Source of the DNA: Nanobdellota archaeon
GTDB lineage: Archaea > Nanobdellota > Nanobdellia > Nanobdellales > Nanobdellaceae
Length of the DNA: 32,000 nucleotides
Reading direction: 5' to 3'
Assembly: GCA_042850255.1 (NCBI GenBank)
Contig: AP031373.1
Span: 180,001-212,000 of the forward strand
The notes under the pieces are model-generated. The model did no database searches, was not told the DNA's origin, and worked only from the letters and a program-made list of their open reading frames with translations. Positions within the stretch are counted from its first letter, which is position 1. Each line of letters opens with the position of its first letter. The position numbers and the translations under genes were made by a program. Positions 1 through 32,000 of the stretch are shown one piece after another.

Positions 1-474
1 TTCATCATCTTTCACTGAGAAATTATTGATTATATCATTTAATTTTTCTTCAGGAATATTTTTACTCTTCATTTTCCTTTTAATAATTTCCAATCTTTTT
101 TTATCTTTTAAATTTAATCTTAAAATCATAACTTTAGAGTAATGTATTGGTCTATATACTTCTTTTCCTCTTTTATTAGTAAATTTAACATTATCTATGT
201 ATATTTTGTATCTTTTTCTATCTATGTATACGACAAATCCTTCAACATTTCTATATTTTCCCCTTAATACCTTAACATAATCCCCAACTCTTAATGGTAA
301 AGAATTAATATTAATTATATTTTTTATATCTTTTGATAACATAGAAGAAATTATTTTACCTCTAATATGTAAAGGAGCATTAATTATATACTTCCTTTGT
401 TTTTTTGGTTTTTTAGAACTATTCCAAGAAGGACTCCAATCTTTATAATTTATATTATTAATTTTTAATACCAT
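1..474 (-). CDS. rpl24: 50S ribosomal protein uL24 (L24); 3' end runs off the window
   Basis: Absent from the ORF track because it has no stop in the window. My translation from the ATG (rc of 472-474) gives MVLKINNINYKDWSPSWNSSKKPKKQRKYIINAPLHIRGKIISSMLSKDI...LPLRVGDYVKVLRGKYRNVEGFVVYIDRKRYKIYIDNV. It has the KQRK..APLH motif and a KOW-type GD.V.V.RG..G motif. It follows uL14 as in the archaeal S17-L14-L24 order. The frame stays open for all 158 codons to position 1, so the protein has N- and C-terminal extensions relative to typical L24 of about 120 aa. Confidence 0.85.
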   Translation of the reverse strand, partial: MVLKINNINYKDWSPSWNSSKKPKKQRKYIINAPLHIRGKIISSMLSKDIKNIININSLPLRVGDYVKVLRGKYRNVEGFVVYIDRKRYKIYIDNVKFTNKRGKEVYRPIHYSKVMILRLNLKDKKRLEIIKRKMKSKNIPEEKLNDIINNFSVKDDE

Positions 475-475
475 T

Positions 476-880
476 TTATACTATTATACTTGCTATTTTT
501 CCAATTTCTGGCCACCTTTCTACAACTTCCCTTGCTACAGGTCCTCTTATAACAGTACCTGCTGGAGATCCTGTTTTTTCATCCTTAATTATAACACAAG
601 CATTATCTTCAAATTTTATCCTAGTTCCATCTTTTCTTTTATATTCCTTTCTTTGTCTTATTATAACCGCTTTCATTACTTTTCCTATTAATGATAAATC
701 CCCATCTATTATTGATACAGAAACTAAATCACCAACTCCAGCTTTTGCATATCTTCTCTTTATACCCTTATATCTAGATACAGAAACAACTTTTGCCAAC
801 TTTGCCTTAGAATTATCAGCTACTTTTAATATTGTACCTACATTTATTCCCTTAGTTATACTTGCGCTAATTGGCTTCAT
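476..880 (-). CDS. rpl14: 50S ribosomal protein uL14 (L14)
   Basis: Full-length match to the uL14 pattern: VADNSKAK, AGVGDLVSVSI, AVIIRQRKEYKRKDGTRIKFEDNACVI, GPVAREV. It overlaps S17 by 4 nt. Confidence 0.95.
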   Translation of the reverse strand: MKPISASITKGINVGTILKVADNSKAKLAKVVSVSRYKGIKRRYAKAGVGDLVSVSIIDGDLSLIGKVMKAVIIRQRKEYKRKDGTRIKFEDNACVIIKDEKTGSPAGTVIRGPVAREVVERWPEIGKIASIIV

Positions 881-1212
881 ATTTTATTAATTACAACAAA
901 TTTTATTGTCTTTGATAAAGGCCTTGTTTCTCCAATCATTACTTTATCCCCTATATTAATATTTAAACATTTTGGAACATGAGCTTTTATTTTTGATTCC
1001 CTAGTTTCATATCTCTCATATTTAGGTAAATAGTAATACCTTGTAAACCTTACTAAAGCAACATTATGTTTTATTCTAACTACTTCTCCTTCAAATACAA
1101 ATCCTCTAATTCTAATTTCCCCATGCCATGGGCATTTTTTATCATTACATATATTTTCTGGAGGATTTATCCCTTCGATTCCTATATCTTTAACATAAGT
1201 CTTTTGTACCAT
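877..1212 (-). CDS. rps17: 30S ribosomal protein uS17 (S17)
   Basis: CPWHGEIRIRG..EGEVV, YLPKYERYETRESKIKAHVP and IGDKVMIGETRPLSKTIKFVV are hallmarks of archaeal S17. Confidence 0.93.
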   Translation of the reverse strand: MVQKTYVKDIGIEGINPPENICNDKKCPWHGEIRIRGFVFEGEVVRIKHNVALVRFTRYYYLPKYERYETRESKIKAHVPKCLNINIGDKVMIGETRPLSKTIKFVVINKI

Positions 1213-1250
1213 GTTTCATATAAATTATAAATAAATTTAAAAATAGTGAT

Positions 1251-1312
1251 AATTATGATGAAGGATCAACGATCTGATATAATGATGATTGATGGGCAAA
1301 ACTGATATAAAA
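1251..1312 (+). ncRNA. C/D-box sRNA (2'-O-methylation guide), sRNA-1
   Basis: Box layout: C box ATGATGA 1255-1261; 12-nt guide AGGATCAACGAT 1262-1273; D' box CTGA 1274-1277; 4-5 nt linker; C' box (A)TGATGA 1282-1288; 13-nt guide TTGATGGGCAAAA 1289-1301; D box CTGA 1302-1305. AATT flanks at 1251-1254 and 1311-1314 can pair. A TATA-like TTATAAATAAA starts about 30 nt upstream of the C box. Confidence 0.8.
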
Positions 1313-1325
1313 TTTTAATAATTTA

Positions 1326-1439
1326 GTGGGCGGGCTTCCGTGCTTTCCCGGCTTTCGCCAGTACTCACACGGACGTGGGCCGGCTTGACTTCCGTGTTCG
1401 AAATGGGAACGGGTTTTTCCCGGCCACTTTGGCCGCCCT
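1326..1439 (-). rRNA. rrf: 5S ribosomal RNA (orphan, not linked to 16S/23S in this window)
   Basis: GC-rich island. The reverse complement reads GGGCGGCCAAAGUGGCCGGGAAAAACCCGUUCCCAUUUCGAACACGGAAGUCAAGCCGGCCCACGUCCGUGUGAGUACUGGCGAAAGCCGGGAAAGCACGGAAGCCCGCCCAC. It contains the universal 5S loop C/helix III signature CCCAUUUCGAACACGGAAGUCAAGCC, and helix I pairs GGGCGG with CCGCCC. The ends are good to about 3 nt. Confidence 0.9.
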
Positions 1440-1466
1440 TAATTTTTTCTTATTTATGAATATTTT

Positions 1467-1751
1467 TTAAATTTTTCTAATATTGAACCTTTTAACATTA
1501 CCGCAGTATAAACATTTATATATTATTCTTCCTTTTCTTATTCTTATTTGTAATGTTTTACCAATTATCCAGGGAGTATAACATCTTTTGCAAAATTTAT
1601 TTCTTAAATATTTTGGCAATCTTATTCTTGCTTTATTTTTTATTCTCCATAATATATAAATATATCTTCTAGCCAATTCTAAATTATCTATATTCTCCAG
1701 AGATTTTCTATATAATTCTTTTATCCTTTTTCTAGCTATTCTTTTATACAT
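1467..1751 (-). CDS. rnp4: RNase P protein component 4 (Rpp21/Rpr2 family)
   Basis: IARKRIKELY...LELARRYIYILWRIKNKARIRLPKYLRNKFCKRCYTPWIIGKTLQIRIR...IIYKCLYCGNVKRF aligns along its length with Pyrococcus Rpp21 as I remember it (ELAKRY...KIPRKWKRRYCKKCHAFLVPG...VRLR...VKCLECGH). It has a C4 zinc ribbon. Confidence 0.85.
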   Translation of the reverse strand: MYKRIARKRIKELYRKSLENIDNLELARRYIYILWRIKNKARIRLPKYLRNKFCKRCYTPWIIGKTLQIRIRKGRIIYKCLYCGNVKRFNIRKI

Positions 1752-2094
1752 AAATCTTTATATCTTTTTCTTCATTTTTATCCAAATTTTTTACATATAT
1801 TATTATATTATCCTCAGAAGAGGAATTTACTTTAGGAATTAATATCTCTACTTTTTCTTTTCTATATTTATCTATCGGTATAACTACTGGGGAAATTAAA
1901 TTATAATACATTCTAAATTTTAAAGCGGCATATTGATCTTTAAAGTTTATATATTTGGTTCCTACTTCAAATTTTCTAATATATGGAGAATGATTTTTTA
2001 TTGTTAATATAATCTTTTTTGAATATCTAAAATTGTCTACATCTTCAGATATTTCCACTTCTATATCCCATCTATCTTGTAAACTTTCTGTCAT
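1744..2094 (-). CDS. hypothetical protein (116 aa, probably a small beta-rich domain)
   Basis: The ORF is translationally coupled on both sides (8-nt and 4-nt overlaps). I recognise no family. Confidence 0.6.
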   Translation of the reverse strand: MTESLQDRWDIEVEISEDVDNFRYSKKIILTIKNHSPYIRKFEVGTKYINFKDQYAALKFRMYYNLISPVVIPIDKYRKEKVEILIPKVNSSSEDNIIIYVKNLDKNEEKDIKIYV

Positions 2095-2444
2095 AATAAT
2101 TTTAATGATCCAGTTATTTTATCAATTTTTTCCTCATAATCAGGACCTATACCTATACATGTAATAGTACCTGGTGGTAATTGAGTCAAACCAGCATCCT
2201 TTATTAATACTGTATTTAAACCTTCTTGTACGGATTTATTATATATTTCCATTAATTTATCCAAATTTTCAACATAAACAACTATTTTTTTCCCACCTTC
2301 ATTTCTCCATTCTTCTACAATTTTTTTATCTTTTTTTAATTGTTCCAATACACATTCTACTGCAGCATGAGCTACTTGTACACATAATTTTCCTTTTCCT
2401 ATATCTAGATCCTTTCTTACTACAACTACTAATTTATAAACCAT
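2091..2444 (-). CDS. pth2: peptidyl-tRNA hydrolase, archaeal type (Pth2)
   Basis: KLVVVVRKDLDIGKGKLCVQVAHAAV...KIVVYV...LIKDAGLTQLPPGTITCIGIGP is the canonical Pth2 pattern. Confidence 0.92.
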   Translation of the reverse strand: MVYKLVVVVRKDLDIGKGKLCVQVAHAAVECVLEQLKKDKKIVEEWRNEGGKKIVVYVENLDKLMEIYNKSVQEGLNTVLIKDAGLTQLPPGTITCIGIGPDYEEKIDKITGSLKLL

Positions 2445-2796
2445 CTAATCCTTTTAATTTTTCTAATAATAATTTCATCTTGTAATTATCTATCTTTTCA
2501 TTTATTAATTCTTCATTTATTTTTTTATTTAAATCGTCTAATTTTCTATTTATTTCATTCAAAACAGAATATATATTCTTTATTTCTCCTTCTAAGCTAT
2601 TATATTTATTTTCTATTATATTTATCCTATCATCTCTTTTTTTATTTTCTTCTTGAATATTATAAATTTCATTTTTTATTTTATTAGTTTCTTCTTTTAT
2701 TTCATCTATATATCTTTTCAAACTTTCCAATATTTTTTCATATTCTTCAAAATCTAATAATTTATTGATAATTTTATCATAATTAATATCATCCAT
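2434..2796 (-). CDS. coiled-coil protein, function unknown
   Basis: 120 aa, K/E/N/I-rich with heptad-like periodicity throughout. No beta-hairpin, so it is not obviously prefoldin. Confidence 0.6.
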   Translation of the reverse strand: MDDINYDKIINKLLDFEEYEKILESLKRYIDEIKEETNKIKNEIYNIQEENKKRDDRINIIENKYNSLEGEIKNIYSVLNEINRKLDDLNKKINEELINEKIDNYKMKLLLEKLKGLDGL

Positions 2797-2835
2797 AAAA
2801 ATATTTTTCTATTCTTGTATTGATAAATATTATTT

Positions 2836-3357
2836 ATGATAATAAGATTGCATCAAACATTAAGTTCATTCGTAACTTATATATTATTATACTATATATT
2901 TAATTTTGATAAATTATCTGCAATAATTTTAGCTATATTTGTAGGATTTCTATCAACAATACCCGATTTTGATTATAAGATATTTACATGGAGCAATAAA
3001 CAATATATGTTTTTAAACAAAACTAAATTAAAATATCCGTTATTTCCATATTATTTATTTATTTTGTTTCTTATAAAAGTCTTTAAACATAGAGGTATTA
3101 CCCATTCAATTTTTCCAGTATTATTTTTCTTTATATTAGGATTTTTTATAATAAGTTTTTTCTATTTATTTTCTTTAGCTTTTTTACTACATATGTTAGA
3201 AGATTCTCTGACAGTTTCTGGCATACAACCTTTCTATCCATTATCAAATTATAAATTTGTAATACCTATCTTAAATAATAAAAAACATAGGAATATACAA
3301 ATAATTTTGTCTTATCTAATAATATTTATCTTTATTTATTTTATAATTTTCTTATGA
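2836..3357 (+). CDS. membrane-bound metal-dependent hydrolase-like protein (DUF457/YdjM family)
   Basis: Polytopic membrane protein with KHRGITHSIF and LLHMLEDSLTVSGIQPFYPLS motifs typical of DUF457. The start codon is uncertain. Confidence 0.65.
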   Translation: MIIRLHQTLSSFVTYILLYYIFNFDKLSAIILAIFVGFLSTIPDFDYKIFTWSNKQYMFLNKTKLKYPLFPYYLFILFLIKVFKHRGITHSIFPVLFFFILGFFIISFFYLFSLAFLLHMLEDSLTVSGIQPFYPLSNYKFVIPILNNKKHRNIQIILSYLIIFIFIYFIIFL

Positions 3358-3884
3358 GAATATTTATAGCAATAGATTTGCCGGAAAAAATAAAAGAAGA
3401 AATATATAAATTAGAGAAAAAAGTTAAAGGTATATATGGGAAAGGGGTTGAAAAAGAAAATCTACATATAACATTAAAATTTATAGGAGAAGTTCAACCG
3501 GATTTTGTACAAAAGATAAAAGAACAATTAAATAATGTAAAATATAATAAATTTTATATCAGAATAGAAAATTACGGAATATTTAATGATAGAGTACTTT
3601 GGTTAGGTCTATCTAAAGGATTTGAAGATATAATAAATTTACATAATTTAATAGATGAACAATTAAAAAATTTAAAAATTGAAAGAGATTATGATTTTCA
3701 TCCACATATTACTTTATATAGAATAAAAGAAATAAATAGTAAAAAAGACTTTGAAGAATCTCTAAAATATTTAAAAGATTATATATCTGAAGATATTTTA
3801 ATAGATAAATTTATACTAAAACAAAGTATACTAAGATATGAAGGACCCTTATATTTAAATGTATCAGAATATAAACTATTATAA
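3354..3884 (+). CDS. thpR: RNA 2',3'-cyclic phosphodiesterase / 2'-5' RNA ligase (ThpR/LigT, 2H family)
   Basis: MRIFIAIDLP at the N-terminus and two HxT motifs (NLHITLKF and HPHITLYR) at the expected spacing. Confidence 0.88.
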   Translation: MRIFIAIDLPEKIKEEIYKLEKKVKGIYGKGVEKENLHITLKFIGEVQPDFVQKIKEQLNNVKYNKFYIRIENYGIFNDRVLWLGLSKGFEDIINLHNLIDEQLKNLKIERDYDFHPHITLYRIKEINSKKDFEESLKYLKDYISEDILIDKFILKQSILRYEGPLYLNVSEYKLL

Positions 3885-3910
3885 ATATTACCATAAAAAA
3901 TATTTTTATA

Positions 3911-4108
3911 ATGGCTGGTGATTTATTACCTGAATTAAAAGCTAGAAAATTTGATAGGATATTTATATGTAGAAAATGTGGAGCTAGAATTAGAGCAGAT
4001 CCTGATAAAGTTAGAGCTGGAAAAGTTAGATGTAGAAAATGTGGATCTAAAGCTTTAAGACCAAAGAAATCAGAGATTGTATTAGTAGCTGGAAAAACTA
4101 CTAAATGA
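3911..4108 (+). CDS. rpl40e: 50S ribosomal protein L40e
   Basis: KFDRIFICRKCGARIRA....RCRKCGSKALRPKK zinc-ribbon pattern of L40e. Confidence 0.9.
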   Translation: MAGDLLPELKARKFDRIFICRKCGARIRADPDKVRAGKVRCRKCGSKALRPKKSEIVLVAGKTTK

Positions 4109-5211
4109 ACTTTTCTTTTAGTTTACCTAATACATCTATAATTGAAATAGGGATAATTTTTTTAGCTTTAAATATAATTTTTTTAACATTAAAATTATTG
4201 TATAAAAATAACACTGATTATAAAATTATATATGGGATGTTTAAAACAAAAAGATATACTGAAATAATGGAAAAAGCTTCTAATAGTATTTATTCTAAAA
4301 TATTATCTATATCTTCATTGTTTTTATCACCAATTACCATTTTTTTATCAATATTTTTCTTATTTATAGGATTAATTACTTATACTCCAACTTATGTACC
4401 AGTAATTCCTGGAGCTTCATATGGTGTATTTTCTATCCCAGTAATTCAATCTATAATTGCAATATTTATTGCTGCATTTATTCATGAATTTTCTCACGGA
4501 GTTTTAGTATATAAAAATAAATTAAATTTAAAATCTTGGGGATTCTTCTATATAGGTCCTTTAATGGGGGCATTTGTAGAGCCAGATGATAAAGAAGTAG
4601 AAAAAATAGATAAAAAAGAACAATTAAAAATATATGGAGCAGGGGCTACTATAAATATAATCGCTGGATTAATATTTTTAGGACTATTTTTATTATTTTC
4701 TTATATAATATCAATATTTAATTTAGCAAAACCATATGTAGAAATTGTTGGAACTATCCCACATACCAATGCTTATAATGTAATACCAAATAATACTATA
4801 TTATATTCCATAGATAATACTTCTATAAGTTATATAAACCAAATAGGAACAATAGATCAACATTTGAAACCTGGAGAATATGTTTATTTATCTACAAGTT
4901 CCGGAAATTATTATATAAAAACTACTGAAATTGATAATAGAACATATATTGGGATAATAGTTGAACAACAATATAAATATCCAAATCCTTCAATTCCATT
5001 CTTTTCTTCATTATTATTATGGTTGTTTATAATAAATATAGGATTGGGAATTGGAAATATGCTACCAATATATCCATTAGATGGTGGAAGAGCATTGAAA
5101 TCTATATTGGAAATGTTCTTAGATGAGGAAAAAACCAAAAAGATAATAAATATAATATCTATTATAGTTGTAATATTAATATTATATAATATTTCATTCT
5201 TATGGATATAG
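4105..5211 (+). CDS. site-2 protease family (M50) intramembrane metalloprotease with an internal PDZ-like region
   Basis: HEFSHG (HExxH) lies in a TM helix, and the second ligand motif is NMLPIYPLDGG. The protein has multiple TM segments. Confidence 0.85.
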   Translation: MNFSFSLPNTSIIEIGIIFLALNIIFLTLKLLYKNNTDYKIIYGMFKTKRYTEIMEKASNSIYSKILSISSLFLSPITIFLSIFFLFIGLITYTPTYVPVIPGASYGVFSIPVIQSIIAIFIAAFIHEFSHGVLVYKNKLNLKSWGFFYIGPLMGAFVEPDDKEVEKIDKKEQLKIYGAGATINIIAGLIFLGLFLLFSYIISIFNLAKPYVEIVGTIPHTNAYNVIPNNTILYSIDNTSISYINQIGTIDQHLKPGEYVYLSTSSGNYYIKTTEIDNRTYIGIIVEQQYKYPNPSIPFFSSLLLWLFIINIGLGIGNMLPIYPLDGGRALKSILEMFLDEEKTKKIINIISIIVVILILYNISFLWI

Positions 5212-5483
5212 AAAAATATAAAGAATATTTGAAAAAAGGATATATTTTAACAAAAGACACATGTCCAGTGTGTAATAATATATTACTAAAAGATTCAAGA
5301 ACTGGCTTAGAAATTTGTATAAATTGTGGATATAAAAAAGATAATGATGATATATTAATGGAAAAAGAAGGTTACTTATTATCGGAATTACAAAAAGAAA
5401 GAGATATAGATAAAATATATAAGATATTAAAAAGTTTGTATTTAATCAAAAAATTAAGGTCTAGAAGATTTTCTAATAAATAA
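5202..5483 (+). CDS. UPF0148 / autoantigen-p27-like zinc-ribbon protein
   Basis: The CPVCNNILLKDSRTGLEICINCG C4 ribbon followed by a helical tail matches the archaeal UPF0148 layout. The gene overlaps the 3' end of the convergent translin-like gene by 30 nt. Confidence 0.55.
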   Translation: MDIEKYKEYLKKGYILTKDTCPVCNNILLKDSRTGLEICINCGYKKDNDDILMEKEGYLLSELQKERDIDKIYKILKSLYLIKKLRSRRFSNK

Positions 5484-6026
5484 CTTATCAGTTAATAAAT
5501 TATATATTTCTCCTACATAATCTACTTTTCTCCTTATATCATAATTTTTAAATTCCATATATAGCATATATTTGTAAATTTCCAATATTATATCTCTAGC
5601 TTTTTCTGCAAATTCCAAATTATTTTTTAACATCTCTTCAATAGACTTTCTATATAATTCACCAACGAAATCCATTAATCCTAAAACATAGCAATATTCA
5701 TCAATACTTATTTCATCATTTTTTGGTATTTTATCATTTAATATAAAAGAATAGAATATTTTTGCTTCTGCATATTCCTGATAATTAACTATAACATTAT
5801 TATATAATCTAGGCTCCTCTCTTATTATTTTATCTATTTCTTCTTTATATTTATCCATCTCTTTCATATAATTTTTTGCAGATTCTATATCTCCCCTTAT
5901 TACTGAATATATAATAGATTTTGATGTTCTATTCAATTTTATACCTAATTCTATAACTTTATCTCTTTTTTCTTCAAATTCTTTGAATTTATTTTTCAAA
6001 TAATCTATGTAATCCTTTTCTATCAT
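5454..6026 (-). CDS. translin-family protein
   Basis: All-helical, about 190 aa, with the YVLGLMDFVGELYRKSIE motif (GL.D..GEL.R) characteristic of translin/TRAX. Confidence 0.7.
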   Translation of the reverse strand: MIEKDYIDYLKNKFKEFEEKRDKVIELGIKLNRTSKSIIYSVIRGDIESAKNYMKEMDKYKEEIDKIIREEPRLYNNVIVNYQEYAEAKIFYSFILNDKIPKNDEISIDEYCYVLGLMDFVGELYRKSIEEMLKNNLEFAEKARDIILEIYKYMLYMEFKNYDIRRKVDYVGEIYNLLTDKLFIRKSSRP

Positions 6027-6060
6027 GATAAAAATAATTATTTTAATAGAATTTTAAAAA

Positions 6061-9000
6061 TTAGATAATATGCATTATTGTATTTACTATACTAGAAGCT
6101 ATACTTGTTATAGTACTAGCTATACTACCCAATGATGACGCTAAGTTACCTGGTCTAGAATATTTCACATGATAAGTAAATTCTTGTGATGCTGATCCAA
6201 TTAGATTTTGTCCAACATAAACAGATGCTGTAATAGTTACTGTATAGGTACCTACTGGAGTACTACTAGATGAAGATATTTTTACTGATTCTCCACAAGA
6301 TGAATACTTTATATAACAAATATTACCATTTGGGAAGGAACAAGATATTCCATCATTACTAGGTGCACTACATGAAAATTGTACTTCATCATAATTTCCC
6401 AATTTCTTTGTTAAACTTGCTACTGCTTGTGTATATGCACTTCCTCCTGGAGAGGAATATCCTGAAGATGGAGATAAAGATAATCCAACTTCTGATGAAC
6501 TTGATTGCTGTACTGTATAAGTAAATGTTGAAGAGGTGGATACAGTAGAACTTGTTCCTGTATGTGCAAATGCTTCAATAGTTATACTATATGTACCTGG
6601 AGATACTGATGATGAAGATGTTATATTAATTGGTATTGAACATGAGCCCGAATAAATTGTACAATATTTACCATCTGGGAATGAACATGTGAATCCAGAA
6701 GGAGCATTACATATAAAATCTACTCTAGTACCAGTACTTAATGTTGATGAAGAAACATCTGCAGTCGTAGATGCACTTCCTCCAGGAGAAGAAGATCCTG
6801 AAGATGGAGATAATGTTAAAGATAATTGATTATTTGAACTTGGTGGTTGATTATTTGATGATTGCTGTACTGTATATGAAAAACTTTGTGAAGATGAATA
6901 ACCATTTGTAGACGCACTAATTGTTACAGTATATGTTCCTGAAGGAGTATTGCTACTAGAAGAAATATCTACTATTACATTACATTCTCCAGGATAACCT
7001 GTTCCAGTATGACTAATATAACAATAATTGCCATATGGGAAGGAACAAGATATTCCATCATTACTAGGTGCACTACATGAAAATGTTATCTTTTGATGTC
7101 CTCCTAAACTATAAACAGCTTCTGCTGATATATATAAACTTTGACCTGGAGAAGATGAACCTGAAGATTGGTTTAATGTTAATGATAATGGAGATTGGCT
7201 AGATGACTGTTGTACTGTATAAGTAAATGTTGCAGATGCTGATTGAGATTGACCATTTATATATCCAGATACTGTAACTGTTATGTTATATGTACCTGAA
7301 GGAGTATTACTAGATGAAGATATATTTACTGGCCAATCTATAGTAGTAGAATGATCTACATATGCATTATTACCATCTGGGAATAAACAAGATATTCCAG
7401 AAGGAGCATTACAGGAGAATCTAAGATGAGTATATCCACTTGTTACTACATTTACTACTGCTTCTGTACTTGCACTTCCTCCTGGAGAGGAATATCCTGA
7501 AGAAGGATTTAGTGTTATAGAAAGTGGGCTAGATGTTTGGTTTGTACTATTAGTTGATGAATTGGATGATGGAAATTCATAAATTCCCAATGACGCTAAA
7601 CCGAGTGCTGATGCAGAAAGATAATTTCCTGAAATAGTATATGTTCCTGGGGATTGATTATAACATACTGCAAAGAATGAAGTAGTAAAATAATATGGGT
7701 CGCTTTTATCTACTAATACTTGACAACCAGAAGGTACATTAATAGAGGTACATCCATAATTACCACATGCCAAAGATATAACTACATTAGAAGTAGTGTT
7801 TAATGTATAAGAATATGAAAACTTACCTTGTTGATCATATGTAGTACCTTGGAAAATATAATTTTCATTTGTATCTATTGCTACTCCTCCAATAGTTACA
7901 AAATATCCAGACTCTGTTGCTGATCCTACTGTTGCTGAACATACATTAGAACTTTGATATCCTAAACTAGAAAAATCTTGTTCACTTTCCTGAACATTCC
8001 ATGAAACTGATGAAAATGGATAATTTGAAGTAGCACCATTACATAAATATAGATTAGCAGATGGTAAGGATATAGATTCAGAAATTGGTCCCGGTGATCC
8101 TGTATTATATGTTGTGGAATTATAACCAACTATACTAAATCCAGAATTACTTGGAGATGGTCCTGGTGATGGAGAAGGTGAAGGAGGTGGTGAGGGGCTG
8201 GGGGAAGGTGATGGACTAGATGAAGAAAATTCGTATATACCTATAGAAGCTATACCATTTGGATTAGATATAGAAACTTGGTATGTTCCTGGAGATTGAT
8301 TATAACATACAGCAATAAATGAGGTCCCTAGACTATTTAAATCACTATTATCTACTAATACTTGACAACCAGAAGGTACATTTATTGAACTACAAGAGCT
8401 ATATCCACAAGCGACAGATATAACCACATTAGATGGTTCGTTTACATTATAATTATATGATGTTGATTGAGATTGACTTCCAAAATAGTATGTAGTTCCT
8501 TGGAAAGTATAATTTTCATCCGTGACTATAGCAATACCTCCTAAAGAAAAACCATAAAAGTAAGAACTACCTAAATAAGGGACGTTTATAGAACACTCGC
8601 CTGAATTTTGATATCCTAGACTTGTATAAATGAGATTTCCTAAAGTACCAGGTACGCTACTTTCTTGCTGAACATTCCATGAAACTGAAGATAACGTTGG
8701 ACTTCCTCCAGCATTGCATATATATATTGATGCTCCTGAAGGTAAAGATAATGATAAAACTGTATTTCCATTTATAGAATCTATATCATTATATCCATAT
8801 CCAATAACTTCAAAGTTCGAATTTTGATTATTATTAGATGGCTGATTACCTCCTGAATTATTATTGGAGTTATTATTATTAGAATTATTATTGTTATTAT
8901 TTGAATTGTTACCTCCAGAATTGTTGTTATTATTGTTGTTGTTATTATTAGAATTATTATTATTGTTATTAGAATTATTAGAAGATCCTTCTATAGTATA

Positions 9001-9435
9001 TGAGAATATTTTTGATGCTACAGAACCATCTGCAGATGCTATTATAGTTATATTATATGTACCTGGAGAATCCGTAGGATTTGGAGCTATATTTATATTA
9101 ACAGAACAAGAATCTGAACTTCCAGATCCACCAACAGGCGTACAACTTGGACCTTGAGGAGTATATTGACATATAACTCTTCCAGATTCATTAGGAGTTA
9201 TAGTACAACTACTTGGTTGAATATTACATGTAAAATATGGAGAATATTGACATGTAAATGTAACTGTAGTCTGAGAACTTACAATATCTGTAGCTGTTGC
9301 TATAGTATTTAATGTTTGGTTAGGATATGATGAACCTGAAGATGGGTACAGATTCAATGATAGTCCTTGAGAGAATACTCTATATGATAAAAAAGAAAAT
9401 GCAAACACTATAGAGAATATTAACACTTTTTTCAT
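6061..9435 (-). CDS. giant secreted modular surface protein (P1), 1124 aa
   Basis: Signal peptide MKKVLIFSIVFAFSFLSYRVFSQ. One N-terminal and four C-terminal Cys-containing Ig/CARDB-like modules of about 110 aa (LSLTL.PSSGSSSPGGSAS...FSC.APS..SCSFP.G..C...C...SSS..PGTY.VTI...FTYTVQQSS). A poly-Asn tract spans aa 151-207. Two copies of an unknown domain of about 190 aa (aa 208-403 and 432-622) are joined by an SPSPSPSPSPPPSPSPSPGPSPS linker. The C-terminus is weakly hydrophobic. Confidence 0.9.
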   Translation of the reverse strand: MKKVLIFSIVFAFSFLSYRVFSQGLSLNLYPSSGSSYPNQTLNTIATATDIVSSQTTVTFTCQYSPYFTCNIQPSSCTITPNESGRVICQYTPQGPSCTPVGGSGSSDSCSVNINIAPNPTDSPGTYNITIIASADGSVASKIFSYTIEGSSNNSNNNNNNSNNNNNNNNNNSGGNNSNNNNNNSNNNNSNNNSGGNQPSNNNQNSNFEVIGYGYNDIDSINGNTVLSLSLPSGASIYICNAGGSPTLSSVSWNVQQESSVPGTLGNLIYTSLGYQNSGECSINVPYLGSSYFYGFSLGGIAIVTDENYTFQGTTYYFGSQSQSTSYNYNVNEPSNVVISVACGYSSCSSINVPSGCQVLVDNSDLNSLGTSFIAVCYNQSPGTYQVSISNPNGIASIGIYEFSSSSPSPSPSPSPPPSPSPSPGPSPSNSGFSIVGYNSTTYNTGSPGPISESISLPSANLYLCNGATSNYPFSSVSWNVQESEQDFSSLGYQSSNVCSATVGSATESGYFVTIGGVAIDTNENYIFQGTTYDQQGKFSYSYTLNTTSNVVISLACGNYGCTSINVPSGCQVLVDKSDPYYFTTSFFAVCYNQSPGTYTISGNYLSASALGLASLGIYEFPSSNSSTNSTNQTSSPLSITLNPSSGYSSPGGSASTEAVVNVVTSGYTHLRFSCNAPSGISCLFPDGNNAYVDHSTTIDWPVNISSSSNTPSGTYNITVTVSGYINGQSQSASATFTYTVQQSSSQSPLSLTLNQSSGSSSPGQSLYISAEAVYSLGGHQKITFSCSAPSNDGISCSFPYGNYCYISHTGTGYPGECNVIVDISSSSNTPSGTYTVTISASTNGYSSSQSFSYTVQQSSNNQPPSSNNQLSLTLSPSSGSSSPGGSASTTADVSSSTLSTGTRVDFICNAPSGFTCSFPDGKYCTIYSGSCSIPINITSSSSVSPGTYSITIEAFAHTGTSSTVSTSSTFTYTVQQSSSSEVGLSLSPSSGYSSPGGSAYTQAVASLTKKLGNYDEVQFSCSAPSNDGISCSFPNGNICYIKYSSCGESVKISSSSSTPVGTYTVTITASVYVGQNLIGSASQEFTYHVKYSRPGNLASSLGSIASTITSIASSIVNTIMHII
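8143..8226 (-). repeat. Ser/Pro dipeptide-repeat linker (locally GC-rich) inside P1
   Basis: Encodes SSSPSPSPSPSPPPSPSPSPGPSPSNS between the two copies of the ~190-aa domain. Confidence 0.9.
8815..8985 (-). repeat. imperfect AAT/AAC trinucleotide tract encoding poly-Asn (aa 151-207 of P1)
   Basis: The plus strand reads (ATT/GTT)n with interspersed AGA and TCC. It translates as SSNNSNNNNNNSNNNNNNNNNNSGGNNSNNNNNNSNNNNSNNNSGGNQPSNNNQNSN. Confidence 0.95.
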
Positions 9436-9444
9436 ATTATTTAG

Positions 9445-9465
9445 AGATATTTATAAATTTATAAA
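9445..9465 (-). promoter_or_regulatory. putative promoter of P1: TTTATAA-N8-ATATCT, 9 nt before the ATG (leaderless-type spacing)
   Basis: On the coding strand this reads TTTATAAATTTATAAATATCT-N9-ATG. The TATA lies within a perfect 16-nt palindrome, TTTATAAATTTATAAA (9450-9465). The same architecture occurs upstream of P2, of gene 13027 and of the small ORF 19526. Confidence 0.5.
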
Positions 9466-9580
9466 TTTTTTACTATATTTCTATATCTATAAGTTTCTAT
9501 TCATATAACAACATTATTCAATTTTTAATAAAGATAAATTTAACATAAACAACAGATTTATAAAAATCTAATGAAAAATG

Positions 9581-9790
9581 CTATGAAAAAGATAATATAT
9601 AATTTAATATTTCTGAAAATATATTACTACTTTTTATTTCATTATTTTTATTTATTCTCTCTATTTGATAATAAAATATTGAATAAATATTATATGGTTT
9701 TGAAATCACATATCCATTTATATTGACTGCTACCTGTATATCATATATTCTAAAAGAAACTAAAGAAGAAATTATTATTGGAATAAACAT
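9581..9790 (-). CDS. doubtful small ORF (69 aa) in the largest non-coding gap
   Basis: It has a hydrophobic N-terminus but no recognisable motif and no convincing TATA at the usual distance. Listed only because it is the sole ORF in a 613-nt gap. Confidence 0.2.
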   Translation of the reverse strand: MFIPIIISSLVSFRIYDIQVAVNINGYVISKPYNIYSIFYYQIERINKNNEIKSSNIFSEILNYILSFS

Positions 9791-10048
9791 GACGTATTTA
9801 GGATATTACACTAATTACTTTGAGGATAACTAAATAAAAAACCTTAAGGATTACATAAAAAGAACTTTATTTAAAGAATTGTTTATATTATTTTAGATAA
9901 TTTACTGCTATGGTATTTAACTTTTTCTAAGAGGCGAAATTCTGAGAGAAAAAAGAATATATTGATAATTTGAGAAATACTATAGTATTAATAAAAAACT
10001 TAATACTTACGCTAATAAAAATAAATATTTTAAACTTATGGAATATTT

Positions 10049-11164
10049 TTATAGAGAAAATAGATGTTTTATATACATAGTAGCAAAAGATCCTTTATTC
10101 AATTTAAATTCTACTTCTATTATATTATCTTTTATTTCATATTTTAAATCTTTTACCTCAGATAATAGTTTCCTATTAGTAGATAATAAAGATAGTGAAG
10201 GTTTATCCTTAAATTCCAAATCTTTCATTCTTATTCCTTCTTCCTTTAATATTTCTTCATATAATTTTTTATCTTTTATATCATAACCTATTGTAGGTAT
10301 TATAACATCTTTTAATTTTTCTATATTATTTTTAATTATATAAAATTTTCCAATTTTTGTTTCTATATAATGTTCTTCCCCATAATTTTTTCTTATATAT
10401 TCTGAAACTAATTTATTCCATAAATATGATTGATATGAATGGACAAACATTTTTAGTATTCTTTTAGGTATATACTTTAATGCTCTTTTATAATTTACTT
10501 CCTTAGATAAATATAATAGTATAGATCTTTCTATATCTAAAAAATTTGGAAATAATTTTAATGCTTCTTTAAAATTCCCCCAGTTTTCAAATAAATATTT
10601 TCTGGCATTTATAGCTTTTTCATTTTTTTCATTTTTATAATCAGTTAATAATATTTTAATTGCATTTTCATAATCTTTTTTTATTAAATATTTTCCTATT
10701 ATATGATTATTATACCTATTTCCAAATCTTTGTTCATCAAAATAATTTATATAATATTTATTAAAAATATTTATATTTTCTTTAAATAAATTTAGTTCTT
10801 CACTACTTACATCCCTTATAATTATCTTAAAATAATTCTCTTTTATATCAGAAATCTTTAATGGTTCATCATATGATCCTATATACTTTAAATATATATT
10901 TCCAAAATTATATTCTTCCTTAAAATCATTAAAATTTCTTATTGCAATGTATTGTTCTGATATTGTATTTTTATCTTTTTCTCCAGCAAAATATATTTTC
11001 CTTTTTGATATATGTAATTTTCTTGCGATTATTTTTATTGCACTTATTGTATTTACATTTCTTTTTCTCATTAAAAAATATCTATAAGTATTTCCTTCTT
11101 TTTTCTTATCTAAATCTATAATTTCTCTAACATAAAAATCTTCAGGCTTTGATTTTATTTTCAT
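10049..11164 (-). CDS. truD: tRNA pseudouridine synthase TruD/Pus7 family
   Basis: N-terminal KSKPEDFYVREI, a catalytic-Asp motif FAGEKDKNTISEQY, and FDEQRFG. Confidence 0.88.
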   Translation of the reverse strand: MKIKSKPEDFYVREIIDLDKKKEGNTYRYFLMRKRNVNTISAIKIIARKLHISKRKIYFAGEKDKNTISEQYIAIRNFNDFKEEYNFGNIYLKYIGSYDEPLKISDIKENYFKIIIRDVSSEELNLFKENINIFNKYYINYFDEQRFGNRYNNHIIGKYLIKKDYENAIKILLTDYKNEKNEKAINARKYLFENWGNFKEALKLFPNFLDIERSILLYLSKEVNYKRALKYIPKRILKMFVHSYQSYLWNKLVSEYIRKNYGEEHYIETKIGKFYIIKNNIEKLKDVIIPTIGYDIKDKKLYEEILKEEGIRMKDLEFKDKPSLSLLSTNRKLLSEVKDLKYEIKDNIIEVEFKLNKGSFATMYIKHLFSL

Positions 11165-12312
11165 AACTTAAATTCCCATTCCCACATTTCTTTTGCTAAT
11201 TTTCCATCATACATATATTTTCCAATATTTATATTCTTTCTTCTTTCTTGTATTTCTTTTACAAAATTCCATATTTTCTCTACAGTATATTCTTTTAATT
11301 CTCCAGTAGTTAGTTCTCCCATTATATATTTTTCTCTAATTTCTAATAATTTTTTATCATCTTCTTCAAATAATACAGATAACCAGAAATATGATACATC
11401 TATATCCGGATTTCCTCCATATTTTCTATGTTCTTCTAAAGTAGATCTTCCACCAGAAAATGCGTATTTAAATATTTTATTTTTTATTGTTTCATAATCA
11501 TCATCAATAAATATTGCAGATTTTGGATCTGAAGCACTCATTTTTGTATATGGACCCTGTAAACCCCATACAAATTTTGATAATATTGTAGAAGCTTTTT
11601 GATATCCAAACTTTGGCGCTATATCTCTTTGTAATCTAAAATATGGATCTTGATCAATTCCACATGGTATTAATGGAATTCCTTTTTCAAAAAATGTTGG
11701 AACAATTTGTAATGCAATATAAAATGGTAAACCAATTGTTGCACTATCATCAAATCCAAAAACAGATTTTGCAGTATTTAAATTAATCTCTCTGGCAATA
11801 TATATTGCAGGTTTATATAAATTTTTTATATATTCAGAATTAATAAATATAAAAGTTTTATCAGGATCAAATCCTATAGATGCAATTGTTTTTGCATCTT
11901 CAATTGCATATTGATATACTTCAGGATAGTTATCTACTTTTTTCTCCCAATATTTTTCTTCATCAGGTATTTGTATATATACATTTACATCAAATTTTTC
12001 TTGTAACCATTTTGTTAAAACAAATGGGATTAAATGACCAATATGCATTTTACTTTTAGAGGGAGCTCTTCCTGTATATAAGAAAAATTTCTTACCATTT
12101 TCATATTCATTTAATACTTTATCAAAATCTCTATGAGCATAGAAAAATTTTCTTTTTATTAATATATGCACATCACCAACAATATTTTTTAATCTATTTA
12201 TAATTATATCATCTATTTCTTTTACTCCAAATACTTCTATTAATCTTTTATAATCTTCCTCACCTTTAACATTTACATCATATATATTAACAATATCTGT
12301 TGCATTATCCAT
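11161..12312 (-). CDS. trpS: tryptophan--tRNA ligase (archaeal/eukaryotic type)
   Basis: YTGRAPSKSKMHIGHLIPF (HIGH motif) and KMSASDPKSAIF (KMSAS variant typical of TrpRS). Confidence 0.9.
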   Translation of the reverse strand: MDNATDIVNIYDVNVKGEEDYKRLIEVFGVKEIDDIIINRLKNIVGDVHILIKRKFFYAHRDFDKVLNEYENGKKFFLYTGRAPSKSKMHIGHLIPFVLTKWLQEKFDVNVYIQIPDEEKYWEKKVDNYPEVYQYAIEDAKTIASIGFDPDKTFIFINSEYIKNLYKPAIYIAREINLNTAKSVFGFDDSATIGLPFYIALQIVPTFFEKGIPLIPCGIDQDPYFRLQRDIAPKFGYQKASTILSKFVWGLQGPYTKMSASDPKSAIFIDDDYETIKNKIFKYAFSGGRSTLEEHRKYGGNPDIDVSYFWLSVLFEEDDKKLLEIREKYIMGELTTGELKEYTVEKIWNFVKEIQERRKNINIGKYMYDGKLAKEMWEWEFKL

Positions 12313-12346
12313 TTATCTAAATATATAAATAAAATTATTAATATAT

Positions 12347-12430
12347 GCCGCGGTGCCCGAGTAGACTAAGGGGTCTGGCTCGAGACCAGATCCCCGAAAG
12401 GGGGCGTGGGTTCAAATCCCACCCGCGGCG
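12347..12430 (+). tRNA. tRNA-Ser (anticodon CGA), class II with long variable arm, no encoded CCA, no intron
   Basis: Acceptor stem pairs GCCGCGG with CCGCGGC, discriminator G. Anticodon arm is TCTGG-CTCGAGA-CCAGA. Variable arm is CCCCGAAAGGGG. T arm is GTGGG-TTCAAAT-CCCAC. Confidence 0.93.
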
Positions 12431-12966
12431 TTAAATAATTTTTCAATATCTTCTTCTATTTTTCTCAAATTTTCTCCTAAATTATATATACTATCCCTAC
12501 CTTTTACAGTAATTAAATTTTTATCAACATAATAATCATAGTTTGTTATTAATTTTACACCAGAATTTTGGAAATATTTTAAATATTCTGGATATTCATC
12601 ATAGTTATATACTATTGTTTTTCCAACTAATAATCCTGTCCTTAAAAATGCTATTTGAGATAAAGAAGATAATATAACTGTTCTATAAGAATTTATAAAT
12701 CTTGTAAATATTGCTTGTGTTTCTACATCCATAAAATCTTTATAACCCTTATCTGCAATAAATATTAATCTATCAAAATGATTTTCCTTCATTAAAAATA
12801 TTTCATGAATATCAAAATCTGGTAATACTTTACTTTTATATTTTCCAATACCAATTTCTCTATCTTTTATCGCAATATAATTTCTTCCATCTAATATATC
12901 TAAGAAATTAAATAAATCATCCTCATCAAATCCTCTTCTTGGCAATATTATTAAATTCATTTTCAT
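12412..12966 (-). CDS. DJ-1/PfpI-like (class I glutamine amidotransferase-like fold) protein lacking the nucleophile Cys
   Basis: The pattern MNLIILPRRGFDEDDL...FDRLIFI...RTVILSSLSQIAFLRTGLLVGKTIV...YVDKNLITVKG parallels PfpI (yDalvlPGG...vaaiChgp.vL..agllkGkk...vvDgnliTsrg). The protein contains no cysteine at all. Its last 19 nt overlap the 3' end of tRNA-Ser on the other strand. Confidence 0.45.
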   Translation of the reverse strand: MKMNLIILPRRGFDEDDLFNFLDILDGRNYIAIKDREIGIGKYKSKVLPDFDIHEIFLMKENHFDRLIFIADKGYKDFMDVETQAIFTRFINSYRTVILSSLSQIAFLRTGLLVGKTIVYNYDEYPEYLKYFQNSGVKLITNYDYYVDKNLITVKGRDSIYNLGENLRKIEEDIEKLFNAAGGI

Positions 12967-12996
12967 AAATTATATAACAATATTAAACTATTAAAA

Positions 12997-13017
12997 TTTT
13001 TAACTTCTAAAATATCT
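12997..13017 (+). promoter_or_regulatory. putative promoter of gene 13027: TTTTTAA-N8-ATATCT, 9 nt before the ATG
   Basis: Same spacing and the same ATATCT box as the P1 and P2 promoters. Confidence 0.4.
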
Positions 13018-13026
13018 TAACAAAAT

Positions 13027-14700
13027 ATGCCAGATATTAAATTTGATGATATAAGGAATGAAAAAATTGAGGATAATAAACATAAATTATTGGAAATAAA
13101 ATTAATATTTGATAATCCAAATATAAAGTTTGAACAGATGTATTTTTGGTTATTAGATTTTATTAGAGATAGTTTAAAATTAAATGTTAGTAAATTATCA
13201 GATGAGTTCACATCTTCTGTAGGTTCATTATTTTTTGGAGAAATGAGTCAAAGAGCTTCTGCAGTATTAAATACTGCAAGATCTTTAGGAGAATTATTTA
13301 ATACGTTGACAAGATCTATAATATCAATATTAAGCGAATATAAGCAAATACAATCAAGGGTTGTATTATATGAAAAATTATTATCAAATGATAAAGATGA
13401 AGCATATAGTGCTTATTTAACATTAAAAGATCTATGGATAAATAATGTTGATTCTAATAGAGGAGGATCTAGTTTACTAAATATATCAAGAGGTAGATTA
13501 GGATTTGCAACTGCAATAGATTTATTTTATTTGGAAGAATTAAAAAATGAATTAGAAAAATTAAAAAATAAAGGAATAATAGGGGAAGCTTTATTTAATA
13601 AAATATTTAATGAACCTTCTCATATACCAAGGGATTTAGAAGAAGCAAAAAATAAAAATATAATAAGTCAACCTGTATATAATGTTGTAAATATAAGATT
13701 ACAAGAATTTTATAATTGGTTAGAAATTAATAGGAAATATTTATATGATAGAAATAATTTACTAAAATCCTATTTAAGACATCAGCTAAGTGCTTTATTA
13801 TATTATATAGAATTTGCAAAACCATATTTTAAATTTGCTAGAAAATTATTACAAAATCCTGAACAACCTGTAGATGTTGTAAATGCATTTGAAACTGCAA
13901 TAATAAATCTAACTTTGGTATCTATAGGAAAAGAGAATAATATAAAAGAATTTAATGAAAAGGAAGGAAAAGAAGAGGAAAAGATATATATACCAATGTA
14001 TGAGATAAATATATCTGCAAGGGCATTACCTACAGTAGTAAGTAGATCTGGAGGAACTAGTATGTATACATTTATTGGTAGAGTAGATATATATTTAAGA
14101 TCATATATTTTAGAAAAAAGTGAATATGAAAGTATATTAATAAATCAGGAAGCTGAAGATTTATTATATATTACTGGTTTAACTGAAGATTATGTAAAAG
14201 ATATGGCGGATATTATATTGGAGATGTTTTTATATGATATAATAAAAAATGATGAAAATTTATTAAAAACTGTTGCTGAAAAATCTGGAGCAACACCTGA
14301 AGAAATAAAAAACAATCCTTATAAAATAAAGTGGACAAGAGAATTATTGGAAGAATTAGAAAAAAATGATAAAATAAAAAAAGCATTGGGAAGTATAAGA
14401 TGGATAAAAAAATATTTAGAATCTGAGAAAAAGGATCAAAAAAAGGAAGAAAAGAAAGAAGAGAAAAAAGAATCTGGTTTAAAATTTATATTTCCTACAT
14501 TTTCAGATATATTCATGTATTTATTTCAATTTATTACAACTTTTAGAAAAGATTTGCATTCTATAGAAAAAAATATAAAAAAGAAAAATATAGAAAATGA
14601 AAAGAAACAAGCTATGGATGATTTCAAGGATAAAACAATTGATACTGCATGGAAAATATATATGACATTTAAAAAGACATTTAATATGTTAAATTATTAA
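13027..14700 (+). CDS. hypothetical protein, 557 aa, mostly helical; no family recognised
   Basis: Long uninterrupted ORF with genome-typical composition. It has a K/E-rich tract KKDQKKEEKKEEKKES followed by a hydrophobic segment GLKFIFPTFSDIFMYLFQFITTF (aa 484-506). No signal peptide. Confidence 0.8.
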   Translation: MPDIKFDDIRNEKIEDNKHKLLEIKLIFDNPNIKFEQMYFWLLDFIRDSLKLNVSKLSDEFTSSVGSLFFGEMSQRASAVLNTARSLGELFNTLTRSIISILSEYKQIQSRVVLYEKLLSNDKDEAYSAYLTLKDLWINNVDSNRGGSSLLNISRGRLGFATAIDLFYLEELKNELEKLKNKGIIGEALFNKIFNEPSHIPRDLEEAKNKNIISQPVYNVVNIRLQEFYNWLEINRKYLYDRNNLLKSYLRHQLSALLYYIEFAKPYFKFARKLLQNPEQPVDVVNAFETAIINLTLVSIGKENNIKEFNEKEGKEEEKIYIPMYEINISARALPTVVSRSGGTSMYTFIGRVDIYLRSYILEKSEYESILINQEAEDLLYITGLTEDYVKDMADIILEMFLYDIIKNDENLLKTVAEKSGATPEEIKNNPYKIKWTRELLEELEKNDKIKKALGSIRWIKKYLESEKKDQKKEEKKEEKKESGLKFIFPTFSDIFMYLFQFITTFRKDLHSIEKNIKKKNIENEKKQAMDDFKDKTIDTAWKIYMTFKKTFNMLNY

Positions 14701-14725
14701 ATTACAAAAATATTATATTATATTT

Positions 14726-16804
14726 ATGGATGATAAAGAAAAGAAGTATCCTCAAGAATTATTTAATAGACCTATATCTACAAGTTCGAATCCAAATATA
14801 ATAAATCAATTACAAGCCTTTATAGAAAAAGTAAGGGCAGGATATCCTGGAGTAGAAGTACAAACATTTAGATTTGAAGAACAGTGGGCTAGAATACCAA
14901 AAATGATATTTGAAGAAATTGCAAGATCTGCTAAAATAAATAATATAGAACTATCTATACATGCTCCAGAAAATGATTTTCAAATATCTGGAATAAAAGA
15001 TGTAAGACAACCAATTAATGAAGAAGCTAAAAAAGATGCTGCATACAAAATTTCTTCAGTATTAGAAGGTGGAGAACTTATGGGACAAATATATGGAAAA
15101 CCAATAAAAGTAAATATGCATGGAGGAGATATACCACTAACTCAATGGGATAAAGAATTTGAAGAAAGAGTGAAAAATAAATTATTGAATGACCCAAATT
15201 ATAGAAGACAATTTGCAGAAAAATTATATAGATTAGGATTTATAACACAGGATCAATATAATCAATTAATACAAAATAATATCAACAGAGATATTTTAGA
15301 AAAAAATGTACCATCATGGGCATTTGCAAGATCTGAAGCTATATATTACAAAATAAATGGAAATTATGAATTTGAAGGTTTATTATCACCATATGAAAGA
15401 GGATTTCAAAGAGTTTTAAGAGAAACAGGAAGAGAAACAGAAGGAGAAATAAGAACTATAGTAGATGATTTATATGATAGGAATGAAAAGTTTTGGATAG
15501 ATGTATTTAATAATATAGATAAGCAATTTTCTGAATTATTATATAAATATCGTAGAAATTTAAACAATTTTGTACAAAATTTATATACTACTGCAGGATT
15601 TGCTTCTGTTTATCAAAAAGGTATAGGAGAATTTATATTTGATATAAAAACATATAGAAATGTTTTAGAGGAGGTAAAAAGATATATAGATATAATAAAG
15701 GAGAATATAGGAGATATAAAAGATCAAAGATTGAGAGAAGAATCTTTAAATAATATAAATAAATATGAAGGATTATTGAATAGTATTATAGACGGATTAA
15801 AAAATTATGAGAATAGATTATCAGAATATGCAAAGGATGCAATGCTAAATACAAATAGTGAACAAATAAGAGATTACTTATTAAATGAAGTAGATAATAT
15901 TGCAAAATATATTGAATCTTCATCTGATATAGTGAAATTATTAATGTATAATATGAAAACTAGTATATTTGCTGATAAAATAATACCAGTAGCATATCCA
16001 TTTCAAGAAGTAGCTACTAAAGTCGGGGCAGAAAATATTGCAGAAGGAGTAAAAATGTTAATTGAAAGAGAAAAAGCTAGAGATCCTGAAAATTGGTATA
16101 AAAATATTGCACAATATTTACCAGATATTATAATAGAAGAATCTTATCCAGGTACTCCGGGAACAAGACCTGACATATGGAAAAATTTATTAAATAATAT
16201 AAGAGAAGAATTAAGAGAAACTATAAATCAATATCCTGAATTAAAAAAGGAAATAGAAAAACAATATGGTAGCGTTGATAATTATTTAAAATATAAAGTT
16301 GGTGCTAATTTAGATGTAGGACATATAAAAATGTTTGAAAAATTTGGTTATAATAAAGAAGATATATTAAAATGGGTAGAAGAGATTAAACCTGAAATAA
16401 AACATTTACATTTGCATGAAGCTCAATGGGGTACTGATACACATTTACCTGTAGGATTAGGATGGGATAATGTTATAGCTGAAGAATTAGAAAAAATAAA
16501 GGATATATTGGGAAATATATCTGTAGTACACGAACCTGGTGGATGGTATTCTTATCAATTTGCAGAATCTTATGGAAATGAATATTCATATTATTTACAG
16601 GGTGTAAATCCTACAAATGTATATGGTCCATTATATGGTACAGGAGTATTTACATTTACTCCATATGGAGGTGTACAACTTGTCCCTCAATATATACAAT
16701 ATACTCAATATTCTCCATATTCTTATAGTATATTTACTCAATTACCACTAGATTTAGGAGGAGGTAAAAAACAACAAACATTTACTGGAGAAAAATTAGA
16801 TTAA
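14726..16804 (+). CDS. AP-endonuclease-2 / xylose-isomerase-like TIM-barrel protein (Endo IV-like ligand set) with a ~330-aa insertion and a Tyr-rich tail
   Basis: Motifs in order: LSIHAPEN (H79), KVNMHGGD (H132), IIIEESYPG (E471), NLDVGHIKMFEKFGYN (D530/H533), IKHLHLHEA (H562/H564), DTHLPVGLGWD (D571/H573), VVHEPGG (E603). This mirrors E. coli Nfo as I remember it: HDSYLINL, NFHPGS, VIENTAG, CIDTCHAFAAGYD, MHLNDA, DRHHSLGEG, LILET. Confidence 0.7.
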   Translation: MDDKEKKYPQELFNRPISTSSNPNIINQLQAFIEKVRAGYPGVEVQTFRFEEQWARIPKMIFEEIARSAKINNIELSIHAPENDFQISGIKDVRQPINEEAKKDAAYKISSVLEGGELMGQIYGKPIKVNMHGGDIPLTQWDKEFEERVKNKLLNDPNYRRQFAEKLYRLGFITQDQYNQLIQNNINRDILEKNVPSWAFARSEAIYYKINGNYEFEGLLSPYERGFQRVLRETGRETEGEIRTIVDDLYDRNEKFWIDVFNNIDKQFSELLYKYRRNLNNFVQNLYTTAGFASVYQKGIGEFIFDIKTYRNVLEEVKRYIDIIKENIGDIKDQRLREESLNNINKYEGLLNSIIDGLKNYENRLSEYAKDAMLNTNSEQIRDYLLNEVDNIAKYIESSSDIVKLLMYNMKTSIFADKIIPVAYPFQEVATKVGAENIAEGVKMLIEREKARDPENWYKNIAQYLPDIIIEESYPGTPGTRPDIWKNLLNNIREELRETINQYPELKKEIEKQYGSVDNYLKYKVGANLDVGHIKMFEKFGYNKEDILKWVEEIKPEIKHLHLHEAQWGTDTHLPVGLGWDNVIAEELEKIKDILGNISVVHEPGGWYSYQFAESYGNEYSYYLQGVNPTNVYGPLYGTGVFTFTPYGGVQLVPQYIQYTQYSPYSYSIFTQLPLDLGGGKKQQTFTGEKLD

Positions 16805-16836
16805 TCCTTTATAAATATTTTTAATTAGTTTTATAT

Positions 16837-18201
16837 ATGAGCTTACTTGATACTATATCATCATATTTACCAACTATAGAAAATCCTAAGAAATTATTAA
16901 CATTAAGGGAAAGAATAATGAATACATTATTAGTAATTGCTTTATATACAGTTATTGCATCTATACCATTATTCGGAATTTCTCCTGAAGTTTCTGCAAG
17001 ATTAGAAGAATTGTTATGGTTATTTGGTTCAAATTTAGGTACATTAGCAAGTGTAGGTATTGCTCCACCAATTGTTGCAGGAATTTTTATGCAATTATTG
17101 GTTGGAATGAAAATTATAGATATAGATATAAGTAAGGATGAAGGAAAAGAAAAATTTGATAATTATACAAGAGCTATTGCATTCTTCTTTATTATAATTG
17201 AAAGTTTAGTATTAATATTAAGTGGAAATATTGCTCCAAATATATTTTTAGGAATAAATCCACTATTATTATATATAATTTTATTTATCCAATTAGTAAT
17301 TGGTGGAATAATAATATTATTATTAGATGATTTTTGTTATAAATATGGAATTACCTCTGGAATAAATATAATTATTTTAACAGTAATTAGTATTGCACTA
17401 GCTTTGAGATTATTTAATCCATTATCTCCTCCAGCAGGAAATGTTAGTTTATTTGCACAACCTACAGGTTATATACCTGCAGGAATATTATATTTAACTG
17501 AAGGAAATATTAATCTAGGATTAGCATTTTTATTTGCAGCAATTGCAACATTTGGTATATTAATATTTGCAGTATATTTACAATCATTAAAAGTAGATGT
17601 TCCTTTATTATATTTTAATATAAATGGAGAAGTAATAAAATATCCAATACAATTATTATATACATCTGTAATTCCTGCAATATTTATTTATGCATTAATA
17701 ATTGAAGTACAATCATTATTTGGATTTAATCCAAATAATCCAATAGTTCAATTATTATCTCCACCAAATGTAATAATTAATTTAGGACAATTTGGAATTT
17801 CCTGGTTATATAATCCATTTAATATATTTCATATAATATTTTATTTCTTATTATTTGTAATAGGTGGGATGTTTATATCAAAATTCTGGATACACGCAAT
17901 TGGAATGGATCCAAAGAATATGGCAAATTATTTAACAAATGACCCAAATTCTCCAATGTATATGAGAGATCCAAGAATTGTAGAAGATATGTTAAGAAAA
18001 TATATAGATCCAATAGGATATCTATCAGGATTTTTGATGGGTTTACTAGCATCTTTAGGAGATATATTAAGTTCTGCAGTATCTGGAGTTTCAATATTAT
18101 TATTAATAGTAATCGCAGGGCAAATATATAATGATATGAAAAGGTTAAAGGCATTACATTTATTCCCACTAATAGGAAAATATTTATCAAAAAATGATTG
18201 A
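16837..18201 (+). CDS. secY: preprotein translocase subunit SecY
   Basis: About 10 TM segments with an archaeal SecY N-terminus (LPTIENPKK.LTLRERIMNTLLVIALYTVIASIPLFGI). It lies in an operon context with L34e and L14e. Confidence 0.92.
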   Translation: MSLLDTISSYLPTIENPKKLLTLRERIMNTLLVIALYTVIASIPLFGISPEVSARLEELLWLFGSNLGTLASVGIAPPIVAGIFMQLLVGMKIIDIDISKDEGKEKFDNYTRAIAFFFIIIESLVLILSGNIAPNIFLGINPLLLYIILFIQLVIGGIIILLLDDFCYKYGITSGINIIILTVISIALALRLFNPLSPPAGNVSLFAQPTGYIPAGILYLTEGNINLGLAFLFAAIATFGILIFAVYLQSLKVDVPLLYFNINGEVIKYPIQLLYTSVIPAIFIYALIIEVQSLFGFNPNNPIVQLLSPPNVIINLGQFGISWLYNPFNIFHIIFYFLLFVIGGMFISKFWIHAIGMDPKNMANYLTNDPNSPMYMRDPRIVEDMLRKYIDPIGYLSGFLMGLLASLGDILSSAVSGVSILLLIVIAGQIYNDMKRLKALHLFPLIGKYLSKND

Positions 18202-18811
18202 TCTATTATTTTTCTACGTTTTAATATTAGTAATAATTATTAATGTTTTAATAAAAATTATAGAATTAAAAACTGGTATAAGAGAACATACGAAAAAATT
18301 ACAAGAAATACAGAAAAAATATGTTGAAAGCATAAAATCTGGAAAAGTAGATGAATTAAATAATATAATGGAAGAATTTACAAAAATATATTCAAAGGTT
18401 ATGAAACATACAATGATTGTAACAATAGTTGGTATAATAGTATTAATAATAGTTACATTTTTATTCCAAACAGGATTTTATATTAAACTAATAAATAATA
18501 GTACTGAAATTATTATTACAAATCCAATATTATATAATCAAGATTTTGCAATATATTATAATGGTAAATTTTTAGGATTTTATCATGCAAATAATAATTT
18601 AATTGTATTAAATAATAGCTATGAAATAAATAAATTATCTGTAAATGTTATAACAAATACTCTACCATTTAAAATATTTAATATTAATTGGTTAAGTCCT
18701 TTATATTTATATATAATATTTTATTTACTTGCCCAAATAATAATATTAATTATTAACAGATTTGGTACAAAATTTATAAAGAAATCTCAGGAAAGTAATA
18801 AAAATGGCTAA
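18194..18811 (+). CDS. membrane protein, probable DUF106/EMC3-like (archaeal YidC/Oxa1-like) insertase homologue
   Basis: Layout is TM1, then a coiled-coil (KKLQEIQKKYVESIKSGKVDELNNIMEEF), then TM2 and TM3. It sits between secY and rpl34e, as MJ0480-type genes commonly do. An extra segment of about 75 aa, Asn/Ile-rich, lies between TM2 and TM3. The call rests mainly on synteny. Confidence 0.45.
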   Translation: MIDLLFFYVLILVIIINVLIKIIELKTGIREHTKKLQEIQKKYVESIKSGKVDELNNIMEEFTKIYSKVMKHTMIVTIVGIIVLIIVTFLFQTGFYIKLINNSTEIIITNPILYNQDFAIYYNGKFLGFYHANNNLIVLNNSYEINKLSVNVITNTLPFKIFNINWLSPLYLYIIFYLLAQIIILIINRFGTKFIKKSQESNKNG

Positions 18812-19073
18812 AACATATTTATACAGAAAAACTCCCTCAGGTAATATTACTGTAATTGTAAAATTAAAAAAAGGTAATAGACCTAGATGTGCAATTTGTG
18901 GTAAAGAATTACAAGGTTTACCAGGATTACATTATGCAAAATATAGGAAACTAAATTTATCTCAAAAAAGAGTTAGTAGAAAATATGGAGGATATCTATG
19001 TCATAAATGTTTAGAAAAAATATTAAAGGAGAAAGTAAGGGAAAAGTTAAAAGGTATTAATATTAATCAATAA
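18804..19073 (+). CDS. rpl34e: 50S ribosomal protein L34e
   Basis: YRKTPSGNITVIVKLKKGNRPRCAICGKELQG...RKYGGYLCHKC. Confidence 0.9.
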   Translation: MAKTYLYRKTPSGNITVIVKLKKGNRPRCAICGKELQGLPGLHYAKYRKLNLSQKRVSRKYGGYLCHKCLEKILKEKVREKLKGININQ

Positions 19074-19075
19074 AG

Positions 19076-19441
19076 ATGGTCTTACAAGTTGGTAGAGTAT
19101 GTGTAAAATTAAGGGGAAGGGAAGCTGGTAGAATTTGCGTAGTAGTAGATATAATAGATAATAAATTTGTATTAGTAGATGGAAATGTTAGAAGAAGAAG
19201 AGTAAATATAAATCATTTAGAACCAACTGATAAAATATTAAATATACAAAAAGGCGCAAAAACTGAAGATGTAATAAAAGAAATGTTAAAAAATAAAATA
19301 CCTGTAGCTTATTGGAAATTAAAAAGAGAAAATTTATTAACAAATGAGATAGTAGAATTATATAAACAAAACTTTGGGGAAAATTGGGAAGAAATTGCAA
19401 AATCTTTAGGTTCTCCAGGTAAAGGAAAGATAGTCGTATAA
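19076..19441 (+). CDS. rpl14e: 50S ribosomal protein L14e (with a C-terminal extension of ~30 aa)
   Basis: VGRVCVKLRGREAGRICVVVDIIDNKFVLVDGNVRRRRVNINHLEPT is a KOW-like L14e core. Confidence 0.88.
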   Translation: MVLQVGRVCVKLRGREAGRICVVVDIIDNKFVLVDGNVRRRRVNINHLEPTDKILNIQKGAKTEDVIKEMLKNKIPVAYWKLKRENLLTNEIVELYKQNFGENWEEIAKSLGSPGKGKIVV

Positions 19442-19496
19442 TTTTTGTTTTGATTTAGTTGTTACTGTATATTAAATCCATATTGATAAACATTTG

Positions 19497-19517
19497 TTTA
19501 TAAGGTAAGAAATATCC
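19497..19517 (+). promoter_or_regulatory. putative promoter of small ORF 19526: TTTATAA-N8-ATATCC, 8 nt before the ATG
   Basis: Same TATA-N8-ATATC architecture as the P1 and P2 promoters. Confidence 0.4.
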
Positions 19518-19525
19518 TATATTTT

Positions 19526-19693
19526 ATGGATGGAAAAATTCTATCTAGCATAGTTATAATTGGTGGAACATTAGTAGAACTTTACTTATTATGGAATCCT
19601 AGTTTTTTTCAAAGTGAATATTTAAAGTTATTAGCAGGTAGCATAGTTGCTTTAGATGTTTTGGCACTTTTAGAAATTTTATTACATCTATAA
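19526..19693 (+). CDS. small two-helix membrane protein (55 aa); below the ORF-track size cutoff
   Basis: My translation: MDGKILSSIVIIGGTLVELYLLWNPSFFQSEYLKLLAGSIVALDVLALLEILLHL. It has two hydrophobic helices and a well-placed TATA, and it fills an otherwise empty 276-nt gap. Confidence 0.45.
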   Translation: MDGKILSSIVIIGGTLVELYLLWNPSFFQSEYLKLLAGSIVALDVLALLEILLHL

Positions 19694-19717
19694 TTTTTTG
19701 AAAATAATAATTTTTTA

Positions 19718-19789
19718 GGGCCCGTAGTCTAGTGGTAAGATTCCGGCCTCGCTAGCCGGAGATCCCGGGTTCAAATCCCGGCGGGTCCA
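19718..19789 (+). tRNA. tRNA-Ala (anticodon CGC), no encoded CCA, no intron
   Basis: Acceptor stem pairs GGGCCCG with CGGGTCC and includes the G3:U70 Ala identity pair; discriminator A. Anticodon arm is CCGGC-CTCGCTA-GCCGG. T arm is CCGGG-TTCAAAT-CCCGG. Position 37 reads as T, which is unusual. Confidence 0.9.
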
Positions 19790-19867
19790 CTATTAAAAAT
19801 ATTTAATTTATTTTAGATAGAAATCTAAAATTATTTATATAAAATTAGTAATATAAAACTTCTATTT

Positions 19868-22800
19868 TTATATTAATATTAAAGCTATTGCAATTATTCC
19901 TACTAACAATGGATATAATATATTTTCTGATGCAACTAAGGATGTTGGAGATGAAAAATAATTTACTACTAAATTATATTGATAATTCAATACATTATCA
20001 TTATCTAAATCAAAACCTAGATATAATATAGAAGATCCTACATAAAATGGAAATGTTGCAAGTTGAACTATATAAGATTGTCCCGGTTGTAATGTTGGTA
20101 TATTTATATTTTCCACCTTATAAAGTGGCATATTATTATATAATATTTCTGGAATATTTCCCAATTGTTGCAAACTAATTGAAAGATTATTTATTGTTAT
20201 ATTATTACTAGTATCTGTTAAATTCAATATTAGGTAATAATATGGTATATTTAAATAAAAATTAAGTGTATTTCCCACAGGATAGATTCTTTGATTATTA
20301 TTTTCAGGAATTGCGTATATTTGTAATTTTAATATTTCAGATAGAAGTAAAATGTTAAGAGTATAAGTAGCTATGTATGATGAATAATTATTAAATGCTA
20401 TAACTTGTATACTATACGTACCTGAAGGAGTATATGTAGAAGAAGTTATATCAATTGGTATTGAACATGAAGTACTTGTAGTAGTACATGAATTACCTTG
20501 AGGGAGTGAACAATATACTCCAGAAGGTGGAGAAGAAATCTGTTGAATTGATATAGAGGGCATAACACCATTTGGTGGATATGCTCTCACTAAAGTCCAA
20601 CCAATATTAATCTCTGTAGAAACACCAGATACTCCATCAGTTGACGCTTGAAATAATAAAACAAAAGTATCAGAACTAGAACCAGTTACATAATTACTAT
20701 TTTGAACAACTCCATCAGGCCATAAAATATTAAAGGCAAAACCTGTGCTATTTAATATTTCTTGAACAATAAAAGTATAATCATAAACTGAAGATGAAGC
20801 AGGAACTACATATCCATTATAAGCTCCATTAAAGAATACTTCTGCCTGATTATAATAATTAGTTGATGAAAAAAGTCCATAGTCTCCATGACCCGTTTGT
20901 ACCATCCAACTATAGTAGTTCTGGTCTGCAATATCAGATACACTTGTAGCACTACTTAACCAGATATATTCTCTTGCTCTTATATCATCTCCAGATGATC
21001 CGTATAAATTTTCTAAAGTTTCCCATATAAATGGTTGTGATTGAGTAAATGTTTGCTTTGAATATATCCAAACTCCTCCATAGCTACCATTTCCTAAATA
21101 ATATAATTGAACTCCGTTGTCCACATTCATATAACCTGTTGAACCTGAGGGTATATATTCACCAGCAACCCATAAATCTGTATTCAAACTTGTTCCAGCA
21201 AAATTGTCATAAAACTCAAATACATATTGTCCATTATCATATATTCCATAATTTAGACATTGACTCATATTAGTATATCCTTCTTCATAACAATACCAAT
21301 ATGCGCTTACTCCAACAAATGGATAATATTGTTGATAATAGTTAGTAGAAGAAGGTCCTACATTCATATATATAGTAACCTGTCCATTTGCTGGTATTCC
21401 ATTAGGCAATTTTACCCACCAAACATCACAATATACTCCATTAATATTTTCCTGTCCCTCAAACCAGGAATATAACAAAGTAGTAGAATTGGAGAAATAT
21501 ACATTCTGACCATTAGAGTCTATTTCATTAAATAATGTAGGATTATCTACATATGCAAAATTATTACCTAAATTTACATTTCCGTTACATATTGCAATAT
21601 CTTGTTGAAATGGTGCTGGAGTAGGAATTGGTTGAGAATTTGTTATAGTTATTTGGTATATATTATTTAAATTACAAGAAAGAGTTATAGTTGTAGATGC
21701 ACCTCCTGGATTATATAGATTTGCTGTTGCTGTAGTAGATAAGGATCCTCCTGGATATGTATATCCTGATGAAGGATTTAGTATTAATGAAGTAATAGTT
21801 GGTGGTATTACATTTACAGTTATATTTATAGATCCTGAATTACCTGTAACTGTATCTGTTGCTGTTATTGTTACTGTATATGTTCCAACATTAGTAGTAG
21901 GAGATACGGATATATTTAATACCGCGGATCCTCCCGAACTTGTTGTATTAGGAGATATACTACAAGATAGTCCTGATGGAGCATTGCATGATAAACTTAA
22001 TGAATATCCATAATTATCTGATGCTGTTATTGTTGATATATTATAACTACCTTGGTATATAGTTAATGATGATGGAGATGCTGATACTGATATAGATTCT
22101 GAAGGAACTGTTACTGTAATGGTTGTAGAATTACTATTACCAGTAACTGTATCTGTTGCTACAATATTTATATTATATGTACCAGGAGAAGTACTGGAAG
22201 GTACCGATATAGTTAATGTAGAACTTGATCCTGAAGAAATAGTACTGGGATTAAAACTACAAGACCAACCAGATGGTAAATTACTACAAGATAAAGATAG
22301 AGAATATCCATAATTATCCGAAGCAGTAATTGTTGATGTATTAGAACTTCCTGGATATATATTTAGAGTACTTGGAGATGCCGATACAGAAATTGTTTCT
22401 GAAGGTATATTATATGTAAATGTTGCGGATGCTGAAGAAGCTGAAGTAGATCCTACAATTTGAATATTATAAGAACCTGGAGAAACTGATGTAGATGAAG
22501 TTATATTAATTGGTATTGAACATGAAGTACTTGTAGTAGTACATGAATTACCTTGTGGGAATGAACATGTAAATCCTGATGGAGTATTACATGAAAATGT
22601 TACTGTTGTAGATGCACCTCCTGGATTATATAGATTTGCTGTTGCTGTAGTAGATAAGGATCCTCCTGGAGCAGAGGAACCGGAAGAGGGATTAAGAGTT
22701 ATAGATGTAATTAAGACTGCTGGCTGAATTGAAAATGATGGCATAACACCATTTGGAGGATAAGATCTAATTCTTACCCAATATACCAGATAATTTTGTA

Positions 22801-23821
22801 GAGAAGCTTGTTGAGCAATTGTTATTGGTAATGTAGTATTAGAAGGTAATATTGTGGAAGATCCTACAGTAGTATAATTAATATAAAAATCAATAGTAGT
22901 AGAATTCAATCCTATTCCATATATTGTTGTAATATTATTATAATAAGTACTTCCTATAGTAGTATTTCCAGAATATAATTCAAATAATCCCGCATTACCA
23001 TTATTATTATAAGAAAATGCTGCTCCATCATTATTTCCTCCGACAGTTAATCCTCCTCCACCTCCAATGAAATATGTATATGTTGTACTTGCATTTCCTA
23101 TTCCAAATACTATTACATCAAAGGTAGTTCCTGAAGTTACTGGAATACTTAATTCTGCTTCAATAATATTATTTTGAATACTATAATTATTTGTTGTAGT
23201 TATTCCTGAATTACAACCATTTGAAGGTAATATTGTATAATCTGTACCAAAATTTGGAGAAACACTACAATATATTATGCTCCATCCCGAAGGCAAAGAA
23301 CTTAATCCTCCAAAGTTTTGGTAATAATTAAATACATAATTTCCATTATCATATTGAGAAGTACTTAATACTTGTATTGGGGCACCTACATATGGATAAT
23401 ATTGTGAATAATAATTGTTACTACTATTTCCTATATGCATATATATCGTATAATTACTATTTGCAGGAATTCCATTAGGTAATTTTACCCACCATACATC
23501 ACAATATGTTCTATTAAAGTTTTCCTGACCTTCATACCACGAATATAATAAAGAACCTGTAGGGTCATTTATATTAGTAAAGAAATATACATTCTGTCCA
23601 TTGGAATCTATTTCATTAAATAATGTAGAATTGTCTACATATGCAAAATTATTACCTAAATTTACATTTCCGTTACATATTGCAATATCTTGTTGAAATG
23701 GTGCTGGAGTAGGAATTGGTTGAGAATTTGTTATAGTTATTTGATAAATACTTTGAGAAAATATTTTGTAAGATAAAAATATAGATACTAACACTAATAA
23801 AAATATAGATATCCTTCTCAT
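19868..23821 (-). CDS. giant secreted modular surface protein (P2), 1317 aa: 2x DUF2341 + ConA/LamG-like lectin blocks, Ig/CARDB-like modules, C-terminal TM anchor
   Basis: Signal peptide MRRISIFLLVLVSIFLSYKIFSQ. DUF2341-like signatures appear twice (IYQITITNSQPIPTPAPFQQDIAI...NVYF...LLYSW.EGQEN...CDVWWVKLPNGIPAN...TIYM..G), each followed by a LamG-like YDNG.YVF..Y.NF.G region. Two tandem 100-aa modules span aa 473-672. The Cys-knot modules are shared with P1. The C-terminus is ILYPLLVGIIAIALILI. Confidence 0.9.
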   Translation of the reverse strand: MRRISIFLLVLVSIFLSYKIFSQSIYQITITNSQPIPTPAPFQQDIAICNGNVNLGNNFAYVDNSTLFNEIDSNGQNVYFFTNINDPTGSLLYSWYEGQENFNRTYCDVWWVKLPNGIPANSNYTIYMHIGNSSNNYYSQYYPYVGAPIQVLSTSQYDNGNYVFNYYQNFGGLSSLPSGWSIIYCSVSPNFGTDYTILPSNGCNSGITTTNNYSIQNNIIEAELSIPVTSGTTFDVIVFGIGNASTTYTYFIGGGGGLTVGGNNDGAAFSYNNNGNAGLFELYSGNTTIGSTYYNNITTIYGIGLNSTTIDFYINYTTVGSSTILPSNTTLPITIAQQASLQNYLVYWVRIRSYPPNGVMPSFSIQPAVLITSITLNPSSGSSAPGGSLSTTATANLYNPGGASTTVTFSCNTPSGFTCSFPQGNSCTTTSTSCSIPINITSSTSVSPGSYNIQIVGSTSASSASATFTYNIPSETISVSASPSTLNIYPGSSNTSTITASDNYGYSLSLSCSNLPSGWSCSFNPSTISSGSSSTLTISVPSSTSPGTYNINIVATDTVTGNSNSTTITVTVPSESISVSASPSSLTIYQGSYNISTITASDNYGYSLSLSCNAPSGLSCSISPNTTSSGGSAVLNISVSPTTNVGTYTVTITATDTVTGNSGSINITVNVIPPTITSLILNPSSGYTYPGGSLSTTATANLYNPGGASTTITLSCNLNNIYQITITNSQPIPTPAPFQQDIAICNGNVNLGNNFAYVDNPTLFNEIDSNGQNVYFSNSTTLLYSWFEGQENINGVYCDVWWVKLPNGIPANGQVTIYMNVGPSSTNYYQQYYPFVGVSAYWYCYEEGYTNMSQCLNYGIYDNGQYVFEFYDNFAGTSLNTDLWVAGEYIPSGSTGYMNVDNGVQLYYLGNGSYGGVWIYSKQTFTQSQPFIWETLENLYGSSGDDIRAREYIWLSSATSVSDIADQNYYSWMVQTGHGDYGLFSSTNYYNQAEVFFNGAYNGYVVPASSSVYDYTFIVQEILNSTGFAFNILWPDGVVQNSNYVTGSSSDTFVLLFQASTDGVSGVSTEINIGWTLVRAYPPNGVMPSISIQQISSPPSGVYCSLPQGNSCTTTSTSCSIPIDITSSTYTPSGTYSIQVIAFNNYSSYIATYTLNILLLSEILKLQIYAIPENNNQRIYPVGNTLNFYLNIPYYYLILNLTDTSNNITINNLSISLQQLGNIPEILYNNMPLYKVENINIPTLQPGQSYIVQLATFPFYVGSSILYLGFDLDNDNVLNYQYNLVVNYFSSPTSLVASENILYPLLVGIIAIALILI
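21546..21655 (-). repeat. 110-nt perfect direct repeat, copy 2 (start of second DUF2341 block)
   Basis: Base-for-base identical to 23634-23743 (checked by hand). Similarity above ~90% continues for about 60 nt further towards lower coordinates. Confidence 0.95.
21806..22405 (-). repeat. tandem duplication, 2 x 300 nt (two 100-aa Ig/CARDB-like modules of P2)
   Basis: PSETISVSASPSTLNIYPGSSNTSTITASDNYGYSLSLSCSNLPSGWSCSF... compared with PSESISVSASPSSLTIYQGSYNISTITASDNYGYSLSLSCNAPSGLSCSI...; the period is exactly 100 codons. Confidence 0.95.
23634..23743 (-). repeat. 110-nt perfect direct repeat, copy 1 (start of first DUF2341 block)
   Basis: Identical to 21546-21655. Confidence 0.95.
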
Positions 23822-23831
23822 AATACACCTA

Positions 23832-23852
23832 AGATATCTTCAAATTTATAAA
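23832..23852 (-). promoter_or_regulatory. putative promoter of P2: TTTATAA-N8-ATATCT, 10 nt before the ATG
   Basis: The coding strand reads TTTATAAATTTGAAGATATCT-N10-ATG. The 11-mer TTTATAAATTT and the ATATCT box are identical to those upstream of P1. Confidence 0.5.
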
Positions 23853-23897
23853 TACTATTAATAACTTAAGTAATTTTTACTTATTTTTATATATAAA

Positions 23898-26219
23898 CTA
23901 TGCAAATATTAAAAATGCTAAAATAGAAACAATTGCTATTAATGGTGATAATATACCTTCTGATACTTTAAGATATTGATTATTTGGAGCTGGTGGAAAT
24001 ATACCATATTCCAATAATTCATTGCCAATATAACTTCCATTAATTAAAAATTTAAATAAAAGATTACCGTTTCCAGTATTTATAGGTAAAATAAAAAATT
24101 TTATACTAACTGTTTGATTTGGATATAAATTACCAATATATATAGAATTGCTTTCATTAAATCTTGTATTATTATATACTAAAACCATAGGAGATAAACC
24201 ATATCCTTCTAAATTGTTTAATATATTAAATGTAAAATTACTTATAGGGTAATTACCTACATTAGTTAAATTTACTATTAATTCGTAAAATGGAATTCCA
24301 AGTAATAAACTTATATAATTTTGTACTTGGATTAATGTACCAGATTGGTTTAAAAATATTTTTGGATCTATTAAACCATAATATACAGGAACATATACTA
24401 ATATATCCTTATTAGAACATAATCCTACATTACTACATGATATAACATTTATAGATATTGTTTGTCCTGCATTATATGGTATATAAACACTGAAAGTATT
24501 TTCATTATATGTTATATTTGAATATCCATTGCTTGTTGTTATTGTAATATTATTTATTCCTGATAAAGCATATGAGGATACATTAAAAATTAGATAAGAT
24601 TGATTGTTAATTAAAGATGATCCTAAATATGTTATATTTATTGTTGGTGGATTACTATCTATTAATATATTATTTATACTTTGACTATTACATGTAGTTT
24701 TATTACAATATACTATTGTTAGATTATAAATTCCAGATGTTTTTAATAATTGTGTAAAATTATAGGAACTCAATGTAGTTGAGAAACTACTTTGATATAT
24801 TGGATTATTATTTGCATAAATAGTAAAGTTATTTATATTACTAAATGATGTATTAATTATTAAACCTGTAGTCCATGTTCCAGGAGTATATGTTTGTCCA
24901 TTTGTAGCTAATAAATCTATCGAAACTCCTGCTGGGGCAGAAGTAGGAGTTGTAGAAAATTGTATATTCGAACAGGAAAGAGTTGGGAAAATTATAGGAA
25001 GCATGTTTGTATTTTGGAAAATAAAAGCATTGGTATCAGTATATAGGAAATAATTTAATGTTCTGTGTATAACTATATTATTACTTTCATTAACGGCTAT
25101 AAAAACGGGAGAAAAAACGTCATAAATACAATTAATTGTTAGATTATCAATAATGTCATTAGAAATGCCTGAGAGACTTGTAGGTAGTCCAAATACATAT
25201 TCTGTTAAAGAAGCTAATATATCGGAGAACAAATTATTATTTATAGGAGATGAACGGAAGTAAATACCATAAGTGGAATTATAAATATAGATATTAGAAA
25301 ATGAATTGCTATTTACAGGAGATGAATAGAAGTAAATACCATAAGGCGAATTATATATATTTATATTAGAAAATGAATTATTAGATATGTCATAAAAAGG
25401 AGGAGAAGAAGAAGAATAAAGATATGAATAAATACCATAAGTGGAATTATAAATATAGATATTAGAAAATGAATTATTAGATACATCGGAATAAGCAGCT
25501 TCTGAACTAGAATAAGGATACAAATAAATACCATAAGTGGAATTATAAATATAGATATTAGAAAATGAATTATTAGATACATAGGCATTGGAATAATCAA
25601 AGCCATAAGAAGTAGGGTATAGATAAATACCATAAAGGGAGTTATATATATTTATATTAGAAAATGAATTATTAGATACATAGGCATAAGAAGTATAAAT
25701 ATTACTAGGAAAAGGAAGAGAAGAAGGAGGAGGCTCTGAATTAGAATAAAGATACAAATAAATACCATAAAGGGAGTTATATATATTTATATTAGAAAAT
25801 GAATTATTAGATACATAGGCATAAACATTATAAGAATTACTATAAATAGAAGGAGATAGATAAATACTAATATTTACATTAGATATACTTAAATTATTTA
25901 TAAATATATTTTCTAAAATTATATTACTAGAACCAGAAGAAATACTATAGTATATTCCATAAGTATCTGTATTTTCACCAGGACCGATTATCCAATATCC
26001 ATTTCCATCAATTATTACATTATTTGTAGCTATTTGTATACAATAATATATACCCAAAGTAGAATTATAAACAAAATTTGTTAAATTATTTGTTAAATAA
26101 TAAACACCTGGAGAACTTATTGTAATACCACAGGAAGATATAGGAGTTTGGGAATAAATATTATGATTAAATAAAAATCCAAATATTAATAATAACAATC
26201 CATATATAAACTTTTTCAT
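23898..26219 (-). CDS. secreted right-handed parallel beta-helix (PbH1/NosD-like) surface protein (P3), 773 aa, C-terminal TM anchor
   Basis: Signal peptide MKKFIYGLLLLIFGFLFNHNIYSQ. The N-terminal cap CGITISSPGVYYLTNNL...CIQIATNNVIIDGNGYWIIG is typical of archaeal beta-helix proteins. There are at least 6 coils of VSNNSFSNI(N/Y)IYNS.YGIY.Y, Ig-like middle domains and many N-x-S/T sequons. The C-terminal domain and the anchor (ILSPLIAIVSILAFLIFA) are homologous to those of P2. Confidence 0.88.
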   Translation of the reverse strand: MKKFIYGLLLLIFGFLFNHNIYSQTPISSCGITISSPGVYYLTNNLTNFVYNSTLGIYYCIQIATNNVIIDGNGYWIIGPGENTDTYGIYYSISSGSSNIILENIFINNLSISNVNISIYLSPSIYSNSYNVYAYVSNNSFSNINIYNSLYGIYLYLYSNSEPPPSSLPFPSNIYTSYAYVSNNSFSNINIYNSLYGIYLYPTSYGFDYSNAYVSNNSFSNIYIYNSTYGIYLYPYSSSEAAYSDVSNNSFSNIYIYNSTYGIYSYLYSSSSPPFYDISNNSFSNINIYNSPYGIYFYSSPVNSNSFSNIYIYNSTYGIYFRSSPINNNLFSDILASLTEYVFGLPTSLSGISNDIIDNLTINCIYDVFSPVFIAVNESNNIVIHRTLNYFLYTDTNAFIFQNTNMLPIIFPTLSCSNIQFSTTPTSAPAGVSIDLLATNGQTYTPGTWTTGLIINTSFSNINNFTIYANNNPIYQSSFSTTLSSYNFTQLLKTSGIYNLTIVYCNKTTCNSQSINNILIDSNPPTINITYLGSSLINNQSYLIFNVSSYALSGINNITITTSNGYSNITYNENTFSVYIPYNAGQTISINVISCSNVGLCSNKDILVYVPVYYGLIDPKIFLNQSGTLIQVQNYISLLLGIPFYELIVNLTNVGNYPISNFTFNILNNLEGYGLSPMVLVYNNTRFNESNSIYIGNLYPNQTVSIKFFILPINTGNGNLLFKFLINGSYIGNELLEYGIFPPAPNNQYLKVSEGILSPLIAIVSILAFLIFA
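25230..25829 (-). repeat. degenerate tandem nucleotide repeats encoding beta-helix coils of P3
   Basis: Recurrent units ATAAATACCATAAGTGGAATTATAAATATAGATATTAGAAAATGAATT and ATAAATACCATAAAGGGAGTTATATATATTTATATTAGAAAATGAATTATTAGATACATAGGCATAA. A 67-nt perfect repeat occurs at 25623-25689 and 25758-25824. Confidence 0.9.
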
Positions 26220-26277
26220 AATAATTTTTTAAATATAAAATTTAAAAGTATTTATAATTCTATTGTTAATCCAAAAA

Positions 26278-26445
26278 TTAAAAATTTATAAATCCTTCCT
26301 TCATCAAATTCTTTGCTTCCTTTCTAACTTTTCTAAAACATTGTATATGAAAAATCATTTTTTCTCCATTTACATTTATAGTTCTATATTTATCATTTTC
26401 ATATACTGGTTTATTACAATAGTTACATTTTCCAATTTCTTTCAT
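26278..26445 (-). CDS. small Cys/His zinc-finger-like protein (55 aa); below the ORF-track size cutoff
   Basis: My translation: MKEIGKCNYCNKPVYENDKYRTINVNGEKMIFHIQCFRKVRKEAKNLMKEGFINF, with a CxxC...HxxC arrangement. It lies divergent from fen across a 40-nt AT-rich spacer. The listed plus-strand ORF 26263-26463 is low-complexity and looks like its shadow. Confidence 0.5.
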   Translation of the reverse strand: MKEIGKCNYCNKPVYENDKYRTINVNGEKMIFHIQCFRKVRKEAKNLMKEGFINF

Positions 26446-26485
26446 AATAAAATAATGTTTTAAATATTTAAATAAATAATTATTA

Positions 26486-27535
26486 ATGGGTTTAGCAGAA
26501 ATTAGAGAATTAATTAAACCAGTAATAAAGGAAGTTGATTTATCATATTTGTCAGGAAAAATTGTTGCTCTAGATGGATTTAATGCTTTATATCAATTTC
26601 TAGCAGCGATTAGACAACCTGATGGTACTCCTTTAAAAGATTCAAAAGGGAGGATTACTTCTCATTTATCAGGATTATTTTATAGAACAAAAAATTTAAT
26701 AGAAGCTGGAATAAAGGTTATATATGTATTTGATGGTAAACATCCTGAATTTAAGAAAAAAGAACAGGAAATAAGAGAAGAACAAAGGAAAAAGATGGAA
26801 GAAAAATATAAGAAAGCAATTGAAATGGGAATAAAGGGAGATTTAAAAAAATATGCAGAATTTACTTCAAAACTAGAACCTGGAATGGTTGATGAATCAA
26901 AAGAATTACTAGAAGCAATGGGGGTTCCATATGTACAAGCTCCATCTGAAGGAGAAGCGCAGGCTGCATATTTAGTTAAGAAAGGAATTGCAGACTATGT
27001 TGGATCACAAGATTATGATTCATTATTATTTGGAGGACTAAGGGTTGCAAGAAATTTAACTATTACTGGAAAAAGAAAAGTAAGAGGTGTAGAAGTTGAA
27101 ATATCTCCAGAAATTATTGAATTAAATGAACTATTAAATTATTTAAAATTTAATCAAGAAAAATTAATATGGTTTGCATTAATTGTTGGAACTGATTATA
27201 ATCCAGATGGGATCCCTGGTATAGGAGTAAAGACTGCATATGATTTAGTAAAAAATAATGATGATCCAGAAAAATTATTTAAATATGTAGGATGGGAAAA
27301 ATATTATAAAGATATTTCATGGAAAGAATTAGAAGAATTTTTCTTGGATCCTCCTGTAATTGATATAAATAAGGATGATATTAAATTTGGAGAAGTTGAT
27401 GAAGAAAAAATAAGAAAAATATTGATAGATAATCATGATTTTTCTGAAGAAAGGGTTAATAAAGCAATAGATGAATTAAAAAAAGCATATAAACAAGGAA
27501 CTCAAAAAAATATATTATCTTTCTTTGGAAAATAA
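26486..27535 (+). CDS. fen: flap endonuclease 1 (FEN1)
   Basis: MGLAEIRELI...VALDGFNALYQFL...ITSHLSGLFYRT..L.EAGIKVIYVFDG.....K, QAPSEGEAQAAYL, GSQDYDSLLFG and TDYNPDGIPGIGVKTA are canonical FEN1 N, I and H3TH motifs. Confidence 0.95.
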   Translation: MGLAEIRELIKPVIKEVDLSYLSGKIVALDGFNALYQFLAAIRQPDGTPLKDSKGRITSHLSGLFYRTKNLIEAGIKVIYVFDGKHPEFKKKEQEIREEQRKKMEEKYKKAIEMGIKGDLKKYAEFTSKLEPGMVDESKELLEAMGVPYVQAPSEGEAQAAYLVKKGIADYVGSQDYDSLLFGGLRVARNLTITGKRKVRGVEVEISPEIIELNELLNYLKFNQEKLIWFALIVGTDYNPDGIPGIGVKTAYDLVKNNDDPEKLFKYVGWEKYYKDISWKELEEFFLDPPVIDINKDDIKFGEVDEEKIRKILIDNHDFSEERVNKAIDELKKAYKQGTQKNILSFFGK

Positions 27536-27536
27536 A

Positions 27537-27585
27537 TCAGAATGGGTAAAATTCATCATTTTTCAGTACTCGGCAAATTCATCAC
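27537..27585 (-). ncRNA. C/D-box sRNA (2'-O-methylation guide), sRNA-2
   Basis: On the minus strand: C box GTGATGA (27585-27579); 12-nt guide ATTTGCCGAGTA (27578-27567); D' box CTGA (27566-27563); 3-4 nt linker; C' box (A)TGATGA (27559-27553); 12-nt guide ATTTTACCCATT (27552-27541); D box CTGA (27540-27537). This is the canonical archaeal 12-nt spacing. Confidence 0.85.
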
Positions 27586-29183
27586 TCATATGCTTTATGT
27601 ATATATTCTTTGAAACATCTATAAGTATTAAATAATGGTCCAATTGTTTTTATTGCATTTAATGCTACATCAATATATTTTTCATAATTATTTCTAAATT
27701 CGTTTAATACAAAATCTAGTTTATTATAAAAGTCTTCTACATCTTTTTCATCAGTATTTACATTTACATCATAATTATTTTCTCCAAAGAACCATCCATT
27801 ATAATCATCTATTATTATTTCTAATGGAGATCCATCTCTAGAGAATAATGTAGGAGTTCCATTAATACCTGCCCTCATCCATGAAGTTCCTGATGCTTCA
27901 AATGGTGGTCTTGGTATATGTAAAAATATATCAGTACCAGATAATACTATTTTTTCTTGTTCATATCCTCTTTTTAATATTAATCCTACTGGTAAATCTA
28001 GCGTTGACATTATATCAACAATCCATTTTATTGTATTTTTTACAAAATCATCTTTAGGATGGAAAGAACCAGATAATAAAAATTGTATCCTATATTTTCT
28101 ATTTAATTCTTCTAATTTTTCTAATCTCCATAATAACATATGAAATCTTTTATATTCTGTTAATCTTCTTTTAACAGTTATTATTACTCTATCTTCTTTA
28201 AATTCTTTATTTAAATATCCTTTTACATTGACATAATCAATTAATTCTTTTCTTAATAAATTTTTTACTTTTATAAACTGTGATCTATTAATTATTTGAG
28301 CATAAGATAATTTTCCAGGTTCTGATCTCCATCCAGGAATATATGTATCATATAAAAATGCAATTTTCCTATCCGCCCATCTTATATGATGAATACCATT
28401 AGTTATATAATCTACCTTTTTTCCAAATACTTTTTCAGTAATTACTTTATGTTTATAAGACACTGCATTAATATATCCTGCTAATTCAAATAAAACTCTA
28501 GTTAATGACAATTTATCTGGAGACAATTTTTTTATTTCTTCAGGTATATCATAATATTTTTCTATAATATTATAATCAAATAAATCATGGCCTGCAATAA
28601 TTGAATGAGTAGTAAATACAACTTTTTCTTTTACTTCTTCAATATTTTTTAATCTTTTATATAACTCTATTGCTAAAAATCCTCCATGTGATTCATTTAA
28701 ATGATATTTATCAATTTCAATTCCCATTTTTTCAAAGAATTCTAATGATCCTAATCCTAATAATAAATCCTTTAGTAATTTTTCTTCTTCACTATCTTCA
28801 TAATATAATCTTCCAGTTAATTTTCTAATATTTTGATCATTTTGTGGTAAATCTGTATCAAATAAAAATAATTTTGAATGAGATAAACTATATTTCCATA
28901 CTTGAAAATATATTCTTTTTCCCTTTAGATCTATATAAAATTTATCTTCTAAATTTAGAAAATATTCTAATGGATCATATTCTTCTTCCTCATATATTAT
29001 TTCCTTATTTTTTATACTATATTGACCATATCCTTTTTTATTTACAAATGTAATCCCATATATTGGATACCTTAAATCATTTGAAGAATACAACAGATCT
29101 CCTGCTAATATTCCCAATCCTCCTGCATATGTTGGTAATTTTTCAATGGAGAATTCTTGTGATATAAATGCTATCTTTTTCAT
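27582..29183 (-). CDS. alpha-glucan phosphorylase family (GT35) protein, short archaeal form; PLP-lysine position is Arg
   Basis: The N-terminal YAGGLGILAGDLL and C-terminal PRPPFEASGTSWMRAGINGTP...DG...NGWFFG follow the GT35 pattern (sGGLGvLaGD...; EASGTsgMKaalNG...DGWW..NGW.fG). Confidence 0.8.
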   Translation of the reverse strand: MKKIAFISQEFSIEKLPTYAGGLGILAGDLLYSSNDLRYPIYGITFVNKKGYGQYSIKNKEIIYEEEEYDPLEYFLNLEDKFYIDLKGKRIYFQVWKYSLSHSKLFLFDTDLPQNDQNIRKLTGRLYYEDSEEEKLLKDLLLGLGSLEFFEKMGIEIDKYHLNESHGGFLAIELYKRLKNIEEVKEKVVFTTHSIIAGHDLFDYNIIEKYYDIPEEIKKLSPDKLSLTRVLFELAGYINAVSYKHKVITEKVFGKKVDYITNGIHHIRWADRKIAFLYDTYIPGWRSEPGKLSYAQIINRSQFIKVKNLLRKELIDYVNVKGYLNKEFKEDRVIITVKRRLTEYKRFHMLLWRLEKLEELNRKYRIQFLLSGSFHPKDDFVKNTIKWIVDIMSTLDLPVGLILKRGYEQEKIVLSGTDIFLHIPRPPFEASGTSWMRAGINGTPTLFSRDGSPLEIIIDDYNGWFFGENNYDVNVNTDEKDVEDFYNKLDFVLNEFRNNYEKYIDVALNAIKTIGPLFNTYRCFKEYIHKAYE

Positions 29184-29206
29184 TAAAAAATATGATGCAT
29201 TGAAAT

Positions 29207-31144
29207 TTATAACTCTGATATATTTACTATATCATGGTTAAATCTTTCATCAAAATATTTTTCTAATTCATTTATATTTACCCTTATTTGTTGTTTTGTA
29301 TCCCTAAATCTAATTGTTACAGTATTATCTCTTAATGTTTGATCATCAACAGTAATACAATATGGAGTCCCAATTTCATCTTGTCTTCTATATCTAACCC
29401 CAATTCTTCCAGAATCATCATAATATACATCAAATTTTTTTCTTAATTTATTATAAATCTCTTTTGCAACTTTTATATGATTTTCATTATTTTCTAATAA
29501 AGGAAATACTGCAACTTGTATTGGGGATAAATATTCTGGTAATTTTAATATATTATCATAAAATATATCTAATAGTGAAAATATATTTCTATCAACTCCA
29601 AAAGATAATTCCAATTCTACAGGAATAAATCTTGTTCCATCATTTCTTGTTACAATAAATCTTCTATCCTTTGATAATATAAAATGATTCCATAAATCAT
29701 ATCCAACAAATATTTCTTCTCTTGTAAATAATTTCATTACATCTTCTCTTATTTCTTTATCAACTTTTTCAATTATATTAGGTTTTAATTTTAATACTCT
29801 AAAATGTATTCCTCCAACTTCTGTCCATCCAATCTCATCTAAGTATAATTCTAAATCAAAATGATATAAATTATAGAAAGATTTTTCATTATCTGCTAAT
29901 TGGTAAAACCTTATCCTTTCCTTTGGTATTTTTAATATTTTTGTATAAAAGCTAAATACTTTATATAAAAAGTATAAATAAAATTTATCAATTCCTGTTT
30001 CTTCATATATTTCCTTCAAACTTTTTTCTTCAAATTGTACATTCTTTTCTCTATCTTTTACTAATAATACATTTATATATTGATCATCATATAAATCAAA
30101 TTCTCTTTCAAATGGATTATTATAATAATCAAAGAATATTTGTAATTCTGCTTGAGTAAATTCTCTCATTCTAATTAATCCATTTCTTGGAGATATTTCA
30201 TTCCTAAATGCTTTTCCTATTATATATAATCCTAATGGTAATCTATATCTATTTATTATAAATTCTATTGGAAAATTAATATAAACTCCTTGTGCAGTTT
30301 CTGGTCTTAAATACATTTCATTATTTTTTAATCTATTATATTTATCTATTAATTCTATTATATCATCAAAATTAAATTCTAAATCTATATATTCTAATTT
30401 ATCAAACATTTCTTCTATATAATTTATTTCTTCATTATTTATTTCTAAATTTTCAGGATAAATAAAATACTCTTTAGAATTATTATCATATTTTATTATT
30501 ATACTTTTACCTTCATCAAATATATATGTTATATTTTCTTTATTTAATCCAAATAATTTTTTATCCTTTAAATATTTTTTATAAATATATGAAACTTCTT
30601 CTTCAGTAATTTTTTTATATTTTTTACTTTCTAGATCATATAATATATTAAATTTTCTCTTTATATCTTCTAAATATAAAAATAAATCTGATTCTGGTCC
30701 AACAAATATTGGAAACATTAAATTAAATAATTTAACATTTGATAATTTTTCTCCACATTCTGGACAAACAATTTTTCTTTCATCAAATATTCTATTCATA
30801 TCATTTATTGTCAAACTTTCTGCCTTAATATTTAATTTCTCCTCAATTAATTTATCTGCTCTAAATCTATGCCCATTTCTACATTCAACAATAGGATCAT
30901 TAAATAATTCCAAATGTTTTGATGCAACAAATACATTTTTATGCATTATTTCTGAAGGTTGTAATTCATAAATATTATCAAATAATTTTCCAAAATATAA
31001 TCTCCATAAATATTCAAATCTTTTTTTAAATAAAGTACCTAAAGATCCATAATCATAAAATCCAGATTTTCCTCCATATATTTCTCCAGATTCGTAAAAG
31101 AATCCTTTTTCTTTTGCATATTTAATTAAACTATTTATATCCAT
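29207..31144 (-). CDS. glyS: glycine--tRNA ligase (archaeal/eukaryotic alpha2 type) with an internal insertion of ~120 aa
   Basis: MDINSLIKYAKEKGFFYESGEIYGGKSGFYDYGSLGTL, FNLMFP, YLRPETAQGVYINF, FRNEISPRNGLIRMREFTQAE and an anticodon-binding C-terminus. The ORF track starts at 31198 (MYTFVYSKFFKKNYKLVK-), but alignment to archaeal GlyRS N-termini favours the ATG at 31144. The start remains uncertain. Confidence 0.88.
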   Translation of the reverse strand: MDINSLIKYAKEKGFFYESGEIYGGKSGFYDYGSLGTLFKKRFEYLWRLYFGKLFDNIYELQPSEIMHKNVFVASKHLELFNDPIVECRNGHRFRADKLIEEKLNIKAESLTINDMNRIFDERKIVCPECGEKLSNVKLFNLMFPIFVGPESDLFLYLEDIKRKFNILYDLESKKYKKITEEEVSYIYKKYLKDKKLFGLNKENITYIFDEGKSIIIKYDNNSKEYFIYPENLEINNEEINYIEEMFDKLEYIDLEFNFDDIIELIDKYNRLKNNEMYLRPETAQGVYINFPIEFIINRYRLPLGLYIIGKAFRNEISPRNGLIRMREFTQAELQIFFDYYNNPFEREFDLYDDQYINVLLVKDREKNVQFEEKSLKEIYEETGIDKFYLYFLYKVFSFYTKILKIPKERIRFYQLADNEKSFYNLYHFDLELYLDEIGWTEVGGIHFRVLKLKPNIIEKVDKEIREDVMKLFTREEIFVGYDLWNHFILSKDRRFIVTRNDGTRFIPVELELSFGVDRNIFSLLDIFYDNILKLPEYLSPIQVAVFPLLENNENHIKVAKEIYNKLRKKFDVYYDDSGRIGVRYRRQDEIGTPYCITVDDQTLRDNTVTIRFRDTKQQIRVNINELEKYFDERFNHDIVNISEL

Positions 31145-31227
31145 TTTAACTAATTTATAATTTTTCTTAAAAAATTTACTGTATACAAATGTATACATTT
31201 ATAAATAACAAAAAGAATTATATTATT

Positions 31228-31470
31228 ATGAAAAAGTCTGTTGTAGTATCAATAAGGATACCTGAAAAATTAAAGAAAGAATTAGAAAAATATAAAATAA
31301 ATCCTAAAGAGGCTTTTTATTTAGGGGCTGAATTATTGATAAATAAAGAAAAATCAAAAGAAGAAGATATTAGTATCAAAAAATATTATGAAAAAATGAA
31401 AGATAAATTTAAGAAAATAACAACAGAAGATATAGTTAAATCGATAAGAGAAGATAGAGGAGAAATATAA
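31228..31470 (+). CDS. ribbon-helix-helix-like antitoxin paralogue 1 (VapB-like)
   Basis: MKKSVVVSIRIPEKLKKELEKY is an RHH-type beta-strand plus helix. The C-terminus ITTEDIVKSIREDRGEI is shared with the next ORF. The track ORF begins at 31189, but the upstream TATA (TTTATAA 31197-31203) fits the ATG at 31228. Confidence 0.55.
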   Translation: MKKSVVVSIRIPEKLKKELEKYKINPKEAFYLGAELLINKEKSKEEDISIKKYYEKMKDKFKKITTEDIVKSIREDRGEI

Positions 31471-31491
31471 TTTAAAAACAGCATATTTGCT

Positions 31492-31785
31492 ATGGATATC
31501 GATAATATTGATATAGACAAGGATTTTGAAAAATTAAGAGAAAAATTATTAGCATATAATATAATAGTAATTAAAGTATTTCCTGATATAATAAAAAAGA
31601 TGAAAATATATAATATAGATCCTGAAGCTGCATTTATTACAGGATTTATGGAATTATTAGGAAAGAAGATTCCTAAAGATATTAAATTAAATATAGATAA
31701 AGATCCTGAATTATATAAGAAATTAAAAGAAATAAAAATAGAGGATGTTGTAAGAATGATAAGAGAAAGTAGGGGAGAAATATGA
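31492..31785 (+). CDS. antitoxin paralogue 2 (VapB-like), translationally coupled to the PIN gene
   Basis: The C-terminus IKIEDVVRMIRESRGEI parallels paralogue 1, and NIDPEAAFITGFMELLGKK parallels INPKEAFYLGAELLINK. The stop overlaps the ATG of the PIN gene (ATATGA). Confidence 0.55.
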   Translation: MDIDNIDIDKDFEKLREKLLAYNIIVIKVFPDIIKKMKIYNIDPEAAFITGFMELLGKKIPKDIKLNIDKDPELYKKLKEIKIEDVVRMIRESRGEI

Positions 31786-32000
31786 AAAGAGCAGATATAT
31801 ATATTTTTGATGCATCTTCAATCTATGAATCATTTATAAGCAATAATTATGGAATACTATATGGAAATATAACTTTAAACTATGCAATATTTGAATTGGG
31901 AAATATAATATATAAACATACAAATTTATTAAAAATATATGACTATCAAGAAGCCATAGAAGGAATGAAAAATATTATTAAAATATTAAGAAAAATGAAA
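31782..32000 (+). CDS. vapC: PIN-domain ribonuclease (VapC-like toxin), 5' part; runs off the window
   Basis: My translation: MKRADIYIFDASSIYESFISNNYGILYGNITLNYAIFELGNIIYKHTNLLKIYDYQEAIEGMK... It has the first acidic residue in the IFDAS context and the FELGN(I)IYK motif (yEvgNalwk) of archaeal VapC. Confidence 0.7.
   Translation, partial: MKRADIYIFDASSIYESFISNNYGILYGNITLNYAIFELGNIIYKHTNLLKIYDYQEAIEGMKNIIKILRKMK

Follow-up and report, generated by a model that had tools for sequence, protein, structure and literature searches.

Introduction

Endonuclease IV (Endo IV; E. coli Nfo, P. furiosus PF0258) is a TIM barrel with nine His/Asp/Glu ligand positions, in order on successive strands, for three metal ions, and the motif that follows from its first His is H-x-x-Y-L-I-N. 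Xylose-isomerase-like epimerases have a four-residue E-D-H-E site. MNIO enzymes (DUF692; MbnBC, TglHI) are TIM barrels with nearly the same ligand positions as Endo IV, and act with a partner protein. CbiR, a cobamide-remodelling enzyme of the AP_endonuc_2 superfamily, is a precedent for phosphodiesterases among members other than Nfo. MJ1311 of M. jannaschii, an uncharacterised, compact xylose-isomerase-like barrel of 293 aa, has been listed as that archaeon's predicted homolog of Endo IV (PMC2770678). PF1383, an Endo-IV-like archaeal protein without some of the ligands, had no AP-endonuclease or DNA-binding activity (PMC2770678); family resemblance is no guarantee of nuclease function. Here we analyze a gene pair, ORF1 and ORF2, that is conserved phylum-wide in archaea, even in the most reduced genomes, yet has no described function.

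Organization of the locus

The window analyzed is a 32,000-nt stretch of the genome of YN1, a tiny, symbiotic and cultivated Nanobdellota archaeon (Nanobdellota are the "Nanoarchaeota" in the GTDB sense). As originally noted, it contains two co-directional ORFs that are 25 nt apart and end 32 nt before secY (start at 16837, SecY Pfam match); these coordinates, and the motifs and residue numbers quoted for ORF2, were all correct. The features are as follows (AF2, AlphaFold2 model; H, helix; E, strand).

12967..13026, no strand: intergenic region upstream of ORF1, 60 nt, AT-rich, divergent; probable promoter region
13027..14700, + strand: ORF1 (YN1_2290), 557 aa, ORF call
14428..14544, + strand: K/E-rich disordered linker (aa ~468-483), then F-rich hydrophobic motif (aa 484-506) of ORF1, from AF2 and Kyte-Doolittle
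14701..14725, no strand: ORF1-ORF2 spacer, 25 nt, AT-rich
14726..16804, + strand: ORF2 (YN1_2300), 692 aa, predicted split AP_endonuc_2/Endo-IV-like TIM-barrel metalloenzyme
14726..15130, + strand: N-terminal barrel half, aa 1-135, strands 1-4 (AF2 E18-20, E42-46, E75-79, E128-132)
14960-14962, + strand: H79 codon, conserved in 37/37 members
15119-15121, + strand: H132 codon, conserved in 37/37 members
15131..16120, + strand: insertion between strands 4 and 5, aa 136-465, helical bundle with one beta-hairpin (AF2)
16121..16543, + strand: C-terminal barrel half, aa 466-606, strands 5-8 (AF2 E467-471, E525-530, E558-563, E599-602)
16136-16138, 16313-16315 and 16322-16324, + strand: codons of E471, D530 and H533
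16409-16411, 16436-16438, 16442-16444 and 16532-16534, + strand: codons of H562, D571, H573 and E603
16544..16801, + strand: C-terminal extension, aa 607-692, aromatic/Gly-rich, ending F[ST]xLPxxLGG...F[ST]G

The equivalent spacer measures 22-31 nt in loci L002, L094 and L095, where the divergent layout upstream of ORF1, with a 178-184-aa gene, also recurs. Composition gave no foreign-island signature. The pair had been thought to occupy a conserved slot before secY. This was not supported: the ribosomal operon is broken up here, L14 and S17 being encoded on the opposite strand at a distance of ∼12 kb, and in Woesearchaeota-type genomes GluRS, not secY, adjoins the module. The adjacency to secY is lineage-specific and without functional meaning.

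Conservation of the gene pair

ORF1 and ORF2 are adjacent in Nanopusillaceae (YN1, N. aerobiophila, N. acidilobi and L002). Among Woesearchaeota-type relatives, an ORF2 homolog was found near the ORF1 homolog in 30 of the 39 informative metagenomic loci, defined as those with at least 4.5 kb of DNA downstream; 28 of the 30 have both genes on the same strand, with the ORF2 homolog mostly 0.6-1.3 kb downstream. About a quarter of the informative loci had no ORF2 homolog within 8 kb. Distant homologs are also linked in L001, the P0117 contig, L006 and L009-L012. The proposed two-gene module was therefore borne out, the arrangement ranging from adjacency in Nanopusillaceae to a spacing of 0.6-2 kb in relatives with ∼25% identity.

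In the Woesearchaeota-type loci a disordered protein with conserved short motifs is encoded between the two homologs, and a Pol-β-type nucleotidyltransferase (NTase) gene follows the ORF2 homolog in 32 of 33 cases. Synteny is stable amid housekeeping genes: one lineage has TruD, Trp/TyrRS and SecY as neighbours, the other GluRS. The pair is kept in genomes of 0.6-0.77 Mb. These data (i) support ORF1 and ORF2 as a real functional module; and (ii) define a two-gene core conserved across the phylum Nanobdellota (Nanopusillaceae, Woesearchaeota-type and Pacearchaeota-type genomes).

ORF1 belongs to a large uncharacterised family

ORF1 had been described as an orphan that matches nothing, but it is a conserved alpha/beta protein of ∼450-560 aa from a large uncharacterised family, with at least 648 clusters at 50% identity (representatives reaching E<=1e-3). 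Homologs share 65-80% identity in Nanopusillaceae, where ORF2 is less conserved (∼53%), and 25-30% in Woesearchaeota/Pacearchaeota-type genomes. ORF1 gave no match at all in Pfam, NCBIfam, PHROGs, PADLOC or the PDB and has no detectable homolog whose function is known, the predicted fold (pLDDT 75.5, pTM 0.52) had no structural match in the PDB or BFVD, and ORF1 has no catalytic-looking conserved motif.

The partner was also thought to be possibly membrane-associating, a suggestion that found little support. The hydrophobic segment has a Kyte-Doolittle mean of 1.29, compared with 2.93 for SecY helices, and aa 468-510 are modelled with pLDDT below 50. In distant homologs the K/E tract and a ∼10-residue PF..L..F motif remain. 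Because the mean is below transmembrane grade and the segment shrinks in distant homologs, it fails to convince as a membrane span. Neither ORF1 nor ORF2 has a signal peptide or a membrane span.

ORF2 is a split TIM barrel with Endo-IV-type ligand positions

ORF2 belongs to the AP_endonuc_2/xylose-isomerase-like superfamily of TIM barrels. Pfam AP_endonuc_2 aligns with aa 524-582 and scores 28.6 bits with the YN1 protein and 34-50 bits with Woesearchaeota-type members (cut-off 31.1). As anticipated, AF2 predicts an eight-strand barrel (pLDDT 76, pTM 0.78); together with the Pfam match and ligand conservation, its strands support an Endo-IV-like barrel with a ∼330-aa helical insertion. The ligands lie at or just past the ends of strands 3-8, although the loop that carries D571/H573 is modelled with pLDDT below 50, and from strand topology we infer that they would cluster at one site.

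Candidates for all nine Endo IV metal-ligand positions, in the correct order, had been proposed, and the family confirms them. H79, H132, E471, D530, H533, H562, D571, H573 and E603 are invariant across 15 Nanopusillaceae-type homologs. In 37 wider-family members, at ∼20% identity, seven are 100% conserved, and the D571/H573 pair is D-x-H in 26-27 and H-x-E/D in 11, a swap that preserves one carboxylate and one imidazole. H562 or H564 had been offered as the sixth ligand; H562 is the conserved residue, while H564 is found in Nanopusillaceae only. Since the ligands make up 7 of only 27 conserved columns in the broad alignment (8 invariant, 19 nearly so), their conservation is far above what the sequences would show by chance.

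The insertion places 338 residues between H132 and E471, compared with 35 between H109 and E145 of E. coli Nfo. AF2 models H143-200, E203-220 and long helices at aa 245-273, 298-328, 334-374, 378-417 and 426-452, in agreement with the predicted size and helical character. An insertion of 226-340 residues at this point is present in 37/37 members, with only ∼13% identity to that of YN1. It had been called K/E/N/I/L-rich, but its content of these residues (46%) is not unusual when compared with the barrel halves (42-49%). The tail after strand 8 (78-99 aa, median 88) is indeed rich in Tyr/Gln/Pro/Gly (46.5%, with 16% Tyr), and its pLDDT is below 50; it is not mere low complexity, however, since its terminal motif is kept in the 37 members.

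ORF2 thus shares with Endo IV the fold, the nine ligand positions and the D-x-H-x-x-[LV]-G-x-G loop. It differs in its lack of a significant sequence match to Nfo, its 226-340 residues from the strand-4 His to the strand-5 Glu, its additional C-terminal extension of ∼88 residues, a non-conserved DNA-contacting motif behind the first His, the obligate linkage of its gene to ORF1 and an activity that is predicted only. The closest solved sequence to the insertion-deleted barrel is MJ1311 (PDB 3wqo; marginal, E = 0.017), which has the motifs VHAP, DIGH and HVHAHD...D.H..IG.G in common with ORF2 and lacks insertion and tail. CbiR is the top named NCBIfam similarity of the family (6/6 tested members, best E-value 1.3e-6): the match spans the strand 6-7 region, but scores for the YN1 protein (15-17 bits) are far under the cut-off of 105, and ORF2 has another architecture and no cobamide context.

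Predicted function and alternatives

We tentatively propose, at somewhat less than an even chance, that the two proteins form a complex in the cytoplasm, with ORF2 as a trinuclear-metal phosphodiesterase and ORF1 as its non-catalytic partner. ORF2 would be an active metal-dependent hydrolase, most likely a phosphodiesterase with three metal ions like Endo IV; its cytoplasmic complex with ORF1 is suggested by gene linkage. ORF1 may be a scaffold, a substrate-presenting subunit or a localising subunit, and the helical insertion and conserved tail of ORF2 are likely to make contacts or to set specificity. The probable substrate would be an end or lesion in a nucleic acid, or a group linked to a nucleotide; the disordered protein and NTase in the same Woesearchaeota-type gene string fit nucleotide or phosphodiester chemistry. 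A phosphodiesterase-type enzyme agrees better with the nine-ligand trinuclear pattern than does a sugar epimerase with four ligands. The same nine positions are also present in oxidative MNIO/DUF692 enzymes, and the ligand set alone is therefore no proof of hydrolysis.

It is possible, but unlikely, that ORF2 is the lineage's base-excision-repair AP endonuclease in decorated form, with ORF1 as an accessory factor or a mere neighbour. All nine Endo IV positions are present in order, the ortholog from N. aerobiophila carries the annotation "AP endonuclease", and the best solved match, MJ1311, is a predicted Endo IV homolog. Yet no Nfo-specific NCBIfam model matched the family at E<=1, hhalign with E. 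coli Nfo gave 0.6% probability, H-A-P-E-N-D-F stands where the Endo IV motif is expected, and strict linkage to ORF1, a disordered protein and an NTase is no base-excision-repair arrangement. In N. equitans a canonical Endo IV of 293 aa, NEQ368, exists separately and is abundant in the proteome (PMC3149612), so Nanoarchaeota do not need a 600-700-aa form for this activity. Canonical Nfo was rejected on the missing model match and this separate enzyme. We regard it as quite improbable that ORF2 isomerizes or epimerizes sugars or sugar phosphates while tethered to a scaffold. The Pfam family is named "xylose isomerase-like TIM barrel", JGI labels several homologs "sugar phosphate isomerase/epimerase", there are weak NCBIfam similarities to fructoselysine 3-epimerase and IolO, and Foldseek partial matches include tagatose, allulose and ribulose 3-epimerases and UlaE, beside the ASFV AP endonuclease and the TglHI holoenzyme. 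Five further His/Asp ligands are invariant, however, including the compensated D-x-H to H-x-E swap, the NCBIfam model with the strongest similarity is that of a phosphodiesterase, CbiR, no sugar-pathway genes are linked, and most metabolic pathways are absent from YN1 (PMC11420986).

The long, bundled helices of roughly 40 residues, the disordered linkers and the short conserved motifs would also suit a mainly structural pair, in which ORF2 is a building block derived from a barrel, its stalk-like insert and sticky tail build a cytoplasmic scaffold or filament with ORF1, and catalysis is secondary or lost; YN1 cells contain unidentified 6.6-nm filaments in the cytoplasm and carry an attachment organelle whose composition is unknown (PMC11420986). 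We consider this very unlikely: perfect ligand conservation across ∼20%-identity relatives favours retained catalysis, no cytoskeletal-protein similarity was found for either protein in sequence or Foldseek comparisons, and the module occurs in lineages where no such organelle is known. Slighter still is the probability of an MNIO-like (MbnB-type) multinuclear iron oxidase that modifies a peptide or protein, with ORF1 as substrate-binding partner. The barrel, a putative multinuclear metal site at equivalent positions and the two-protein logic resemble MNIO systems, and TglHI is among the Foldseek matches. The Tyr/Gly-rich tail of ORF2 itself or the linked disordered protein would be candidate substrates. 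No family member matched Pfam DUF692, though, ORF1 is unrelated to known MNIO partners, no Cys-rich or other precursor peptide is evident, and O2-dependent chemistry is unlikely in the many Woesearchaeota-type hosts sampled from anoxic sediments and groundwater. Already disfavoured, with a minimal likelihood, is a mobile system for anti-virus defence or of the toxin-antitoxin type that combines nuclease and NTase: the linked NTase is weakly similar to MntA-type and candidate defence NTase domains, but ORF1, ORF2 and the disordered protein had no PADLOC or PHROGs matches, and stable synteny amid housekeeping genes, retention in such small genomes and a composition with no foreign-island signature all speak against it.

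The linked nucleotidyltransferase

The NTase of the Woesearchaeota-type loci has a Pol-β-superfamily domain, like type VII toxin-antitoxin MntA and minimal NTases. It is longer (275-292 aa vs. ∼110-140 aa), has no HEPN partner and scores well under the cut-offs. No homolog was found in the YN1 window, nor in the further Nanopusillaceae loci that we analyzed, except for an MNT in L094. This small, HEPN-paired MNT is unrelated and matches the linked NTase solely via the common NTase domain.

The gene pair and its surroundings in YN1

YN1, a cultivated Nanobdellota archaeon (described in PMC11420986), has a 773-kb genome that encodes YN1_2290 (ORF1) and YN1_2300 (ORF2), both recorded as hypothetical proteins; the YN1 description contains no mention of either. 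The ORF calls placed them exactly where the original prediction had put them, as two co-directional ORFs with a 25-nt spacer, ending 32 nt before secY:

13027-14700, plus strand: ORF1 (557 aa)
14726-16804, plus strand: ORF2 (692 aa), starting 25 nt past ORF1
16837 (start): secY, 32 nt past ORF2 (Pfam SecY, E = 2e-46)
12346-12431: tRNA-Ser, nearest RNA gene on one side
19718-19790: tRNA-Ala, nearest RNA gene on the other side

No RNA gene overlapping the pair was found. The spacers around it are AT-rich, with TATA-like runs before every gene, and at 24% GC a promoter or terminator reading of them is uninformative, also as to co-transcription with secY. Divergent from ORF1 lies a 184-aa ORF (12412-12966, minus strand) with no Pfam match, whose position is kept in L002 (a Nanopusillaceae-type locus), N. 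aerobiophila and N. acidilobi, and whose 3′-end shares about 20 nt with the tRNA-Ser(CGA) gene of the opposite strand.

The place before secY had been taken as a conserved slot. The ribosomal gene cluster is, however, fragmented in YN1, with L14 and S17 at 476-1212 (minus strand, 0.5-1.2 kb) of the window, and in lineages that are not of Nanopusillaceae type secY does not adjoin the module. The adjacency is lineage-specific synteny, without functional meaning.

Superfamily, predicted fold and metal ligands of ORF2

Residues 524-582 of ORF2 match Pfam AP_endonuc_2 (PF01261) with 28.6 bits, just under the 31.1 cut-off; deletion of residues 137-464 raised the score to 30.6 bits, still just below it. 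Six of six insertion-deleted members matched the model (best E-value 1.2e-11), and Woesearchaeota-type members of this ∼20% identity family scored 34-50 bits, above the cut-off. The model aligns solely to the C-terminal half of the barrel. At the level of sequence, ORF2 is a member of the AP_endonuc_2/xylose-isomerase-like TIM-barrel superfamily.

The proposed TIM barrel was borne out by the AlphaFold2 (AF2) model of ORF2 (pLDDT 76, pTM 0.78), in which eight strands alternate with helices in a (beta/alpha)8 arrangement:

Residues 18-20, 42-46, 75-79, 128-132, 467-471, 525-530, 558-563 and 599-602: predicted barrel strands

Foldseek with this model gave partial matches to superfamily members (probability up to 0.96, E about 0.2-0.3). 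As a fold assignment the full-length search against PDB was rejected: the insertion interrupts the alignment, so that the matches are weak and partial. Searching PDB by sequence and by profile with ORF1 and ORF2 returned coiled-coil noise only. For the insertion-deleted barrel, the closest solved sequence relative was MJ1311 (3wqo, E = 0.017), a compact uncharacterised barrel listed as a predicted Endo IV homolog of M. jannaschii (Kiyonari et al., PMC2770678).

Nine candidate Endo IV ligands in the correct order had also been proposed. All nine (H, H, E, D, H, H, D, H, E) were invariant in 15 close homologs, and seven (H79, H132, E471, D530, H533, H562 and E603) were kept in 37/37 members of a diverse set, made up of full-length sequences from related genomes and metagenomes with about 20% identity to YN1. 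H564, offered as an alternative to H562, is not conserved and was discarded. The remaining pair varies:

16436-16444, plus strand: codons of D571-T-H573 (D-x-H vs. H-x-E/D columns in the 37 homologs)

D571-x-H573 was retained in 26-27 of the 37 members, and H-x-E or H-x-D was found instead in 11. One carboxylate and one imidazole survive the swap, which in itself speaks for metal binding. The AF2 model places the ligands on the C-terminal ends of strands 3-8 or directly behind them, with the D571/H573 loop at pLDDT below 50. The ligand positions of E. coli Nfo were checked against the translated nfo gene. The putative trinuclear-type ligand set of ORF2 is complete and under strong constraint.

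The insertion and the C-terminal tail of ORF2

The strand-4 His and the strand-5 Glu (H132 and E471) are 338 residues apart in YN1 ORF2 and 226-340 residues apart across all 37 members, compared with 35 in E. coli Nfo, in agreement with the insertion of ∼330 aa first proposed; total length in the family is 571-705 aa. The supposed enrichment of the insertion in K/E/N/I/L was not observed, its content (46%) being no higher than that of the barrel halves. Helices and a single hairpin make up residues 136-465 in the AF2 model, three of the helices being 31-41 residues long, and this is the least conserved region of ORF2 (about 13% identity to YN1 among the 37 members). Derivation of the insertion from ORF1 was rejected (hhalign of ORF1 vs. 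ORF2, 0.5% probability).

Past strand 8, every ORF2 member carries a further 78-99 residues with the motif YWNQ..G.YF.GYG..P.QHF..YG.GF..LP.ELGG....F.G, of which the Tyr/Gln-rich YN1 tail is a variant (pLDDT below 50 in AF2; tail not modelled). Of the Tyr/Gln/Pro/Gly low-complexity tail originally described, the Tyr/Gln richness stands, and mere low complexity does not, as the extension bears the motif in all 37. Its presence in every member marks the tail as a conserved element despite the low pLDDT. A domain-sized insertion and a conserved tail are hallmarks of the ORF2 family.

ORF1 defines an uncharacterised family

ORF1 had been called an orphan, yet an exhaustive profile search of 1.84 billion representatives recovered at least 648 clusters at E ≤ 1e-3 and 261 at E ≤ 1e-30, mostly of 450-550 aa; a third homolog search with the profile added no sequences. 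Relatives with a name belong to Candidatus Nanopusillus, Pacearchaeota, Woesearchaeota and 'Nanoarchaeota archaeon' MAGs, and looking up the clusters contributed hardly any further taxa. Identity is 65-80% within Nanopusillaceae, higher than for ORF2 (about 53%), and 25-30% in other lineages. No significant match was found in Pfam, NCBIfam, PHROGs or PADLOC, among PDB sequences (even with a 90-sequence profile), or by Foldseek against PDB and BFVD; ssRNA-phage maturation proteins, TolC-like proteins and STAT cores, which ranked highest in both structure databases (E about 0.1, TM below 0.2), were rejected as noise. On these searches, the ORF1 family comprises several hundred clusters without a Pfam model or recognisable fold. 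The AF2 model of ORF1 (pLDDT 75.5, pTM 0.52) contains, from the N-terminus:

N-terminal to middle: beta-alpha-beta unit; very long helices 70-117 and 215-275
Residues 291-363: sheet of four strands of 20-27 residues, then further helices
C-terminal part: disordered K/E linker, short hydrophobic motif, terminal helix ending in conserved YKK.(H/F)GM

Invariant residues of ORF1 are mostly aromatic or structural (Y39, W231, P266, G351), and they include no catalytic-looking cluster. No signal peptide or membrane span was found in ORF1 or ORF2. The suggestion that ORF1 might associate with the membrane found little support: its hydrophobic segment averages 1.29 on the Kyte-Doolittle scale, vs. 2.93 for SecY, and shrinks to ∼10 residues in distant homologs. 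This low hydropathy and shrinkage make a short interaction or peripheral-binding motif more likely than a membrane span.

ORF1 and ORF2 are a conserved gene module

YN1, N. aerobiophila and N. acidilobi share the order TruD (minus), Trp/TyrRS (minus), a 178-184-aa gene (minus), ORF1, ORF2, SecY, a membrane protein, L34e and L14e, which is also present in L002 from the 10.7-kb contig onward. Among distant relatives, the ORF1 homolog is followed downstream by a co-directional gene of the ORF2 family in L001, the P0117 contig, L006 and L009-L012, and no ORF2 homolog was found within the flank in L003, L004/L005, L007 and L008.

The earlier scan of the genome collection was dominated by a K/E low-complexity pattern and gave 6 loci; a truncated ORF1 alignment was used for the metagenomes, where 489 stretches were confirmed and 80 loci kept. 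Among the 39 metagenomic loci having at least 4.5 kb of downstream DNA, 30 contained a full-length ORF2 homolog, co-directional with and downstream of the ORF1 homolog in 28 of the 30, mostly 0.6-1.3 kb off. With the two genes adjacent in Nanopusillaceae, this co-occurrence agrees with the two-gene module of the original prediction: ORF1 and ORF2 form a conserved gene module.

Three minor observations concern these loci. An OapC-type Zn-ribbon gene lies directly upstream of the ORF1 homolog in L004/L005 (L004:6407-6775) and L007 (9559-9939), two of the lineages without a flanking ORF2. In L006, 11 nt after the most divergent ORF1 homolog (P0120), a fragment (3363-4427) with SIHTP and VVVHTAEF and a coiled-coil-like continuation looks like an ORF2-type N-terminus; it is not detectable by BLAST, and the contig end truncates the gene. 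About 3 kb downstream of the N. aerobiophila module (L094:10264-10964) is a HEPN (121 aa) and MNT (115 aa) pair, a typical type VII toxin-antitoxin arrangement unrelated to the 289-aa nucleotidyltransferase (NTase) of Woesearchaeota-type loci.

Accessory genes in Woesearchaeota-type loci

Three further genes accompany the module in Woesearchaeota-type loci:

L009:11423-11911, L010:11719-12267, L001:10124-10702, L073:9584-10093 and ∼25 more loci: disordered protein
L069:6985-7854, L001:13307-14140, L046:12449-13276 and others: Pol-beta-superfamily NTase
L056:7250-7621, L001:7421-7759, L022:1711-2079 and others, minus strand: ∼123-aa coiled-coil protein

The gene for the disordered protein (170-260 aa) fills the gap between the homologs of ORF1 and ORF2. 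Its product carries much charge, has little hydrophobicity and evolves fast, keeping a few short motifs, with LPFE.K.KY[KR] at the C-terminus. The NTase (275-292 aa) follows the ORF2 homolog in 32/33 loci with sufficient downstream sequence; it shows weak MntA/ANT-like similarity only and matched no PDB sequence. In 46 of 73 loci the ∼123-aa protein is encoded divergently on the upstream side of the ORF1 homolog. It is basic at its N-terminus (FKKKK..IDL..LQKRG), has LGFLG within a Ser-rich linker and ends in a coiled coil (Y.L..RI.LLEKKL); it matched no family, and GluRS lies beyond it in 41 loci.

HMMs of the three proteins found nothing convincing in the YN1 window or in other Nanopusillaceae loci, which marks ORF1 and ORF2 as the retained core. 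An extra ∼200-aa upstream gene in N. aerobiophila and N. acidilobi was considered as the missing disordered protein and rejected, since it encodes a membrane protein.

Interpretation of the module

The best explanation, which we hold tentatively, is that ORF2 would be an active metal-dependent phosphodiesterase in a predicted cytoplasmic complex with ORF1. Its substrate may be the end of a nucleic acid, a lesion in one, or else a group linked to a nucleotide; the linked NTase fits chemistry of this kind. The first, well-predicted part of the insertion (residues 136-222) could well serve as a lid that selects the substrate, because it begins at the catalytic face, directly after H132-G-G-D; the long helices would form a projecting stalk.

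A plain base-excision-repair Endo IV shares the nine-ligand order on strands 3-8 with ORF2, but is a compact single-domain barrel of about 285 aa with a ∼35-residue His-Glu spacing, unlike the ORF2 family. No Nfo-specific NCBIfam model matched ORF2 or its homologs at E ≤ 1, and hhalign of the insertion-deleted profile with E. coli Nfo gave 0.6% probability (the template being a single sequence); the best named NCBIfam similarity was to the phosphodiesterase CbiR, far below the model cut-off. N. equitans has a separate 293-aa Endo IV, NEQ368, abundant in its proteome (PMC3149612), so the 600-700-aa form is not simply the phylum's way of making Endo IV. On these comparisons ORF2 is not a canonical Nfo, and a plain repair role is unlikely. 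PF1383, which is Endo-IV-like but does not have all of the nine residues, neither binds DNA nor acts as an AP endonuclease (PMC2770678), which indicates that the ligand set matters, yet is insufficient as proof of function.

The E-D-H-E positions of sugar isomerases/epimerases (DTE/UlaE/XylA-like) are present in ORF2; as a subset of the nine they do not discriminate, no sugar-pathway genes were found near the module, and we consider such an enzyme improbable. With the ligands of ORF2 constrained as described, a structural or pseudoenzyme role for the pair is slightly more improbable still. An MNIO-like oxidase would likewise come with a partner, but the DUF692 (MNIO/MbnB-like) model had no match in any Pfam scan of the ORF2 family and ORF1 matched no known family; this reading is very improbable. 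A defence system is hardly credible: no PADLOC defence model matched ORF1, ORF2, their L001 homologs or the disordered protein, and only the linked NTase matched, to generic NTase-domain models.

A broader reading, to which we give only a slim chance as a whole, joins the coiled-coil protein, ORF1, the disordered protein, the split barrel and the NTase in a previously unrecognised, phylum-wide cytoplasmic nucleotidylylation cycle controlling assembly of an ORF1-based scaffold. In it the Pol-beta NTase would attach nucleotides to disordered proteins or tails rich in Tyr, and the Endo-IV-like barrel, acting as a tyrosyl-nucleotide phosphodiesterase, would take them off again. Nanopusillaceae would retain the ORF1-ORF2 core alone, which could contribute to the cytoplasmic filaments or the attachment-organelle machinery that cryo-ET shows in YN1 and N. 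aerobiophila.

The searchable literature yielded no account of the two families or the module, nor anything on DPANN together with Endo IV, xylose isomerase or sugar phosphate isomerase. The barrel superfamily is known; the split architecture, the tail, the partner family and the extended gene string are undescribed. Among described AP_endonuc_2/Endo-IV-type barrels, ORF2 would be the first to combine an insertion the size of a domain with a dedicated partner protein, and the module as a whole has a small chance of being categorically new.

Nanobdellota and other DPANN archaea have among the smallest cellular genomes, with much of the retained content unannotated. The pair takes up about 3.7 kb, roughly 0.5% of the YN1 genome, and lies side by side in every cultivated Nanopusillaceae member. 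The kept adjacency, the linkage across ∼25%-identity relatives and the perfectly preserved active site point to an important, probably near-core function that lies outside any pathway map. With three cultivated co-culture systems (YN1, N. aerobiophila and N. acidilobi), this function is directly testable by biochemistry, proteomics and cryo-ET, making the pair an experimentally tractable piece of DPANN dark matter.

Other features of the window

Three very large ORFs coincide with the sole stretches of raised GC in the window (0.29-0.33 vs. ∼0.22-0.25):

6061-9435, minus strand: 1124-aa ORF
19868-23821, minus strand: 1317-aa ORF
23898-26219, minus strand: 773-aa ORF

The 1124-aa and 1317-aa ORFs probably encode surface proteins, judging from weak PKD, Ig-like and NPCBM-associated domain matches. 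A stand-alone 5S rRNA gene (1325-1440, minus strand) adjoins L14 and S17, with a small RNA-metabolism cluster nearby (1467-3884; RNase P Rpr2, PTH2 and LigT 2H-phosphoesterase), and FEN1 is encoded at 26486-27535.

Follow-up and report, generated by a model that had tools for sequence, protein, structure and literature searches.

Lectin-like and pectin-lyase-like surface proteins, and a proposed part for them in host contact, are already known from Nanobdella aerobiophila. In a signal-peptide survey the MJ1 genes were tabled as putative cell-surface proteins, C-terminal transmembrane helices were reported for one of them, MJ1_0691, and host recognition and wall degradation were proposed as possible roles (Kato et al., bioRxiv 10.1101/2023.10.27.564410). 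DUF2341 proteins (arCOG03508) are also found in archaeal type IV pilus loci, where they are large, secreted and predicted to be pilus-tip adhesins (Makarova et al. 2016). The genes described below belong to the same circle of proteins. New here are the extent of the family, the shuffling of its heads and anchors, the pilin-like N-termini, the exchange of cassettes, and the homology to structural proteins of Sulfolobales viruses.

The window, a stretch of 32,000 nucleotides, comes from Nanobdellota archaeon YN1, a hot-spring archaeon with a genome of 773 kb and an obligate ectosymbiont of Sulfurisphaera ohwakuensis. A reading of the sequence alone had taken its source for a reduced, probably host-dependent archaeon, and this is borne out. 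[quoted passage not shown] Three large ORFs are present as that reading described them: P1 (YN1_2240; 6061-9435), P2 (YN1_2360; 19868-23821) and P3 (YN1_2370; 23898-26219). They cover 9,651 nt, or 30% of the window. All three are on the minus strand, as is every feature located below.

Each protein begins with a Sec-type leader that ends in [IV][FY]SQ. The leader ends given earlier can be read directly in the translations (FLSYRVFSQ in P1, FLSYKIFSQ in P2, FNHNIYSQ in P3), and the ending is kept in P2 orthologues and in the viral protein NV1_37. K+R+D+E amount to 5-6% of residues, versus 27.7% in 20 neighbouring ORFs; Cys amounts to 1.0-2.8%, versus 0.3%. They are predicted to be exported, acid-adapted cell-surface proteins, and are probably heavily N-glycosylated. 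They had been called extremely rich in Ser, Thr and Asn, which is correct (S+T+N 35-41%), and dense in N-x-S/T sequons. The second point stands relative to the neighbours (2-4 per 100 aa, versus 0.52), but relative to composition only P3 has an excess (31 observed, 23 expected), and P1 (22 versus 33) and P2 (26 versus 32) fall below expectation.

P2 (1317 aa; 100% identical to the NCBI protein YN1_2360) is a membrane-anchored surface protein with two lectin-like heads, as mapped with phmmer against family members. Its predicted signal peptide (aa 1-22; 23756-23821; hydropathy 2.19) ends in IFSQ. Head 1 (aa 23-366; 22724-23755), defined by phmmer, AF2, Foldseek and variable-half clustering, consists of a conserved DUF2341 N-half and a variable jelly-roll half of cluster-1 type. 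A stalk of four Ig-like modules follows (aa 367-722; 21656-22723), two of the four with a 4-Cys motif; it is seen in phmmer repeats, in DNA repeats D10-D12 and in Pfam matches to PKD (27.8 bits) and NPCBM_assoc (24.3 bits). Head 2 (aa 723-1088; 20558-21655; phmmer) has a variable half of cluster-4 type, common to NV1_37, and carries 170 nt that are 96% identical to head 1 (repeat D7). Next comes a 4-Cys Ig-like module (aa 1089-1160; 20342-20557), matched by phmmer to aa 412-472 of P2 itself (4e-17) and to four P1 modules. The conserved juxtamembrane domain (aa 1161-1293; 19943-20341) aligns with 14 family members (phmmer, 1e-34 to 1e-38) and is probably an Ig-like sandwich; its Pfam matches are sub-threshold and Ig-like only (Transglut_C, TRAPPC13_C, CARDB, DUF7507). 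The protein ends in a transmembrane helix without a basic tail (aa 1294-1317; 19871-19942; hydropathy 2.29), 75% identical to the tail of MJ1_0691.

The heads had been assigned to DUF2341 with LamG/ConA-like blocks. The DUF2341/ConA-like part of this assignment holds, marginally by Pfam (25.2 bits; cut-off 23.4, which no stretch passes by itself) and also by AF2 and Foldseek; the LamG part does not, as the profile search gave no Pfam match to LamG. The lectin-head model has a mean pLDDT of 63. In head 1 the N-half reaches 80-87, and much of the variable half, where the specificity site would be expected, is below 50. Foldseek matches the model to L-type lectin domains, with E-values that are modest, as they are for P3. 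The best matches are lectins and adhesins rather than hydrolases: among solved structures they are the Gram-positive adhesins Aap/SasG/Pls and SraP (Aap A-domain plus B-repeats, 1.9e-4; SraP, probability 0.98), and the ERGIC-53/Emp47p lectins are also matched (probability 1.0, TM 0.4-0.53).

Like P2, these Gram-positive adhesins have a C-terminal anchor and a stalk of beta-sandwich repeats that bears an L-type-lectin-like head. However, P2 has no detectable sequence relation to them, it has two heads, and its DUF2341 N-half is without counterpart there. The anchors also differ, being a membrane helix in P2 and LPXTG/sortase in the adhesins. A sortase-like enzyme had been suggested to recognise the (N/G)IL(Y/S)PL tail, but the basic cluster of exo/archaeosortase signals is absent from the P2 and P3 tails; no NCBIfam model matched P3, and the sole NCBIfam match of P2 was sub-threshold and unrelated. 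An echo of the pilus-locus proteins can be found in the YN1 paralogues YN1_6470 and YN1_8890, which fuse a P2-type head to a class-III-like, pilin-like N-terminus (Pfam Pilin_N, sub-threshold). Family genes in relatives flank a T2SSE/T2SSF pair. P2, in contrast, is not a pilin, as its leader is of class-I type and its anchor C-terminal. No pilus genes were found in the window.

P3 (773 aa, identical to YN1_2370) combines a beta-helix head with the C-terminal domain and anchor of the family. The right-handed beta-helix head (aa 24-330; 25230-26150) contains seven 'NNSFSNI.IYNS.YGIY' coils and DNA repeats D1/D6. It had been recognised as such from its letters, and the call is upheld by transitive homology (Pfam Beta_helix/NosD in 7/10 weak relatives) and by the AF2 model (pLDDT mostly 85-98), with no direct Pfam match for P3. 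The middle region (aa 331-620; 24360-25229), with pLDDT below 50, is partly made of stalk modules common to the lectin proteins (tblastn; P0128 match): aa 460-618 match the MJ1_0691 gene with 35% identity (tblastn, E 2e-12). At the C-terminus (23901-24359) lie the family's domain (aa 621-749) and a transmembrane helix (aa 750-773; hydropathy 2.59; helix 757-771 in the AF2 model); by phmmer this part matches 13 family members, with E of about 1e-11 to 1e-13. The homology proposed between the C-termini of P2 and P3 amounts to 32% identity over 146 aa (BLASTP, E 2e-6).

P1 (1124 aa; P0051) is an exported modular protein that lacks both the lectin head and the beta-helix and shows no clear membrane anchor; its N-terminal hydrophobic segment alone passes the hydropathy threshold. 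It contains two copies of a Cys-rich module of ~190 aa (aa 206-425 and 446-645; 7501-8820; self-match 8e-43). This module is also found inside the lectin domain of YN1_6470, YN1_8890, YN1_3250 and MJ1_0776, in MJ1_0774, and in one Micrarchaeia protein. Four 4-Cys Ig-like modules (aa 646-1092; 6160-7500) are common to P2, as seen by BLASTP, phmmer and DNA repeats D2, D3 and D5. The Cys modules said to link the two proteins are 50% identical over 134 aa (BLASTP, E 5e-13), and the identical nucleotides at 6621-6645 and 22501-22525 are confirmed and lie within a 136-nt repeat family (D2) common to P1 and P2. P1 is related to the other two by leader, promoter string and Ig/Cys modules, but not by a head or a clear anchor.

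Both P2 and P3 have full-length orthologues in N. aerobiophila, a sister species. The P2 orthologue is MJ1_0691, located in the same genomic slot (aaRS-GlgA-FEN1-[gene]-...-SecY). It shares with P2 the leader, two DUF2341-type heads, Ig modules, C-terminal domain and transmembrane helix, but the variable halves of both its heads are of other types. The P3 orthologue is BBL45843.1 (probably MJ1_0701, by accession numbering), with 40-45% identity over nearly the full length (E 5e-96); at 908 aa it has more beta-helix coils than P3. The two orthologues are ~10 genes apart, whereas P2 and P3 are adjacent. This adjacency is not conserved, and P2 and P3 are better seen as family members with a common anchor and stalk-type modules than as the dedicated two-gene system first suggested.

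The family comprises 52 loci in 11 genomes (Nanopusillus, Nanobsidianus, Nanobdella, Nanopusillaceae), with 3-7 per genome. Sequence comparison across these thermoacidophilic Nanobdellota, which the earlier reading had recommended as a check on module shuffling, indicates that recombination has mixed heads with stalk modules and with anchors, which come in two forms, a C-terminal helix and a pilin-like N-terminus. Within the lectin head it is the distal half that is swapped, as a cassette: 12 variable-half types occur among 71 domains, at least 4 of them in YN1. When YN1 is compared with species that live on other hosts, the neighbouring genes show 73-91% identity; lectin variable halves are unalignable past the first 20-50 residues. 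In Yellowstone Nanoarchaeota, external hypothetical proteins have been reported with raised non-synonymous SNP density.

Both P2 heads also match structural proteins of Sulfolobales-infecting viruses over the whole domain (E down to 1e-21), and head 2 finds 49 Sulfolobales virus records by tblastn. The closest viral relative is NV1_37, from a virus of nanoarchaea, with 48% identity to head 2 over 377 columns (E 3e-92) and the same variable type. Rudiviral homologues cover 98-99% of the head 1 domain. These ORF562/564-family proteins, annotated 'putative viral structural protein' (SIRV1 gp31, SSRV1 gp22), are homologous to the P2 domain along its whole length with 26-37% identity, and Foldseek matches the P2 head to viral proteins at E 2.6e-15 to 8.8e-6. 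Relatives occur in SMV1/2, betalipothrixviruses, SEV1, SPV2 and as TTV1 TPX. Unlike P2, these viral proteins are virion proteins, and they lack the Ig stalk and C-terminal anchor domain. In rudiviruses the gene adjoins ORF1070, the protein of the terminal fibres, which carries the annotation of a putative minor structural protein.

We lean towards a role for the three proteins in gripping the host. P2 and P3 would be type-I membrane proteins, held by the C-terminal helix after the juxtamembrane domain. Their Ig-like and disulphide-bridged modules would form a stalk that bears the head away from the membrane: two DUF2341/L-type-lectin-like heads in P2, a right-handed beta-helix in P3. The heads may bind glycosylated components of the Sulfolobales host's envelope, and that of P3 possibly also cuts them. 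By analogy with the stalk-mounted lectin adhesins of Gram-positive cocci, such binding would let the symbiont recognise and hold its host. The suggestion of a host-interaction system is plausible in this respect, and it is also what Kato et al. put forward for the orthologues in N. aerobiophila; the ligand and the attachment role of P1, P2 and P3 are what we infer.

Alternatively, though this is unlikely, the proteins could be structural parts of the symbiont's own envelope, anchored stalks whose heads bind its glycosylated S-layer as a SlaB-like tether or spacer, without host contact. A C-terminal helix with a beta-sandwich stalk resembles the topology of S-layer anchors, the absence of an anchor in P1 is also seen in lattice proteins, and the surface GlcNAc of N. 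acidilobi is a possible target for a self-directed lectin. NV1_37, too, comes from a virus that needs to bind nanoarchaeal cells, so its head-2 type fits binding to a nanoarchaeal surface at least as well as to a crenarchaeal host. However, a different pair of YN1 genes, YN1_5000 and YN1_2560, has been published as S-layer candidates; their homologues are MJ1_0160 and MJ1_0707. The transcript of MJ1_0691 is modest, ranking below 100th, against 1st and 12th for the S-layer genes (Kato et al., bioRxiv 10.1101/2023.10.27.564410). Nor would one expect of a housekeeping tether that its binding half is exchanged from one species to the next, or that it has 3-7 variable copies. The S-layer role once considered for these proteins is weakened by this.

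It is quite doubtful that the proteins are enzymes rather than binders, with P3 a beta-helix lyase or hydrolase and the ConA-like domains perhaps glucanase-like, cutting host S-layer glycans at the docking site of the attachment cone. Every leading fold match of P3 is a beta-helix protein, among them pectate lyase, polygalacturonases and phage tailspike depolymerases; the S-layer breach at the YN1 contact site and the wall degradation proposed for the MJ1 proteins point the same way. But these fold matches are all at E 5.8e-3 or worse, the nearest sequence relatives of P3 are NosD-type and not lyases, and the lectin head resembles no hydrolase best. A typical acidic catalytic cluster is not evident in P3, because Asp (1.8%) and Glu (1.7%) are few, with none at all in the repeated coils. 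Finally, it is very improbable that an integrated virus or mobile element beside tRNA-Ala brought in P2 and P3, in the role of receptor decoys or as proteins for viral attachment: the tRNA gene is 78 nt away from the P2 stop, homologues occur in NV1 and many Sulfolobales viruses, and other genes occupy the slot in Nanobsidianus, but no partial tRNA, att-like repeat or nearby viral hallmark gene was found, GC3 (9.9%) equals that of neighbouring genes, N. aerobiophila has its double-lectin orthologue in the same slot, and the family is multicopy and chromosomal in 11/11 genomes.

For the three N. acidilobi paralogues, a shotgun proteome table lists no abundance; tryptic detection of the family is expected to be poor, since K+R is only about 1% in the YN1 proteins. 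Upstream of the genes, the promoter string reported as common to P1 and P2, TTTATAAATTT-N4-ATATCT, occurs exactly twice, 30 nt before each of the two start codons, where shuffles give 0.02. The P2 copy, TTTATAAATTTGAAGATATCT (23832-23852), is TATA-like and a putative promoter; the P1 copy is TTTATAAATTTATAAATATCT (9445-9465). The 11-mer core TTTATAAATTT is also found at 26282-26292, 63-73 nt upstream of P3.

P2 (YN1_2360; window 19868-23821, minus strand) contains two lectin-like heads. Its database entry is 100% identical and is annotated as a hypothetical protein of a "Nanoarchaeota archaeon" with a genome of 773,326 bp. Comparison with the retrieved homologues by phmmer divides the protein into a leader (aa 1-22), a first lectin-like head (aa 23-366), four Ig-like modules (aa 367-722), a second lectin-like head (aa 723-1088), a 4-Cys Ig module (aa 1089-1160), a conserved C-terminal domain (aa 1161-1293) and a hydrophobic helix (aa 1294-1317, hydropathy 2.29) that reaches the last residue.

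The sequence-only reading of this DNA had called P2 a double lectin with DUF2341 and LamG-like blocks. The Pfam match to DUF2341 (PF10102) is marginal, with 25.2 bits against a cut-off of 23.4, as a sum in which no stretch passes alone. LamG has no Pfam match in P2; PKD (27.8 bits) and NPCBM_assoc (24.3 bits) do. DUF2341 scores 24.6 bits in YN1_2510 and a sub-threshold 19.5 bits in MJ1_0691, the P2 orthologue of Nanobdella aerobiophila (MJ1). Precomputed annotation assigns PF10102 to P0001 and to many homologues.

An AF2 model of P2 aa 23-480 was built from a 38-sequence alignment (mean pLDDT 63). The N-half of the head (pLDDT 80-87) and the Ig module are confident, and much of the distal half is poor. 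In Foldseek, the best PDB matches include the A-domain with B-repeats of Aap (1.9e-4), SraP (probability 0.98), the lectin domains of SasG, Pls and YwfG, the L-type lectins ERGIC-53 and Emp47p (probability 1.0, TM 0.4-0.53) and a carbohydrate-binding domain (probability 1.0). The model has a two-sheet jelly-roll fold that resembles L-type lectins, with the variable half poorly modelled. Because of these matches, the double-lectin call is supported at the fold level with moderate confidence, although its support in Pfam is marginal. The likeness to Aap, SasG and SraP is structural only, at 9-14% identity, and neither P2 nor P3 has an LPXTG motif. The head alignment shows a YDNG motif and aromatic residues that do not vary, which are no more than suggestive of carbohydrate binding.

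The two heads of P2 are 96% identical over 170 nt (21493-21662 and 23581-23750), compared with 79% in the adjacent DNA. Recent intragenic gene conversion is suggested.

P2 belongs to a modular family, and a search with it retrieved 136 proteins. About 13 of these (749-860 aa, Nst1_264 included) are simpler and consist of a leader, one head, Ig modules, the C-terminal domain and the helix. When each species was represented by a single genome and scanned for family motifs, 52 family loci were found in 11 genomes, with 3-7 in each, and all of these genomes are Nanopusillus, Nanobsidianus, Nanobdella or Nanopusillaceae. Many of the loci (L003-L054) lie at contig ends of metagenome-assembled genomes. 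This is consistent with assembly breaks at repeated paralogous modules, so the size of the family is probably underestimated.

The head can also be found behind a different N-terminus. YN1_6470 (P0060) and YN1_8890 (P0057) end in the same lectin-like head as P2 and start with a class-III-like, pilin-type sequence (MKSISPIIATILLIVIVIAIAALLYAWLSG); Pilin_N scores 19.5-20.3 bits in them (MKSISPIIATILLIVIV...), below its cut-off of 25.2. The first ~180 residues of these two proteins are nearly identical. Together with YN1_3250 (P0006), which is 82% identical to P2 head 1, they carry a P2-type head with a nested Cys-rich module behind the pilin-like N-terminus. DUF2341 proteins have been predicted to be pilus-tip adhesins (Makarova et al. 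2016). The features of class III pilins (short basic N-terminus, cleavage motif, hydrophobic mature N-terminus) were not found in P1-P3.

Variation in the head is concentrated in its distal part. All invariant columns lie within ~145 residues at the start of the head or ~15 at its end, with none between. Grouping the variable halves of 71 domains at a minimum of 35% identity gives 12 clusters. At least four of these types occur in YN1 and three in N. acidilobi. When YN1 is compared element by element with N. aerobiophila and N. acidilobi, identity is 73-91% for FEN1, GlgA, SecY and aaRS, 61-74% for the lectin N-halves and 50-57% for the C-terminal domain; the variable halves can be aligned only over their first 20-50 residues. 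This comparison indicates that the variable half has changed between species by replacement of a cassette rather than by gradual drift. In Yellowstone Nanoarchaeota, the density of non-synonymous SNPs is raised in external hypothetical proteins (Jarett et al. 2018).

Homologues of the head are also present in viruses. NV1_37 of Nanoarchaeotal virus 1 is 48% identical to P2 head 2 across the whole domain, variable half included (E 3e-92), and its variable half belongs to the same cluster. Among predicted viral structures, the P2 model matches a 1311-aa protein (1.6e-26), which is probably NV1_37, judged by length. It further matches a DUF2341 protein of Sulfolobales Beppu rod-shaped virus 1 (2.6e-15), proteins of SEV1 and SPV2, and TPX of TTV1. 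Searches by tblastn find matches in 49 viral records for head 2 and in 38 for head 1, with E down to 1e-21; at least 80% of the domain is covered in 10-11 records per head search. By organism name and listed host, the matched viruses (rudiviruses, betalipothrixviruses and SMV1/2) infect Sulfolobales. The homologous domain lies in ORF562 of SIRV1 (locus L055, 3320-5008) and ORF22-595 of SSRV1 (locus L056, 3239-5026). This rudiviral protein (ORF562/595) is annotated as a putative viral structural protein. Its gene adjoins ORF1070, whose annotation is putative minor structural protein and which forms the terminal fibres. Neither the head of P3 nor the Cys-rich module of P1 matched any viral record. 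The link between nanoarchaeal head and rudiviral protein is not mentioned in the literature searched; an earlier report may exist.

One tentative explanation is that the DUF2341 head is a common module with which the envelope of Sulfolobales is recognised. Two unrelated groups that parasitise these hosts, nanoarchaeal ectosymbionts and crenarchaeal viruses (rudiviruses, betalipothrixviruses and SMV-type viruses), would use the module and probably exchange it. The distal half, which can be swapped, would then determine how narrow a host range each symbiont has. If so, P2 and its paralogues would be the host-specificity determinants of YN1, and a specific question is whether or not the type of variable half tracks the host. 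If the viral homology reflects a common ligand, it would connect the viruses and the cells that parasitise these hosts and give a functional lead for a conserved, uncharacterised rudiviral protein.

P1 (YN1_2240; 6061-9435, minus strand) and P3 (YN1_2370; 23898-26219, minus strand) share parts of this architecture. The three open reading frames were confirmed, and the leader ends, Cys-module motif, IP(Y/F)Y..LI.NLT motif and (N/G)IL(Y/S)PL tails quoted from sequence are all present in the translations. P1 and P2 have Ig/Cys modules in common (50% identity over 134 aa, E 5e-13), and P2 and P3 are homologous over their last 146 aa (32% identity, E 2e-6). Beyond the leader, P1 and P3 have no detectable similarity. 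Leaders and helices were assigned from sequence, hydropathy and AF2 models; the leaders are Sec-type, longer than class III signal peptides, and end in [IV][FY]SQ.

At the DNA level, the 25-nt identity of P1 and P2 proves to be part of longer repeat families. Two copies of the 21-nt promoter string are present where 0.02 would be expected, each 30 nt upstream of the ATG of P1 or P2, a position that would fit a TATA box with near-leaderless transcripts. Its 11-mer core also lies upstream of P3, at 63-73 nt. The G+C of the window is 20-33%. GC3 is 9.9%, equal to that of neighbouring genes, and the higher G+C of P1 and P2 thus comes from amino-acid content and not from foreign origin. Charged residues make up 5-6% of P1-P3 versus 27.7% of the neighbours, and Cys 1.0-2.8% versus 0.3%. 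The claim of dense sequons stands (2-4 per 100 aa versus 0.52 in neighbours), but the counts in P1 and P2 are not above those predicted from composition. The proteins may be N-glycosylated.

The leader of P1 is followed by an Ig/Cys region, a low-complexity stretch rich in Asn and Ser, a ~190-aa Cys-rich module in two copies and four 4-Cys Ig modules. Its tail is weakly hydrophobic, below the helix threshold. The ~190-aa module is also found within the lectin domain of YN1_6470, YN1_8890, YN1_3250 and MJ1_0776, and further in MJ1_0774 and a Micrarchaeia protein. A run of ~55 residues at 8821-8985 (minus strand) is almost wholly Asn, Ser and Gly and has DNA repeats with a 15-nt period; an (SP)n linker (~8101-8170, minus strand) joins the two Cys-rich modules. 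Matches of P1 to Shr-like_HID (Pfam) and invert_tail (NCBIfam, below cut-off) fall in Ser-rich Ig modules and were set aside as compositional.

The C-terminal domain alignment (n=9) has sub-threshold Pfam matches to Transglut_C (6e-4), TRAPPC13_C (1e-3), CARDB (0.015) and DUF7507 (0.02), mostly Ig-like sandwiches, and its profile has no match in the PDB. On these grounds, we infer an Ig-like fold. The tails of P2 and P3 end in ...IAIALILI and ...LAFLIFA, without basic residues. In NCBIfam (E at most 0.1), P3 has no match and P2 has one unrelated, sub-threshold match to a LapB repeat; no sorting-signal model matches either protein. The earlier idea that a sortase or archaeosortase recognises the (N/G)IL(Y/S)PL tails is therefore not upheld, as there is neither a basic cluster nor a match to PGF-CTERM and its kin.

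YN1 is a cultivated ectosymbiont of Sulfurisphaera ohwakuensis that adheres firmly, builds a large cone-shaped attachment organelle, and grows only at pH 2-3 and on S. ohwakuensis strains (Johnson et al. 2024, PMC11420986). YN1_2240, YN1_2360 and YN1_2370 go unmentioned in that study. A survey of putative signal-peptide surface proteins using AlphaFold (Kato et al., bioRxiv 10.1101/2023.10.27.564410) describes lectin domains in MJ1_0691, together with Ig-like folds and a helix at the C-terminus, and calls MJ1_0451, MJ1_0701 and MJ1_0776 pectin-lyase-like, with 36-52 N-glycosylation sites. Its authors propose that such proteins recognise the host, attach to it and degrade its glycosylated wall.

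The best-supported reading, which is fairly probable, is that P2, P3 and their relatives are stalk-mounted adhesins. A lectin-like or beta-helix head would be carried on a stalk and would bind glycosylated components of the host envelope; paralogous heads would be displayed on pilin-like proteins. The observations of the sequence-only reading hold, and its interpretation of an adhesion or host-interaction system is partly supported. Its alternative of an S-layer role is not, because that role, of the MJ1_0160/MJ1_0707 type, is assigned to YN1_5000 and YN1_2560, the S-layer candidates of Johnson et al. (PMC11420986), and MJ1_0691 ranks below 100th in expression (bioRxiv 10.1101/2023.10.27.564410). 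Tethers directed at the symbiont's own envelope or S-layer would agree with the link to NV1_37, but the same expression data and the variability of the heads make them unlikely. GlcNAc has been reported on the N. acidilobi surface, and Nps_03070/75/80 stand without abundance values in the proteome table of the same study (Wurch et al. 2016). K+R is ~1% in the YN1 proteins, so poor tryptic detection is expected.

Under the adhesin reading, one modular family provides concrete candidates for host recognition and holding in two cultivated symbiont-host pairs, those of YN1 and MJ1. Modularity, cassette variation and viral homology are added to what is known of MJ1-type proteins, so that hypotheses of host specificity become testable in both systems.

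P3 carries a different head. It has seven "NNSFSNI(N/Y)IYNS.YGIY.Y" units, encoded by 96-nt repeats, and no Pfam family at E of 0.1 or less, Beta_helix (PF13229) and NosD (PF05048) included. The beta-helix assignment lacks a profile match but is supported by homology and by the model. An exhaustive search gives 35 weak matches at E of 1e-3 or less, mostly to aa 10-130, and seven of the ten relatives tested carry Beta_helix and/or NosD. The AF2 model has regular strand triplets over aa 20-325 (pLDDT mostly 85-98) and is poor elsewhere, the C-terminal helix excepted. Its leading PDB matches are all right-handed beta-helices (best E 5.8e-3), namely pectate lyase, polygalacturonases and phage tailspikes. 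Glycan cutting, chiefly by P3, would agree with these matches and is compatible with binding, but is considered rather improbable. The repeated coils contain no acidic residues (D+E 3.5% overall).

A word-indexed search, flooded by the low complexity of P3, had returned P3 only. Its apparent orphan status is overturned by BBL45843.1 of N. aerobiophila (908 aa), reached through membership of a cluster represented by a 158-aa fragment. This orthologue is 40-45% identical to P3 over nearly full length (E 5e-96), is named "periplasmic copper-binding protein" by NCBI, and has no Pfam family at E of 0.01 or less. It probably corresponds to the pectin-lyase-like MJ1_0701 of Kato et al., because its accession number exceeds that of MJ1_0691 by ten and 908 aa is the length that they quote. 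Towards its C-terminal end, the MJ1_0691 gene is similar to P3 aa 460-618 (2e-12) and to the C-terminal domain of P3 (6e-13). P3 thus combines a beta-helix head, related stalk-type modules and the family's C-terminal domain and anchor. A lectin-beta-helix fusion in MJ1_0776 as a functional link between P2 and P3 was dropped; the P3 head matches the MJ1_0776 C-terminus at E 0.023.

Family genes occupy three different slots of one conserved neighbourhood. In N. aerobiophila, the order is EF-2, the 908-aa beta-helix gene, T2SSF, T2SSE, two small genes, RNase J, aaRS, GlgA, FEN1, MJ1_0691 and, further on, a KOW protein and SecY. Between RNase J and aaRS, Nanobsidianus has Nst1_264 and N. acidilobi has three tandem paralogues (590, 1052 and 1215 aa). 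Finally, YN1 has aaRS, GlgA, FEN1, P3, P2, tRNA-Ala, KOW protein and SecY; the slot of P2 is that of MJ1_0691. The adjacency of P2 and P3 is specific to YN1 among the species compared, and a dedicated two-gene system is not supported. With this synteny, native GC3 and no att-like repeat, it is very improbable that P2 and P3 are mobile-element cargo. The tRNA-Ala(CGC) gene (19718-19790, plus strand), 78 nt from the P2 stop codon, was examined for signs of integration, and neither a partial tRNA copy nor an att-like repeat was found.

In the N. acidilobi locus (L002, 7910-16883), the 1052-aa gene is near-identical in stretches to the 1215-aa gene. It stops before the C-terminal domain and anchor, and may be a truncated or secreted variant or a pseudogene. 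A zinc-ribbon-like 55-aa ORF (CxxC...HxxC; 26278-26445, minus strand) lies immediately upstream of P3, whose TATA-like core overlaps the ORF's 3' end. It has a clear homologue in Nanobsidianus (L001, 5285-5455) between EF-2 and T2SSF, the slot of the beta-helix gene in N. aerobiophila.

The neighbours of P1-P3 are housekeeping genes (ribosomal proteins, TruD, two aaRS, SecY, FEN1 and a glycogen-synthase-like gene). Homologues of RNase J, T2SSE/pilus ATPase and EF-2 are absent from the 32-kb window. Three short ORFs (31228-32000, plus strand) precede the class II aaRS in YN1, in the place taken in relatives by genes for RNase J and a pilus-type ATPase; the last ORF is cut off by the end of the window and, judged by eye, resembles a PIN toxin. 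The window also contains genes for 5S rRNA (1325-1440, minus strand) and tRNA-Ser(CGA) (12346-12431, plus strand), and a hydrophobic 55-aa ORF (19526-19693, plus strand) between the KOW-protein and tRNA-Ala genes. Two large Lys/Glu-rich ORFs without family lie at 13027-14700 (557 aa) and 14726-16804 (692 aa), both on the plus strand. The sole match of the second is to AP_endonuc_2, a xylose-isomerase-like TIM barrel, at 28.6 bits against a cut-off of 31.1.

What the first reader, a model, noticed from the sequence alone, without database searches (positions are those of the whole stretch)
20354..23749. Nested architecture in P2: a second DUF2341-lectin block inserted inside a Cys-knot module, marked by 110-, 66- and 48-nt perfect repeats
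Seen in sequence:
- P2 reads SP - D1 (aa 25-366) - B1 (372-472) - C1 - C2 - B2 N-half (676-717) - D2 (721-1094) - B2 C-half (1097-1156) - tail.
- In B1 the sequence runs ...TVTFSCN|TPSGFTCSFPQGNSCTTTSTSCSIPINI. In B2 it runs ...TITLSCN|LNN-[IYQITITN...374 aa...SIQQIS]-SPPSGVYCSLPQGNSCTTTSTSCSIPIDI.
- So a complete D block sits exactly at the SCN|PSG junction of an otherwise intact module.
- The junctions carry perfect nucleotide identity with the first copy: 110 nt (21546-21655 equals 23634-23743), 66 nt (21690-21755 equals 22605-22670) and 48 nt (20453-20500 equals 22508-22555). The interiors of D1 and D2 have diverged strongly.

Inference:
- This looks like recent or ongoing intragenic recombination or gene conversion acting on the module edges, or a domain-insertion event, while the lectin cores diversify.
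- That pattern is expected for variable adhesins.
- The long perfect repeats could also drive deletion of the 2.1-kb segment between them, producing a short isoform.
Basis: seen in the sequence. Interest (0 to 1): 0.7.

Follow-up and report, generated by a model that had tools for sequence, protein, structure and literature searches.

The report
Lectin unit nested inside Ig-like module
A large surface protein of the tiny parasitic archaeon YN1 carries two sugar-binding-type heads, the second spliced into a loop of a stalk domain, and patches of perfect DNA identity show that its repeated parts still exchange sequence, a plausible way to vary how the parasite grips its host.

Summary
The gene at 19868-23821 (minus strand) is YN1_2360 of the cultivated Nanobdellota archaeon YN1. 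It reads SP-D1-B1-C1-C2-B2(N half)-D2-B2(C half)-tail. The 110-, 66- and 48-nt repeats are exact and maximal; shuffled sequence gives at most 18 nt.

B is not a cystine knot. It is a four-Cys Ig-like sandwich (AF2 pLDDT above 90). D2 sits in the four-residue turn between two strands, inside a hairpin flanked by a conserved Cys pair.

D1 and D2 are not diverged twins. Their lectin cores belong to different old subtypes: D1 core is 83% identical to paralog YN1_3250, and D2 core is closest (41%) to a nanoarchaeal virus protein. The perfect tracts carry no silent changes, while 20-40% of conserved codons differ silently elsewhere, which indicates patchy gene conversion.

The pattern is family-wide. 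Nanopusillus homologs nest a D unit in a different loop of B, swap the nested core (27% against 67-91% in the flanks), and share exact tracts up to 581 nt between neighbouring paralogs. Collapsed variants exist.

An adhesin role is inferred, not shown. The D unit also occurs in pilin-like proteins and in structural proteins of Sulfolobales viruses.

Verdict: a real feature, a new variant of a known kind, of moderate interest.

The parts
19868..23821 (-). Whole gene P2 = YN1_2360, 1317 aa. It has an N-terminal signal peptide and a C-terminal TM helix, with 26 N-X-S/T sequons and a composition of S 14%, N 10.7%, T 10.3%.
   Evidence: ORF list, translation, 100% match to NCBI 'hypothetical protein YN1_2360 [Nanoarchaeota archaeon]', hydrophobic 19-mers at aa 3-22 and 1295-1317
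23750..23821 (-). Signal peptide, aa 1-24
   Evidence: Hydrophobic segment; AF2 helix 2-20; the mature D starts at IYQITITN, as in homologs
22724..23749 (-). D1, aa 25-366: a conserved N-part (aa 25-150, DUF2341-type sandwich) plus a lectin-like core of subtype 'alpha'
   Evidence: N-part pLDDT above 90. Core is 82.6% identical to YN1_3250 and 52-60% to Nanopusillus cores. Foldseek hits to Emp47p/L-type lectin CRDs and the SasG lectin domain.
22406..22723 (-). B1, aa 367-472: intact four-Cys Ig-like module (Cys 411, 419, 427, 434)
   Evidence: AF2 pLDDT 87-97 per 10-residue block, with strands 370-377, 388-398, 405-412, 417-420, 426-429, 433-442, 449-458 and 463-472. Weak PKD match of 21.1 bits.
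21800..22405 (-). C1 (aa 473-574) and C2 (aa 575-674): two Ig-like modules, each with two Cys, about 70% identical to each other and without conversion tracts
   Evidence: Pfam NPCBM_assoc/NEW3 31.4 bits, above the cutoff of 24.4; C1 vs C2 tests P = 0.09 and 0.95; Cys positions
21662..21799 (-). B2 N half (aa 675-717, strands A-C, ending ...TLSC716-N717) plus the linker LNN (718-720)
   Evidence: 83% identical to B1 aa 371-412; contains the 66-nt tract
20540..21661 (-). D2, aa 721-1094: the nested lectin unit. The N-part is 80% identical to D1 and 81% to YN1_2510. The core is of subtype 'gamma'.
   Evidence: Pfam DUF2341 29.2 bits, above the cutoff of 23.4. All residues invariant across the 19 rows aligned in A1 are present. 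Core is 40.8% identical to NV1_37. Foldseek of a low-confidence model hits legume/L-type lectins, calreticulin and the Aap lectin domain. Homologous over its full length to rudivirus proteins.
20354..20539 (-). Linker ISS plus the B2 C half (aa 1098-1156, strands C'-G; Cys 1104, 1112, 1119)
   Evidence: 64% identical to B1 aa 414-471; contains the 48-nt tract
19871..20353 (-). Tail, aa 1157-1317: family-specific C-terminal module ending in a TM helix
   Evidence: 48-52% identical to the tails of about 10 homologs and 32% to the tail of the neighbouring 773-aa ORF. No Pfam match.
23634..23743 (-). 110-nt perfect tract, copy in D1 (aa 27-63)
   Evidence: 36 codons without any silent difference
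21546..21655 (-). 110-nt perfect tract, copy in D2 (aa 723-759)
22605..22670 (-). 66-nt perfect tract, copy in B1 (N half)
21690..21755 (-). 66-nt perfect tract, copy in B2N
22508..22555 (-). 48-nt perfect tract, copy in B1 (C half, PQGNSCTTTSTSCSIP)
20453..20500 (-). 48-nt perfect tract, copy in B2C

Best explanation
P2 (YN1_2360) is a secreted, C-terminally membrane-anchored, probably glycosylated modular surface protein of the ectosymbiotic archaeon YN1. It has a stalk of four Ig-like modules (B1, C1, C2, B2) and two lectin-type heads. D1 sits at the N-terminal tip. D2 is grafted as a side branch into the four-residue turn between strands C and C' of the membrane-proximal module B2. That hairpin is flanked by the Cys pair C716/C1104. 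In C1 and C2 the equivalent two Cys are the only cysteines, so they presumably pair with each other. Each head consists of a conserved DUF2341-type N-part, a variable concanavalin-A-like core and a conserved C-terminal motif R-x-YPPNGVMPS. D1 and D2 carry cores of different, old subtypes, so D2 is a separately derived cassette and not a decayed copy of D1. The three perfect tracts are patches of recent short-tract gene conversion between the conserved edges of the paralogous modules (D 5' edge, B N half, B C half). Across the family, homologous recombination through these conserved edges homogenises them within a genome, swaps lectin cores in a fixed slot, and creates or collapses nested architectures. 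The architecture, the mosaic identity pattern and the family comparisons are shown here. That the protein is a bivalent host-binding adhesin, that B2 refolds around D2, and that deletion isoforms arise in the YN1 population are inferences.
For: Architecture and exact tracts. Insertion in a turn of a confidently modelled Ig-like module: (B1 pLDDT 87-97 per block; turn TPSG 413-416 between strands 405-412 and 417-420). Conserved Cys pair flanking the turn, the only Cys in C1 and C2. Lectin fold: (L-type lectin CRDs, calreticulin, Aap/SasG lectin domains; prob 1.0, TMt 0.45-0.57). DUF2341 above Pfam threshold in D2. Conversion: 0 silent differences in the tracts against 19/98 and 20/72 elsewhere, P = 7e-4 and 5e-3, with a negative control in C1/C2. 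Different core subtypes: (D1 core 83-84% to YN1_3250; D2 core 41-42% to NV1_37; D1 vs D2 core 27-29%), while N-parts are 71-83% identical within YN1. Family-wide support is as follows. Nanopusillus proteins P0002, P0004 and P0008 nest a D in another loop of B. In these three proteins every segment is 67-91% identical except the nested core, which is 27% in P0008. The N. acidilobi locus L002 has exact repeats of 581, 372, 297 and 116 nt among three adjacent paralogs, and the flanks of its nested D are 100% identical to an uninterrupted B in the next gene. P0032 (SP-D-last two B strands) and P0020 (B strands A-E - D - complete B) look like reciprocal crossover products. Assembly is reliable: a closed hybrid Nanopore+Illumina assembly from a pure co-culture (PMC11420986). 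Adhesin context: D units sit at the C-terminus of pilin-like paralogs; DUF2341 proteins are predicted type IV pilus tip adhesins in archaea (PMC4858521); lectin/Ig-like surface proteins are proposed for host recognition in Nanobdella; D units occur in structural proteins of Sulfolobales viruses.
Against: The AF2 model of the nested region itself was poor (mean pLDDT 56, both B2 halves near or below 50, only 19 alignment rows), so refolding of the split B2 is not shown. Homologs with incomplete B remnants (P0032, P0020) show that a B fragment next to a D need not be part of a folded module. No sugar-binding residues, expression data or localisation are available, and the YN1 paper does not mention this protein. 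No close strain variant exists in the protein database searched (next hit at most 62% identical), so ongoing turnover in this gene is not demonstrated. DNA of the YN1 paralogs could not be fetched, so donors of the tracts are unknown. The lectin fold assignment rests on models whose core is of low to moderate confidence.
Confidence: 0.7

Rival explanations
1. Simple recent intragenic duplication of a D-B unit, followed by rapid divergence (positive selection) of the lectin cores. On this view the perfect tracts are leftovers of the duplication, not gene conversion.
For: D N-parts and B halves are the most similar parts (80%, 83%, 64%). Surface proteins of Nanoarchaeota show raised non-synonymous SNP density (PMC6142677).
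Against: Outside the tracts, 20-40% of conserved codons already differ silently, which does not fit a recent duplication. D1 core is 83% identical to another gene's core (YN1_3250) and 52-60% to Nanopusillus cores, but only 27% to D2. D2 core is closest to NV1_37. The subtype split therefore predates the YN1/Nanopusillus divergence. A tandem duplication cannot give the order B(N)-D-B(C).
Confidence: 0.07
2. Assembly artefact: the nested arrangement or the repeats come from a mis-join or collapse of paralogous reads.
For: The family is multi-copy in the genome (at least 6 YN1 paralogs), and repeats are a classic source of mis-assembly.
Against: The genome is a closed circle from a Unicycler hybrid of Nanopore and 2x150 Illumina reads from a pure co-culture, with 99.7% of reads mapped. 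The longest exact repeat (110 nt) is shorter than one Illumina read. The ORF is intact over 3954 nt with all invariant residues of the aligned relatives. Independent genomes and metagenomes carry nested D-in-B proteins.
Confidence: 0.03
3. The split B2 is a non-folding scar. On this view P2 is a by-product of illegitimate or unequal recombination in a recombination-prone family, with B2N and B2C as linker-like remnants and no designed 'side-branch' geometry.
For: AF2 did not fold B2 around D2. P0032 keeps only the last two B strands after a D, and P0020 has a B lacking its last two strands before a D. N. acidilobi Nps_03075 (the 1052-residue gene in L002) ends before the tail, apparently truncated by recombination.
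Against: The break lies exactly in a four-residue turn, with all strands and all four Cys retained. B2N and B2C remain 83% and 64% identical to B1. The E-F-loop nested form is conserved in at least three diverged proteins, which argues that nested B modules are maintained.
Confidence: 0.15
4. The perfect tracts are kept identical by selection on the nucleotide sequence itself (an RNA or DNA element) or by extreme codon bias in a 25% GC genome, not by recombination.
For: GC is 25%, so synonymous choices are restricted. The 110-nt tract encodes the most conserved peptide of the family (PFQQDIAICNG).
Against: The silent-site test uses the gene's own rate of silent differences among conserved codons and still rejects chance. 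The equally constrained C1/C2 pair shows no tract. In N. acidilobi, exact tracts of 297-581 nt cover quite different parts of the genes, as expected for recombination and not for a specific element.
Confidence: 0.05

Closest known systems
Predicted lectin-like / Ig-like / pectin-lyase-like surface glycoproteins of Nanobdella aerobiophila (Kato et al., bioRxiv 10.1101/2023.10.27.564410; e.g. MJ1_0776 = P0041)
   Same: Same phylum and lifestyle. Large S/T/N-rich proteins with many sequons, Ig-like folds and ConA-like lectin domains, proposed for host recognition. MJ1_0776 carries a homologous D unit.
   Different: That work describes domain content from structure prediction. In the passages retrieved by the term search of that paper, nesting of a lectin unit inside an Ig-like module, core subtypes and conversion tracts do not appear. 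P2 has two heads and a different stalk.
DUF2341 (PF10102) proteins, usually paired with a LamG/ConA-like domain; predicted type IV pilus tip adhesins in archaea and PilY1-type adhesins (Makarova et al. 2016, PMC4858521)
   Same: D2 passes the Pfam threshold. More distant homologs carry PF10102 together with PF13385. YN1 paralogs YN1_8890 and YN1_6470 place the D unit behind a pilin-like N-terminus.
   Different: P2 has a cleavable-type signal peptide and a C-terminal anchor, not a pilin signal. D1 alone scores below the Pfam threshold (13.9 bits). No type IV pilus genes lie in the window.
Staphylococcal Aap / SasG (L-type lectin A-domain on a stalk of repeated B modules, C-terminally anchored)
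   Same: Same logic of a lectin head on a repetitive beta-rich stalk anchored at the C-terminus. The Aap and SasG lectin domains are among the structural matches.
   Different: There is no sequence relationship. Aap/SasG have one terminal lectin and no nested one, use G5-E repeats rather than Ig-like modules, and are sortase-anchored.
Structural proteins of Sulfolobales viruses with a C-terminal D unit (SBRV1 'DUF2341 domain-containing protein', SIRV4 ORF37, SSRV1 gp22 'putative viral structural protein'; also SEV1 and SPV2 proteins)
   Same: Full-length homology of the D unit, including PFQQ, the W-x-KLP-x-IPAN motif, YDNG-x-VF-x-FYDNFAGT and the terminal RAYPPNGVMPS (tblastn E down to 9e-23; pairwise 30% identity, E 2e-24; Foldseek E 1e-16). 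Their hosts belong to the same order as YN1's host.
   Different: These are viral proteins with a single D at the C-terminus, no Ig stalk and no nesting. Their role in adsorption has not been tested.
Segmental gene-conversion systems of variable surface proteins (e.g. Neisseria pilE/pilS, Mycoplasma genitalium MgpB/MgPar, Borrelia vlsE). Comparison from general knowledge.
   Same: Variable cores bounded by conserved sequence that serves as recombination homology. Mosaic identity, and paralogs arranged next to one another (N. acidilobi locus).
   Different: No dedicated silent cassettes were found in the window. All copies seen are parts of intact genes. No evidence of programmed or high-frequency switching.
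Nested (inserted) domains in general
   Same: A complete domain inserted in a surface loop of a parent domain whose two halves stay contiguous in space. Insertion is at a turn.
   Different: In this family it recurs at three different sites (C-C' turn of B; E-F loop of B; first hairpin of the DUF2341 part), and the nested unit is exchangeable.

Membership tests
DUF2341 (PF10102) | Score at or above Pfam gathering threshold (23.4 bits) | tested here: met
   D2 alone scores 29.2 bits and the whole protein 25.2 bits. D1 alone scores only 13.9 bits, but its N-part is 80% identical to that of D2.
Concanavalin A-like lectin / LamG fold (D core) | Two-sheet jelly-roll sandwich of about 200-250 aa matching solved L-type lectins | tested here: inconclusive
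   Foldseek prob 1.0 to legume lectins, Emp46p/47p, ERGIC-53, VIP36, calreticulin and Aap/SasG lectin domains, with TMt 0.45-0.57. However, the model cores have pLDDT 30-75, and there were no sequence hits in PDB.
Concanavalin A-like lectin (function) | Carbohydrate- and metal-binding residues; demonstrated sugar binding | not testable with these tools
   No coordinates are returned by the structure tool, and there is no biochemical data.
   B1 has four Cys (411, 419, 427, 434) and B2 has four (716, 1104, 1112, 1119). The predicted fold is an eight-strand sandwich.
Ig-like / PKD domain (PF00801) for B | Pfam threshold 23.5 bits; beta-sandwich of about 7-8 strands | tested here: inconclusive
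   The whole protein scores 27.8 bits but with no single stretch passing, and B1 alone scores 21.1 bits, below the cutoff. At fold level it is met: pLDDT 87-97 per block, eight strands, and Ig-like structural hits (SbsC domains, MAM-Ig).
NPCBM_assoc / NEW3 Ig-like domain (PF10633) for C1/C2 | Pfam threshold 24.4 bits | tested here: met
   31.4 bits on aa 473-674
Archaeal S-layer protein of YN1 | Orthology to the proposed Nanobdellota S-layer proteins | tested here: not met
   The YN1 paper assigns these to YN1_5000 and YN1_2560. P2 is neither of them.
Diversity-generating retroelement target | Nearby reverse transcriptase plus template repeat with A-specific mismatches | tested here: not met
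   No RT was found among the 18 window ORFs scanned against Pfam (seven short ORFs at 476-2796 were not scanned). Differences between the repeats are not adenine-specific, and the tracts are perfect.
Cassette-type gene-conversion variation system | Mosaic identity with conserved flanks around variable cores | tested here: met
Cassette-type gene-conversion variation system | Observed switching or variants within a population | not testable with these tools
   No reads and no close strains are available.

The most novel reading that the evidence does not exclude
The D-unit proteins of thermoacidophilic Nanobdellota form a recombination-driven cassette system for host recognition. The conserved DUF2341-type 5' part and the 3' YPPNGVMPS motif act as homology handles through which lectin cores are exchanged among paralogs. 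They are possibly also exchanged with viruses, since the closest core to D2 is in a nanoarchaeal virus and the unit is shared with virion proteins of viruses of the Sulfolobales host. Loops of Ig-like modules serve as docking slots that let a cell display several specificities on one stalk. P2 would then be a two-specificity adhesin that can collapse to one-headed forms by in-frame recombination at its 110-, 66- or 48-nt tracts. The ectosymbiont and the host's viruses would be drawing on one pool of receptor-binding modules.
Probability: 0.3. Interest if true: 0.7.

Novelty: new variant of a known kind. Interest (0 to 1): 0.45.

Why it matters
YN1 and Sulfurisphaera form one of the few cultivated DPANN-host systems, and the proteins that recognise and hold the host are unknown (PMC11420986). 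This gene family gives concrete, testable candidates. It comprises lectin-type heads on Ig-like stalks, present both as anchored surface proteins and behind pilin-like N-termini. The heads are homologous to a unit in structural proteins of viruses that infect the same host order. The mosaic identity pattern, seen here and more strongly in Nanopusillus, suggests how an organism with a genome of about 0.77 Mb can keep varying its attachment repertoire without a dedicated diversification machine. The recurrent grafting of whole domains into loops of small Ig-like modules is also a natural example of tolerated domain insertion, of interest for protein engineering.

Tried and rejected
(1) DNA of the YN1 paralogs (YN1_2510, YN1_3250) is not on record in the gene-position index, and the YN1 genome was not returned by the genome-contig scan. 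Donors of the tracts could therefore not be identified.

(2) AF2 of the nested region B2N-D2-B2C, using a hand-built alignment of nested, D-only and D-B rows, gave mean pLDDT 56 and says nothing reliable about B2. MAFFT could not align B-only fragments across the insertion.

(3) The structure tools return no coordinates, so the distance between the D termini and the Cys-Cys distances could not be measured.

(4) A sequence search of PDB with D2 gave no hit.

(5) Two scans of IMG/VR viral contigs, with D2 and with alignment A1, found no relatives. The viral link came instead from the GenBank phage collection and from BFVD.

(6) Literature searches for NV1 and for SIRV2 P564 were unproductive, and the NV1 paper is not held.

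(7) The DGR explanation was rejected: no RT was found among the ORFs scanned.

(8) The S-layer protein explanation was rejected.

(9) The idea that the Nanopusillus nested D is a very recent insertion, because its flanks are 100% identical to the neighbour's intact B, was set aside. The nested form is shared by diverged proteins, so the identical flanks are better read as conversion.

(10) No silent D fragments occur elsewhere in the window.

Full report
Source and context. The window comes from the 773-kb closed genome of the cultivated Nanobdellota (Nanoarchaeota) archaeon YN1. The ORF at 19868-23821 (minus strand, 1317 aa) is 100% identical to 'hypothetical protein YN1_2360'. GC content is 25%. 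Neighbouring genes are archaeal housekeeping genes: FEN1/XPG, SecY, TruD, class I and II aminoacyl-tRNA synthetases and a glycogen-synthase-like enzyme. YN1 is an obligate ectosymbiont of Sulfurisphaera ohwakuensis. Its genome was assembled from Nanopore plus Illumina reads of a pure co-culture into one circle (PMC11420986). That paper does not mention this protein and states that the proteins of the attachment organelle are unknown.

The observation. The three repeats are exact and maximal, and the 110-nt pair is the longest exact repeat in the window. In 200 codon-shuffles of the gene the longest repeat averaged 13.8 nt, with a maximum of 18. The tail ends in a hydrophobic helix. B2N is 83% identical to the first 42 residues of B1 and B2C is 64% identical to the rest, so B2 is complete apart from the interruption between N717 and P1098.

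What the modules are. B is not a cystine knot, because it has only four Cys. An AF2 model of SP-D1-B1, built on 43 aligned relatives (mean pLDDT 79, pTM 0.75), gives B1 a pLDDT of 87-97 per 10-residue block. It shows eight strands at 370-377, 388-398, 405-412, 417-420, 426-429, 433-442, 449-458 and 463-472. Pfam sees a borderline PKD domain in B and a NEW3-type Ig-like domain in C1/C2. The D2 insertion point (SCN|TPSG in B1 numbering) is therefore the four-residue turn 413-416 between two strands. The two Cys flanking this turn (C411/C419; C716/C1104 in B2) are conserved in C1 and C2, where they are the only Cys. I infer that they pair, so that D2 sits inside a disulfide-closed hairpin. This could not be measured, because the tools return no coordinates.

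D has three parts. The first is a conserved N-part of about 120 aa (pLDDT above 90; 70-80% identical across genera). The second is a variable core. The third is a conserved end, W-x-x-R-x-YPPNGVMPS. D2 passes the Pfam DUF2341 threshold (29.2 bits). Both models retrieve L-type lectin domains: legume lectins, Emp46p/47p, ERGIC-53, VIP36, calreticulin and the Aap/SasG lectin domains (TMt 0.45-0.57). The cores are modelled with only low to moderate confidence, so 'lectin-like fold' is likely, and sugar binding is untested.

Gene conversion rather than a decaying duplicate. In a codon alignment the perfect tracts contain no silent differences over 36 codons (D) and 21 codons (B). Outside them, 19 of 98 (D N-part) and 20 of 72 (B) identical-residue codons differ silently. 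Permutation gives P below 5e-5 for all sites and P = 7e-4 and 5e-3 for silent sites only. C1 against C2, which are 70% identical, shows no tract (P = 0.09 and 0.95). The cores tell the same story. D1 core is 82.6% identical to the core of paralog YN1_3250 and 52-60% to Nanopusillus cores. D2 core is closest to protein NV1_37 of Nanoarchaeotal virus 1 (40.8%, E 1e-40) and about 27% to D1. The D2 N-part is closest to paralog YN1_2510 (81-83%), including a shared 13-residue insert. N-part similarity therefore follows the genome (concerted evolution), whereas core similarity follows old subtypes shared between genera. D2 is a different cassette whose first 110 nt were later made identical to D1, or the reverse.

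The family shows the same behaviour more strongly. The commonest architecture among 120 homologs is SP-D-B-spacer-tail, about 810-860 aa. Four further observations matter.

(1) Nanopusillus proteins P0002, P0004 (Nps_03075) and P0008 carry a second D nested in B, but in a different loop. That loop lies between the strands corresponding to 433-442 and 449-458...LYVNS|FIQLPSG-D-...SIS|LSALTPGSY. The C-C' turn site is unique to P2 among the 120 homologs.

(2) In these three proteins every segment is 67-91% identical except the nested core, which is 27% in P0008. This is a core swap inside a conserved slot.

(3) In N. acidilobi, three family members lie side by side next to the same tRNA synthetase, glycogen synthase and FEN1 genes as in the window. 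They share exact tracts of 581, 372, 297 and 116 nt. The two flanks of the nested D in Nps_03075 (the 1052-residue gene) are 100% identical to the uninterrupted B of the neighbouring 1215-residue gene.

(4) P0032 is SP-D followed by only the last two B strands. P0020 has a B lacking those strands, then a D, then a complete B. These are the two products expected from a crossover within D between a nested gene and a canonical gene.

A third kind of nesting also occurs. YN1_3250, YN1_8890, YN1_6470, P0007 and Nanobdella MJ1_0776 carry a Cys-rich module of about 210 aa inserted in the first hairpin of the D N-part (AICNG|...|NFAY). It is of the same type as the two tandem modules of P1 at 6061-9435.

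Consequences for P2. Because all three tract pairs are in frame, homologous recombination would give three products. The 110-nt pair gives SP-D(1/2 hybrid)-B2C-tail (621 aa), analogous to P0032. The 66-nt pair gives SP-D1-B[D2]-tail (1012 aa), the Nanopusillus-type layout. The 48-nt pair gives SP-D1-B-tail (632 aa), the canonical layout. Whether these arise in YN1 cultures cannot be tested here. No close strain variants exist in the protein database searched (next best hit at most 62%).

Function. Several features fit a surface-displayed, glycosylated protein: the signal peptide, the C-terminal TM helix, 26 sequons and the S/T/N-rich composition. Several lines point to binding of host surface structures. 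These are the lectin-type fold, the presence of D units behind archaeal pilin-like N-termini in YN1_8890 and YN1_6470, and the earlier prediction that DUF2341 proteins are type IV pilus tip adhesins (PMC4858521). A further line is the proposal that lectin-like and Ig-like proteins mediate host recognition in Nanobdella.

An unexpected further line is that the complete D unit, including its terminal RAYPPNGVMPS motif, occurs at the C-terminus of a protein of about 580 aa in Sulfolobales rudiviruses. Examples are SBRV1 (E 9e-23) and SIRV4 ORF37 (pairwise E 2e-24). SSRV1 gp22 is annotated as a putative structural protein and lies next to the large minor structural protein. Structural matches extend to proteins of Sulfolobus ellipsoid virus 1 and Sulfolobus polyhedral virus 2. 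These viruses infect the order to which YN1's host belongs. The adhesin role remains an inference.

Rivals. A plain recent duplication is contradicted by the silent differences and by the trans-genus core subtypes. An assembly artefact is very unlikely, given the hybrid closed assembly, repeats shorter than a read, the intact ORF and independent nested homologs. Nucleotide-level selection or codon bias is contradicted by the internal control and by the different placement of exact tracts in Nanopusillus. The most serious rival concerns structure, not evolution: B2 might be a non-folding scar. The nested model was poor (pLDDT 56), and B remnants exist in P0032 and P0020. Against this stand the exact placement in a turn, the retention of all strands and Cys, and the conservation of the other nested form.

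Verdict. It is wrong on 'Cys-knot', and imprecise on 'cores diversify', because they are swapped old subtypes. The kind of protein is already known from Nanobdella predictions and from DUF2341 adhesin proposals. The nested lectin-in-Ig layout, its recurrence at three sites, the exchangeable nested core and the conversion tracts do not appear in the passages retrieved from the two papers searched. This is a new variant of a known kind, of moderate interest.

Noticed in passing
window 20540-21661 (D2); loci L003 3236-4981 and L004 3245-5032: The whole D unit (DUF2341-type part, lectin-like core and terminal RAYPPNGVMPS) is homologous to the C-terminal two thirds of a protein of about 580-595 aa in Sulfolobales rudiviruses (SBRV1, SIRV4, SSRV1 gp22 'putative viral structural protein', ARV1). 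It also matches, by structure, proteins of Sulfolobus ellipsoid virus 1 and Sulfolobus polyhedral virus 2. These viruses infect the order of YN1's host.
   Followed up: partly
window 20540-21300 (D2 core); protein P0028: The closest relative of the D2 lectin core is NV1_37 of Nanoarchaeotal virus 1 (40.8% over 245 aa, E 1e-40). It is also the top structural hit in BFVD (E 5e-34). No relative was found in IMG/VR.
   Followed up: partly
proteins P0006 (YN1_3250), P0057 (YN1_8890), P0060 (YN1_6470), P0007, P0041 (MJ1_0776); window 6061-9435 (P1): A Cys-rich module of about 210 aa, present twice in tandem in P1, is nested inside the first hairpin of the D N-part (after AICNG) in five homologs. YN1_8890 and YN1_6470 begin with an archaeal type IV pilin-like signal (Pilin_N 19.5 bits, below the cutoff).
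   Followed up: partly
window 23898-26219 (minus strand): The 773-aa ORF directly upstream of P2 has a signal peptide and about 10 copies of a unit resembling NNSFSNI-IYNS-YGIYLY, which is beta-helix-like. It has its own exact repeats of 67, 60 and 47 nt and a tail 32% identical to the P2 tail. There is no Pfam match.
   Followed up: partly
window 6061-9435 (P1, YN1_2240): P1 has five B-type modules, and the first carries an extra Cys-rich loop of about 25 aa. It also has a long poly-N/S linker, a (PS)n linker and exact internal repeats of 49, 35 and 33 nt. One 26-nt exact match links P1 (6620-6645) to P2 (22500-22525).
   Followed up: no
L002 5910-14883 (Nanopusillus acidilobi CP010514.1): Three adjacent family genes (products of 590, 1052 [Nps_03075] and 1215 residues) share exact tracts of 581, 372, 297 and 116 nt. 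A 372-nt tract runs from the end of one gene, through the intergenic region, into the start of the next, as expected for unequal crossing-over. Nps_03075 ends before the tail module.
   Followed up: partly
proteins P0032 and P0020 (metagenomic): P0032 is SP-D followed by only the last two strands of B. P0020 has B without its last two strands, then D, then a complete B. They look like reciprocal products of a crossover within D.
   Followed up: partly
window 26486-31198 vs L002 14918-19159: The block of class II aminoacyl-tRNA synthetase, glycogen-synthase-like gene and FEN1 lies beside the large surface-protein genes in both YN1 and N. acidilobi, but on opposite sides. This indicates a local rearrangement.
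   Followed up: no
L001 9680-13349 (Nanopusillus sp. RHS.bin.5): The relative of P2 in this MAG appears as two consecutive ORFs of 533 and 602 aa. This may be a split or frameshifted family member.
   Followed up: no
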